NCBI GenBank assembly: GCA_976226885.1
Contig: OZ320317.1
Location: forward strand, 3,100,001 to 3,164,000
DNA from: Iphione sp. A-MEVVRFRX5
Taxonomy: Eukaryota
Direction: 5' to 3'
DNA length: 64,000 bases
The position numbers were made by a program, and so were the translations under genes. The notes under the pieces are model-generated. The model did not search any database and had not been told where the DNA came from. It saw nothing but the letters and a program-made list of their open reading frames with translations. Below, one piece after another: positions 1 through 64,000 of this stretch (positions within the stretch are counted from its first letter, which is position 1; the number at the start of each line of letters is the position of its first letter).

Positions 1-102
1 ATAAAAAATTCTTGAAATAGTATATACCATGTATAATGTATCTTGTTTGATTTGAATCAGACAACATCTGGCGAGTCTGATGCTATTGATCTACCCCCGA
101 GG

Positions 103-675
103 AGAGTTATCATCCTATCTGACTCCAGAGGTTGACACCTACTGGATCACATTGAGTCCTACAAGAGTGATGAAACTATTTATGATCTCAGATGCAAACC
201 TGGGGCAGATCTTAATGACCTCATAAAAACGCTACCCCAACCAGTACAGGCTACAGTACCAATTGATGAAGATGAAGATCTTAGATCTTTATTTTCTATG
301 CATACAGAAAGAATGTACAAGGTTTCTGACTTATCTAAGCTGATATGGTCTCCAATCAGATTGTATACTTCAACAAGGTGAATGAGAAATTCATACAAGA
401 AGGAACGTACAGTGAATGTGATCCTCAAGTTCAGAAAAACTTTATAAGGGCAATATTTAGGATAAATAAATTCATCATTAAAACTAATGACATGCACAGT
501 CTTAGATCATCATCGGTTGAGAGACCAGTCCATGTTGTCCAAAAAAATTGATACTGCTCTTTCTTCAACAATCTTGAGGATGGAATCCATCCAACTCCAT
601 CCATGTCTGAATTCTGGCCTAGGCAAATTGTTGCCTGCAGTGAAAGAAATGCAATACTATGGAATAGTATTAGCT
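103..675 (+). pseudogene. Decayed SGNH/GDSL hydrolase-like ORF (probably TE-derived esterase domain)
   Basis: Manual translation gives RVIILSDSRG* (SDS at 118-126), CKPGADL (PGA at 199-207) and, in another frame, LEDGIHPT (579-596). These match SGNH blocks I, II and V in the correct order; stops and frameshifts lie between them. Confidence 0.55.
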
Positions 676-693
676 AGTGCCGGTTACTGTATT

Positions 694-1660
694 ATTCAAA
701 TTCAAATTCAAATTCTTCATTGGTCTTATCACAATGGTGAGTTTTCCAAGATCAATACTGAAAGGTAGGATTGAGATACAATTGAAAGAAACTGTTATCA
801 GCATGTATACAGAGATATCGAATAGGCTGTTTATCACAGCATTTTTTGCAGCATAATTTATACAAATAAACCAGTTACAATACCTTATGAATAAGTACAT
901 TAGATATGTCTCGATAGTAGCAAAAACTCCCTTGATGTCTATCACAGCTTATTTTAATACAGTACTCCTTGTTAATCTGCCAACTGCGAGGTTATGATCA
1001 GTTCCTTCAATTAATTGAGAGGCATAAACACATAAGCACAATGGTAATTGTCATCATTAGACATGCACATCCAATATGAAGTCATAATCGCCCACCAGTT
1101 GTAAGTAGCAGATGACCCTTTTGCACTTCCTGTCAAAACCAATGTGACGAGCTCAGAATCAAATGTGCACTACATCAGATAATGTCATCCATTTGCTAAA
1201 CAATTACTCACCAATGCTTCCAAAGCCACTTTCACAAAAAATGAACAATCTCACAAGCTGTCCTCTTGTCGACAAGCCTAGAGACAAAGCATTCTCATTG
1301 CTATTCTAAATTAGAGGACATGACTGTCTTGACCGCCATCATTTTGGGGAACCTCACATTCTCCCTGACGTGTATTGGAAGACGATTCCAGTCTCCACCA
1401 CCTTTGAAATGTAGAGAGCATGCAAACTTCCCAAATCTAGCCTTAGGCAGCACACATTGCAATGTCTGACTCACTCTAGTTCTATATAGTCGATACCAAA
1501 TTAGACTTGGGTGTATGGATACACTGTTATCTGAATATTCAACCATTTTTCTCTGATTAAACTAACAACCAATTACCTGAGAGCCCACTTTTGTCAAGGT
1601 GTATAGTTACATTTAATTAAGGGTGGCTCTAGCATCTGTCAAACCAAACATCCATTGTCA
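694..1660 (-). mobile_element. 3' fragment of a CR1/L2-superclade LINE
   Basis: (ATTCAA)x3 tail at 694-714. ORF 1301-1546 ends in LPKARFGKFACSLHFKGGGDWNRLPIHVRE, the usual post-RT WN-x-LP terminus of these LINEs. Confidence 0.65.
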
Positions 1661-2189
1661 TGGTGTATGGCTACACCTGACATACACTCATTCACTCGAG
1701 TCACTCAAATTACAAATTATGATTAATCCTTGCAATTTAACTATGGATACCGTATACTACAGGACCGTAGCACTACTCTACTCCTACTATGCTATTCTTT
1801 ATAACTGGATGTATGGCTACAGCAGTATGACTGAATAATATCTGTCATGTTCTTCTCAAATAAAACTGGAGTCTGCCAATATATTTTACTGTAGTATTGT
1901 TCACAGTTGTCTCCATCAAATTCAAGCAATCTCACCATCCTAATTATTTGTCTTTCATCATGTATATAAGTCCATGTCATAGTATATACACTGCTCACAG
2001 AGGATATGCTTACCACTATAACTACCCTGATAACATCACGATACAGAATATTGGGTTATGGATACACCATACCATATCAGTACCCCTCAAGAAGTCACTT
2101 TAACTTACCTCAAGTAGCAAAGCACTGGTTTATAGTTAAACCATGTAGTAACTCTGTTAGAAATCCTTACCAGTATGATGATTTCAAAA

Positions 2190-3990
2190 CACCCCAAAAT
2201 GACTAAAGGTTTAGTGATAATGCAAGTAAATGTTAGAGGCATTGGCAATAAGTTAACAGCTATAGAACTTTACGTAGCAAATAACAACATAAATATTTTA
2301 GCAATGCAGGAGACCTGGCTGAACAGTCTGTATCCCAGTAACATATTACAAGCAAAAGGATACTCCTAACTCAGACAAGTTGGAGCCATTACGAGCACAG
2401 ATGGTAGTAAGACTAAGGGTGGGGGAGGACTTGCTCTATATGTTAGGGACGCACTTTAACCTGAATGGTTAAAAATATCAACACCTAAATATACAGACTA
2501 TAATATTGAAATCCAGTGTACTGAAATTAAACCAGGCAACTGGAAAACAATGATCATAATCAATGTCTACAGGCCTCCAAATGGCTCAACCACTGCCTTT
2601 TGATGGGTATACTTGCTAATGTCGTATCAGAAATTAGTCACCACAAAGACATAATAGTACTAGGTAATATTAACATTGACTAATTAAAAAAAAACAAAAA
2701 CATCAGAACAATTATCCTCACTATTAAAGGACTTTGGTCTTAAGAACCACATAAAAGAGACTACAAGAATCACAGCCAAAACTTCATCTGTTATCGATAT
2801 TATTGCAAGTAACTGCCAACATATCTAAAAAAAGTGGTACCTCTGCCTGGAATATATCAGGCCTACAGTATCTATAGTAGAACGCAAACAGTTGTTATTA
2901 AACGAGAAAAACAACCCTGGAGGACTAAATCACTACTGCATTTCATTCAACTAAAGAATTATTACATGAGACAGAACAGAAAACACAGATGCCAGGATAC
3001 ACAGAACATCTATACTTATCTCCAAAATACAGTTGCCTGTACTCTCAAAAGAGCAAAGAGTTACTACCTTCAAAAGCAGTTCAATAACACTAGGAAAGAA
3101 CCAAAACTATCTTGGAATACATTGAATGATGAGCTGGGAAGGACCAAGAAGGGTAACCATGAGATAAATCTATAAGGGTGAGGCAGTAGCGGGTATACTT
3201 AATGAACACTTTACTGGAATAGCTGGAATCAACCCCCTGTACCACTGCTGAAATTGTTCAAGTTGTAAGATCAATCAATACAAATAAATCTTCCAATATA
3301 CCTGGTTTACATATAAAAATCCTAAAGGCCCTTTTAAGGCACAGCCTAAATCAGCTAAAACATGTCATTAACTTGAGTATTGAGCAGTGTGGCATGTGTA
3401 TGAATGAGTATCGTTCTATGACAGTCAATAGAGTGATCCACAGTAGGAATCCACAAAGGAATCCGCAATGAGCAATCCACGACAGGTGAATCTGTGACGC
3501 ACATGGACTTAAGATAATGCGCAGTAGAAGTGTATCACAGTGGGGTTGTTTATTTGTAGGGCAGTTTCCTTGAGACCAGACATATGTCTAGACAGTTTAT
3601 TTTTAATAACTCTTATGTAACCCTGTCATATATAAACCCATGTTTTTCTAGAATAAACAGACTCCTTCTCTTAGCACACACAAGAAAGATCACCCCATGC
3701 ACAACTATATGTATGTAATTGGAGTGAACCATATTCTTTTGCCTTTGTTAAACTTATCCATCATTCAACCTTTGGCAGCTAGAGCTCATTCGGACTTTAG
3801 ACAAGTTACAGCAGAATTACTTTCCAACATATTGGAAGGTGGCTACTGTCAAACCTCTAAACAAGGGGGGAAATAAAATGTTGGCAAATAACTATAGGCC
3901 AATATCTCCTTTACCCTTGATGTCCAAACTGATTGAATGGATAGTATTTACCAACTCTACTCTCATTTGGAAGAAGATACATTGCTTAAC
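2190..3990 (+). mobile_element. Decayed LINE ORF2 (APE endonuclease, linker, start of RT)
   Basis: QVNVRG..QETWL, KGGGGLALYVR, NVYRPPNGS, VLGNINID and TTRITAKTSSVIDI are APE motifs. FPTYWKVATVKPLNKGG..NYRPISPLPLMSKLIE is the RT N-terminus. Many stops and frameshifts; split by a solo LTR. Confidence 0.85.
3388..3810 (+). mobile_element. Solo LTR, 423 bp
   Basis: Ends TGT...ACA; 4-bp TSD GCAG (3384-3387 and 3811-3814); TATATAAA near 3629 and AATAAA near 3652. Removing it restores LINE frame LKHVINLSIEQ-NYFPTYWK. Confidence 0.85.
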
Positions 3991-5809
3991 CATTGTCAAT
4001 TTGGATTTAGGAAGGGGGAAACAAAAACAGAAGTATGACCAGAAGGTTCAAAAATGAGTGATTCCAAGTCAAAGTCCAGTCTGGTTATGCGACACACCAT
4101 TTCAACACCTGAAAAAGGGAAAATTGAGTTCTCCTTGGTGGATAAACAAGGCTATGAAAAAGTCTAGTGGAGCCTGATCAACTCTGTAACAAGCAAGAAG
4201 AAATTCCTTACCCATTGGCTACTTATCCAACTTGTCCTCTGCAAGAAGCAAGGACCCAAAACATGTCAGAGACAAATCGGAGCAGGCAGATTCTGATGAT
4301 CCGTGGGTTTACAACCACCTCCTCATAACTTGCAGGGGAGATTTGCCCATCAAAGGTAGGTGTACTTGCCATCCATACACCTGACACCCGACCTGATCAT
4401 ATATGATGGAGAAGGTGCCGTCCTTGTGTAAGATGATTCGGTGTCTTAGCACATTGTGTGGCCAAGGATTGGGAGTCACCTCTATCCCATCGTCCTTGTC
4501 ATCATCAGATGTGGCTGGTGAATTGGGAGGTGTATGAAAAGGAGGCACAAGGCAAGCATGAACAGTGACACCATAATCCGATCCCAGACCAGTAGCCATT
4601 TCTGGGGCTGGAAGATATATTTACCAAACATAAGATGGGGTTGTTTCCCAGTGAAAGAAACCAAAATAAAACATTCACTTAGTAAGGGTGAGCACGACCG
4701 AGGCACCAAGTGTGACAGCAGAGCTCTCTCAGGGTTGATGCAGCTCAAATTTGCATACACCCGACCCTGGATGCTCACCCCTGTGTTGTTAATTCTCCAT
4801 TCCATTTTTTCATGAAACAAGTGATGCATCTCTTGGGTAACCCCAGATTAGGAGATTACTACCCCGCTGTTACAGAAAGTGCCCAGAATGTATCAAAGTG
4901 GCAAGTGAGTAGCTGTTGCCCTGGAAAGTAAAAGAAAATGACCATTTAGAATGAAGGTTTTGCCAAGTCCAAACCTGAAAAACGTCTATTTGGAATGCTA
5001 AGGCAGAAATTGTAAAATTGAAAGAAAAATATCAGCCCACCCACTTGACTCACATCTCTGGGAAGAGTTGAAGAGGATCACTGGCAGATAACAGCCTTGA
5101 CCCCCAGATGGATAGCTGGTTGCAGCATGTGGAGGCAGGTGCCTGGCCAGAGGATGGGGTGGCTTCGGCTGGAAATCTGCAAAGAAACTGCCAAAATGAT
5201 GAATCTGAGGTCCTTTTTTATAAAACCTGGACTGAAATGAACAAGTAAGACCCTTTATTGGGCACAGGTCAACCTGAGAAGATCTGAAATTCCAAGTCAC
5301 GAGCCGAGTCAGAGTCGGGGCAAAATTTGAATTGCCTGCTCACTGGGTAACGTTATCCTAGTGTGCTCTGAACTGGAATGTCAAAATCATCACAGCGTCT
5401 CTGTTGGGGGAATAGTTTTCCAGTCTACAATGTGTCAAATCTTTTCTTTTGTGAACAAAATGAAATACCTCCATCATCAAGTTGAGAAGCATGGCGTGAC
5501 AATGCCAGGAACAATGATGAGATGGATGGTGTGTCCTTGGTATGATGGAAAGTTGTTTTTATGTGATAACACTTCTCGAGAGCACCATGTTTCAATGCGA
5601 GACCCACAAAAACACACCATGTAGGATTAAAAGACTTGTACTATCTTTTTGCTGTACAGCCTGCAGGATGGAAAATTCCTGCCATTTCCACCATACCGCA
5701 AGCAACTCAGTTAGAAATTACATACCTTTTGGTGGAGTGGAAAGCAGGACCAGGGCAAGCATTGCCCATACATAAAAGACATCAAGCTATCAAAGAAGCA
5801 AGTGCATCT

Positions 5810-6814
5810 CTTGTAGAGGGAGAAAGGGAGAGAGGGATGGAGGGCTAGGGAAAAAAGAAAGAGCAAGAGCGACAGGAGAGAAGGAGAGAGAGGGAGGAAA
5901 AGAGATAGGATGGGAGACAGTGGGGGAGGGAGACAGAGAGCCAGGGAGAAATGGAGACAAAGGAAAAGAGGAAGAAAGAGAGAGGGAGGGTGAGAGAGGA
6001 CAGGAGGAAGGGAGGCATAGGGATTAGGGAGAGTGAGAAGTAGGCACCGAGGAAACAAAATAAAGAGGGAAGGAGAGTGAGAGAGAGAGGGAGAGAAGAA
6101 GCAAGGAGAGAGAGTGAGAGGAAGGGAAGGAGGAAAGCAAAGAGAGACAGCAAGGAAGAGAGGAGAGAAGAAGAGAAGAGAGAGAGTGAGAGGTAGGTAG
6201 GGAGAGAGAGGAAGACAGAGACAGGAAAATAGGGAGATAGAGGGAGAGACAGAGAGAGTGATGGAGGGATACACAAATGGACAGAGAGAGACAGGAGGGG
6301 GGAAAGAGTGTTAGATGGAGGGAGAGAGAGGAGGGATGGAAGAATAGAGAAGGAGAGAGAGAGAGAAAGGAATAAAAGAGAAGGATGGGAGCGAGGCAGA
6401 CAAATAGTGTGGGAGAGAGAGGGTTAGAGGGAGGGAGAGAGAAAGGGAAGAAGGGTGGAAGGCAGGCAGAGAAAGGGAGAAAGAGACAGGGAAAGATTGA
6501 GAGGAAGGGATAGAGTGAGACAGAGATAAAGAAGATAGGGACAATAAAAGGGGGGAGAGAGAGCAAGGGAGAAAGGCAGAGAGGGAAAGGAAGAGAGAGG
6601 CAGGTAGGAAGAGAGGTAGAGAGGAAGAAAGAGAGGGTAAGGAAGAGAGATTTGGGAAAGGGGAGAGAGAGGGAAGGTGAGAGATTGAGGCAGTAAGGGA
6701 GGGAGAGACAGGAAGAGAGAGAGAGGTAGGCAGAGAGGGAGAGACAGAAAAAGAGAGGAGAGATTGTGAGAGGGAGGGAAGGAGGGAAGGAGAGAGAGTG
6801 AGAGGGACGGAGGG
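5810..6814 (+). repeat. ~1-kb GA-rich polypurine low-complexity tract
   Basis: Almost only A/G on the + strand; it accounts for the L/S/P-rich minus-strand ORFs at 5711-6949. Confidence 0.95.
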
Positions 6815-7197
6815 ATTCAAATTCAAATTCAAATTTCCTTTATTGAACCTCTCCGTAGAATACAGAGCTATCATTGCACAATTGATCTTATTGAGAATGA
6901 ATACAAAATAGGGTAATTGCTGTATGGAAAATGGCAGTGCGACACACACAGTTAGCGTCTATACCTGGGAATCACATCGTCAATCTGCTAATATAACAAA
7001 GGAAGCAAGTCAAGGAACAGGTTATTCTCGAAGCAGTAACATTGCCATTGAGCTGTAAAACCGTGCAAGCTGTCAGACATTCACACTCTAGTCAGAGACA
7101 TACAACACTAGATCCAGTTCTTGGCGTATGTACTTATTGTATCAAGCTGACCAACTCAAATAAATGGAATATCTCGTGAACACATTCTGTACTAAAG
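6815..7197 (-). mobile_element. 3' end of the LINE whose RT lies at 14648-16177
   Basis: On minus, AATAAA (6844-6839) is followed by (TTGAAT)x3 (6832-6815). It rejoins 14515 once the Penelope element is removed (TSD-like duplication). Confidence 0.7.
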
Positions 7198-7407
7198 GTT
7201 AAGACGTGGCAAGCATGTGTGCATAAGGCTACCGTGTCAGCTGTATTTCAAGTGAGTGAAACTGTTGGGAAAGAACCCAGTTGTCAGGGAGAGGAAAAGG
7301 TGGGGCATGGGTTGTTGTGGTAACTCTTCCAAGGCCATTGTGATGTCATGAAAACAAATTGGATATTTGTTTTAAGGTGACAATTATTTATCCTGATATA
7401 TGTATCA

Positions 7408-7446
7408 AGACCACAATTTACCGTTTCGACGTTGTTGTCTCATCAG
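7408..7446 (-). ncRNA. Hammerhead ribozyme core (downstream pLTR copy)
   Basis: Minus strand reads CUGAUGA-GAC-AACAAC-GUC-GAAA-C-GGUA: exact catalytic core with a G10.1-C11.1 stem II. Stem I could not be resolved by eye. Confidence 0.6.
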
Positions 7447-7788
7447 GCACCATTATTTTTTAGTTTTAGATTGACATTTGATCACGGTGTCAGCCAGGGT
7501 GGCTGCTCTTAGCACAGTGTCTTTGGGAGTGGGCAAGGAGTCTTACCAGGTCTCCCGTAGGCTGACTGGGTGTCTAACGCCACTGTGGGAAGCCGTCGGT
7601 TGCCCTTCTTTGCCTGCATTTCCCCCCTTATATGAATGGGAGATAGGGCAGGTTTCAAATGTCTGACACCTGTAATCGGTGTCACTCCCTGCAGTGCCTA
7701 AGTCAGTCAGGGGCTTTCCACTGGAGGTAAGGGGCAATTTTTATGAACGTGGCTAGGTCCAGTGGTGTCCCTGGTCTGATGACGCGCT

Positions 7789-10700
7789 CTAATTAAAGGT
7801 AGCATCCATGACGTTCAGGCCCATGGGTGCGACAGTGTTTAGCCGGTGGATCCAATTGTGTTCAATTAGATCTCGTAGCTTCTTTGCATGTGCGGTGTCT
7901 GGTTTCGCATGTACAAAGTCCACTATGTGGATTTCGATATCAGCGATGCCTTGGTGTTCGCTGTCATTGAAGTGGTCGCCAACGATTGACACACCTGAGT
8001 TGCGTTTGATGTTCCCAAAGTGTCCTTGGAATCTGTCCATCAAACAGTTTTTAGTCTGGCCTACGTATTGTAGGCCACATCTAGTGCATGTTATGCAGTA
8101 GATGAGATTAGAACTTTTACAACAGACATTGGTTTTTGTTGCGTATGTTCGTTTGTGGTATGTGCTTTGGATACGTCCAGATTTGTTGATTTTCGGACAG
8201 TATCTGCACATACGTGTGTTGCACTTGTTCAAGGCAGGTTTTGGTTTGTCTTCTGGTCGTTGTGGTAGTTTGGCTCTTACCAACAAATCTCTGAGGTTTT
8301 TCGGGCGTCGCAGGCCACAAATAAAACCTCTTTTGAGGGTGTTCCGTGTTGCACAAGAGCGGCCCAGCAGGTCCCAATTGTCCGAGACCCCTTGTTTGAG
8401 GCCGTTGAATGATGGGTGGAACGTGGTCACTAGGATGTTTTTGTCCTTCGTTGTTCCGTGGCATTCGTTGGTGGATAAGAGGTCTGTACGTGATAGTCCC
8501 CGAGCCTTGTCGTACGCATCACTCACCAGTTCGGGTGGATACTCTCTTCGGACAAAGGCTTTCCCCAGTTTGATGGCCGAATCGGTGAAGTCTTCATCCC
8601 TGCTACAGATCTGTCTGATGCGTAGGAACTGCCCGAACGGGATGCCCCGTTTGCAGTGTAGCGGATGGCATGAAGAATATGGCAAATAGTTGAAGCCGTC
8701 GGTTGCTTTGTGAAAGACCCTCGACATCAATTTGCCCTTTGGTCCCACATAGACTGTGGTGTCTAAGTAGTCTATCGAGTTTGGAGAGTGTTGCATGGTG
8801 AATTTTATGCTCGGATGGCACAAGTTTAAATGTGCCAGAAACTCAATGAGTGTGTCTTCGCCGTGTGTCCAAATGGCGAAGACATCGTCTATGTAGCGAT
8901 ACCACGCTAACGGTTTCAGGTGGTACGTATTGATGTGTTGTTCTTCAAAGTTTGACATGAAGAGGTTGGCGTACGTTGGGGCGACTCGAGTCCCCATTGC
9001 GGTGCCAGAAACTTGCAGATAATGGTTGCCATTAAATCTGAAGTTGTTCATCTTGAGTACCATGCTCAATAGTTGGCAGATACTGTCATTTTGCAGGCTG
9101 CAATGGCGGCCGGTGCTTTTGTTTATCAGTAGGTGTTGTATCGCCGCTATCCCTCCTTCGTTGGGGATATTGGTATATAGGGAGGTCACATTCAATGTGC
9201 ATAGGATTGCATCCTGTGGTAATGTTGGTTGTGACTCTATCTTATTGAGGAAGTCCGTTGTGTCTTTGAGAAAGGACTTAACGGTCTCCATTAAGGGTCT
9301 TAGCAGGATATCCACTAGTGCAGATATCTTTTCTGTGGGGCTCCCGTTGGCGGACATGATCGGTCTGCCTGGTGGCGGATTGATCCCCTTATGTATTTTT
9401 GGTAGTAAGTAGAACTCTGCCGTGCGTGGTTCTTTCGTTAGCAGCTTTGGGAGTAGATTTGATGGTATCTCTCCCGAGGCGGCTAGTGTAGTCAGGAATG
9501 TGTTAATTTTCTCAGTGTGCACACTGGTCAGGTCAGTGTCTACTTCACGGTAGAAGCGAGGGTCATCCAATTGTTTGGTACCCTCTTTGATGTAGTCAAT
9601 CCTGTTAAGGATGACTGTCTTACCTCCCTTGTCTGCTGGTTTTATAACGATATCATGTCATTGTTGTAACGACTTGATGGCATCATATTCAGGTTTACTT
9701 AGGTTTTTAGCCTTCGGGGCATGGGCTATACTGTTACTTACCTGGAATTCGGTGGCGCTGATGAAAGTTTCTAACGACGTCGGTCCCGGTGGCGGGTTCC
9801 AGGTGTGGTCCGGTTTGAGTACCTTCGATTTGCGGACTTCCGATGTCCACGAAGGTGTTGATGGAGGTTGGCCCGAATTGCCTGAATCTGGTTCACTTAC
9901 CTTATCGGAGGTGTCTGGTTTCTGGAAAAAGTGCTTAATCCTAAGGGTTCTAGAGAACCGATCTAGGTTGCGCTTACCATCACCGAGGTTTGGTTCCCCT
10001 GGTGTGGGGCAGAATTTAAGACCTTTTTCTAACACATTTAATTCATCATTGCTGAGTGTTTGGTTTGATAGATTCAAAACAGTGGACTCAACAGTATAAC
10101 TTTCTTGAATTTTATTTCTGAATATGGTACTTGGACAGTCCGGGCTGTCCGGTGCGTATTCGGTCATCTGGGGTCTGACAGCGATGGCCGCACTCGTCCC
10201 GTGAGGGGTCATAGGTTCTTTCAGGGGTGGTCTTAAGATGGGGATCTTTGGGTTTCCCCTTGAGTTGGGAGGCCTGTTACAGGGCGTCGGCCTTGGGCAT
10301 ACTGTAAGTGTGGGGTCTGTGGTTACTGGGGCTCCTGGCGTCTGAACGCCTTGATAAGCTCCTTCTCCCGGCGTGTCAGTGTCCATCCCCCCTGCTGTTG
10401 GTTCCTGTTGTCCTGGGGTTCCCTGCCACACTGAGGGCGTTGCGGCCCCCCCTGGCGGCATTGTCCCCCCTCGACGACCCTGGTTTCTGGAGTTCCGAGG
10501 TTGGGAGGGATTGCGAAAACCCGTTTGTTGTCTATGTTGGGGTCGGGCTGTCCTGCCCGTAGTTGGGGCCACCCATTGTGGGGGGATGGGTGGCTGGGGT
10601 TGGACAGGCAGTGCCGCTTGCGGGGCGTTCCCTTGGATTGGGAGGGCAGACCATTCATTGGGGTTGTTTGCTGGGACTGGTGCCTGTTGGGGTGCTGTCG

Positions 10701-12771
10701 GGGGCCCAAACGGAGGAGTGGGGTAGGCTTGATTGGTGGGTATCTGCAGGGTTGGGTTATGGGCCTGTTGGGGTTCAGGGCCTACCTCTGGCGGGTCTGG
10801 GACAGTGCTGACCATACTGTAGAACATGTTGGGGTCTGGCTGCCGTTGAGCCAGAAACTCAGTTCGTCTTTCTAACTGTCCTTGCAGGGTTCCCCGTTCC
10901 CTGTTCACTTGCTCTAGGATGCGCTCCTGAGAAAGTTCGAAAAATGGACATCCTGCCTCGGCCAGCATTACCCCGATGGTGTCCAGCACGCGGACCGCGT
11001 CCTCGCGGTCGCTGGCCACCCGTCTGATTAGACCAGACGCAATGGAGTGTTGGACTCCGAAGGTGGCCCTCCTTCATCCGTAGTTGATGTCTCGAACCGT
11101 GTCCGGGTCACTGGTGGCGTAGGGCGGAAGGGGCTCCGCCCCATAGCTCCACGGAGCTAGCAGGTCCAAGTTGTCCAGAGCTAAGAGCCAATGGGCTCTC
11201 GTCTCTGCCTTGGCGCAGTTGACGAGTTGATTACGCACTTTGGGCCAGAGGTCCTCGGCGAAGGGGGGCATTGGAATCCTCCCCTCTGGAGCCTGTGGGT
11301 TGGGTAGGGACATAGTGTTAGGTGGGTCAGTAGTGTGGGTGAATCGACTCCCTACAGTCATTTGATTTGGTACTGGTGGGTCCCTGTTAGTGGTGTCGGG
11401 TGGGTAAGATGGGGCTGACGTGGGGCCTCCCTTACTCCCTTTTGCGTATAGGCTTTTGAGTCTAGATCTCCATTCTTCCGGATTTTGTGTTACCCAGGTT
11501 GGGTCATGGTATAGGGGGGTCTGTGCTCTGCCTTGTGGGGCATTTGGTCTGCAATTGGGCAGGTTTCCCTTAAATTTTCTGGTTAAGTTGGTTCGGAAAT
11601 CCTGGATTTCCGGTTGTTGGTTATTTACCCTCCTTAGTATATGTTTAAAGGTACAGTTTCCTACAGTTGTGTGTACTGTTGGGGCCAGGGGTTGGGGTGG
11701 CTGCTGTTGGGGTTGGTCCCTGATTGTTGTCATCTCTACAACTGTATTATTGAGGGTGGTATTCTGATTTGAGGTTGAGAGTTCCTCAGAGGATTTGGTC
11801 CCCCGTTGGTCAGGTTTCCTACGTTTCTTTGGCTTCTGACGCCTTTGGGGTAATGCGGTCAGGGATTGGTCCCTAACTTGATTGTTCTTCCCTGTCTTTG
11901 GGTCAGGGGTTGAGGCTAGTGCCTGTAGGTGCTTCAGAGTCTCATTGTCATTATCAAGTGATGAAGATGAATTGATTTGTGAACTAATAACAGATAAATT
12001 CAGAAGTGATTGACTGCTCTTAGGTGACCAGTACAGGTCCAAGGTGGACTGTCGTCCATCACTGAGAAGACTCTTAAAAGAATTGTGGCTACGTACCCTT
12101 GGTCCCTGGTTGATGTTGGGATTGGACTGGGCTGGGGCCGCGGGCCTGGGTGTCCCGGGTTGTCTGCCATGGGTTGCCTGGCCGTCGTGTCCCGCCTGGT
12201 CAGGGGGGTTCGGTTGCTGGACCTGCTGTGACTGCAACAGGTTGGGTGGATGATGTCCACTTGGGCCAGGTAAGGGGGTACCTGGCCTATCGGTCGATCC
12301 ATTTGTCATCACTGGTACGCGATCGGTGGCGGTCTGTGATGACGATCCTGCCACTGCAGCTGGGATGCTGCTCAGCCCGTTCTCGTGCGGTCATCTCGTT
12401 GCGTCACCGACCGTCCTCGTGTCGGTCCCGGCCGCTGCAATGGTGATCCCATGCTCCCCGCTGTCCGCTTGGGTCGAGGTGGCGGTCGGTCGTAAACTGG
12501 CATCTTGGTTACGTCCGAACTGTCGGCTTTCATCAAAATATCTGAACGTAAGGCCTTGGTCGGATACAACAGATAGCATATTGGCTTGGTTGTTTGTATG
12601 TTGTCCTGGCGTTATGCGATCGGACTCGTTGAGCGCGGCCCCGGGCGCCTGCGCTTGGTGATCGATGTTTATGTGCTGTGATGCCGTTCGCGAGTAATTC
12701 GCCGTCATCGGCGCTTCGTTTTCGATTGGAGGGGCCGGGTGTTGATCGTTGATGTTCGTATTCTTCTCCAT
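7789..12771 (-). pseudogene. Penelope polyprotein frame, ~1660 codons: long N-terminal extension, DKG region, RT, Cys linker, GIY-YIG endonuclease
   Basis: Track ORFs 12391-12771, 11074-12354, 9658-11019 and 7789-9570 share one frame, separated only by TGA at 12393-12391, 11076-11074 and 9660-9658. Motifs: NLSNQTLSNDELNVLEKGLKFCPTP, VIKPADKGG, GTAMG, YRYIDD, CNTRMCRYC, LIYCITCTRCGLQYVGQT. Confidence 0.92.
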
Positions 12772-13024
12772 AATAAGACATGTCGTTCGTACACACGAAT
12801 AAGGATGATATCGGTTAAGACGTGGTAAGCGTGTGTGCGTGGTGCTACCGTGTCAGCTGTGTTTCAAGTGAGTGAAACTGTTGGGAAAGAACCCAGTTGT
12901 CAGGGAGAGGAGAAGGTGGGGCATGGGTTGTTGTGGTAACTCTTCCAAGGCCATTGTGATGTCATGAAAACAAATTGGATATTTGTTTTAAGGTGACAAT
13001 TATTAATCCTGATATATGTATCAA

Positions 13025-13062
13025 GACCACAATTTACGGTTTCGACGTTGTTGTCTCATCAG
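13025..13062 (-). ncRNA. Hammerhead ribozyme core (upstream pLTR copy)
   Basis: Minus strand reads CUGAUGA-GAC-AACAAC-GUC-GAAA-C-CGUA, the same core as 7408-7446. Confidence 0.6.
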
Positions 13063-13424
13063 GAACCATTATTTTTTAGTTTTAGATTGACATTTGATCA
13101 CGGTGTCAGCCAGGGTGGCTGCTCTTAGCACAGTGTCTTTGGGAGTGGGCAAGGAGTCTTACCAGGTCTCCCGTAGGCTGACTGGGTGTCTAACGCCACT
13201 GTGGGGGGGCTGGGCCCCCCAATTTGTGGGCTACGGTGCCCTTCTTTGCCTGCATTTCCCCCCTTATATGAATGGGAGATAGGGCAGGTTTCAAATGTCT
13301 GACACCTGTAATCGCTGTCACTCCCTGCAGTGCCTAAGTCAGTCAGGGGCTTTCCACTGGAGGTAAGGGGCAATTTTTATGAACGTGGCTAGGTCCAGTG
13401 GTGTCCCTGGTCTGATGACGCGCT

Positions 13425-14509
13425 CTAATTAAAGGTAGCATCCATGATGTTCAGGCCCATGGGTGCGACAGTGTTTAGCCGGTGGATCCAATTGTGTTCA
13501 ATTAGATCTCGTAGCTTCTTTGCATGTGCGGTGTCTGGTTTCGCATGTACAAAGTCCACTATGTGGATTTCGATATCAGCGATGCCTTGGTGTTCGCTGT
13601 CATTGAAATGGTTGCCAACGATGGAGGCACCTGAATTGCGTTTGATGTTCCCAAAGTGTCCTTGGAATCTGTCCATCAAACGGTTTTTGGTCTGGCCTAC
13701 GTATTGTAGGCCACATCTAGTGCATGTTATGCAGTACATGAGATTAGAACTTTTACAACAGACATTTGTTTTTGTTGCGTATGTTTGTTTGTGGTATGTG
13801 CTTTGGATATGTCCAGATTTGTTGATTTTCGGACAGTATCTGCACATATGTGTGTTGCACTTGTTCAAGGCAGGTTTTGGTTTGTCTTCTGGTCGTTGTG
13901 GTAGTTTGGCTCTTACCAACAAATCTCTGAGGTTTTTCGGGCGTCGCAGGCCACAAATAAAACCTCTTTTGTGGGTGTTCCATGTTGCACAAGAGTGGCC
14001 CAGCAGGTCCCAATTGTCCGAGACCCCTTGTTTGAGGCCGTTGAATGATGGGTGGAACGTGATCACTAGGATGTTTTCGTCCTTCGTTGTTCCGTGGCGT
14101 TCGTTGGTGGATAAGAGGTCTGTACGTGATAGTCCCCGAGCCTTGTCGTACGCATCACTCACCAGTTCGGGTGGATACCATCTTCGGACGAAGGCTTCCC
14201 CTAGTTTGATGGCCGAATCAGTGAAGTCTTCATCCCTGCTACAGATCCGTCTGATGCGTAGGAACTGCCCGAACGGGATGCCCCGTTTGCAGTGTAGCGG
14301 ATGGCATGAAGAATATGGCAAATATTTGAAGCCGTCGGATGCTTTGTGAAAGACCCTCGACATCAATTTGCCCTTTGGTCCCACATAGACTGTGGTGTCT
14401 AAGTAGTCTATCGAGTTTGGAGAGTGTTGCATGGTGAATTTTATGCTCGGATGGCACAAGTTTAAATGTGCCAGAAACTCAATGAGTGTGTCTTCGCCGT
14501 GTGTCCAAA
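13425..14509 (-). pseudogene. 5'-truncated second copy of the Penelope thumb/GIY-YIG region, serving as the upstream pLTR
   Basis: Track ORF 13425-14459 is nearly identical to the C-terminal 344 aa of 7789-9570; similarity stops at an A-run near 14509. Confidence 0.9.
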
Positions 14510-14647
14510 AAAAAACATTTTGTACTTAAGATCCTCGGGATGTTATACCATTAATCAAGCATTACACAGTTTATGCCAGTCCATTAAAGCACCAGTCTTG
14601 TAGTCATACTGCTGTCGTGTCAATCAACATTAGAGGCAGCAGCAGTC

Positions 14648-16177
14648 TCACACCACAGCCTCCTTGGGCAGTTTGACTCGCCGCTTCAGATCGTCTGATA
14701 AGGCATTCCATTTGGCAATGCCATGATATGCCAGACATCTTGCAAAGGCAGTGTTCTTTGGTCTGAGTACGTGGGCTCGTTGCGAGGCACCCCTTCGAGT
14801 CTTGGTTCTCTCTGCAGGTGTCAGGCAACCGAGCCTCATCAGTCTGTGCACGGCCATGATCCCATGCCAACTGATGATGTGCTTTACTCTGTCGAGGAAC
14901 AGTATCTCCATGAGCTTCCTGGAACTAAGAAACTCTCCAACCTGTACTGCAATCCTAGCACAGCGGTTAACATGTATTTGAAGGTCCTGTAATGCAGCAC
15001 TCCTCACTCCATAATAAAGGAATGAGTTAAAGTGTAAATGGCTGCTTACTAGCGAGTTGAACAGAGTCTTTCTTACCCCGATGGGCAGCATGTGCTTGGC
15101 CCTTCCAATTGCAAGTGACCCTGCCCACATTTTCTTCTTGAGCAGGTTGCGGCTTTCCCTGAAAGTGAGTTTAGTGTCGATAGAGTAACCCAACGAGGTA
15201 AGCAACTCAGTCGACACAACCTTTACCCCGTTGAGGGAGACATCAAGGTCTAGCCCTGCTGCTTTCCCAAGCGGCATGCAGAGGCATTTTGTTTCACTCA
15301 GGAGAAAGCCATTATTGCTGCACCACTTAGAGATTTTATTCGCACTAAGTTGTACCAGTGCTCGCAGCTGCAACAGATCTGACGCATGGCATAATACAGT
15401 CAGGTCGTCAGCGTACAGGATCCGAGTGGCATTATCAGGAAGCACGTTGCAGACTCCATCAACCGCTATATGAAATGCCACCGGGCCCAGTACTGACCCT
15501 TGAGGTACCCCGTGCAGCAGTTGTTTCTTTCGGGAGCAAGCGTCACCATATCTCACAAATTGCTTGCGTCCCTCAAAGTAGCCCCTCAGCATTCTGATGA
15601 TTCGAAGGCTTGCCCCATAGTGCTGTAGCTTCGACAAGATGAGTTCGTGTTGAACAAGGTCGAATGCCTTCCTAAGGTCTACTGCCAGGAGGCAGCAGTA
15701 TCGACCAGCATTAAGCAACTCCCATGATTTCAGCAGAATCAATGAGACAGCAGTCTCTGTGCTTCTGCCTTGTGTGAAACCATGTTGGTTGCTGCCAATC
15801 ACGCCTCTCAGATGTAAGTGCTGTCGGATTCCCGTTGTGAGCCATGTTTCCCAAATTTTACCCGGCATGGGTAAAATTGATACAGGGCGATAGTTGGACA
15901 ACGAGGCTGGGTCTCCCTTTTTTAGCACAGGTTTAACTCTGGCTAATTTCCAAGCCACAGGGTACTTGCCAGTCATAGTTATCCTTTGGAATAACCAGCA
16001 AAGGTAGTCTAGGCAGCCTAGCAGGATACCTTTTAGTATCCGAGTTGGTACCCCATCAACTCCAGACGCCTTGTTCGTTTTAACTCTCAGAACATGTTGT
16101 CTCAGCTGAATTGGGGTTGGGTCATCAATGTGAAACTTCCGGTTTGTCCAGTCAGATTGACCCCAGTCATCAGTCAC
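14648..16177 (-). CDS. Uninterrupted LINE-type reverse transcriptase domain (5'-truncated ORF2, no endonuclease, no ATG start)
   Basis: 509-aa open frame with KASGVDG, NYRPVSILP, QHGF..GRST, DLRKAFD, GVPQGSVLGP, LYADD and KWNALS; it begins at the edge of a GA tract. Confidence 0.9.
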   Translation of the reverse strand: MTDDWGQSDWTNRKFHIDDPTPIQLRQHVLRVKTNKASGVDGVPTRILKGILLGCLDYLCWLFQRITMTGKYPVAWKLARVKPVLKKGDPASLSNYRPVSILPMPGKIWETWLTTGIRQHLHLRGVIGSNQHGFTQGRSTETAVSLILLKSWELLNAGRYCCLLAVDLRKAFDLVQHELILSKLQHYGASLRIIRMLRGYFEGRKQFVRYGDACSRKKQLLHGVPQGSVLGPVAFHIAVDGVCNVLPDNATRILYADDLTVLCHASDLLQLRALVQLSANKISKWCSNNGFLLSETKCLCMPLGKAAGLDLDVSLNGVKVVSTELLTSLGYSIDTKLTFRESRNLLKKKMWAGSLAIGRAKHMLPIGVRKTLFNSLVSSHLHFNSFLYYGVRSAALQDLQIHVNRCARIAVQVGEFLSSRKLMEILFLDRVKHIISWHGIMAVHRLMRLGCLTPAERTKTRRGASQRAHVLRPKNTAFARCLAYHGIAKWNALSDDLKRRVKLPKEAVV

Positions 16178-16185
16178 AGCAGGGG

Positions 16186-16320
16186 AGGCAAGGGATGAAG
16201 AAGAGATAAGAGAGGGAGAGAGAAATGGGGAGAGAGGGAGAGAGGGAGGAAAAAGAGGGTGGGAGAGAGATTGAGGGAGAGAGACAGGATTGGAGAGAGA
16301 TAGTGGGAGGGAAGAAGAAA
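16186..16320 (+). repeat. GA-rich tract, likely the other half of 5810-6814
   Basis: Same composition as 5810-6814 and directly abuts the LINE 5' end. Confidence 0.8.
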
Positions 16321-16925
16321 AGCCATTTTGTTTAAAAACAGCTCATGCTACACTCTACATAGCATCATTCTTCCAGTATCTTGATCACACAAAAACCAGT
16401 AGGAGGTCCCCACCTTCTATCACTGCAAGCAATCTCCATATGATATTCTCAACTCCATAGCCTCATCTGCTAACAACTCTTTATATCCATGTGACATATT
16501 ACTTGATGTTCAGCTTGAATACTATCATCCCCCTATTTTCCTCCCAGATCCACTACAGTTATAAAGCCCTCATGAAATTTACACTGTGCATAAACAAATT
16601 TTCCAAGGCAGCACCCTATTCTCATTTCCAACTCTTCAACATAAAGAAACTACAGAAGGGTGATGGCACAAGTTTTCTGCACACATGGGGTATACAGAAA
16701 GTCCAAAATAACAGTCAGAACAATGCACACAATGCATGTTATCTCTGCCAGTATCCTTGCAATTCTTACGATCTGTTCATCTGTTCTGCCAGTCAATACC
16801 ACTGCTGTAAATAAATGTTTCAGCATTTTCATTTATTCTAACTGTACCTCAGCATCACTGAAAAGACAATTCACTGGATACAAAATAAAAGTATCAAAAT
16901 GAATTTGTTTCTTTCATTTTATTCC

Positions 16926-18183
16926 GGCAGGTATAATGCCCATTATGCAGGTATAACTCTCCCTGCAGGCACCAGAGGGAGTCCTACCACCAGCACTGCT
17001 GCCCTCTGTGGGCAGTCCTTGCCTGGTAGCTAGGCAACCAGGTACACAACAACATTCAAACCAGGCCTACTCTCTCAGTGTTTGATATCCTCGAAATGTT
17101 TAAATTGGTGAATTTGTCAGATAAATATGAGTTTGCCTTGTGGGCGTGTGTAGTGACGAGCTTCCGGACACTCCTCAGGAAGTTGAACCTAGTGATGGAC
17201 GCTAATTCCAACCAAGGCCATGTCTTAAAGAGACGTGACGTGACTTTCAGCCAGTGGGGGTGTACCATCAGGATTTCATCATCAAAGACTATACAGTACA
17301 AGCAGTGCGTTCTGGAGATCCCAGTAGCAAAGGTGCAGGGCTCCGGCCTATGTGCCTGTAGACTGCTGGAGCGGCACGTCAAGGAAGTTCAGCACACCAG
17401 TGAAGAGGATTGCCTCTTCCTGAAGGAATCGGGGAATGGGATGAGTCCAATCACCTACAAGGAGCTGCTGGCCTTCATGAAGAAGCTGGCCCAGGGGATA
17501 GGCAAACTGGTCAGCAAGCTAGGCCCGCACGCGCTAAGGAGGGCAGGGGCGGCCTTCCTCCATGATAGCTGGGTGCCAATTGAGGACATTATGGCCAGAG
17601 GGGATTGGCACAGCCCAGCGGTTCTAGTGTATCTGGCCAAGCCTCTGGAGAGGCTCATGGTGTTGGAAAAGTCAGTAGCGGGGACACTTAAGGAGATCTC
17701 AAACTGAAAAAAAAACAAAAAAACTGTAAGCATGTTTGTTTGTTTAGCAACAGTGTTTGGAGTCTGGGGGGTATGGGGCTCTGGCCCCATCCGCCGACTC
17801 TGCCAAGCTATCCAGGTGTCTAGTCCCTGATTGAGTTATGGCAGGTATAATGCCCATTATGCAGGTATAACTCTCCCTGCAGGCACAAGAGGGAGTCCTA
17901 CCACCAGCACTGCTGCCCTCTGTAGGCAGTCCTGGCCTGGTAGCCAGGCAACCAGGTACACAACAACATTCAAACCAGCTCAGCTGTTGGGTCAGGCAGG
18001 TAGCCAGGAGTATGTACACTCCAGCAAAAATTCTTTTTTGTACTCTACTAAGCTGTTTCAGCGCATAGCGCTCGAGTTGTATTTGTTTGCTTCATGTGTT
18101 CAGCAATAAGGGGGGTATGGGGCTCTGGCCCCATCCGCCGACTCTGCCAAACTATCCCGGTGTCTAGTCCCTGATTGAGTTAT
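16926..18183 (+). mobile_element. Internally deleted Ngaro-type (split direct repeat) YR retroelement
   Basis: A1 16926-17064 matches A2 17840-17978 (139 bp); B1 17766-17839 matches B2 18110-18183 (74 bp); order is A1-YR-B1-A2-spacer-B2. Confidence 0.88.
17078..17707 (+). CDS. Tyrosine recombinase catalytic domain, N-terminally truncated
   Basis: Open frame with LLRKLNL (R), SSKT (K), HALRRAGA (H-x-x-R), GDWHS and VLVYL (Y). Confidence 0.85.
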   Translation: MFDILEMFKLVNLSDKYEFALWACVVTSFRTLLRKLNLVMDANSNQGHVLKRRDVTFSQWGCTIRISSSKTIQYKQCVLEIPVAKVQGSGLCACRLLERHVKEVQHTSEEDCLFLKESGNGMSPITYKELLAFMKKLAQGIGKLVSKLGPHALRRAGAAFLHDSWVPIEDIMARGDWHSPAVLVYLAKPLERLMVLEKSVAGTLKEISN

Positions 18184-18227
18184 ATTATACCATAATGAAG
18201 GAAATGAATATCCTATCCATATCTGAG

Positions 18228-18300
18228 GCCTCAATAGTTTAGTGGCTGTCTGAGGTTTAATCGATGCCAGGTTCAATTCCCACTGAGACTATAAAAAAAT
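18228..18300 (+). mobile_element. Possible tRNA-derived SINE head
   Basis: A-box-like TAGTTTAGTGG (18235-18245) and B-box GGTTCAATTCC (18270-18280); no cloverleaf and no CCA end. Confidence 0.35.
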
Positions 18301-18471
18301 GTTTTTCCATGATTCATGAAATGACATCATTATTAAAATCTAGGTCAAATGATGAAGTGATCATACCATGGCTGTTTAAAATGACCTTGACCTTTTGATA
18401 GATTTTCAACCAATCAGGTTTAAGAAACATGGAACAACATTTTGTCTCACAACTCATATTTGTCATTCCAG

Positions 18472-20649
18472 AAAAAGTTTCACTTGGCTAATCTCATCCA
18501 TGAGAGTCAGCAGGAGGAACTGGCTCAGGAGCTAGGTGGCCATCTTCTTCAAGGAGGTGGTTTATATCTGTCAGGAGCCTTTACAGCTGTGGACTGTAAG
18601 GCTCTGCGATACACAATCAGAGGACATCATGACAGGTTTAAGCAGTTTGCATTAAGTGGCACATTAGATGTGGCCAGTGGTGATGAGTCTCCTACTAAAG
18701 GAGGCAGTTCACCTCAGGCAGATGGTGATTGACCAGTCAACTATGGGAGTGCAGACCTTCTCCTTGATGATGAGTTCATTTAGTGGCTCTCAAGACCTGA
18801 GCACTCTGTGGATAATGAGGGTCACCATCACAGATGAGCGTGAGTCAGATCAGAGGGATCAGGCAAGGAGAGATACTGACACTAGCAGTCAGGCGCCTCC
18901 TACAGATGAGAGGACAAGACTCCCTACAGATGGAGATGAAGAGTCAGATCTGAGTGATCAGAGTATGAGGGCTGCAGACACTACCAGTCAGGAGCCCCTC
19001 CCTGCAAAGAGAAGACTACCTCCTGTTGGCAATGAAGAGTCAAACCCTGATGGTGAGAGGAGGGAGGATACAGACATTACAAGTGAAGAGCCTCCCATGG
19101 AGAAGCACACACTCCCCACAGATGAAGAGGATGAAGCAAGTCTGAGTGATCAGACAAGAAGGGACTCTGACAAGACCAGCAGTTTGTATCATGAGTACAT
19201 CTTAACTAAGGGAAGCATGGAAGGTCTGAGTCATGTCCTCACCTCTACAACCTTAGAGAGACTGGACCTATGGTACCAAACTAGCCATGGTGGTATGGAG
19301 TACCTAGCAGCAGCATTGAGGAGGAGCAGCATCCTCGACAATCTCAACCTGACAGAGATGCACCTCAAGCATGAGGACTGGGTGCGCCTGAGTGATGATA
19401 TATCACACAGTACCAGCCTCAACCATCTCACCATGAGGGAGATGCACCTCAACCATGAGGACTGGGTGTACCTGTGTGATGGTATATCACACAATTCCAG
19501 CTTTACCCATCTCAGCCTGTTGGGGGTGTCCCTCAAGCATGAGGACTGGGTGTGCCTGAGTGATGGTATATCACACAGTACCAGCCTCAACCACCTAACC
19601 CTGTATCACATGTACCTCAACCCTTAGGACTGGGTGTGCCTGATTAATGGGATATCACACAGTACCAGCCTCAACCATCTCAGCCTGGCTTACATGCACC
19701 TCAACCATGAGGACTGGGTGTGCCTGTGTCATGGTATATCACACAGTACTGGCCTCAACCTGTAATGCAGTTACTATTGATGAAGATGTATTAGAACGTC
19801 TTGTGTGATCCTTAATGAGTGGATAAGTAAAAGGGAGTTACATTGTATTCTGCGGAATGTATATTATGAAATAAAATACAATGTCTGTATAGTGTATAGA
19901 TAGATGAATTACAAGTAAAGCCTTGTGCAAAGTATGTGGATGTTTACTGAGAAAATTTTCGCTTGCACTACACAGGATGTAGTCTATCTTTCGTCCGCTT
20001 CACAATTCTTCACTTATCAGTAACCAGAGCCTTGTCGTTAAAGTAACGGTTGTTCACACGGTGTCCGGGCATGGCAACAAGATAGCGTGTAAGGTAATGC
20101 TTTGCTGCTACCCTGGATACGAGGTGCTATTGACGTCAGAGAGTAAAACTTTAATGACGCTTTCTCTGAACAAGATGTGTTTGACACTTGACGGACGACC
20201 ATATCCGGTTCGTCCAGTATAAAAGGTTGGCTGTCCGAGGAGTTAGTCAGACTCGCCCGGGTTGCTGCTGATGACGATTGTACCTGTACTACAAAGCTGA
20301 AGAATAAAAGGCTGACATCGAACCTGACTCGTGGTGTTGCTTTTGTGCTACAAACCATCTCAGCCTGCACAGGATGAACCTCAACCATGAGGACTGGGTC
20401 TGCCTGAGTGATGGTATATCAAGGAGCAGCCTTACTCACCTAGAGATAGAAGAGGAATCATTGAGTGATGAGGATATCAAAGTGCTCTGTGAGGGGGTTG
20501 AAGCATCGAGACACCTCCGTCATTTAAGTGTGAGGACATATGAGGATTACCCTCTCTCAGGAATAGCCAGGAGACGGCTGCCGGAACTGACACGAAGGCT
20601 AGAGCACCTCTGTATTCAGGGTGAAGATGTGTCAGAGGGAGGTAAGTGA
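18472..20649 (+). pseudogene. NLR-like (NACHT-LRR C-terminal) gene exon, disabled
   Basis: Acceptor TTCCAG ends at 18471. HLANLIHESQQEEL..LYLSGAFTAVDCKALRY resembles the NLR helical-domain-to-LRR junction. Six 28-aa LRRs (MHLNHEDWVCLSDGISHSTSLNHLSL..). Disabled by stops and a frameshift at 18730-18835, TAG at 19625 and a solo LTR at 19761. Possible donor GTAAGT at 20642. Confidence 0.7.
19761..20352 (+). mobile_element. Solo LTR, 592 bp, inserted in the LRR array
   Basis: Ends TGTAAT...GCTACA; TSD AACC (19757-19760 and 20353-20356); TATAAAA at 20218 and AATAAA at 20303. Removal restores GLNHLSLHRMNLNHEDW. Confidence 0.92.
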
Positions 20650-20699
20650 GAGAGAGGTGTCAGAGGGTAAAGTGACAGAGGTACATGAGTGGCAGGCAG

Positions 20700-23600
20700 G
20701 TTTAAGAGTCAAGCTACATGTAAGTAAGTGGAGGAGGGTTAGGTAGGAAGGGTTAACAGGAGGAGCTAGATAGTGGTCAAAGTAAGGAGAGACAGAATAC
20801 AAGGGTAGGGTAAATGGGAGATATTATATGTAGGTTGTGGTGAGTGGAGTAGAGGAAGGGAAGGGTTAAAGAGAGGAGTAATATATAGGTAGAGGTAAGT
20901 GGAGGAGGGTTAGGTAGGAAGGGTTAACAGGAGGAGCTAGATAGTGGTCAAAGTAAGGAGAGACAGAATACAAGGGTAGGGTAAATGGGAGATATTATAT
21001 GTAGGTTGTGGTGAGTGGAGTAGAGGAAGGGAAGGGTTAAAAAGAGGAGTAATATATAGGTAGAGGTAAGTGGAGGAGGGTTAGGTAGGAAGGGTTAACA
21101 GGAGGAGCTAGATAGTGGTCAAAGTAAGGAGAGACAGAACACATGGATAGGGTAAATGGGAGATAGTATATGTAGGTTGTGGTAAGTGGAGTAGACTTAT
21201 GCGGGAAGGGTTAAAGAGAGGAGTAATATTTAGGTAGAGGTAAGGGGAGGAGGGTTAGGTATGTTGGATTAAAAAGAGGAGTTGTACATTTAGATAAAGA
21301 GACAAGGGCTAGATAGGCAGGATTAAAGAGATGATTTAAATGCAGTGGGAAAAAAGGAGCAGAGGGTTAGGTAGGATGGGTTAAAGGGTGGAGTTATACA
21401 TAGGTGGAGCAAGGTAGAGAAGGGTTCTGTAGGAGGGATTACAGAGATTTGTCATATATAGGTTGGGGTCAGGAGAAAATGGTTAGGTAGGAGGGCTGAA
21501 AGGGAGGAGATATTTATTTGATGGTATTGGGAGGACAGGAAGTAGACAGCGATGTGCAATTTTTACACTAAAATATGTAACACAAGGGCTAGGGTCTCCT
21601 TTCTGAAGGTGCTACTGAGATATAGGGAGGAGGGATAGGTAGGCAGGGTTTAAGGTAGGGGTCTTATATAGGTAGCGGTAAGGAAGGAAGGTTAGGTAAA
21701 TTACATTAAAGAGAGGATTTAGATATTGTTGCAGGTAAGGAATGGAGGGCTCTATAGGTGGGGGTTATAAAGAGACGATATATATATATATATTTAGAGG
21801 TAAAAAGAGCAGGGTTAGTTAGATCAGGTTAAAGGAAAGAGTTATATATAGGTAGTGGTAAGGAAAGGAGTGTTGGGAAGGCAGGGTTGAAGGCAGAAGT
21901 TATATATAGGTGGAGGTGAGCAGATGAGGGCAAGGTAGGAATGGCTACAGGGAAGAGTTGCATAGAGGTTGAGAAATGGAAAGGAGGGTTTTGCAGGTAG
22001 AATTAAATGGAAAGATTTGTAGTTGATGGTATGATGAGAACAAGAAAGTACACAAAGCCAAAGGGAGAAGAAATACCATCGGCCCCCCCCCCTACCGGAC
22101 CCCTCGTGTCTGGAATATCATCATAATCGGAGGGTATTCGAATTACCAATTGTTTGGAGACGCATGGTGCTTGGGTTGCCACTCCAGACCCCCTCCCATC
22201 CGGACATTTTTTCGCATTCCGGTACCCCTCTGGTAAAGGGGGGCCGATGGTACATATGCAGATATTATGAGAGAAAGGTTAGGCAGGAGGGGTTAAATGG
22301 AGGAGTTATGTTTAGGTAGGGGTAAGCAAAGAAGGGTTAGGTAGGTGAATTTAAAGGGACGAGTTATATATAGGTGGAGGTAAGGAGATGAGTGTTAGGG
22401 AGGCAGGCAGGGTTATATATAACCAGAGGTAAGGAGTGGAGGGTAAGACTTGCTGTCATTAAAGGGAGGAGGTATATATACATGGAGATAAGGAGACGAG
22501 TGTTAGGTAAGCAGGGTTATATATAACCAGAGGTAAGGAGTGGAGGGTAAGACTTGCTGTCATTAAAGGGAGGAGGTATATATAGGTGGAGGTAAGGAGA
22601 CGAGTGTTAGGTAAGCAGGGTTATATATAACCAGAGGTAAGGAGTGGAGGGTAAGACTTGCTCTCATTAAAGGGAGGAGGTATATATACAGGGAGATAAG
22701 GAGACGAGTGTTAGGTAAGTAGGGTTATACATAACCAGAGGTAAGGAGCGGAGGGTAAGACTTGCTGTCATTAAAGGGAGGAGGTATATATACAGGGAGA
22801 TAAGGAGATGAGTGCTGGGTAAGCAGGGTTATATATAACCAGAGGTAAGGAATGGAGGGTAAGACTTGCTCTCATTAAAGGGAGGAGGTATATATACATG
22901 GAGATAAGGAGATGAGTGTTAGGTTAGCAGGGTTATATATAACCAGAGGTAAGGAGTGGAGGATAAGACTTGCTCTCATTAAAGGGAGGAGGTATATATA
23001 CATGGAGATAAGGAGACGAGTGTTATGTAAGCAGGGTTATATATAACCAGAGGTAAGGAGCGGAGGGTAAGACTTGCTGTCATTATAGGGAGGAGTTATA
23101 CATACATGGAGATAAGGAGACGAGTGTTAGGTTAGCAGGGTTATATATAACCAGAGGTAAGGAGCGGAGGGTAAGGCTTGCTGTCATTATAGGGAGGAGT
23201 TATATATACATGGAGATAAGGAGACGAGTGTTAGGTTAGCAGGGTTATATATAACCAGAGGTAAGGAGCGCAGGGTAAGACTTTCTGTCATTAAAGGGAG
23301 GAGGTATATATAAATGGAGATAAGGAGATGAGTGTTAGGTAAGCAGGGTTATATATAACCAGAAGTAAGGAGCGGAGGGTAAGACTTGCTCTCATTAAAG
23401 GGAGGAGGTATATATACATGGAGATAAGGAGACGAGTGTTACGTAAGCAGGGTTATTTATAACCAGAGGTAAGGAGCGGAGGGTAAGACTTTCTGTCATT
23501 ATAGGGAGGAGTTATATATACATGGAGATAAGGAGACGAGTGTTAGGTTAGCAGGGTTAAATATAGGCAGAGGTAAGGAGCGGAGGGTTAGGCTTACTGT

Positions 23601-24070
23601 ATTTAAAGGGAGGAGTTATATATAGGTGGAGGTAAGGAGACGAGTGTTAGGTAAGCAGGGTTATATATAGCCAGAGGTAAGGAGCGGAGGGTTAGGTTTG
23701 CTGTCATTAAAGGGAGGAGTTATATATAGGTGGCTGTTATAGGAGGAGGGTTAAGTAGTCAGGGTTAATGGAAGAAGTTATGTATAGGTAGAGGAAAGGA
23801 GAGGAGGTATAGATTGGTTGGGTGGGGGTGAGCGGTTATATGCTGATGGTAGGGAGAGGATTGTTAGGTAGGAGGGGTTAAAGGAAAGAGTTCCATATAG
23901 GCGGTGGTAAGGATAGTCAGGTCAGGCTGCCAGTGTTACAGCTAGGAGTTATATATAGTTGGAAAATAGAAGAGCAAGGTTAGTTAGGTGGGGCTAAATG
24001 GTAGTGTTTTCTTGAGTAATGGGGGTTAAAGGGAGGAGTTATATATAGGTGGAGGTAAGGAGAGGAGTGT
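20700..24070 (+). repeat. Purine-rich minisatellite (~52-bp degenerate monomer) with 171-bp (x3, ~20726-21240) and 104-bp (x13, ~22380-23730) higher-order units
   Basis: AAGTGGAGGAGGG recurs at 20726, 20897 and 21068. AACCAGAGG or a variant recurs every 104 bp from 22421 to 23669. Confidence 0.92.
22076..22250. mobile_element. TA-flanked MITE, 175 bp
   Basis: TIR CCATCGGCCCCCC / GGGGGGCCGATGG with TA on both sides. Confidence 0.8.
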
Positions 24071-24591
24071 GAGAAAGTGGAGTATAGGTATGTAATAGTT
24101 ATACCTGTATTACTCCCCTCCCCTTTAGGAGGAGCCACTATAGACTGTGCAATACACCAGAGGGCAGGACCCAGTTAGCCCTTAGCAACAGTTGCCAAGG
24201 ACTCACTACAGCCAACTTACACTTCCATTCAAACTGCTGCACTGTACACAGAAGGTGAGTGGGAAAGCTGATCCCCAAAGGGTACTTTCTGATTTTCTTT
24301 TTGAGTTAGCAATGAACTGCCAAAAGTGCCTGATGAGGAACAAGGACCCAATTGACGACAAATGTACAAGGGTCCAGCACCACAAACAGTGATCAGGTTT
24401 GGACGCTACTTGGCCCTCACCAGCAGGTGAGTCAAGGGCAACGAACTGGGTTAGTTCGTACTTATTACACCAGGGGGAGGACACTGCAGGGGCCTTATAT
24501 GTCGCGGTAGCGGCGAGCCGCAGGCCACTCACCTGTCGCCCCGCAGTGTTCAAAGTTTAAATCCGCAACCGTTGACGCACTGGTAATCACC

Positions 24592-25497
24592 ATGGCAGAA
24601 GCCCAGCTCTCCGAGCACACAAGATTACTTGAAGATATAGTCAAATGCTTGCAGGCACTAGAGAAAGGGACCAAGAAGAAAGGAACCAAGGGGAAGAAAT
24701 CGGCAGAGGGGGGAGTCGTCACAAGAAGTCAGGGAAAGTCAAACGACCAACCCGAGGACCCCCAGGACCCGGAGACTCCAACTGACGACGAAGAAGTCGA
24801 TGATGAGGAACAAGACCAAGATATCCAACCACCGGATCAGCTCAAGAACAACGCAGCCCCTCACATCCAACAGATTTTGAGCGCCATGTACCCAGATAAA
24901 GCCACGGGTGCAGGTAAGAAGCAGTCAAAGCAAACACCTGCTGTATATGTGCATGTTCCTAAAGGTGAGAAGGCAGAATTGTCTAAGCTGACTTTCCATC
25001 AATATGTGGTAGGATGTATAGCCATGGCTTTAGATAAGGACGTTCCTAAAGCCACCCAGAAGTCTATTCTCACACACTTGAAGGAGGTGGTCGGCGAGAC
25101 AGAGGCACTCGAATGGCTACCTATTTCCCAGTGGGTCACCGAACTCTGAGACGAGGTTAACGCAGGCAGAATAACATGGCAGGACGACCTCAAGATTGAC
25201 AAAATTAAGAGCAAGGCAATCAACGCGTACATCTACTCATCCAAGAAGAAATCGGCCCGCGACGACAAAATACAGGTGGCCTGCCCCACTTGGCAGTCCG
25301 GTAAATGCTCTGAGAAGGAGGAGCACTCACTACACTCAGTCAAGTTGCTTCATTGTTGTGCTTTCTGTCATTTAATGTACAATAAGTCACTGGACCACAA
25401 GATGGACCAGTGTAGGCACAAAAAGAGGCTAGCTCGCTCGGATGCCAAGGATTCAAAAAACTATCAGAGGGACAATTGGAAGCACCAGAGCGAATAG
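24592..25497 (+). pseudogene. Ngaro ORF1 (gag-like) with C-terminal Cys/His finger
   Basis: Track ORFs 24592-25149 and 25276-25497 are in one frame with a single TGA at 25147; CPTWQSGKC..H..HCCAFC..H..DQC. Confidence 0.8.
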
Positions 25498-27327
25498 CAA
25501 ACATACAACCGACTCACGACACCACTAACCCCCCCCATGAACCAAGCGACCCCACTGTCATAAACTCTTTTGCTAATGAAATTTTTCCGTCTAATGCTAA
25601 ACCTGTATCTGTTCCAGCCTTGATATATTCTAGGGTTACGAATTGGCCAAAAATGCTTGCACAATGCCCCGAGCTTGTGAAATTGTATGATTTGGTTGTT
25701 TCTACAGGTGTGCCCAACTACATGGAGGCGAGGGTCCCGCTCGCGTCCACTCTCGATATGCATGAGTGGACGAAGGTCATAGCTGGTGATTCGGTGATTG
25801 ATTGTTTACTGATTAACGGTCTGCAGTACGGTTTTCAGCTCGGCTTTGTTAATACTGAGGTACCTGATATATGGGTTAAAAATTACCAATTGGATAGAGA
25901 ATATGCTCAGCACGTGAGGGCATACATACACGAAGAAATCCGGTTCGACGCAATCCTTGATAGCGGGCCAGACTTGCCTTTTAGCAAATTTGCATGTAGT
26001 CCTATCCTCACACGCCCAAAGAGTAACCCAGCAAAGAGGCGCATTGTTATTGATCTCTCTGCCACCAACGTCAACCAGGGTATACCCGAGCACTACTTGT
26101 ACGATCTAGAGTATCGAATGTCCCTCCCCTCACCACATGATCTGGTTGCAGATATCCGTCTATACAATCAAGATGCATGTATTGCAACGGTTGATATTAG
26201 TTGTGCCTATAGGAACTTCAAGGTTGATCCCCTGGACTGGCCGCTACTAGTGTTTGAATTCGAGGGTTCATACTATGTAGACCGATCCCTCCCATTTGGC
26301 ACAAGGATGTCATCCTTTTATTTGCAGATGATGTCGGAGCGAATCGTGACATACGTGAGAAAGAACTGCCCAGGAATCGTGATGATGGCCTACCTTGATG
26401 ACTACGTGATCGTGGGCGAGCACATATCGGCTACGGAGAGGGCGTACCAGTTCACGAAATGCCTGCTCTATAACTTGGGCCTCAAACTAGCAGAGGACAA
26501 ATGTTCCCCCCCAGGGAAATCAGCAGTCTGGCTAGGGGTGACGATTGATGTTAAAGAAAGGGTTATGTCTATCCCAGTAGATAAGATTGTAAGAGCCCAA
26601 CAAACGGCCGCAGAAATATGCAACAGCTCTCAGCTCACAGTAAAGAAGGTCCAGAGGTTTGTCGGTTTTATAAATTTTGTTGCTAGGTGCTGTATACACG
26701 CTAGGCTGTTTGTGTGCGAGTTGCTCCATCTGTATAGGCTAGCAGTTAAGACTCAGACTACCCATGTGCAAGTCTCACAGAGGCTGGTTGATGACATGAA
26801 ATGGTTCGTTGATGTTATGCCCCAATATAATGGGGTGCAGATCTACCCACAAAGAGTTGTACATGAAAAAAATCTGTGTGGATGCGTGCCCTCAGGGTTT
26901 TGGTGCCTATACGAGTTGCGCCTTCTATGCTCAGGTAAATAGGTACCTCAAAGATGTCACTATATCTAAGTTAGAGGCCATTAACCTCGCCATGTCGGTA
27001 GCAATGTTTGGTGAGAAGTTAAAAGGGAAAACGGTCGAAGTCTGCTCGGACAATATGGCTACAGTCGTAACAATGTCCTCAATGAAGCCCAGGGACCCAG
27101 AGTTAGCAGCCCCTGTCAGGTTTGTGTGGAAGACAGCCATGAGACTTCAGATCGATCTGAAATTCACACATATCCCCGGTGTGCAACTCGTGTTTGCAGA
27201 TGCATTGTCTAGGATGTATTGCTCCAGGAAACACTATGTTATTGCGAAAGATTTTCTGTCTGCAAACAATACCATGAAGAGGGTGTATCCGACAAAGAAG
27301 CTGATGTATGCAATCATTAATTCCTAG
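25476..27327 (+). pseudogene. Ngaro RT-RNase H ORF with one frameshift
   Basis: RRIVIDLS, DISCAYRNF, LPFG, YLDD; then VDAC, LEAIN, SDN, ADALSR. One extra A in the A7 run at 26866-26872 shifts the frame. Confidence 0.92.
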
Positions 27328-27340
27328 GTTCTCTCTACAG

Positions 27341-28278
27341 ATCCAAGGTTAAAACACCTGGCCCGACGGGCGTCAAGAAGGCAGGCTCAGGATGTTACGG
27401 AGGCCTCTCACTCCAGAAGGATATCGCATGTCTCCATGTTCATCACCTTCTGCTATCATTATAAAATCGATATTTATGCCACAACCTATCCAGATATCCT
27501 AGTGTTCCTTGAATACCTTATGGTTCAGAATCTGACCCCCAATGTGATTGCCCAGTACTTGTCGCATGTAAAGATGGCCTTGATGAGGCTACAGCTCCCA
27601 GCTGCTATTGTTGAAAATGTATTTGTCACGGCTGCTATGAAAGGTATAGACAAAACACAGAGCACACTGTTTCAAGAAAATTACCAGTCACACTTATACA
27701 TTTGGCAAGGTTGGTGAAATAGCTCAAATCGATGGGCGTTATTGGTTGTACGCTCACCGCTGTATATACATTCATGTTTTTTCTCTTTGATGCGCCAATC
27801 TAACCTAGCCCCGAGGTCAATCGCCTCCTTTGATCCAGACAAGCAATTGACCCTTGAGGACATTCAAATAAAGAAAGACACGATCAAGGTTAGGGTCAAG
27901 TGGTCGAAAACGATTGACAGAAATAGTAGCAGGTATATTTACCTTCCTCGGACGGGTACTGATGTGTGTCCGCACCGGGCCCTTCGTAGTATGTTGGCTC
28001 TCATTCCGAGGGCCTCTCCAAGGCAGCCTTTGTTTGTGGATCCATGTTCCCTCATGCCATTGACTACTAAGCAACTGGCCGATACATTCTCGCTCCATAG
28101 CTTCCGCAGGGGAGGTGCTGTTGCCCTTCAAAGAGCCGGCACCTCTCTACCACAGATAATGTCACAAGGTACGTGGGTAGCCGCTCCGTCTGTCTTGGTG
28201 TACACAAAGCGTGAGGAAGATTCATTGAAAGCAGCAGGTATCCTTAGGACAGCTGCTCAGGCCTTGCCTGCTGAATGA
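27341..28278 (+). pseudogene. Ngaro tyrosine recombinase ORF (two frameshifts, one stop)
   Basis: LMRQSNL, WSKT, CPHRAL, HSFRRGGA, GTW, VYTK. The frame opens at an acceptor-like TTCTCTCTACAG rather than at an ATG. Confidence 0.9.
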
Positions 28279-31200
28279 TTTTGCCTTGGCCATTTTGATG
28301 TATATATTTAGCTAGTTGTATGTTATATGTATCTGTGTGGACACTATTTCATATGTATTACGATGTCGAGGTCTAGAAATGACCATGTGCTAGGGAAAGC
28401 AATAAACTCTCTGCAATGCCACAACCCCTGTGTCTCGTGTGTGTGTGATAGGCAACGAACTGGGTTAGTTCGTACTTATTACACCAGGGGGAGGACACTG
28501 CAGGGGCCTTATATGTCGCGGTAGCGGCGAGCCGCAGGCCACTCACCTGTCGCCCCGCAGTGTTCAAAGTTTACCACCACCCCTCCCCTACAACTACTCC
28601 CGATATATACGGCCATTTCGATGTATATATTTAGCTAGTTGTATGTTATATGTATCTGTGTGGACACTATTTCATATGTATTACGATGTCGAGGTCTAGA
28701 AATGACCATGTGCTAGGGAAAGCAATAAACTCTCTGCAACGCCACAACCCCTGTGTCTCTTGTGTGTGTGATATACCCCCACTGACTAAGGCAAGCATTC
28801 CACCAAAGAGGAGTACCTGTGTAAGCTATGAAAGGCAGCCCAGGGGCAGCAAAAGGAGCTGGACAAGCTCACAAAGGAAAAAGAAGACCTAACAGGCCAG
28901 GAAATGGCAAAGTTTGAGGCCAAGCTGACCAAACTATGCCTGAGGTGTGAGGAGATCAGATCCCGACCACCAGCGGGTGGCGACGGCCATCCGACCAAGC
29001 ATCCCATGCACAGCAGATGGGACCAGGCCAGGGGGGCAGGACCGGCTGGGGGCAGTGCATCTGGCAGCAGTGAAAGACAGCCGAGCCAAGGTGCCTGTGG
29101 GGGGTCAGTGGACCCACTTGCCACTACCCACCATGGAGAGTGGCAGTCCATAGTGGCCGGGCAGCCGCAACCACAGTGTATGTAACTGCAACCAGAGTGG
29201 TTGCCGAGGCCTCCAGACATGGCAGTATTGACCGTATGTACCGGTTGGGTAGGGTTTATGTCCCAGGAGGACCCAGTCCCACTTCCAGTAATGGTAAATT
29301 CAAAAGAGGAGCCGGACAAGAAGAACCCCACTGGCTGTGGGCAGAGCGACACCTCCCAATGTTTAAGTCAAATGAAGACATACCTTCCTTCTTGAGTTGA
29401 GAAATGCTTTGCAAAGGTGTTAAACATACACTGTTGGGTTGCATATATGCCCTGTGTTTCAGGCACATTCACGCTCACTCCAGGGCTGAGCACAACTCCC
29501 TCTCTGCAGCCAAGGACCAGCAAGTCCTTTTGCCGAAAGTGGGCAGCAGGTTGATGTCAAGAATTATCACCTCACATAATACCTGAGTTATCTGTGTCTC
29601 ATATACGTCCTTTTATCTCTTACTCCACAATAAGGCACAAGATTAACCAATGCAGGTCTTGGAGGTGAGCACAGCAGGCACAGCAGATGCAGGACAAGAT
29701 CCAGTCCAGGACCTGGAGCAACCAGCCACCCCAAGACAAAAGGTCTGCATGCCAGGACAACCAGGAAAGGCAGACACCAAGCTGCCTCCCATCTACCATG
29801 AAGAGGCACCCGATAACATTCTCATTTATGAACTGATCCATAATTCACAGTGTTTTCAAATTTTCAGATCCAGCCAAGGACACATTTCCAAATGCACACA
29901 TATCACATCCTTCGATATGCCCTCACACCCATCCTCAATATATGAGAATGTTAGGGCATCCAGTCTCCCAGATTTCCTCGAGTGTCCCATACCTCTACCC
30001 ACTCAGATAAATCTCAAGGCCTGGTCCAATCTCTTACGCCCATACCCTACCCTATCTCCAATCTTAACAGATTTCCTAACCCTCAGTTTCCCACTCGGAT
30101 ATGTCCTCCCAACAGTTCCAGCATATAACAGGCCCTACCCCCTTCCTGCTAATGACACCCTGCATTTGATCAAATACATATGCACACATTTTGCATGTGG
30201 TGCTATAATAGGACTCCTCCCTGCACACCCATTTCTCTCCTCCTAGGTTCTTAACCCTATTATGACCTGATCCAAGAAAAATACCACTGACAGGCGAATA
30301 ATATTTGACCTCTACCACTCTGGCATCGATTAAGGGATCCTCCGTAACAACTACTTTGGCATCCCCATGAAAGTCCACCTACCTACCCCCTTTGTAGTAG
30401 CAGATCTCATCACATCATCCCCTACCCCCATTTTCAGGGCATCTCTCGACCTGACACAAGCCTATCGCTACTTCATGATCGATCCCTTAGACTGGCTCCT
30501 TCTTCCATTTACTTTTGATTACTCATTATATATGGACTAGGCACTACTATCTGAGACTCGTTTCTCTTCTTTACTCCTACAGCAGCTCTCGAAAATCATT
30601 ACCACTCATATATCATTCCTCTTCCCATCCATCACTGCCTGGGCATATCTTGATGACTTCATCCTATGTTCACCAACACCTCAAGATTTACACAATGCAT
30701 TCTCATCGCTCCAAGTCACAATCTCTCGCCTAGGCTTGCAGCTTTGCCATGACAAATCATCCCATCCCTCATCCTCCATCACACGGTTAGGAGTTAATTT
30801 CAATGCCAAAAACAAGGCCATGGCCATACCCGAGCCAAAAAGTGACAACATTTATCCGAACTCATAGTTTCCTGTATTCCCCTGACCCACATCCCCATTA
30901 AGACAGCCCAGTCATTGATCTGTTCGATCAATCACATGGTTAAATGCAGTCCCCTAGCTAGGTTTTTCATCAATTCCCTTCTTTATGAACTATGCCTAGC
31001 CATCAGACAAGACCACTCAAATCTTACTCTCTCTCCACAGGTCAAAAGGATCTAGCCTGGTATATGGCTGTATTACCTCATTTCAATGGCATCCCTCCCC
31101 AGAAGATATTAGATTCCTTTTTCTGTGATGCATATCCAGAAGGCCTTGGTGGTTACTCCTCCAAGGATTACTGTCACCAACCTGTGCCGTCCCAAATCAC

Positions 31201-33149
31201 CCACCTCCCTGTATCACAACTGAAGGATTTTAATGCTGCCAGGACTATCAATCTATTCACAGGCACCCACAACACCAATTCTAGAATCAACAGTGCAACT
31301 GTCCACAGGCAGGGCCAATGACCCCTTTCTGTCACAAATCCTCCAGGCTATCTGGTACCGAGTAGCAAGGTTCAGCATTCCGATTGTCACGACCCATCGT
31401 CCAGGGGCACAGATGATAATGGCTGATGTCCTAGATACAGTATTTCTCCAAAATATGAGGCCATCGCCAACCAGCACATCCTTAATAGCCCTTCATTGTT
31501 GAGAACATCCCTACCTTCATCACTGGTTGATCACATCCTTTCATTTTAATTTCCAGACCCCAGCTTACAGGCCTGGCATTCATGAGCAGTCAACCTCCCA
31601 TTGCAAGCTGTGACTACTTACAGCCACCAATGTCGACTGTCACAATCAGGCCTCGCCATAGCCTTCTTCCACCACTACGATTTTCCTATCATAAAACTCT
31701 CCACCCATCACATATTAATATTCATCAAATACTTGGTAGACCTTAACTTCTTGCCACAGGTCATTTCCCAATACATTTCATCACTTCGTGTCCTCCTTGA
31801 ACAAGTAGACTTTGATCAGGATGCTATAGAGTCCAAGAAAGTTTCCACTGCCTTAAAAGCTCTGACTTGTACCTCGATTCATACAGGCTCATGTCAGTTA
31901 CCCTTAACTATCCCTATCCTCAAAGGCATTGTTCAATACACCACCCCACTGGGCTCACTTGGTATATGTCTGAAAGCAGTGTTTATCTTCCTCTTCTTTA
32001 CCCTTCTGCAACAGAGCAATATATGTGCCCAAAATACCTCCCAGTTCAACTTGGCCAAGCAACTAACTCAATCTGATGTAGAGTTCACTCCTTAAGGACT
32101 CAATGTAATTATTAAATGGTCCAAGACCATTAAGTCCACCTCACCTGTTTTGTATATGTGTTGATTTATTATTAGCTACATGATATACATACTCTCAGTG
32201 ATGGTTTGTTCATGCCACCCACCCCCCCCAGCGCTATGTCTCACTGTCCACTGTATCTTAATGTGTTTTTTACTGCTGTATTACCATGTGCACATACAGA
32301 TTACCATAGCATGGGTACTCACAATAATGGTATTCAATTGCATCCTCACCTCAATGTATTGTAATTGGTTTCAAGAGACCCAGGCCCTCATATATCTAAA
32401 CTTGGAATGTTTACTGTCATCAGTCTCAAGAGATTTGTCATCCTCTCATAGGATTCTATGGCTGTTTTAATTAATAAATTATTGCCAATATACTCCTGTG
32501 TTTTCTTTGGAATGTGTGCTTTGACAATACACAATAAAAATATTAATATTTATATAAACATACATATATAAATATTAGTGACATGGTAGTATGGCAAAAT
32601 GGTCGGTGATAAGCCAGGTATTACCGGAAATATCTCTGCCTTCTGATATGCATGTGGTCCCCATTTGGGGCCATTTAGAGAGAGATCAGCTTGATTGGGG
32701 TAAAATCAATTTTGGGGGTTTTATTGCCTGTTTGTTGAAACTTTAATGCATGAATATCCGAGGCTCCCCTTGGCATATTTCATGCAGACCAGCATCCAGA
32801 AAAGGCTTTTCTTGAATAGACCCACTTATATTTTGTCCTGGTAGTTGCCTAGCAGACCAGGATGCCCGTTTTGGTGCTATCTTATCAGGCACCATAATGG
32901 ATTTTGATGGGGAAATGGGAATAGGCTACATGTCATTAATTATTGGGAGTGTAGGCCATGGGTACCAGAAATACACGCTACAGGCTGGCACTGTTATTTT
33001 TGTATGAGGAACATCGGATCTAAACAAAGAAGATTCTGTCACTTCTATTTGTATGCAAACTTGTATTTTTATATATAATGTATTTGTACACATAACTTGA
33101 TATTGGATTGAGATTCAATGATGGGTGTTTGTTAAACAGTTAAAAAGTA

Positions 33150-33474
33150 GAGGGTCCAGTTGTCCCATGTGTAAAATGTCCCATCCCCAATGTCCCATTC
33201 CTATGTTCCATTTTGGAAAACCATAGGCAGGACATCTGGACTGAGACCTCAGACCAACTGGACTCAGACCTGGGGACAACCAGACCTGGGAGCAACCAGA
33301 CCTGGACTTTGGGACATGGTGACTTAAAAAAAAACATTGAAAAACCATTGAAAAAATTGGTTGGACAACTGGACTAAGACCTCGGGACAACTGGACCTCA
33401 AAAATTAGATAACTGGTCTAAGTAATCAGGACATTGGGGCTGGGACATTTTACACATGGGACACGTTGACGATC
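33150..33474. mobile_element. TA-flanked MITE with ~45-bp imperfect TIRs
   Basis: TGTCCCATGTGTAAAATGTCCCA(T/G)CCCCAATGTCC is present in inverted orientation at both ends; TA at 33148-33149 and 33475-33476. Confidence 0.75.
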
Positions 33475-36400
33475 TACCCTTTTGTGTGGATTTCGATAGG
33501 GCCCATCATTTTGTATTGATTAGCTTTAGCAGGGTTCTACATGTAAATTTTAATTAGGGGAGACAAATGTGCGACTGGTAGACAATCTTGGGACCATAAG
33601 TATTACATAAAGACAGGTAAAAGCTATCAATTTCATCAAGCTGATTGTACAATTGCCACTAACTTTGATGAACTGAAAATACACGATATGTCTATATAAC
33701 TGATACCTTGTTCATATGTAATAAGAAGTTGTGGTTGCAAACATTTTTCAAATGATTTGTAAGTGTCTTATATGTATAAGACTTATATGTAAGTGTCTTA
33801 TATGTATACTATTCTGTATCTAGTGATACTCCCTAGGCTTAAAATGTTGCCAAATTGGTCATATCTTTACAGCAGCCCCAGCGCTTTCTCCACAAAGGCT
33901 AGAGCAAAGTAGGTCAAGCAAGGTAGTACAACTTACAGAATCATTCTGACCTGGTGACCTATTTATGAGCAATGTACTCGATCAGTGAATTGATAATAGA
34001 GATTTAAATTTCATTTGGAGATGTAGCCTGCATCATATGAAATAATGAGTACATGTTGATTATATTGAAGATAAAAGTCATTTTGTACTTCATTTTAGTC
34101 TGTGTATTCCATTATTGATATGAATATATGCAGCTTTCTGATTAATGTATGTAAACTATTTAGAGCAAATTACAATGTTATACCCTGACATGAATTAAAA
34201 GATGAATGTATAGATGATCACATTCATGGCAGCAGTAAATCCCTTTTTAGCTATCAACCCTCCTATTAATATTGAAAGCTAACATTATTCATTAAATATG
34301 TATATATAAATCCATGCGTCACCTTCTATATCCAAACAAGGCAGCAGACTGAGGAGGAGACCATCAAGGCCTCTTCGGTAAAGTAGGTCTGACACTCTCA
34401 GTTATAAGGGACTTGACACGTTAAAACATGACACTTTTTTCTCTGTAATATTTTGTTGATGCAATCAATTTTGTGATAGATTTCATGAAACATTGTCAGC
34501 TTGTTTAGAAGGTTTATTTGGGAATTTCAGTTATGAGACAATTGAAACTCACTGACTCAATTGCTGATGCTGACATGCTCTAATGAACATGGCAATGTTA
34601 ATATCTAACTGCCTGACTTTTATTCAAACATAGTCATCAGTTGAGAACAAGAAGGAGTGATCTAGAGCAGCCTACAAACTGTGCAATGAAAGGGGATCCG
34701 GTTCAGTGACTTTCTAAAGAGCAACATTGGACCAAGTAGACGGAGGTAAAAGATCACAATCTCACCTTAGCTTATGAATTATTGCCTTTCACAGAGGATA
34801 TATAGGTATCTGCTATTCACACAGATCTGGATCAAGTGAACTGTAAATCATGTTCATGAAGTGACAAGGCATTAACCGGTGTGGTAGGTATTCAGTATAC
34901 ATCAAAGTAGAATGATAAGTTGAGCAGACTATTACCAAGTGAAGGATGACAGAGAGCCTAGCTTTTTATAGAGCAGCATTCAATGATATCCCAGAGTACA
35001 AAAGGAGGCCAAGATATATATGTCTATTGCGACTTTATTCAACAGATTTTCTATTTAACACACTGCAGTTTTCTTCTGGTTTCTTTAGAATGAGTGAAAT
35101 GAATTTTATCATTCTAAAAATATATTGTATACATATGAGAAAATATGACACTAAGAAATAATGCAATAAATATAAAGTATAGCTATGCATACATATTTTT
35201 GTATATTATATAATTAATCATTCTTTGATGAAAATTCAGCTTTCACCAGAAGCCATCGAAAATTAATCTAAACGTAACATTGATAATTATAAACTGTGGA
35301 GCTATAGAATTGAACAAAAATAACAGTTGCTCATTGCATTAGGTTGTGAGTGACTATTTTCCACAAATACTGATTAAAGCTATGTAAATACAATTTAAAG
35401 TAAATTCTGCTTGCGTTGGATTCGTCTTTATTTACTGGGAAAAAGTTAAAAAATCTTCCTTTTTGGTTAGTTCATACGTGGAGGCATTCGAAGTGTTTAC
35501 TAGCTCTGCTTAATTTGGTGGCACTTTATCAATAAACTGTTATATTTATACAATCTGCAATGGAAATTTTTATTCGAGAAAAAATCTAATATGTTATGAT
35601 ACATATCTTATTTTTTTCGTAATGATGAAGCTAAGAAATTAAAAAAAATTGATCTGTCTTCAATGAATTATGTCTTTGTCTGGATGAAAATGCAACATGT
35701 GCTCTTTTTTTATTTGATGACTTCTTTTCAGATGTAAAAGTGTGTTGCCTATATATAACGTTCTAGGTAAATCTCAGTGATATAACTACTAATGTCATAG
35801 CTATGAAGACATCCTCGTACACTAGGCTTGCATCAATAAAGCTGCTTGATATTTCAATGTCAGTGTAAAAGCTTTCACATTTCTACAGAAGAGCATGTAC
35901 ACTATTCATACAAAGGCTTCAGCTATGACAGTTTAACTTGATTTTTAGAGTAACCCATTCACTTATACTAGTAACAATATAGGCTTTACTGAGGCATTAT
36001 GTGAGGCTTAAAGGTTATTGCGTCTCAAAGTGATGTGTCCCCAGCCTGACATTTGAGTTCAGAAATGGTCATGTTTCACTGGAAAATAAGGCCATGATCA
36101 TTGATCCGCTTCATCAGTATTCGGTGTTTCAAAGAAATGGAACAGGATACATTTATTTCCATTGATGTTATATGTGCTGGGTTACGAATATATAGCATAC
36201 TCTTCTGGAGGAGCATAGTGATATGCATAAATCTGCATATCATTAAAGGACAAAAGAACAGGTGGTGATTGGTCCATAGTATCTCCATGCAGTGATCTAA
36301 ATGTGAAGGAGAACAGAACATATTGCTTCACCACTGTCACATCTGTTGTCTGATATTTGGCTATCCTAAACATCAAGATGACCAAGTTCACACGTTGCAC

Positions 36401-36612
36401 TTTAGCTATTGCTATTTACATTCTTTTTCTTCCATGCTATGCTCAAGATATAGTAAGTATCATTATATCAACAAATCTGATGTATTATTTGTTTGAAATG
36501 AAGCCAATTGCTGCATGTACTAGAACTGTGGTGTAAGATTACATCAAGTACTGAAAATGTGGACATGACCACCACACAGTAAATGAAAGACCTTTCTGAA
36601 TTTTTTTGTAAC

Positions 36613-38260
36613 ATTCAATTCAATTCAATTCAATTCTTTATTAACCAATCTTTGTCAGATTACAAAGGTTTCCTTGGACAATGTAACATTGTGCGCAAAC
36701 GTCTTGATCATTTCCCGCTGAATAAGTGTTCTCTCTTTGAGCAGTGTTGTAATTGAGATACATTGTACTGATTAAACATTCTATGTACAGGAATAAAGGT
36801 GTACAGTCTCATTATGTATAGAACATCTCTTCATTGTACAGAGCACTTGTTATAACAGATTGGCTTGTTGTACCTGAGCATGCTTAGTTTTACCACAGTG
36901 ATGACAGTTGCACATTGCATTTCAGCTTCGTTTTATCAGAGCAGTGTTCCCTCTTAGGGCGTCCCTTTCGATTCTCTCGGATGGTCAACTCAATATTAAT
37001 AGCTGCTGTTGTGCAGTAGTGATTACCTAATATAAGAACATGTTCTCGGTTTGGGTTATGCTTGGCATTAAGGCGATGTGTTTCTGGCTAGTGGGGATAG
37101 ATAAGCATGAGACAGAAATGTGCAGTTGCCTGGTGTACTGATACGTAGCGAACTGCTATTTCATTCAAATATTGTTCCCCCATTCCCATATTGCTCCCCT
37201 CATTAGGTGCCATGTGATGGTGACATTTCACTTAACCACTTAATACCTGTACCTGACCCCGGCATTGGCCATATTGAACCCCTCCCCACTATCCCATTTG
37301 GCCGTGGATATGCATTAGTGGGCCCCCCCTCCCAGACTTTGCCCTCATAGTTGCAACGGGGTATTAGTGTGTTAGGTGCCGGTTGTTAGCTGAGACATTC
37401 ACGGTCTAGTATTGACCCTTGAGCATTAGTATTTTGCCACTTAGCTTTAAGAGTGAGTACGAGTTTCCACCGGGTACCCAGTCTCTCAGTATCCAATGTG
37501 AATGATTGTTACATGTAAGTTGTGTGTATAGTGATGTAGTCAATTGTGGCTCTTCGCTGTGTATCTTCTTTCCCAGCTCGGCGTTACAGATAGTTAAGTC
37601 TGCAGTCGTTCCCCGTATTCTTGTTCCTCATCCCCTCCCAATTTCCTCCTCAGAGTTTCAGAACCTCCATCTTTTTGAGCTTGTCTGGCAGCTCATTCCA
37701 CCTTACTGCTGCTGCATATCTCAGGCTTCTTTTGAAGACCTTGCTCCTCGGTCTGTCCACCTTGATGCGCAGTGTTTGGCCACCTCTGGTTCTTGAGTGC
37801 TTGCCCATTTTCCAGAGCCCTAGTTTTACTTGGCGATGTACTGCTTCCATGGCTCTTTCGTGTGTCATTTCCTCCACCTGGATAATCCCCACTCGGTTGC
37901 AGATTGTCTTGACAGTCATGTTTGCCTTTGTCTGCAGGCAAAGCTGTATACAACGGTTTAGGTGGACTTGCAGATTGAGCGCAACCGGTTTGGCACCTCC
38001 GTACATCAGAATCGCTCCATACTGCAAGTGTGGTAGGACCAGGGCCTTAAACAACTTAGCGCAGATTCTCCAAGGAACCTGCCTCTTGATCCTTGCAATT
38101 TTTAGTGAAGCGCTCCACATTTTCTTCTTCACGTCCTTCAGGGCTTCCCGCATATTCAAGCGTGCGTCAAGATGGTACCCGAGAAGCTGTAGATGTGTTA
38201 CCATGGATAGTTCCTGCCCATTCACTTTGATACCTAGTAGCTTTTGGCATTTTACCACTT
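36613..38260 (-). mobile_element. 5'-truncated LINE (post-RT region, ~1-kb 3' UTR, tail), related to the 14648-16177 RT
   Basis: ORF 37650-38258 shares KKKMW, LQ-x-H-x-NRC and WN-x-L with the 14648 ORF. On minus, AATAAA is followed by (TGAAT)x4 at 36642-36613. Confidence 0.82.
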
Positions 38261-39125
38261 CATACTATATTGAAACGTTGACTGTAATAACTGCTTTCAT
38301 TCCTCTCCCCTATGACACTATCATCACATAAGGTTCACAAAACTTTGGCTGTTAAAATTTCATTGTCTAGTTAGCATGTAATAATATGTTTCAAATTAAA
38401 TCTGCCAATCTATATTGCTTCAGTGTTAGGGACAGACCTTAAACAAACTGTGGTAATCTATCTGTAGTCATGACAGTTACAATTTTCATCGTAAATTATG
38501 TATTGTGCATATGTTTTGCCTCACGCTGACTATAAACTCTGCTCTGTTAGCATTGTTTTCATCATCTTTAATTCCAATTTCTGAAAAATAATGTATACAG
38601 GCTTTATCTTTGAACAGTTTGAGCATGTATACCTCAGGGTGTCCTTGGGTTTCTTCGATATGTGGGTTGCCTTTTAAATTTACCTTTGAGAGGATGACAC
38701 ACTAACATAATGCAAAGATGTAATGTTGTACATTTGCATACCAGCATAAACAATCATAGACTGTGATTCACATGCAATGGAACAAAAGAAGAAACTATTG
38801 TGATATGAACCTGTATTTATATATTATTCCTGTTTTTTTTAATGACATTACTATCTATGAGTGCTATTTACCCTGTATTAATGTGGTTCGTCTGCAGTGT
38901 TTGTTTTCTTGCTCATCTGTAACTCCACAATATTCATCCCAGCAAACTCTGCCTTTGTACTAGACTAGAGTATCTATAACAGAGTGAGTTTTCAGGTCTT
39001 AACCTGTGATTTGATTAATATGTTTTAGTTTTGAATTTTGAAGTCCCAGCCATCAGTTTTCTGAGAAGTAACATATGAACATGATCTACTCTATTATATG
39101 AACATGACCTCCTCTATTCATGATC

Positions 39126-41140
39126 TGTGGTATAAGAAATGAACCATGCACTAGTCTGCATGCAAACTCGAATGGCAGCTGTTCCAGGTCTTGTTCTTCT
39201 TGGCAGAGATTTATAAAGGGTATGGGAAAAGATATATATGAGGTATATATATTGTTGCAAAGGAGCAGACAAGAGAGGGCTAGTGCGCATTTGGTGGAGG
39301 GTGTTGGGCGGAGGGGCAGAGGATTGCGGATGGGTTGAGGGAACATTTCCCTTATATAAGTGCCTTCACAGAGGGGCTGTTGGCAGTTGTTGGATTGTAC
39401 TGTTGCTTGCTAGATGTTCTTCAGAAATAAAACCACTCATTAATTGTACTCTGACTGGAAGTTTATTCTTTCACAATGGCCAAAGCTAACATTGGTGGCA
39501 GTGGTGGGATACGACACCGGGCCAAAGAACTCAGGGATGAACCATCAAGCACCTGGTGTTGGCCCCTCGGTCTGGGGAGGAAGGAGAAATCTAGCAGAGG
39601 ATAACTAGAAGTGGCCGGGGAGGACACCCTGAGGGTACCTCGGAAGAACAGTTGAAAAGGAGGCCGGAGCGGCCAGCTCGGACCTCTCCCAGTTGTGGTG
39701 GGGTGGGGAGGGGTCGGAGGGGGTTGACCCCATGGACCAGCTATCAGAGGCAGAGGAGCTAACTCCCCGCAGGTGTCCCAGGATACTGCAGGGCCCGCGG
39801 AAAGACCCACTTCACTGCATGGAACTTTAGACTCTGACCCTGACCTTTCACTTGACGCAGGCATGGTGGAGGACAAGGAAGAGATCGCTATGGTGGAGGT
39901 ATGTGGCAGGCAGAGGGGCCAGGTGAAGCCTGAGCCATTTGATGGTACCCAGGATCGGGAGGACTACCTCTACCACTTCAAATTAGTAGCCATGGCTAAT
40001 TGCTGGGGAGACCAGGAGAAGGCGGTGCAACTAGGGTTATGCCTCTGTAGGCCTGCACAGGCTGCGATGCACAACACAAGAATCAACGTGGGTGAAAGAG
40101 GAGCCTTCAAACAGTTAGTCACGGCTCTAGCAAGAAGGTTTCAGTCCCCAAACCAGGTTAATTTGTTCAAGCAATTTCTCAAATCTTTTCATCAGAAGGC
40201 CTGAGAAGACTTGTTGCAGTTAGCCGACAAAATTGAACAGTTCGTGAGGAGGGCCTATCTGGGAATCAAGGGCCTTGGGCTGAAGAGCTGTGTCACGAGA
40301 GTTTCATACAGGCCATTTGAGATGAGCAGATCCACTAGTGGATAGTCCAGAAGAGAGTTGATCGGTTCTGTACTGCTGTGTCCAAGGCTGCCTTCGCAGA
40401 GGCATACTATAAAAATCATGAGGAGAGGGAATATAAGAAGAGCAGAGGTGAAGGGACCCACCTAGGGTGTAACACAGTGACCACAGGGAAGCAGAGAATC
40501 TCAAGCCTCAGAAGAAACTGAACACTACTGAAAAACTCCTGCTGAAATTGGCAGAAAAGATCCATCAGTATGAAGGGAGGTAGAAGACCATAGGCAGTGT
40601 GAAGAAGACTGGGTGCTTCAGATATGGCAAAGAGGGGCACTATTGCCGTGATTGCCCAGAAAAGCCCAAGCCAGCAGAAAATGCCCAGCCATCCTCCAAG
40701 TAAGGGAAGAGAGAGAGAGGCATTCATCTCCAGGATTGTGATGGTGGAAGAGCGGGTGCCTGGCGATGCAGTGGAGGAAGAGGAGAATGAGTTACGTGGA
40801 GTGCTTGACCCCAAGATGGGAGCTCTCACACTGGGAAGAATGATTAAGGATCAAGAATTGACTTGGTTGGTGGATACTGGGGCCTCCGCGAGCCTGGCAG
40901 ACACAATGGTCGCAGAGGCCCCAGTATCAACCAACCTGAATCTTCCCGTCTCGCCTAAGCCAGGGCAGAAGATCGTAGATGGGCACCTGCTTCCTTGCCA
41001 AGGAGAGGCCAAGTTTGAAGTATGCTTCTTGGGGGCAAGATGGCTGTTGAGGGCATATGAAGCGGAGGTAGAATTTGCGGCCATCATGGGGAGTGATGCC
41101 CTCCACAGGTGGGAAGCGGTGGTTGACACCGCGAAGCCAT
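39126..41140 (+). mobile_element. Decayed Ty3/Gypsy 5' half: LTR (~39126-39491), PBS, gag, protease
   Basis: TGTGG...TAACA; PBS TGGTGGCAGTGGTGGGAT (39493-39510, tRNA-Leu type, 1 mismatch); KPEPFDG..ANCW, CFRYGKEGHYCRDC knuckle (40614), LVDTGAS (40873). The LTR 5' boundary is less certain. Confidence 0.8.
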
Positions 41141-41149
41141 TATCTCTTA

Positions 41150-42700
41150 CCTGGGTTTACCACATTTCTTCTTGCTTACCATCATGGATTTCAAAAGGAA
41201 TTTCCAGGGTTGACTTTGGCATACATAAAGCCTCCATTTTTTCCTTTGAGACATTCACTGTTCATGGTCAGAAGCAACCAAACACTTCTGCTACACCACA
41301 TTACTGCATTCAGAGCTAGCTGATTGGCGCCTCTCAGTCTGAGCAAATCCCTGGCTCCAACCAGGATGGTAGGGTTGTCCGCATAAAGAACAATCAAACA
41401 ATCCTTTTGTATGTGACTCACAATTTCATCCATCATGATACAGAAGGCATTAGGGCAAAAACCATAGCCCAAGGAAATGATAAGTCTGTGCTTGATGAGT
41501 CTGAGGGTTGAGTCCTCACCTCAGCACCATGTGAATTGTTTGCACCCCATGGCCCTGACCCTGCAGCGCTCAGCCTCCTAAGGATGCCTGATGAAAGTAC
41601 TAGTTCAAAGGCCTTCCTCAGGTCAGTGTTGTTATAGCTGTTTCTGTACTTCAACCTTTATGGTGACAGTGCTGGTGATCCCCTAAGAACTGGCACACTT
41701 CCAGTTGGCTCATGAGACTACCCACAGATCAACCTTTCAAAATTTTCCTCAGCAGGAGAAAAATCCAAACAGATCTGTAATTACTGAAACAATTCTTGTC
41801 CCCTTTGCTAAAAAAGGGGGGTGCCCCAGGTGGTTTTCCAGGAGTCTGGATATTTGTCAGATGCGACAATTCTGACCAAGATCAAGTAACCAGATCCAAG
41901 ACCAGCAGTAGTAGAGGCTTTAACAGTTTTGTTGGATTGCCCTCTACCCCTGAAACCTTCTATATGTTTTGGTCCTATGTAAGAGGTGTTAGTTCGACTG
42001 GTGAAAGGACTGAAAGCTGAAACTGTGGCTGCATGTTGTTCACACTGTATGCTTTGAGCTTGGTGGTTTGGAGTGGGAGCTTGGCCACTTCATTAATGAA
42101 ATATCTCTTAAAGTATTTCTGTCAAGTTGCTGGCAAAACTATCCCATGCCTAGTACGGGTCCTCACTGAGGCTGATACAAGGCTCACACAGCTTGTCATG
42201 CATCTTGCTGAGGTCCACCTTGTTCCACATCTGGACTTCTCGAGTTTCTGAAATGTGCAGCCTCCTTTTCTCTTTTTTCACTAGCACCCCAGTGCCACAC
42301 TGGAACAGTCTACAAGTATGAACCTTAGCTAGTACTGAATGTCCACCCTTCTATAACCTAGATGACAATGCTACCTCTGAGGTGTTTTGTCTCACTCACC
42401 CTATCAGTGGGAGCTAAATTGTAGCCTTGTATCAATCTTTCCATCAGCGTGACTGGAATTCATCCATGGTTCATTGACTAGACAGATATCCACACTCTCT
42501 TGCAACAGATGTCTATCTAGATCATCCACCTTTTTAAAAAGGCTTTGGGTATTATATGCCATGATCCAAACACCCTTCATGGTAAACCCCCTATTGAATC
42601 ACTAAACTTGACTAGCTCCTATCAACCATTATAGAGTGTGGTACCCAACAAGTCTACATGCTGTCATCACTCCCCACAAGCTCAATGAAGCAAAATTAGT
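41150..42700 (-). mobile_element. Decayed LINE ORF2 remnants
   Basis: KGDKNCFSNYRSV, DLRKAFELV, CPNAFCIMMDEI..IVLYADN; same family as 14648-16177. The upstream boundary is approximate. Confidence 0.65.
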
Positions 42701-43729
42701 ACTAACACACAACCAGGATATGCCACCTTTCCACGCAAGAAGAGAAAAACCTCACTAGATCACAACAACCATACATCAACTATACAGACACTGTGTAACA
42801 GCCGCATCATTGAAAACTGGCAGACAGTTCACAGCTGTTCAGCACACACCCCACTGTTTATTCCAGAGATATACAAACATAGCCAGATTTATGTTAGAAA
42901 TTATCCAGATACTGCTATGTGGTATGCAGCCACAACAGTGCTTGTAGCCATGTTCTCCAATCACAATGTGACAGTTGGTCATGTACAATATTCACTTACA
43001 ATGTTCAAAATTTTAAAAAAGTTTCTAGTCAGATTATCAGTGTACTGCACTCTCTCATATACTTTGAAATAAATACAGATGACTTAGCATGTTCTCAATG
43101 GATAAACTGTTTATAAATTTACATTACCACATAATGACATGTGACAGTCATAATTCTACTATAGTCACACATGAGTGATAGTGTCACTCAAATGTCATCT
43201 GCACAGATTGGTTACATGAGTCGCATAATAAAATAGCATAACATCATTGGCTATGGAACACTTTGGCAGATATTGTGATCATAAAAAAAGTCATTTGGCC
43301 ATGTAGCCATATGTCAGTTATCAATACCTGACTAATAAGTAAACTTGCAAATCAATAAACACAGATTTGATTAAGCTAGGAAGACTGAAGAAATTTTTTT
43401 TACATAACACAAAATCTAGAAACAGTGTTGACACAGTACATATAGCAATATATCTAAAATACCAGGTTTTTAGGCAGCATTCAGGTATGTAAGGAATCAT
43501 TCTTTAAAGAACTGTTACAACTCGCCTGCTGCTATGGCCTATGATACTTATGTTGCTCAAGGAGTCACAGTAAGTATTGTCTCACTAAAACAGGCAATAT
43601 GCACTATTATGAAAATCATCAAACATCCCTCTTTTACATCTAGAATATTACAATTCTGTTCATTTAGACAATCAATCAATTTTGTCATTTAAATGATTTA
43701 ATAATTGATAGCTCCTTTAACTTAAATAA

Positions 43730-44100
43730 ATGGGAAATATTCTTAAAGCTGGCAGTAAGCTCAATCTAGTTTATATAACCCCTATTTCTCTTTTTCAATT
43801 TTCCTCTATGATTTCAGAAATCTTTGACCAATTGTTGATTCACTTCCTAGAAAATAGATTGTTAATTCCAACTCGCTTTGGCTGTCAACTGGATAGGAGC
43901 ACTAGGGAAGCAATCTATCGTGCTTTGTTATATACTTATGACGGATATAATTTGAAAGGAATTTAAGTTAAAACTTTTAACCTTAAAAAGCCACTTCACA
44001 TCGTGGATAGACAGTTTTTGTTATCAAAATTACAAAGACTCCATTCATTCTCTAAACATTCAATAAAATTGTTTAAAAATAGCTTGGAAGGGAGGATGTG
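43730..44100 (+). mobile_element. Decayed LINE RT fragment
   Basis: YITPISLF..SEIFDQLLIHFLEN..RFGCQLDRSTREAI..IVDRQFLLSKL matches RT subdomains 1-3. Confidence 0.6.
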
Positions 44101-44369
44101 ATTCTTTAGCATTAATGTACAGAGGATAATCTAAATCTGAACGATTGCCATTTCCATCGAAAACATTCAGTTTTCAGAAAATTTCGATTTCAAATAGTAG
44201 CCTAAGGCCACTGTCACTTTCAATCAGTTAAGTGGGGCCCTAAGCCCGACCTCAACACTTTTCATACCTACATAAGTAAACAATCATGTAATGAATGTGA
44301 ACTATTATAAACTTTTGGTATATATTTATTGGTCTATATACCTTTGATTTTTAACGAAGTCGAGGGACA

Positions 44370-44570
44370 GTGACCGGGGCTCGCTGTCAGCTTGCCGAAG
44401 TGTGAGCTCATCAAATGGTAGTGTCTATCTTTGATTTTAAATTAACTTGGGGGTGAGCAACAGGGCTCACTGTCAGCTCACAGAGGTGCAGCCTCTCAAA
44501 TGATAACAAACTTAGGAGAGAGCAACCAGGGCTCACCAACAGCTTGTCGAGGTGTGAGCTCTTGGAAAGT
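44370..44570 (+). repeat. Three degenerate copies of a ~50-bp motif (CAGGGCTCACTGTCAGCT..GAGGTGTGAGCTC)
   Basis: Copies near 44372, 44457 and 44522. Confidence 0.5.
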
Positions 44571-44768
44571 AGAGCATTTATAACAAAAAAATGCACACCA
44601 CACGATTGGTGTTCATTCCAAGCCTTTATTCGTGGAGCAGCGATACACTCAGATGGTTCCTCACAAGTGAGGCCCACAAAGGGCTCACACCTTATATAAA
44701 CAAGAATAGGGTCATTTGTTATCAAACTACCAAAGTATTCTAGACAACTCAGCAGGTGTTCAACATAA

Positions 44769-45970
44769 TGTAATGTGATAATGTTACCTGTGGCACCACA
44801 GCCACTCGTATTGTACTTAGCGAACTCTAAGACATAATAGTAATACTGCCTGTGGTTCCACAGCCACTTGTGTTGCACTTGATGAACTCTAAGACTTAGT
44901 AGTAACGTTGCCTGTGGCACCACAGTTGTGTAGATCGTAGTAGTGACGTTGCCTGTGGCACCACAGTCACTTGTATTGTACTTGATGAACTCTAAGACTT
45001 AGTAGTAACGTTGCCTGCGGCACCACAGTTGTGTAGATTGTAGTAGTAACGTTGCCTGTGGCACCACAGCCACTCGTGTTGTACTCTAAGACGTAATAGT
45101 AATACTGCCTGTGGTTCCACAGCCACTTGTGTTGCACTTGATGAACTCTAAGACTTAGTAGTAACGTTGCCTGTGGCACCACAGTTGTGTAGATCGTAGT
45201 AGTGACGTTGCCTGTGGCACCACAGTCACTTGTATTGTACTTGATGAACTCTAAGACTTAGTAGTAACGTTGCCTGCGGCACCACAGTTGTGTAGATTGT
45301 AGTAGTAACGTTGCCTGTGGCACCACAGCCACTTGTGTTGTACTTGATGAACTCTAAGACTTAGTAGTAACATTGCCTGTGGCACCACAGTCACTGGTGT
45401 TGTACTTGGTGAACTCTAAGACCTTAGTGCATGTGTACTGGAGAGTAAGCTTAGGGCCGCCTGTGGCACCACAGTCATTTATGCTGGATGGCCTGTGGTA
45501 CCACAGGCATATAGGATGTCTAAGGTCACCTTGAACCCTGGATGACAAGGCACCTGCAATATGATTGGTAGACAGAAAAAATCTTTGGAATGTTGTAGCC
45601 TTTTTATTCCATGACTGATACATTGTACTAATCACATGACCAGGAGTTTGGCTATAAATATGGGCCCGGTGTGGCCAATAAAACAGTTTGCACTTGGACC
45701 TCACTAGTGGACCTTGTTGATTTGGGGATGTAACAAACCCACTTGGATTACCTAGGGTTGGCACTTGGATGTAACCGCACTGGGACTACAGTGAAGTAAC
45801 TGAGACAGGATAGCACTAGACATAGCTGGATCTACCAAGTGGGAGATTTAACAGAGAATTATCCTGGAGTTAGGACTTGGATAAAATCTCACTGGAATTA
45901 TAGTGGAGTAACTAAGCGAGTTGGACTTAGTTGGATTACACCAAGTGAGGAAGTCAGCCATTAAATTACA
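44769..45970 (+). repeat. 5' LTR (1202 bp) with internal array of 14 CTGYGG-NN-CCACAG units
   Basis: Array spans 44788-45506 with unit spacings mostly 41-62 bp; TATAAATA at 45653. Confidence 0.95.
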
Positions 45971-45971
45971 C

Positions 45972-45989
45972 TGGTGGCAGCGGTGGGAT
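45972..45989 (+). promoter_or_regulatory. Primer-binding site for tRNA-Leu
   Basis: TGGTGGCAGCGGTGGGAT is complementary to the 3' end (AUCCCACCGCUGCCACCA) of metazoan tRNA-Leu AAG/UAG; it lies 1 nt after the LTR. Confidence 0.85.
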
Positions 45990-46002
45990 AAACATTAACA
46001 AC

Positions 46003-46842
46003 ATGGCTACACACTATGTGGCAGTGGACGACGAAGTGCAGATTCGGGTTCCTAGCCCAGCACCAGCGGGCAGCGACGAGGAAGAAGGTGAGCAATTTGA
46101 ACTGGCCCCTGAGCAGCCATTGAAGATGAATGCCATGAAGCCAGAGCGCTTCGATGGTAAGACTGTGGATTGGGACAGTTGGATAGGCCAATTCATGGAG
46201 TGGGCGGACGCTTGCAAGTGGAATGAGAATACCCGCTGTTCTGCATTAACACTATTGCTCACTGGCCCAGCGCGAATGTATTATGGAGATCTACCGCCAG
46301 AGGATAAGCGAGATTACGGGTCGCGAGTCACTGCATTGGAGCGACGGTTCGGTAGGCGACGTGACCGAGTGGTGGCCATGCAAAAGCTCTCCAGTATCCG
46401 TAGGCAAAAGGATGAGGATGTTCGCGACCTGGCCGATCGAGTGAGGCGTCTGGTGAGGAATGCGTACCCTGATGTGTCCGGGGAGACCCGGGAGCTGGCA
46501 GCCGTAGCCGCTTTTCAACGATCTTTAGCCGATTCTCTTCACCTCAAGTGCCTGGAGGCGAAGTGTACAACTTTGGATGCCGCTGTACAGGTGGTGGAGA
46601 CCCAAGAGCGCTTCGTCGCTAAGAAGATACAGGTGGTACAGGCCCCCTCGACTCCGGCGTGGACAAAACCTATGGAGGAACTTACCAAGGAGCTCGCAAA
46701 AATCCGAGAGGAGATGCAGGCCCGAGAGGAAGTATGGAACAGGAAGCCACGCTACACAAAATGCTTCCAGTGCGGGCAGGACGGCCATTTCCGACGGTAC
46801 TGTCCTGAGTTACAGGGAAACGGATCCCAGTTGGCCAACTAG
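46003..46842 (+). CDS. gag: Intact Gag (capsid plus CCHC zinc knuckle), 279 aa
   Basis: ATG just after the PBS; KPERFDG..W..W motif; CFQCGQDGHFRRYC. Confidence 0.92.
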   Translation: MATHYVAVDDEVQIRVPSPAPAGSDEEEGEQFELAPEQPLKMNAMKPERFDGKTVDWDSWIGQFMEWADACKWNENTRCSALTLLLTGPARMYYGDLPPEDKRDYGSRVTALERRFGRRRDRVVAMQKLSSIRRQKDEDVRDLADRVRRLVRNAYPDVSGETRELAAVAAFQRSLADSLHLKCLEAKCTTLDAAVQVVETQERFVAKKIQVVQAPSTPAWTKPMEELTKELAKIREEMQAREEVWNRKPRYTKCFQCGQDGHFRRYCPELQGNGSQLAN

Positions 46843-46850
46843 GCTGGGAT
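46815..46850 (+). promoter_or_regulatory. Candidate -1 ribosomal frameshift signal (gag-pol)
   Basis: G_GGA_AAC (46815-46821) is in the gag frame; the -1 frame is open into the protease; ATCCCAG (46824-46830) pairs with CTGGGAT (46844-46850). Confidence 0.7.
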
Positions 46851-48135
46851 GGTACGACTGGAATAACACTAACGGGGACTACAATGGAACCAGGTCAGGG
46901 ACCATGGCTGAAGGTGAGCCTTGATGGAAGGTCAGTAGAACTGTTGATTGACACTGGTGCTGAGGTATCCATTGTTAACCCCCATGTGGTCCCTGGCCTG
47001 GAGGGAGAAGGGTCCCTGACACATATCACTGGGGTGGGGGGACATGTTATCCCTACCTTAGGGCATTATACCTGTGTACTAGAGATAGCAGGGGAGAGCT
47101 TCAGTCATTCCTTCCTAGTAGTGGAGGTAGAAGAGGATGGGATCTTGGGAAGCGACTTTCTGTGTCAACACCGCGCAGTTATTGACCTTGCTAGAAAAGA
47201 GATAGCTCTGAATAGGTGCTGCCGAGTGGCTAGACAGGAGACAGAGGTACGAGTGGCCCATGATGTGACACTACCGGCTGGGGCAGGGCTCGCCGTGCTC
47301 ATTACCCACTATGGAGAGACACCCCTGATAGTAGAAGGACTATTAGAATCGCAGTGGAGACAGGGGGTTGTTGGGATGAGATGCCTTGTTGAATTGACCT
47401 TGCCCATGTGGAACACCACTGAGACAGAGATATTCCTGAGGCAGGGGACACAGATTGCTGTGGGGGTGCCTACCCAACCTTGGGAGGAAATCCCGGCGAG
47501 TCCCCAGAAAGGTGTGTATGCAATCAGGAAGGCAGTAGCGGATGTCATCCAAGAGTTGGTGAAGCCTACGGACGGGACTCTTACGTCCGAACAGCAGGGG
47601 CAACTGAGAAGATTACTAAGAAAACATAGCCTTACGTTTGCCATGAGAGCCAAGATGAGTGGGACGCGGCACTCCCCTTCCTCATGATGGCATATAGGGC
47701 TTCACCACAAGCTAGCACCGGGTACACCCCAAACTACCTAATGTTCGGACGTGAGGTTACTCTCCTGGTACATGAGATGGATGGGCTTCCTTAAAAAAAA
47801 CCCAGAGGTGGAAGACTTACCTGACCCAGTAGGGGAAATGTTGGGACGACTTCGAGAGGCATACGGTAGAGTCTGGAAGAACCTGAGGTCGGCGGCTCGA
47901 TCCCAGGCCCGAGCTTATGATCGGAGGATGAAGGGGAAAGCTTTGAAGGTGGGGGCGGCGGTATGGCTCCATGAGGCGCAGCCACCAAAAGGGAGAAGCC
48001 CGAAGATTCACTTCCCCTGGTCAGGGCTGTGGTTAGTTACCTGAGCTCTGGATGATGAACGACTGATAGTGCAACGCTCTAAACAAGCGAGGCCGAGAGT
48101 AGTGCATCGGAATCGGTTACGGTTGTATCGGGGGG
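46818..48135 (+). pseudogene. pol: Deleted pol: aspartic protease and linker joined at ~47640 to the integrase C-terminus
   Basis: LLIDTGAEVS; LRRLLRKHSLTFA is followed directly by EWDAALPFLMMAYRAS..TGYTP..LMFGRE and then VVHRNRLRLY; no RT or RNase H motifs. Confidence 0.9.
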
Positions 48136-49150
48136 AACGATTACCCTGGTGGATCATCTCCTGGCGGAAGAAGGCGGAGCTCCCGTCCCAGACGGCGGTG
48201 GCGGGGTCCCCGTATAGGAAGCCGGAATAAGGAGATGGACGAAGAAGATGTTCGGGACGAGTGTCCTGGAGACTCGAATATGAGTCTGGAGATAGGAGGA
48301 CAAACATCCTGGCTGCGCTCGAAATGGTTCATGGGGAGCGGTGGACGGCCCGGAGCCATTGAGGCTCGAAATAACCACCAGAGGCATCACAGGTGGCCTG
48401 AGGGTTTATCAACCGGCAACGACCTGTGGAAGGGGAGGCCTCCCTGGTAGCAATCGAAAAGTCCGCGGGGCCAATTAGGGAATGCCCGGAAGCGCATGTC
48501 ACGCTCAGAAATTCCCTGGAGGAGGATGAACATCCTGGGGTTTACCCGGCCCAAAAGTTCATGGAGGAGGGCGGACCTCCTGGAGTTGCTCGAAAGGCCT
48601 GGCGAGGGAAATGAACACCCTGGAGTGCGCAAAAAGTTTGTGGAACGGGTAGGGAGAGAACGTCCCGGAGGCAGTGGAGCTCAAAACGGTTCGGTGCGAG
48701 AGACGCGGGGAGATCGGAGGGATGATGTCGGCATCATTCCTCCGGGAGACGTTACGGCAGGCAGAAGAAGTAAAGAAGCCTAGTTGCGGTATGCGTCCTC
48801 TGGACGGGGGAGAAGACCAAGTTGCAGTCCTTGTCCTCTGGACTGGGCTGGCCGAGTTGCCGTCCTTTTCCTCTGGAAGGAGAGAAGCACCAGGGATGGT
48901 GGACAACAGAAACCAAGCTGTGGTCCTTGTCCTCTGGGCGGGGCTGTACTAGAACAAGAAGAAAACGGAGAGGAATTTGAACTACGAACAAGCTTTAATT
49001 CAAGAATCACCAACAATGGAACAACGCGAAGTAGGCAGTAATTACGACTGGCAAACAATGAAAGTCACATGCATGAGATTCGCGATCGCAAGATGAGTCT
49101 ATGTACACATGGATGAGCGGGGAGTTCAATTAAAAGAGGAACAGGAGAAG

Positions 49151-49189
<39 letters not shown>

Positions 49190-50961
49190 AAACCTGGAAC
49201 TCACCTGGAACCTCCAAAGGAACATCAGTAACCAGCTTCTGGAAGCCCAGCATGGCAACTGAAGAAGGCCCTTGGCTGTATGTAAGTGCCTACCTATCCT
49301 CAATGGGGGGGTAGCCTTTCTGCTCCTCTGGAAAGTAATGCTCTCCCACAGAAGGACACCTGTCCTGGTCCTCTGGTAGAAAGGCCCCTCCCTGGGAGAG
49401 GCCTGCAAGGTAAGCCGGTAGGTCCATTGGTGTGCACTGTCTGAAGTCTGACATCAGACTGATGGGCGACCGCCGATCGCATGCTCTTATATAGCAAGCG
49501 AATGGAATCGACTGGGGAACCACAGTTGAGTGGGAAACTGCGTAGTAGCGCATTGACAATACGACTGTGGAACCACAGCGGCACGGAACCTACGGCAGCA
49601 GGACTGTGGGGACGCAGGCCGAGGAGACACCTCTACCCCCAATTCAGCGTATATCGTATGGAGAAAGGCCAAGTAAACCTTAAGAGGGGTTAAAATGGGA
49701 GAAAAGCAGGAATTCGTAGGCTGTGGTACCACAGTCGAGAAACGACTCGGTGACTGGGGGCCCACAGTCAAGAAAGGGGAATTCCGGAAGCGGACAACCC
49801 AAACATCCGCCAGCCTCGTTGTCATTCTTGGGGAAGCCCTTTTGCGCGTTCGGTGAGGAGGAGCGTTGTTTTCGAGAAAGAACCGACCGTGGGGAAGAAG
49901 AATTGGCCAAAAAGAGAAGAGGAGGTCGTGCCACAGGGAGCAGAGACGACTGCGGGCCCACAGTGAGAGAGTGAACGCTGCGTTATACCCCGGAGGGAGG
50001 AGGAGAATATTTTCCACAGACGGCGGCCGACTTCGTGGTGACTGCGGTCCCGCAGTGAGTAGCGAACAACCAACCCCCGTAAGTAAGTCAAACGACTGTG
50101 GAACCACAGGGACAGTCGACGGTGGGGAACGGCCTATGACAACTGGGTTACCCACCAAGAAAAACAAAGGGGGGCCCAGCAAGACACGTATATACGATGT
50201 GAGGTGGCAGAAGGAGGTCAGGGAGGTGACGACGCGACGACAAGCCACCGAACCGACGATACATGACGTATGTTTAGGGGCCCCTCCGTGCCAGCACCCG
50301 GTGGCTGGGGGCGACGTAGGTCCCACCTTACCGCCTGCTGTTTAGAGTGCTGATGGCCTAATGTTTTTCCCAGTAGGGTGTGACGGGTGATACAAGCTGT
50401 TGTTATCAGGTGTTTGGTACTGTGTAATATTATTTTAGATCGATGCTGAGTGCTGTTTTCATTGTTGACTGTGATTTACCTCTACTGCCGTTACTGCCAT
50501 TAACTTAATCATTACCTCCCGTGGAGGCTTGGTCAGATTACAGTAAAGATGTTATAGGAAAAGAGGAAAGGGGACTGTACCCACAAAAAAAGTTGTTATT
50601 GACCAATGCATGAACTGTGATTGATTATTGTTGTGATATACTGTGTTGTTGCCTAAACAGATCAGTACCTCCTAGGGAGGCTCTGCCAGATTACAGTGAG
50701 GAAGTTACGGTAAAGAATGAAAGGGGACTGTACCCCACACAAAAATTAAGGAGTTGTTACCGACTAATGCACAAGCTGTGATCGTTGTGATACCTTGTGC
50801 TGTTACCTGAATCACTACCTCCTATGGAGGCTTTGCTAAATTTACCAGGAGTTAGTAGATCAACTGTTACCCTCTATGGAGGCTTATGTTGGCTCAGGAT
50901 GTACTTCTCAGGGAAACAGGTTTTCACTTCCCCCGGTAGACTATTTTTAAGGTGGGGAGAG

Positions 50962-52033
50962 TGTAATGTGATAATGTTACCTGTGGCACCACAGCCACTC
51001 GTATTGTACTTAGCGAACTCTAAGACATAATAGTAATACTGCCTGTGGTTCCACAGCCACTTGTGTTGCACTTGATGAACTCTAAGACTTAGTAGTAACG
51101 TTGCCTGCGGCACCACAGTTGTGTAGATTGTAGTAGTAACGTTGCCTGTGGCACCACAGCCACTCGTGTTGTACTCTAAGACGTAATAGTAATACTGCCT
51201 GTGGTTCCACAGCCACTTGTGTTGCACTTGATGAACTCTAAGACTTAGTAGTAACGTTGCCTGTGGCACCACAGTTGTGTAGATCGTAGTAGTGACGTTG
51301 CCTGTGGCACCACAGTCACTTGTATTGTACTTGATGAACTCTAAGACTTAGTAGTAACGTTGCCTGCGGCACCACAGTTGTGTAGATTGTAGTAGTAACG
51401 TTGCCTGTGGCACCACAGCCACTTGTGTTGTACTTGATGAACTCTAAGACTTAGTAGTAACATTGCCTGTGGCACCACAGTCACTGGTGTTGTACTTGGT
51501 GAACTCTAAGACCTTAGTGCATGTGTACTGGAGAGTAAGCTTAGGGCCGCCTGTGGCACCACAGTCATTTATGCTGGATGGCCTGTGGTACCACAGGCAT
51601 ATAGGATGTCTAAGGTCACCTTGAACCCTGGATGACAAGGCACCTGCAATATGATTGGTAGACAGAAAAAATCTTTGGAATGTTGTAGCCTTTTTATTCC
51701 ATGACTGATACATTGTACTAATCACATGACCAGGAGTTTGGCTATAAATATGGGCCCGGTGTGGCCAATAAAACAGTTTGCACTTGGACCTCACTAGTGG
51801 ACCTTGTTGATTTGGGGATGTAACAAACCCACTTGGATTACCTAGGGTTGGCACTTGGATGTAACCGCACTGGGACTACAGTGAAGTAACTGAGACAGGA
51901 TAGCACTAGACATAGCTGGATCTACCAAGTGGGAGATTTAACAGAGAATTATCCTGGAGTTAGGACTTGGATAAAATCTCACTGGAATTATAGTGGAGTA
52001 ACTAAGCGAGTTGGACTTAGCCATTAAATTACA
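50962..52033 (+). repeat. 3' LTR (1072 bp) with 12 palindrome units
   Basis: Matches the 5' LTR except for a 103-bp and a 27-bp indel; array spans 50981-51596. Confidence 0.95.
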
Positions 52034-55000
52034 ATAACCCAAAACATTCTAACAGGATTCGGTCCAAAACGGTTCTCATAATCATGGTTACATTAAAGAG
52101 CCAATGGCAATATGTATTGTTGTAATCACGCATTCATTTTTATTCATTACTGGGTACATTTAAAATATGGATCATACAACAATTAATACCAAAAGTGCAG
52201 AGCGCTTCTGTCACATACGCCAACTGCGTAGTACTTACTTATTCAAAATTTTTATTTGGGTAGCTCTCCTTAAAGGCTTATACTTCTCATACTTGTATCT
52301 TTACACTGTACAAACACAGTTTTCCTTTTCCCTTAACTGTGTTACACATTCAGTTTTTGAATATAATATAATGTTTTTTCTATATGAGTATCTAAATAGG
52401 GAAAAATATTTGGTTTGGATTTCGGGAAATTCATTTTTTGAGTGCTTGGTTTTGGAGTAACCTCTGTACTTAAATTTGATTTATTAACAACCAATCATGG
52501 AGTCTCTGTTGTTCATGATTTATTCATGATATTTTTACTTTATCTGAGAAAAAAATAATTCAATTTACAGAAGGCAGTCTATTGATTGTGTCATCAAAAG
52601 GAAATTTCTTGATTGGAGAACCCCAAGGATAAATTATGCAAATTATTTGAAAAAAAAATTGACAACAAAACAAATAAAAGTTTTGGTAATGAATAAATAA
52701 AAGATAACCTAAATGTTATGCACTTTGGATAATGTATAGAGCATTTATGCAATCTCAGAATGATTTTTTGGCGGCCATCAGATAATATGAATATTATGAG
52801 ATCTGATGATGATGATGATGTGTCAAAGCTTTCATGAAAATACTTACTGTGAAGCTTTTTCAAAGAGACCGTGTCCAATGTGAACATTATGGAGCCTATA
52901 CCGAGAAAAGTGGCCTCTCAAAGGCGATCATTGATATTGATAAAATCGATTTGAATTTCAAATCCTCTTGTTTTTCCTAGGTGTTGCCCTCCTTCTTGCT
53001 CCTGCTATAATATTCAAGAAAATATGCATTGAGGTCATGTTCTGTTTGTGTTCATATTTCTAGTAAACAGTGGAGTCCTGAATTGTGTGAAGAAAAAAAA
53101 TTCCAAAGGCAGTTTCAGAACAGACCTTTAGACATATACCTGTTCACACATAATCTCTTATTTGTGTTAAGTTCATATACAGGGACTTGTCTGGGAACCA
53201 AATAATTCACTTGATGTTAGCAATATTTTTAATTCAACTTTCTCTTTTTTTTATTTATTCAGCCTCCAGAAGTAAGTAGTCTTTACTGAACTTTGAATTA
53301 AATCACCCTCATAGTTTATTCAGAATTAGGTGAACAAGTATACTGTATTAACTATTGATAATCGGCATTTCCTGATCAAATATGTAAAATATTCCAATGT
53401 TTGTATATAATGGAAAAGAAATCTACATTTTACCCCAGTAAATATTTATGGAATCAGAAAATAGCTATAAAGCCTCATGATAGATACAGTTTCTTTACTT
53501 CCATTATATCTTATTTTTCAGCTTATTTTTGATATTTTACAGAAATGTAGTAAGGGCCTGTATGTTTATTGAATTGTGAATTGTTGTTTGTTTCATTATT
53601 GATATATATATATCCCAGTACAGAAACAGGGCGATGTAATTTGTTTCCTATTTACAAGTACTAAACAGTTGCCTAGTTACTGTGAAATATTACAGAAACT
53701 GTACATACCTAAAAATCTTTCATAATGAAAATGATTTTTCCATTATTGATTGGAAAATATTTTGTTTACATGTAACAAAATAGTTCAGTTTCTGTGTTGT
53801 TTGAAATTTTGGGAATTTGATGAAGAGGTAGCATATTGTCTCAAACCGAGTCAGGCTTCTAAAGAGTGAGTTAAATTCTAGTTCACAATAATACATTTTT
53901 AAGAATTATTCCTGTCTCCAATTTTCTTATGTTGTGTCTTGTAAATGATGTTATAGTAATTATAACTTTAACATTTTCAGTTAACCATTCAAATCGAAGT
54001 TGTAAGTAGTTTTTGCCAAACTTATCAAATAATTAAATAATCACTGACATGATATTGCTCAATAACTGTAGAACCTGCCAAGCTGCTAGTCTACTTGTCA
54101 GTTTGTGCATTGAACAGCATGTACTATATGTTTTAAATATCATTTTATAAGAACGAATGCATTTGACAAGATTGTTGGTTATAATTTTGTGATATATTAA
54201 TGTGTGTATTATACATGATTATCCACAGCTGATTTTATCTATGGGCTATTAATGTCTAATATCAAAATCAAATCCCTTCTCTTTCTCATTCTTTCAGAAA
54301 ACATTTTTACAACATATTCTTTTAATAGAAAACATTAGTTCCTCTTTGAAACTTATTTTTGTTAAAGTTAATCCAACACAAAGTAAAGATTAATACTCTT
54401 ATTTATACTTTGTCATCCTGTTGCATTCTGGGGCTACAAGTAATTCAACTTTACTATTTAGAGACCTATAACAGCAATATTCAAGCAGAGCTTCTGATAC
54501 TCAGGTATTACTAGTTGGACATCATTATCTAGAGAGCTAAGATATCACCTGCCAGATACACATAGATTCAAGACATACATTCTTGAATAGGTGTTTATTC
54601 CATGCTTGTGTGTGTATGAGGTGCGTTTAGCATACACTTTTAGCCATGCAGTAAAATGACATGTACTGAAAGTTCCTGAAGTAAAGATGGCAAGGAGATG
54701 AAACTAAGAGATACTGTAATTAAGCTATTTCTCAGACTGAATTCAAAAGGAAGAAGGAAAATTAGAATCTCTTAGTCAATGTTATGAGCTCTTATACATC
54801 GAAAAAGGTAAATACACATTTCGTGTGAGAATTTGTTTTCAATCAACAAACATTTATCACAGCACACTTTAGTTCTTTTCACAGTGCAGAAATAATGTTT
54901 CAGCATGGGAGAGTCCATTGAGAGTGTCAACGCAACTAGTTTATATACTTGAATCCCTTTGACAGACAATGCGCACAAACATGGCATGATCTGCTTGTAA

Positions 55001-56989
55001 CCATGTATTGAAGGTAGCTAGAAATTAGTTGTCACACATTTTACCATTAAGATGTCACAGCGCCAAGTATCAAAGGTACTTCATAGAATGTGGATAATGA
55101 CTACCTCATTCACATGTAACTTGATATCAGAAGATGTTATTACACTGTTCTAGTTTCAAGTGTGATTATTCGGAATCTCTGTTTGACATGTACAAAGTTC
55201 TTCATCCGAACTACAGACAATGGGTTTAAATAAGTTAACACTTGGTTTCACAATATATCACAGATTATGTTGCTTTCTACTGGTTATATAAAGGAGACAG
55301 GTTTTTGCAAGAAAGGTTTTTTGCTTCTAGATGGTTCCAAGAACATGAGTCTTTGAATGACAAATTTTGTTTTCACACTTAGAAGCATTTCATACAAGGG
55401 GTTACTTGACAACTTTTAACTGAGCACTGCACAATTCACAGTTCTCTAACCTCTTCCAGACCAACAATGGAAAAATCGATCATATATGATCAATAATATT
55501 GAGGCAAGAAAGTATGTTTTGCCAGGAGTCACATTTGATTGATATTCTTTAACTAATCATGACTATATCTATTCTTCATGCATCTCATGATGGAACAAAT
55601 CTGCATTAGTGATGCTTATGTACATTGTGATGCACTATTTTTGCACGAGACACGTTTACTTGAGGATCATTATAAAATATGTTTTAGATCACTTACCAGG
55701 ACAAATCTGGTATGAAAACACAGCAAAATATTAATACTTTCTTAATTTTAATTTTTCTTCTAGGATCAATAGCTTTCAATGTTTGCCTGGTACTAATGGA
55801 AATAAGGGTAAATTAAAGATATTTTTTTCTAAATTATATCATATATTATGTCCTGTCTTGTTGTCATGACAACCCGAAATATAAGGTGATAACCTTTCCA
55901 AAATAACATTCAATTCAAGGGCTTTCACATGATATATGACATTATCGAGCATCTCTTGAATTAAAACTTGTAGCTAAACATCAAACTGCAGTATAATATT
56001 ACAGAAGCTCCATCTTATGCAGTCAGGAACGGGCTAACAACAAAATTTCTAATGATACATTCCCCATACATTGGCCATCACAATTAGTACTGTGTAACAA
56101 TACAATAGATGAATAAAAACCATAAAGACCATATATCAGTTATTTAACTTATTCCGGTTCTAGGTATACTTCCACTGAATGAGAAATAATATATAACAGC
56201 TGTAGCTTAACATGCATGTTCTCACGATAGCTGTGAGCCACCTGTTTTTATATTATCCAACTGATCTTCTATCACTGTATATTACTACCTTAATTAGTTG
56301 CATATATCTTTGTGGTACCAAAACCCCAATTTCAATATAAATAAATCCATCTTCCAAGCAGATCGTTATTGTTTAGAATATTTCTCCTGACTCTCTTTTA
56401 GCCACACCCTGCTATTGCATTAAAATCAATACCCAATAATGGCTTGTTGGACACATTCAGCACTCCATACACACTTAAAACTTTCTGGACACATGCTCAT
56501 GCATATACAATCTCTTCCCCCACAAACTCGAGAACATTGACAGCACCATACCATCACCCCCACACCCGCTATCACTTGTTCGAGCCCACTCATTCACACT
56601 TACATTTAATGTTATCGTGCTTTCTCGAACCCCAAACAGCCATGGTGTGACACACTTCAGACCAATGGCACACATCTTACATCACCAGACACTCATAATG
56701 GTAGCTTTTATTGTGTTTGCCCTTACCCTGTATCCCATCACCAATACTCGGTTACTCCAACCTCTCATCATGAGTGTCAGGTTGATCTGAGACTCTCCAT
56801 GCACTGTATACCACACCTCTAGAGATGTTCATTATAAATCCCAGGACAGAAATATAACCAGATGGATGGACAGTATACTATTCTCCCTCTCCATCGCCCA
56901 ACCCTGCCTCCAGCGTTTCCAGTGCACTTCATGGCAGTTTAAGTAGTGTCATTACCCTGTCGGGTAGCATGTTCCACAGAAATACATCA

Positions 56990-58420
56990 TTGTATCTTAG
57001 ACATGCAATATACTTGCTCGATTCCAGGTCTTGGTAGCATCATGATGTATGGACTTTTTAATTAACCCTGGTCTAGATTTAGGAACTTGGAGAAGTGAAG
57101 CATCATGTCGTCTTGTATTTAGCTGTGATTGTTTTGGTAGAAGTTCAAGAAGATTCAGATTAAGGAGAATGTTCAGTGAAGTAGTGTCGTCCCTGAACAC
57201 TTTTCATCATATTGAACATAATGTACAGGTCGGTACTAGGGAGCACCTTCCTTGACTTTGTGCAGTCATGATGTCTTTTGTATGTTAATGCCAAGGCCAT
57301 ATTTTGTAATTGCTGAAGTCTATCAAGTTCATTCTCGCTACAACGATTTAAAATGACTGTTAAATAATCAACTTGTGGTAGAATAAAGCCCTTATATAGT
57401 TGTAGCATGTCAACAACATTTTTAAAAATTCTGATTTTGAATAGCATATTAAATTTTTTGCAGCATATTTTCGGTGATTTTTACAACTGGTTTGAGGTTT
57501 ACATATACAGTAGAACTTCTGTCGGGGAACACCTCAAAACAGGGACCACCCCCTAAAAAAATCAGATTTTTAAAGAACCAAACTATTTTCCTCCATTTTA
57601 TGCTTCATAAAGTCTCAGTATGGGGACCACCTCCTAAATGGGACCACCCCGCCCTGGACCACCTATGAAAAGGTATCAAAGTCTCATAGAGGGGACCATC
57701 AGGGACATTTTAAAGAGGAAAGGGTGTAACTACAATGTGTGTATATTGAGAACGTCAAATTTTCAATAAAGGGAGGATTGAAAGGACATTATGTAAAATG
57801 GGAATTATAAGTAATACACATGGAAGAAAATCAGAGGAGGTCCTCATACCTCTCCTTGCATCTTTGCTCACACCTTTCCCACATCCTTTTGAAGTGTGCT
57901 ACTGCTACTGGCCAAGTCCTCTCACCTTTCCTCACACATTTTTGCCTGTCCTTCTGATGTGTGCTACTCCTGGAAAGTTCCTCACACCTCTCCTAACACA
58001 TTTTGTCGCCATTTTCCCGCCATTTGGCATCTAGGAGGGATTATAAAGAGCTGTCTTTCACCAGTCCTCCATTCAGAGCTACTCAGACACTAAATATGGA
58101 AATATGGGAAAATTCGGAAATGGGACCACTCCCTAAATGGGACCACTTATGAAAAGAACCGAAGGTGGTCCCATTAGTGAGGTTCTACTGTACAGGTACA
58201 ATCTTGGTTTTACTGATGTTGACTACTGGTCAGTTATGCTTACAGAAGGCAAAGAGTTGGTCAACTGCTAATTTGGTTTTATTGACCAAATTAGTAGTGT
58301 TATTTTCCTATACAAGTATGAAAGTATCGTCAGAAAGCAGTATAATTTTAGTAGTGACTGAAATAGGTAAATCATTGATGTACAAACAACAGTAATGGCC
58401 AAAATGTAGGTGCTTGGGGC
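56990..58420 (-). mobile_element. Decayed LINE RT 3' half, split by a MITE
   Basis: LYINDLP..ILLSDDT..VNISKTK (58195-58400); LYKGFILPQVDY..LQQLQN and VPKSR..KKSI..TWN (56990-57450). Confidence 0.7.
57508..58190. mobile_element. pogo/Tigger-like (Tc1-mariner) non-autonomous DNA transposon
   Basis: TIR CAGTAGAAC(T/C)TC / GAGGTTCTACTG, TA on both sides, and repeated subterminal GGGACCAC motifs. Confidence 0.85.
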
Positions 58421-58999
58421 TGGGACTGGGTGTGTTGTGAGAGAGTTCGCTGCCGGTCCCACAGCCACAGGAACCCAGACATAGAATTTCAAGCATAATT
58501 CGCTAATCCACGCCTGGGAGTGTCATTAGAGGGTTAGCTGCACCCGCAGGATGCTAAAATGTCATATTCCTAGCTTAATTGCTTATTCAACTATGTGGTA
58601 TGAGAATGAGTTGCCCCCAGATGCAGTATGGTCATATTTCTGAGCATGAAATACATTAGATCATAAAGTAAACAAATTTGAGACTGACCAGAATTGCGAA
58701 CTGATGCACGTCTCCCACCAGGTCCAGTTGCCCGCAGGGCAGGCTGCTACTGCACATACTATCATGAGTCCATACATCGATGTCTTGACATACAGAACCT
58801 TCTTGGCTAAAGAAGTGTGCAGCATACAGCATGCAGCCCAAGTCTTGTAACCGCACATGCTGTCCTGCAGTTGATCACGATCAGCACTCTGAGCCTCCTC
58901 GCAGCCCTAGGAGCCTCTTTGCAATGCTTTCTGAGCAACAACAGAGTATCAGTTTGTAGTTACATCTCACATTAAACAGCAATGTAAGAACAAATATCT

Positions 59000-59900
59000 G
59001 CAGAGACAATATCCTCACTCGATATTATCACACATTGTGTGTTACACTCTCATGCATGATTTATCATACAGTTTTACATGGAGTTTGCACACACTATTTT
59101 GTAAGGCATCAATGCATCTCCCAGTAGATTCTTTCCCATGGTGTTGACCTGATAATTTTTCTCTGGTAGCCATAGACCCTCACCATTCCCTAAAGATGTG
59201 TCCCAATCACAAAAGATGAGCTTACTGATTTGGTTTTTAACAACTCTGATCTTGCAATTTGGTTGAGTTCATACTTACTGCCTATTTTCCTTGTACCCAG
59301 TCCAGAGTGAGCATTCCTAATTTCTGTCGGTGCTTTCTTCTCTGTACAGAAACACACTTTTTCTGACTGCAGCACCACCTCTGGACTCTTTTACAGCCTC
59401 CTGCCCAGTAAGGCTGGACTTTTTTCCACAAATAAAAAATGATCTTCATCTTTAGTGAAATAATTCAGTTTTGCTATGTATTTTGGGAAATTAAGACCTG
59501 GGTGCAACCTATAAGGTAGATTTTGAATATCACCTTGGCATTATCTCTCACCATCTATGTGGACACGAAGTCCTTGTACGACTGGCTACCTGATATCCCT
59601 CTTGCCCAGCTGTGCAGCAACTTTTATAAGTTTGTGATGTGTTTCATGTGCCCTCTAAGGAATATCCTCCCTAAAATATACTTGTAAAATCGAGCAATTC
59701 TTTACAGGTTAGCCTTTATTAAGTGCTATGTTTCTGTCCTCACTCAACTCCGCTAGTCCCGCTGACCTTTTTACAACATACACTGTATACTTGAATGCAT
59801 AAATGTACTTTTGTATGGGAACAGCTTCAAATGACGTTTTTCTTGACCTATCATATATTTTAATTCTTTAGAAGTCATCATCGACTCTCTTACAATGCTT
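59000..59900 (-). pseudogene. Possible Crypton-like tyrosine recombinase remnant
   Basis: KYIAKLN..HFLF and W..NYQVNTMGKNLLG..INHA* loosely follow the Crypton/DUF3504 pattern; heavily decayed. Confidence 0.3.
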
Positions 59901-60392
59901 CTGTGGGAATGTTAGCCCATTCATCCATCTACCTCACATTCACACTGACAGTATCCACTTGTTGTCTGCAGATCAGGCCTGATACAAGGTGTCTACTTCT
60001 GCCCTCATCCTCTCAACTGCATCCTTTAGGCCACACAGCTTACTGTGTATCATGCTGTAGCATCAAACAAACCCATGTTGTAGTCCCTATTGTCACTAGT
60101 GGCTGTCTCCAGACAGCTGCCTCGAGTTTGAGAAGCCTTGCAGTTGATTCAAACAGCATTGTTTATCGAATCGTATGATAGTAAGCTGGTTTCCTTTGAC
60201 TCCTCACTTGATCCTCCATCAGCTAGTGTCTCCTCCTCCCTTACTGCCATCATTTCTCTATTTGTAACACAAAGGGGTTCACCAGGACAGCAGGTTCGAT
60301 ATCAGCCTTTTATTCTTCAGTAGTAGTACAGTGAATCGGCATTCATTAGCATCAAGGTGGGTGAGTCTGACAAGAGCGTTGACGCAACACAA

Positions 60393-60610
60393 TGTAGCAC
60401 AAATGCAAACATCACAAGTCAGGTTCAAGTCAGCCTTTATTCTTTAGCCGCTAGTCCTAAACACTCGACATATTTTGTGTCTTTTATTACATGACATCAT
60501 ATTGCTGTTCTTTTAATACAACGATAAATTCCCCTTTTCGTTCCGTTTATTGCATAAGAGAAAGCCGAGTTGTCCTGTTACAACATCATCATATTTGTAA
60601 CTGTGTTACA
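60393..60610 (-). repeat. 3' LTR (218 bp) of an env-bearing LTR element
   Basis: On minus: purine run GAGGGA, then TGTAACACAGTTAC...AATAAAGGCTGACTTGAACCTGAC...GTGCTACA. Both ends resemble solo LTR 19761-20352. Confidence 0.75.
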
Positions 60611-62052
60611 TCCCTCGACTCCTTGGAAAACAATGCACAGCATTGTGACCCCTCCTCAAGATGGACCCAAAGAAAGTCCAAACGTGCACTTCAATATGAT
60701 GTCTTCAGCATTCTGGCCCAACAGGTCTTCAGTATGACCAGTTCAACAGGAACACCATACTCCTTTCCAATCACAACTGGTACTACCAGGTCTCAGGACA
60801 GATGGGAGGCCGTTAAGACAGGTGGTTGGAAAAACCCCACAATACACGTTCCGAACGCACTGGAACCCTCAACGTGGTTACCTTCACTAAAGATGGGGAT
60901 AAAGATTACATACCAGACCCTTGGGCTCCGCCCACGAGATCTGGCCCACCCTCATGAAGGCTTTGCATCATACAGGATGTATCGGAACTCTCCAAACAGA
61001 ATATTACCCTTTTTCCCCATTTCTCAAAGCAACTCTACAGCACCCATTAGGATCAGTGTTTTCATGAACTCATGAAGAAGAATGCACTTTGCCTTACGAC
61101 ATCATAGTCATTGACTCTGTCAATAGATCATGTCAAAGAAAAGAAGCCTATGAACTCGTGTGATCCTACTACTATCGGCTACCCTAGTCCCAGAGAATTG
61201 CCACCAATTCCCTGAAGCTCAAAGGACAGCAGTTCAAACCAGGGAAAATATTCCCCGACTTGACTCCTTGGACCCCAAGATGCAGGGTGACACAAGTGTC
61301 AAAGCCTGTAGCTGTGGTCATGGATGATGGCCTAGCCATCAAGAAGGAAGACGGGAAAGCAGAAGAGGAGGCAGAGCTGTGGCCTATCAGTACACTAACC
61401 AAGAATGGCCAACACTCTGCCAAGTTTCATGAGGTGCCCTTCCAAGCAAAAACCTGTTTCACTTAGAAGAACAACCCCACAGCCTGTAGGCTACCATGAG
61501 ACGACACTTCCTGGGACAAATATTTGCAACTGAAGTGCCATGACATGGGGATCCTAAGAGTTATAATAGAACCCACTCTCATGGATCCATAGTCCACTCA
61601 CGTAACCAGATGTCGCCTTGCTGATCACAATATTATGTACATAATTAATAAGGTACACGTGTTCAAACTCTGTTTCCAAATACATGAATTGATTACACAG
61701 GCTAAATAGTGATACATATAACAATCACAGTGATTGACGAGCGTCAACAATACCATTTCATTTCCTACAACCACATGAATTTATACAATACATCAAGTGC
61801 TATAACCAGTTTTCACTGATGAGTACACATTATCACAGGTTGTGCAAGAGTTTCTTTCTCTTCTGCCAAGACTGTAACTCCTTCCCTAACGAAACACAGA
61901 AAAAGGACGTTCATTCGGGGCGTACAAATCCATAGAGGATTTAAGATAAGTAGGGTGGTATACCTCAAATTCTTTGGGACCTTGCTTAAATTTCATCACA
62001 CACTTGGGTATAATACGGACAGGGTCTGGAGCACTAGGAGGAGGCAGGGCCC

Positions 62053-63845
62053 TCAGAGACAGGGTTTCTCCAGCACTGGCTGTAGAAGGATTTGGGGAAT
62101 TAGACCCGCCTCCCGAGTTAATTGTGATTGGAGAGACCCCTGGGATGCTGCACCTGAATTTGGCCTGGGACTACCAGACCTTTGGCTGGACAAAAACCTT
62201 CTCCAATGCCCCTTACTCCAAAAACAGCAATAGCAACAACTACATAGCTTTAAGGTTAAGCTTAACCCTCCGATAACCCACATAACAGTTGACAATGGTG
62301 AGGTGCCTGGCATTAAAGGATTACAAGCAACCTTATCATAGAGCGTATTAATTCGTTGCACGATGCCTTCAATGTCGGTCTCCGAGAAGTCTGGTAGGGG
62401 CTGCAGTGGCCCCAAACGGTTTGGAGCAGGAGGGAGCTCAATCCAATTCAGTTACCAACAACTTCACTGGGAGCTCAATGGGGTCTCTTTCTACCTTGTA
62501 TTCATTTTGTTAATTTGTTAATTGATTATAATACGTAGGCAGTGACATTTCATCCCCACTACTCCACATCCGTAAGGCGAATGGAGCAGGAACATTATGG
62601 GGATAAGTACTATCATTAACACACTGTATTCCTATCGCAAGCATAACTGGAGTAGTTACAACCCAGTTCCCTTGATCGAGATACTTAGCTTGCGGCATAG
62701 TTAGTCCACTCAAAACGCTACGTGTACAGAGCGCGGACACTTGTTTTACCTCTTGACAGTAGATAGCAAGGACACAGTAGAAGTGAAGATTGAGTTCATA
62801 CACTGGTGATGACACTTGGCAGGAATCTTCGTGCAGATGGCAATGAACCAGTTCCTCAGGGGTAACAATGGCATAGCGATGACGGTCACTTGTGATGCCA
62901 AAATACTTGAACTCTAAATCAAACTTAATAGCTCGTCCATAGGGCATGGGAACAGGAATGTTTTCAGCTTCATAAATGGTATAAGACGCAACAGGATCAG
63001 TGAGTCGAATCATAATTGACGTAATTATCCAGCCCTCAAAGATGAAAGTTGTGGCCAGTAGGGTGCTGTAATAACTCCGAACATTGGTTACGGGATATGG
63101 CAGCCGTAATTGGGCCGGCATAGTCATGGGAATCCCCTGCAACTCTGTAGCTGGGAGCACCTGGGGGGTCAATTGGCCTCCTAATAAATGATCAATACGG
63201 GCTTCCAGATGGGCTACAGAGGTCTCCCAAGTGTCCAAACAGTACTCATACCCAGAATAAAAACGTTCACCATTGGGTATACTGTAAATATGCCATATCT
63301 CTCAGGTAGTAATGTCAGTCATGGTGTGGACAGCTTCCCATAAATCAATTTCAACTACCTTAGGTGTTTTTAACATGTCATTGATATGTTGACAGTTCCG
63401 GCTGGCATCAACATGAGTCTGATTAATCACCGTCTTTATGTCCTTCATGATGGTCAGAGTCTCCAGCTGTTTGTATACCCGTTGCTTAATTACGTGGATT
63501 TCGTTTCCCACTACTCCAAACCCAGAAGCGGTTCCAGCCACTAACACTACACCTCCCAAGGCAGCTAACACAACAGCCGGGCTGCGTCTTGGTCTGGTAC
63601 GATTGTAGCATCCAAATATGTCCACTCATTCTACCCGTTCTTCCTGAAAGTGCCTGGCACACTCCTCGGTGCCAAGTTTCGTTATATTATCCAAACGTGT
63701 TATTCCCTGTTGAATTCGTGCCTGCAAAATTTCCACTCAGTCCAGTTGAGATCTCATTATTGATTACCGTAAATTTGCCAAGGGGGTATTAGACTGTAGG
63801 TTGTAGCAACCCGTACCTTGTACAATTCAATTCTCAAGACACCTC
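62053..63845 (-). pseudogene. env: Envelope-like class I fusion glycoprotein (baculovirus-F/errantivirus-like), decayed
   Basis: Furin-type RPRR-S (63595-63584), hydrophobic AVVLAALGGVVLVAGTASGFGVV, heptad region, Cys-rich ectodomain (CHL..SC..C..YC..C), TM plus Cys cluster VMWVIGGLSLTLKLCSCCYCCFW, cytoplasmic tail; several stops and frameshifts. Confidence 0.78.
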
Positions 63846-63854
63846 ATTTTCCAC

Positions 63855-64000
63855 TTTGATTTTGATTTTGATTTTGATTCTTTTATTTCTGAAGGTGATC
63901 GTACAATAATTGTATTCCGGCTTCAGATTTTTGTACAGATGACAGATACATATGAGTTAAAGAGATGACATAAAGTGAAATCAAATAGTTACTTATAAGG
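63855..64000 (-). mobile_element. 3' tail of a LINE inserted into the env 5' region
   Basis: On minus, AATAAA is followed by (AAAATC)n at 63888-63855, directly abutting the env frame. Confidence 0.6.

Follow-up and report, generated by a model that had tools for sequence, protein, structure and literature searches.

Conserved splice sites and exact intron loss point to a spliced Gag-tyrosine recombinase fusion in Ngaro-like retroelements

The tyrosine recombinase (YR) of Ngaro-like retroelements is almost certainly made by spliceosomal splicing, as a fusion to the N-terminal part of Gag that would be its normal source, with Pol probably reached by a frameshift or by a splice according to the clade. 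This reading builds on splice sites, their constraint and exact intron loss, all of which can be seen directly in the genomic sequence of Iphione sp. A-MEVVRFRX5. We analysed a 64,000-nucleotide stretch of that genome (contig OZ320317.1, positions 3,100,001 to 3,164,000; hereafter, the window) together with related copies elsewhere. In the proposed scheme, the full-length RNA would carry a single usable start codon, in gag, and the host spliceosome would use a phase-1 donor, located some 105-120 codons downstream of the gag start, together with an acceptor just a few nucleotides past the RNase H stop. The protein read from the resulting mRNA would consist of the N-terminal part of Gag followed by a Cre-like YR, the normal form of the enzyme. 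Because the spliced RNA would retain the terminal repeats, it could occasionally be reverse-transcribed and integrated, giving rise to intron-less copies. In one clade (clade 1), Pol would be produced by a −1 ribosomal frameshift; in the other (clade 2), its mRNA would combine this donor with a second acceptor, close to where gag ends.

The window contains one young element of this kind, in which a gag-like ORF, RT/RNase H and YR lie on one strand in that order, with split direct repeats in the Ngaro arrangement A1 ... B1 A2 B2 (Table 1). Pfam assigned only RVT_1 to the Pol products submitted (the 640-aa Pol of the intact relative L028 and a 508-aa piece from the window; E 2.9e-14 for the young element), and RNase H was recognised by motif reading and family alignment. 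Together with the length of Pol, which ends shortly past the RNase H motifs, the Pfam result indicates that a methyltransferase, a protease and a DDE integrase are absent. A PAT-like assignment was rejected, as there was neither a methyltransferase match in Pfam after RNase H nor room for one, and a DIRS1-like assignment was rejected, as no inverted repeat of at least 40 nt was found at the element ends. The element is inserted into a third, unrelated retroelement; the related locus L064 represents the empty site, where the flanks are contiguous and no target duplication is seen.

Table 1. Features of the Ngaro-like elements and of the interrupted third element in the window. A slash marks a splice boundary.
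Feature	Position	Strand	Remarks
Third element, 5′ part	24150..24436	+	matches L064, L067, L071; contains GT 24427
Young element, A1 split direct repeat (left end)	24437..24559	+	97% identical to A2; boundary 24437 from sequence reading and the empty site in L064
Gag-like ORF1	24592..25497	+	ATG 24592, stop TAG 25495-97; premature TGA 25147-49 in the window copy
First coding exon common to Gag and YR	24592..24913	+	107 codons + 1 nt
Splice donor AG/GTAAGA	24912..24919	+	phase 1; overlaps Ala-Gly-Lys codons
Predicted YR mRNA intron (rest of gag and whole pol)	24914..27340	+	2427 nt; missing exactly in six genomic copies
A-AAA-AAC heptamer, putative −1 frameshift from gag to pol	25455..25461	+	clade 1 only
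pol (RT, RNase H)	25455..27327	+	stop TAG 27325-27; indel near 26866 in the window copy
YR acceptor region	27317..27340	+	branch-point-like TTAAT 27317-21, pyrimidine tract, CAG
YR frame from Asp (G/AT)	27340..28278	+	two indels and a 42-nt deletion in the window copy
3′ repeats	28288..28773	+	B1 28288-28450, A2 28451-28573, B2 28611-28773; B1/B2 98% identical; A2 start read from sequence
Third element, ORF1 continuation past the insertion	28774..29446 (end approximate)	+	81% identity to L064
Decayed clade-2 Ngaro-like fragment	29461..32140	+	gag C-terminus, pol, YR; without gag N-terminus and donor; start approximate
Candidate Pol acceptor AAG of the old fragment	29633-34	+	
YR acceptor of the old fragment TTTCCAG/ACCC	31537..31556	+	phase 1; AG at 31555-56

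A preliminary description of this DNA had proposed that a splice fuses ORF1 to YR in the young element, and its coordinates were correct: with GT at 24914-15 and AG at 27339-40, removal of 2427 nt joins 107 Gag codons in frame to YR, and the intron ends 13 nt past the RNase H stop. The donor reads GGTGCAG/GTAAGA and lies 322 nt downstream of the gag ATG, hence in phase 1, and its final G together with AT from the acceptor side forms the Asp of DPRLKHL. As also claimed, YR has no start codon of its own here: its frame is open for just 4 codons above this Asp, none of them ATG. The window copy is nevertheless dead, and an intact Gag-YR fusion cannot be made from it. Compared with the 91%-identical copy L021, it has indels near 26866, 27658 and 27777 and has lost 42 nt near 28086. 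The gag frame is unbroken in L021 and other relatives, and many Ngaro-like copies in the genome have intact frames. This population is very large and diverse, with 2559 YR candidates and about 450 copies that have the gag motif and the donor.

Other repeats surround the element. Direct repeats at 7197-7900 and 12813-13536, 96-99% identical, flank long minus-strand ORFs (7789-12852), and the interval 7197-13536 is probably a young LTR retrotransposon. Minus-strand RT-like frames at 14648-16342, 37734-38237 and 41272-41538 match an unrelated RT in L071 and probably belong to non-LTR elements. A G-rich family of 58-nt repeats occupies 20700-24100, and a homogeneous 104-nt tandem array (22303-23850) lies just upstream of the third element, where L064 has related sequence.

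To follow the splice sites through clade 1, to which the young element belongs, we searched the genome with DNA; the 42 matches fell at 40 places, one of them the window, and the other 39 were taken at full length. The search DNA spanned the acceptor, so that the clade-1 acceptor count is partly selected; the donor count and the clade-2 acceptor count are unselected. Setting aside five copies that lacked a gag alignment across the donor, GTAAGA was present in 35/35 copies, in register after G in 31, after an altered last exon base in 3 and shifted by an indel in 1. Among 24 representatives with pairwise identity below 80% (mean nucleotide identity 61%), synonymous positions at the donor were frozen: the preceding codon was xxA in 24/24, Gly was GGT in 22/22 and Lys was AAG in 24/24. 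The next Lys after these codons was free (AAG in 14, AAA in 10), and in comparison columns the commonest codon reached only 35-59% at three other Gly positions and 52-84% at ten other Lys positions. No other degenerate column was fixed among the conserved ones in the first 185 residues, the highest being 21/23. At the acceptor, AG/A was found in 40/40 copies, with CAG in 38, and pyrimidines made up 80% of the sequence just upstream vs 44% farther up. A branch-like YTRAY occurred in 28 of the 40 copies, whereas four shifted windows used as controls gave 2, 7, 0 and 18. The sequence thus has the GT-AG ends, donor consensus and pyrimidine tract of a U2-type intron, the branch motif being weaker.

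Clade 2 was sampled with the YR protein of an older fragment in the window: from the 150 matches listed among the 2559 candidates, 60 were taken, 4 of them chosen for a long open frame, and 13 loci from two DNA searches were added. In all 64 clade-2 loci with a YR match, AG falls at the codon matching the Asp (Asp/Glu). The acceptor AG was kept in 61/61 loci that retain the donor-to-YR sequence, as CAG/A in 59. The donor G/GTAAG was present in 55/57 loci with a gag match (four copies without one were left out), and its distance from the MYP motif equals that in clade 1; of the two other loci, one was shifted and one was spliced to pol. Between the clades, identity is about 30-37% for Gag and about 40% for YR. 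On the YR tree, which consists of sequences other than named reference Ngaro elements, they are split by a 100/99 branch, and the old YR of the window falls within clade 2. Donor and acceptor are thus near-invariant over about 100 diverged copies of this genome, even at synonymous positions, and, taken with the intron-less copies described below, this conservation places the splice-site match far beyond what chance would give.

The preliminary description had further paired the old acceptor at 31555-56 with a donor at 24427. The acceptor is real and homologous to that of the young element, but the donor belongs to the unrelated third element, so that what had been taken for one old element is, by sequence comparison, two. 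The third element shows 77-81% DNA identity to L064 and, in the ORF1 continuation, 40-43% protein identity to L067 and L071, and GTGAGT is missing at that place in all three, for which reason 24427 was rejected as the partner of the acceptor. This third family has a Cys/His-rich ORF1 N-terminus, and its Pol, as seen in L067 and L071, shares only about 21% identity with the Ngaro Pol. In the clade of the old fragment, the true donor is the same AG/GTAAG site as in the young element.

The spacer between the RNase H stop and the acceptor bears on whether YR could instead be read from unspliced RNA, as a Pol-YR protein made by readthrough or frameshifting at that stop, with the splice signals incidental. 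YR does start just 6-16 nt past the stop in most copies (in clade 1 the stop-acceptor distance is 9-16 nt in 36 copies and 23 and 26 nt in two, with two copies whose RNase H end is broken left out), and three database proteins (P0078, P0101 and P0139) join pol and YR, though they resemble gene-caller joins. However, neither clade confines its spacers to one frame: each of the three is well represented (12/14/12 among 38 copies of clade 1, 14/16/29 among 59 of clade 2), so that a single fixed frameshift or readthrough into YR is ruled out. Moreover, a stop often lies a few codons upstream in the YR frame, and both the invariant donor and the exact loss of the intron would be left unexplained. 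We regard a Pol-YR origin as exceedingly improbable and retain splicing as the source of YR.

The preliminary description had suggested a search for copies lacking exactly this intron, and six were found in the genome (L089, L090, L091, L149, L153 and L163), in which the Gag N-terminus is joined to YR and pol is absent. Their junctions coincide to the base with the donor and acceptor of their relatives wherever the relatives permit comparison: L163 is 86-88% identical to L031 on either side, the two sides of the L091 junction match different relatives, and L153 had no close relative among the loci studied. The six are mutually 50-61% identical and sit on separate branches, and the YR tree requires 6 changes for intron loss, at least 5 of them forced by strong branches. 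Both the A and the B repeat pairs are kept in L090, L149, L153 and L163, which makes it most likely that these four were copied by the element's own pathway; L091 is truncated, and L089 showed no repeat pair within the sequence stretch examined.

L089, L090 and L091 came from the copies picked for a long open frame, and L149, L153 and L163 from genome-wide pattern searches. The first pair of patterns yielded 415 unspliced-type matches (control 14) and 42 spliced-type matches (control 21), of which 34 were read as loci and one more is L089. The second yielded 448 (control 5) and 30 (control 17), respectively; all 30 spliced-type matches were read, and they comprised 15 non-homologous sequences, 9 with a damaged donor and gag continuing, 5 YR-spliced copies and 1 Pol-spliced copy. 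Intron-less copies amount to about 1-2% of those found by motif. The Pol-spliced copy, L103 (C11, about 55.787 Mb), a complete element, was the only one found; its donor is joined to the start of pol, most of gag is gone, pol and YR are kept, and its repeats are 100% identical. Together with the six Gag-YR copies, seven re-integrated spliced copies therefore record junctions. Two candidates were rejected: L092, picked for its long open YR frame, was an ordinary full-length copy, and L177 retained its own acceptor and represents a deletion.

Could the intron-less copies have arisen without splicing, by deletion at microhomology (the common AG/CAG) during reverse transcription? Donor and acceptor do share 2-4 nt, and internal deletions with breakpoints outside the splice sites occur in L177, L187 and L189. 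Yet the breakpoints coincide in six separate lineages: within a 2.4-kb span the same two positions recur each time, both at canonical GT-AG ends, where unspliced copies show synonymous constraint. A microhomology origin is accordingly very hard to credit, and reverse transcription of spliced RNA is the reading we keep.

We then considered the protein that the splice would encode. The first exon certainly supplies the start codon, and it comprises an N-terminal helix, a basic stretch, an acidic linker and two short helices. A structure model of the natural fusion in L163 (mean pLDDT 79.7, pTM 0.63) contained a 25-residue N-terminal helix, a disordered linker at residues 31-84 (pLDDT <50), two short helices and a recombinase whose best match was Cre (E 3.5e-10); YR of the intact relative L028 matches Pfam Phage_integrase. 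The fusion is likely to be the working recombinase, and its shared helix and basic stretch may, as an evenly balanced conjecture, direct YR to the nucleus or load it into the Gag particle.

An in-frame ATG had been named beforehand as a route that would bypass the splice, and YR might then be translated from an internal start at a downstream Met, by re-initiation or from an internal promoter, with splicing a side product or a form of host silencing. Clade 2 does carry a Met at YR residue 28 in 50/61 copies, and 10/40 clade-1 copies have one at residue 7; of the frameshift route named alongside it, a single fixed shift is excluded by the three spacer frames. However, no Met position is common to most clade-1 copies, 24/40 of which have none in the first 25 residues. 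YR residues 1-27 are conserved and would form the first recombinase helix of the model. Both clades, as well as the other hosts, preserve phase 1, a feature that has consequences only for a translated fusion. An internal start therefore seems very unlikely, if somewhat less so than the two preceding alternatives, and the Gag-YR fusion remains the preferred form of the enzyme.

Beyond YR, the two clades appear to reach Pol in two ways, a frameshift signal in one and a second splice in the other, which the preliminary description had overlooked. In clade 1, AAAAAAC occurs near the end of gag in 39/40 copies, always as A-AAA-AAC in the gag register, which is the well-established slippery sequence for −1 shifts. 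Intact copies have pol in the −1 frame, frequently with a stop 2-6 codons upstream. It is highly probable that clade 1 reaches Pol by −1 ribosomal frameshifting; no conserved stimulatory RNA structure emerged behind the heptamer, where local folding energies, computed without a shuffled control, were -5 to -27 kcal/mol. A Pol splice in this clade was rejected, given that no AG is conserved at the gag codon end, that pol-frame stops extend up to the slippery site and that the Lys codon corresponding in position to the clade-2 acceptor is free. In clade 2, an in-register slippery heptamer is absent from the gag-pol overlap in 55/58 copies. Instead, at the place where L103 enters pol, one or the other of two neighbouring gag codons terminates in AG in 57/58 copies (31/32 representatives), and among representatives the Lys codon is AAG in 11/12 when no CAG follows and AAA in 14/20 when CAG follows (Fisher p 0.001). 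The use of the same donor with this second acceptor is quite probably the regular route to Pol in clade 2.

Outside this genome, we inspected 8 of 14 metagenome loci. In L197, L198 and L200 (YR identity 26-30%), a pyrimidine tract and CAG/AT open YR in phase 1; acceptor-like sites were mutated in L202-L204, none was located in L199 or L201, and no gag with an in-frame GGTRAG was recognised in L198. Conservation of donor and acceptor across families, which the preliminary description had put forward as a check, thus extends over clades 1 and 2, and for the acceptor over 3 of the 8 loci inspected in other hosts. In protein databases, a word-index search gave only 2 distant matches, and a profile of the six natural fusions matched 10159 proteins at E <=0.001. 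Among 151 proteins examined, 51 reach the YR start and 31 of these have an Asp nearby, preceded by Ser, Pro, Thr or Ala in 21/31, as CAG/A dictates, compared with a 27% background; this is indirect, protein-level evidence. The amphioxus RefSeq protein XP_078682739.1 and three near-identical 503-aa models have Gag at residues 1-173 followed by YR, and KAI8490524.1 has the same 173 Gag residues but continues through Gly-Lys into Gag. In amphioxus XP_019639177.1 a Gag-like part is joined to YR via Gly, and a partial sister model has an intron-like F-T-G at that place. Judged from their sequences, a Gag-YR fusion of this type is present in both RefSeq model families. The proposal that YR is made as a spliced ORF1-YR fusion is strongly supported by four lines of evidence: constraint at synonymous positions, spacers in every frame, the six copies that lack the intron, and the amphioxus models.

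Collectively, these sequence comparisons indicate that Gag-YR splicing is a real, conserved and probably widespread expression mechanism of Ngaro-like elements. The consulted passages of Ngaro descriptions present three separate ORFs and leave the expression route of the recombinase unstated, and here YR lacks a start codon; the splice would explain how the enzyme is expressed and give its true protein sequence, which biochemical work on these recombinases requires. It would also mean that the N-termini annotated for YR ORFs are wrong, and that some host gene models labelled "uncharacterized" represent products of spliced transposon RNA. With two related clades in one genome using different solutions for Pol, the evolution of frameshifting versus splicing becomes directly testable. 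A broader reading, which we find plausible without leaning towards it, is that in animal Ngaro-like elements the gag donor is an ancestral expression hub: YR would always be a Gag-N fusion, Pol would have switched between splicing and −1 frameshifting with the donor kept, co-assembly through the Gag helix would bring the enzymes into the particle, a task for which LTR elements rely on a polyprotein and protease, and intact spliced Gag-YR copies would constitute a mobile, YR-only, non-autonomous class.

The arrangement resembles the splicing of retroviral env, gypsy env and foamy virus pol, in which one 5′ donor is joined to acceptors before downstream genes and the unspliced RNA serves as genome and gag mRNA. 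As there, a single donor would serve acceptors of downstream genes, with unspliced RNA retained for the genome and gag. Here, in contrast, the spliced product would be the integration enzyme, carrying more than 100 Gag residues, and unlike retroviruses the Ngaro-like element has no LTRs, protease or DDE integrase.

Among described retroelements, Ngaro (order DIRS) is characterised, in the portions of the sources consulted, by split direct repeats, gag, RT/RNase H and YR on the same strand, and the lack of a methyltransferase and of target duplication (PMC3266345, PMC7192593, PMC6681497); the young element matches in its repeats, its gene order and both absences. In the available part of one account, Ngaro genes are separate ORFs, with YR "in the same frame or frameshifted" (PMC3783388). 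The elements studied here differ from Ngaro as described in those passages in that YR would be an exon fused to Gag-N, the route to Pol depends on the clade and there is no hydrolase ORF. In the relevant passage on Cafeteria, Ngaro copies have deletions of about 2 kb covering ORF1 (PMC8547959). No account of a Gag-YR splice appeared in the consulted portions of PMC9341512, PMC7192593, PMC6681497, PMC8547959, PMC3783388 and PMC3266345, nor in those of PMC5633606, PMC5580714, PMC3950715, PMC2632668, PMC4157794 and PMC3212892. Within this partial literature the splice is undescribed; the founding Ngaro paper, the 2015 review and the Repbase annotations lie outside its scope and could bear on novelty. 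A further parallel in this material is with Ty1/Copia elements (Drosophila copia, BARE1 and Arabidopsis EVD), where, according to the section consulted, a spliced RNA with pol removed or truncated makes Gag alone (PMC5580714). In both systems, conserved spliceosomal sites within coding sequence would set the ratio of element proteins; unlike Ty1/Copia as presented there, however, the spliced RNA of the Ngaro-like elements would encode the enzyme fusion and the unspliced RNA would encode Gag.
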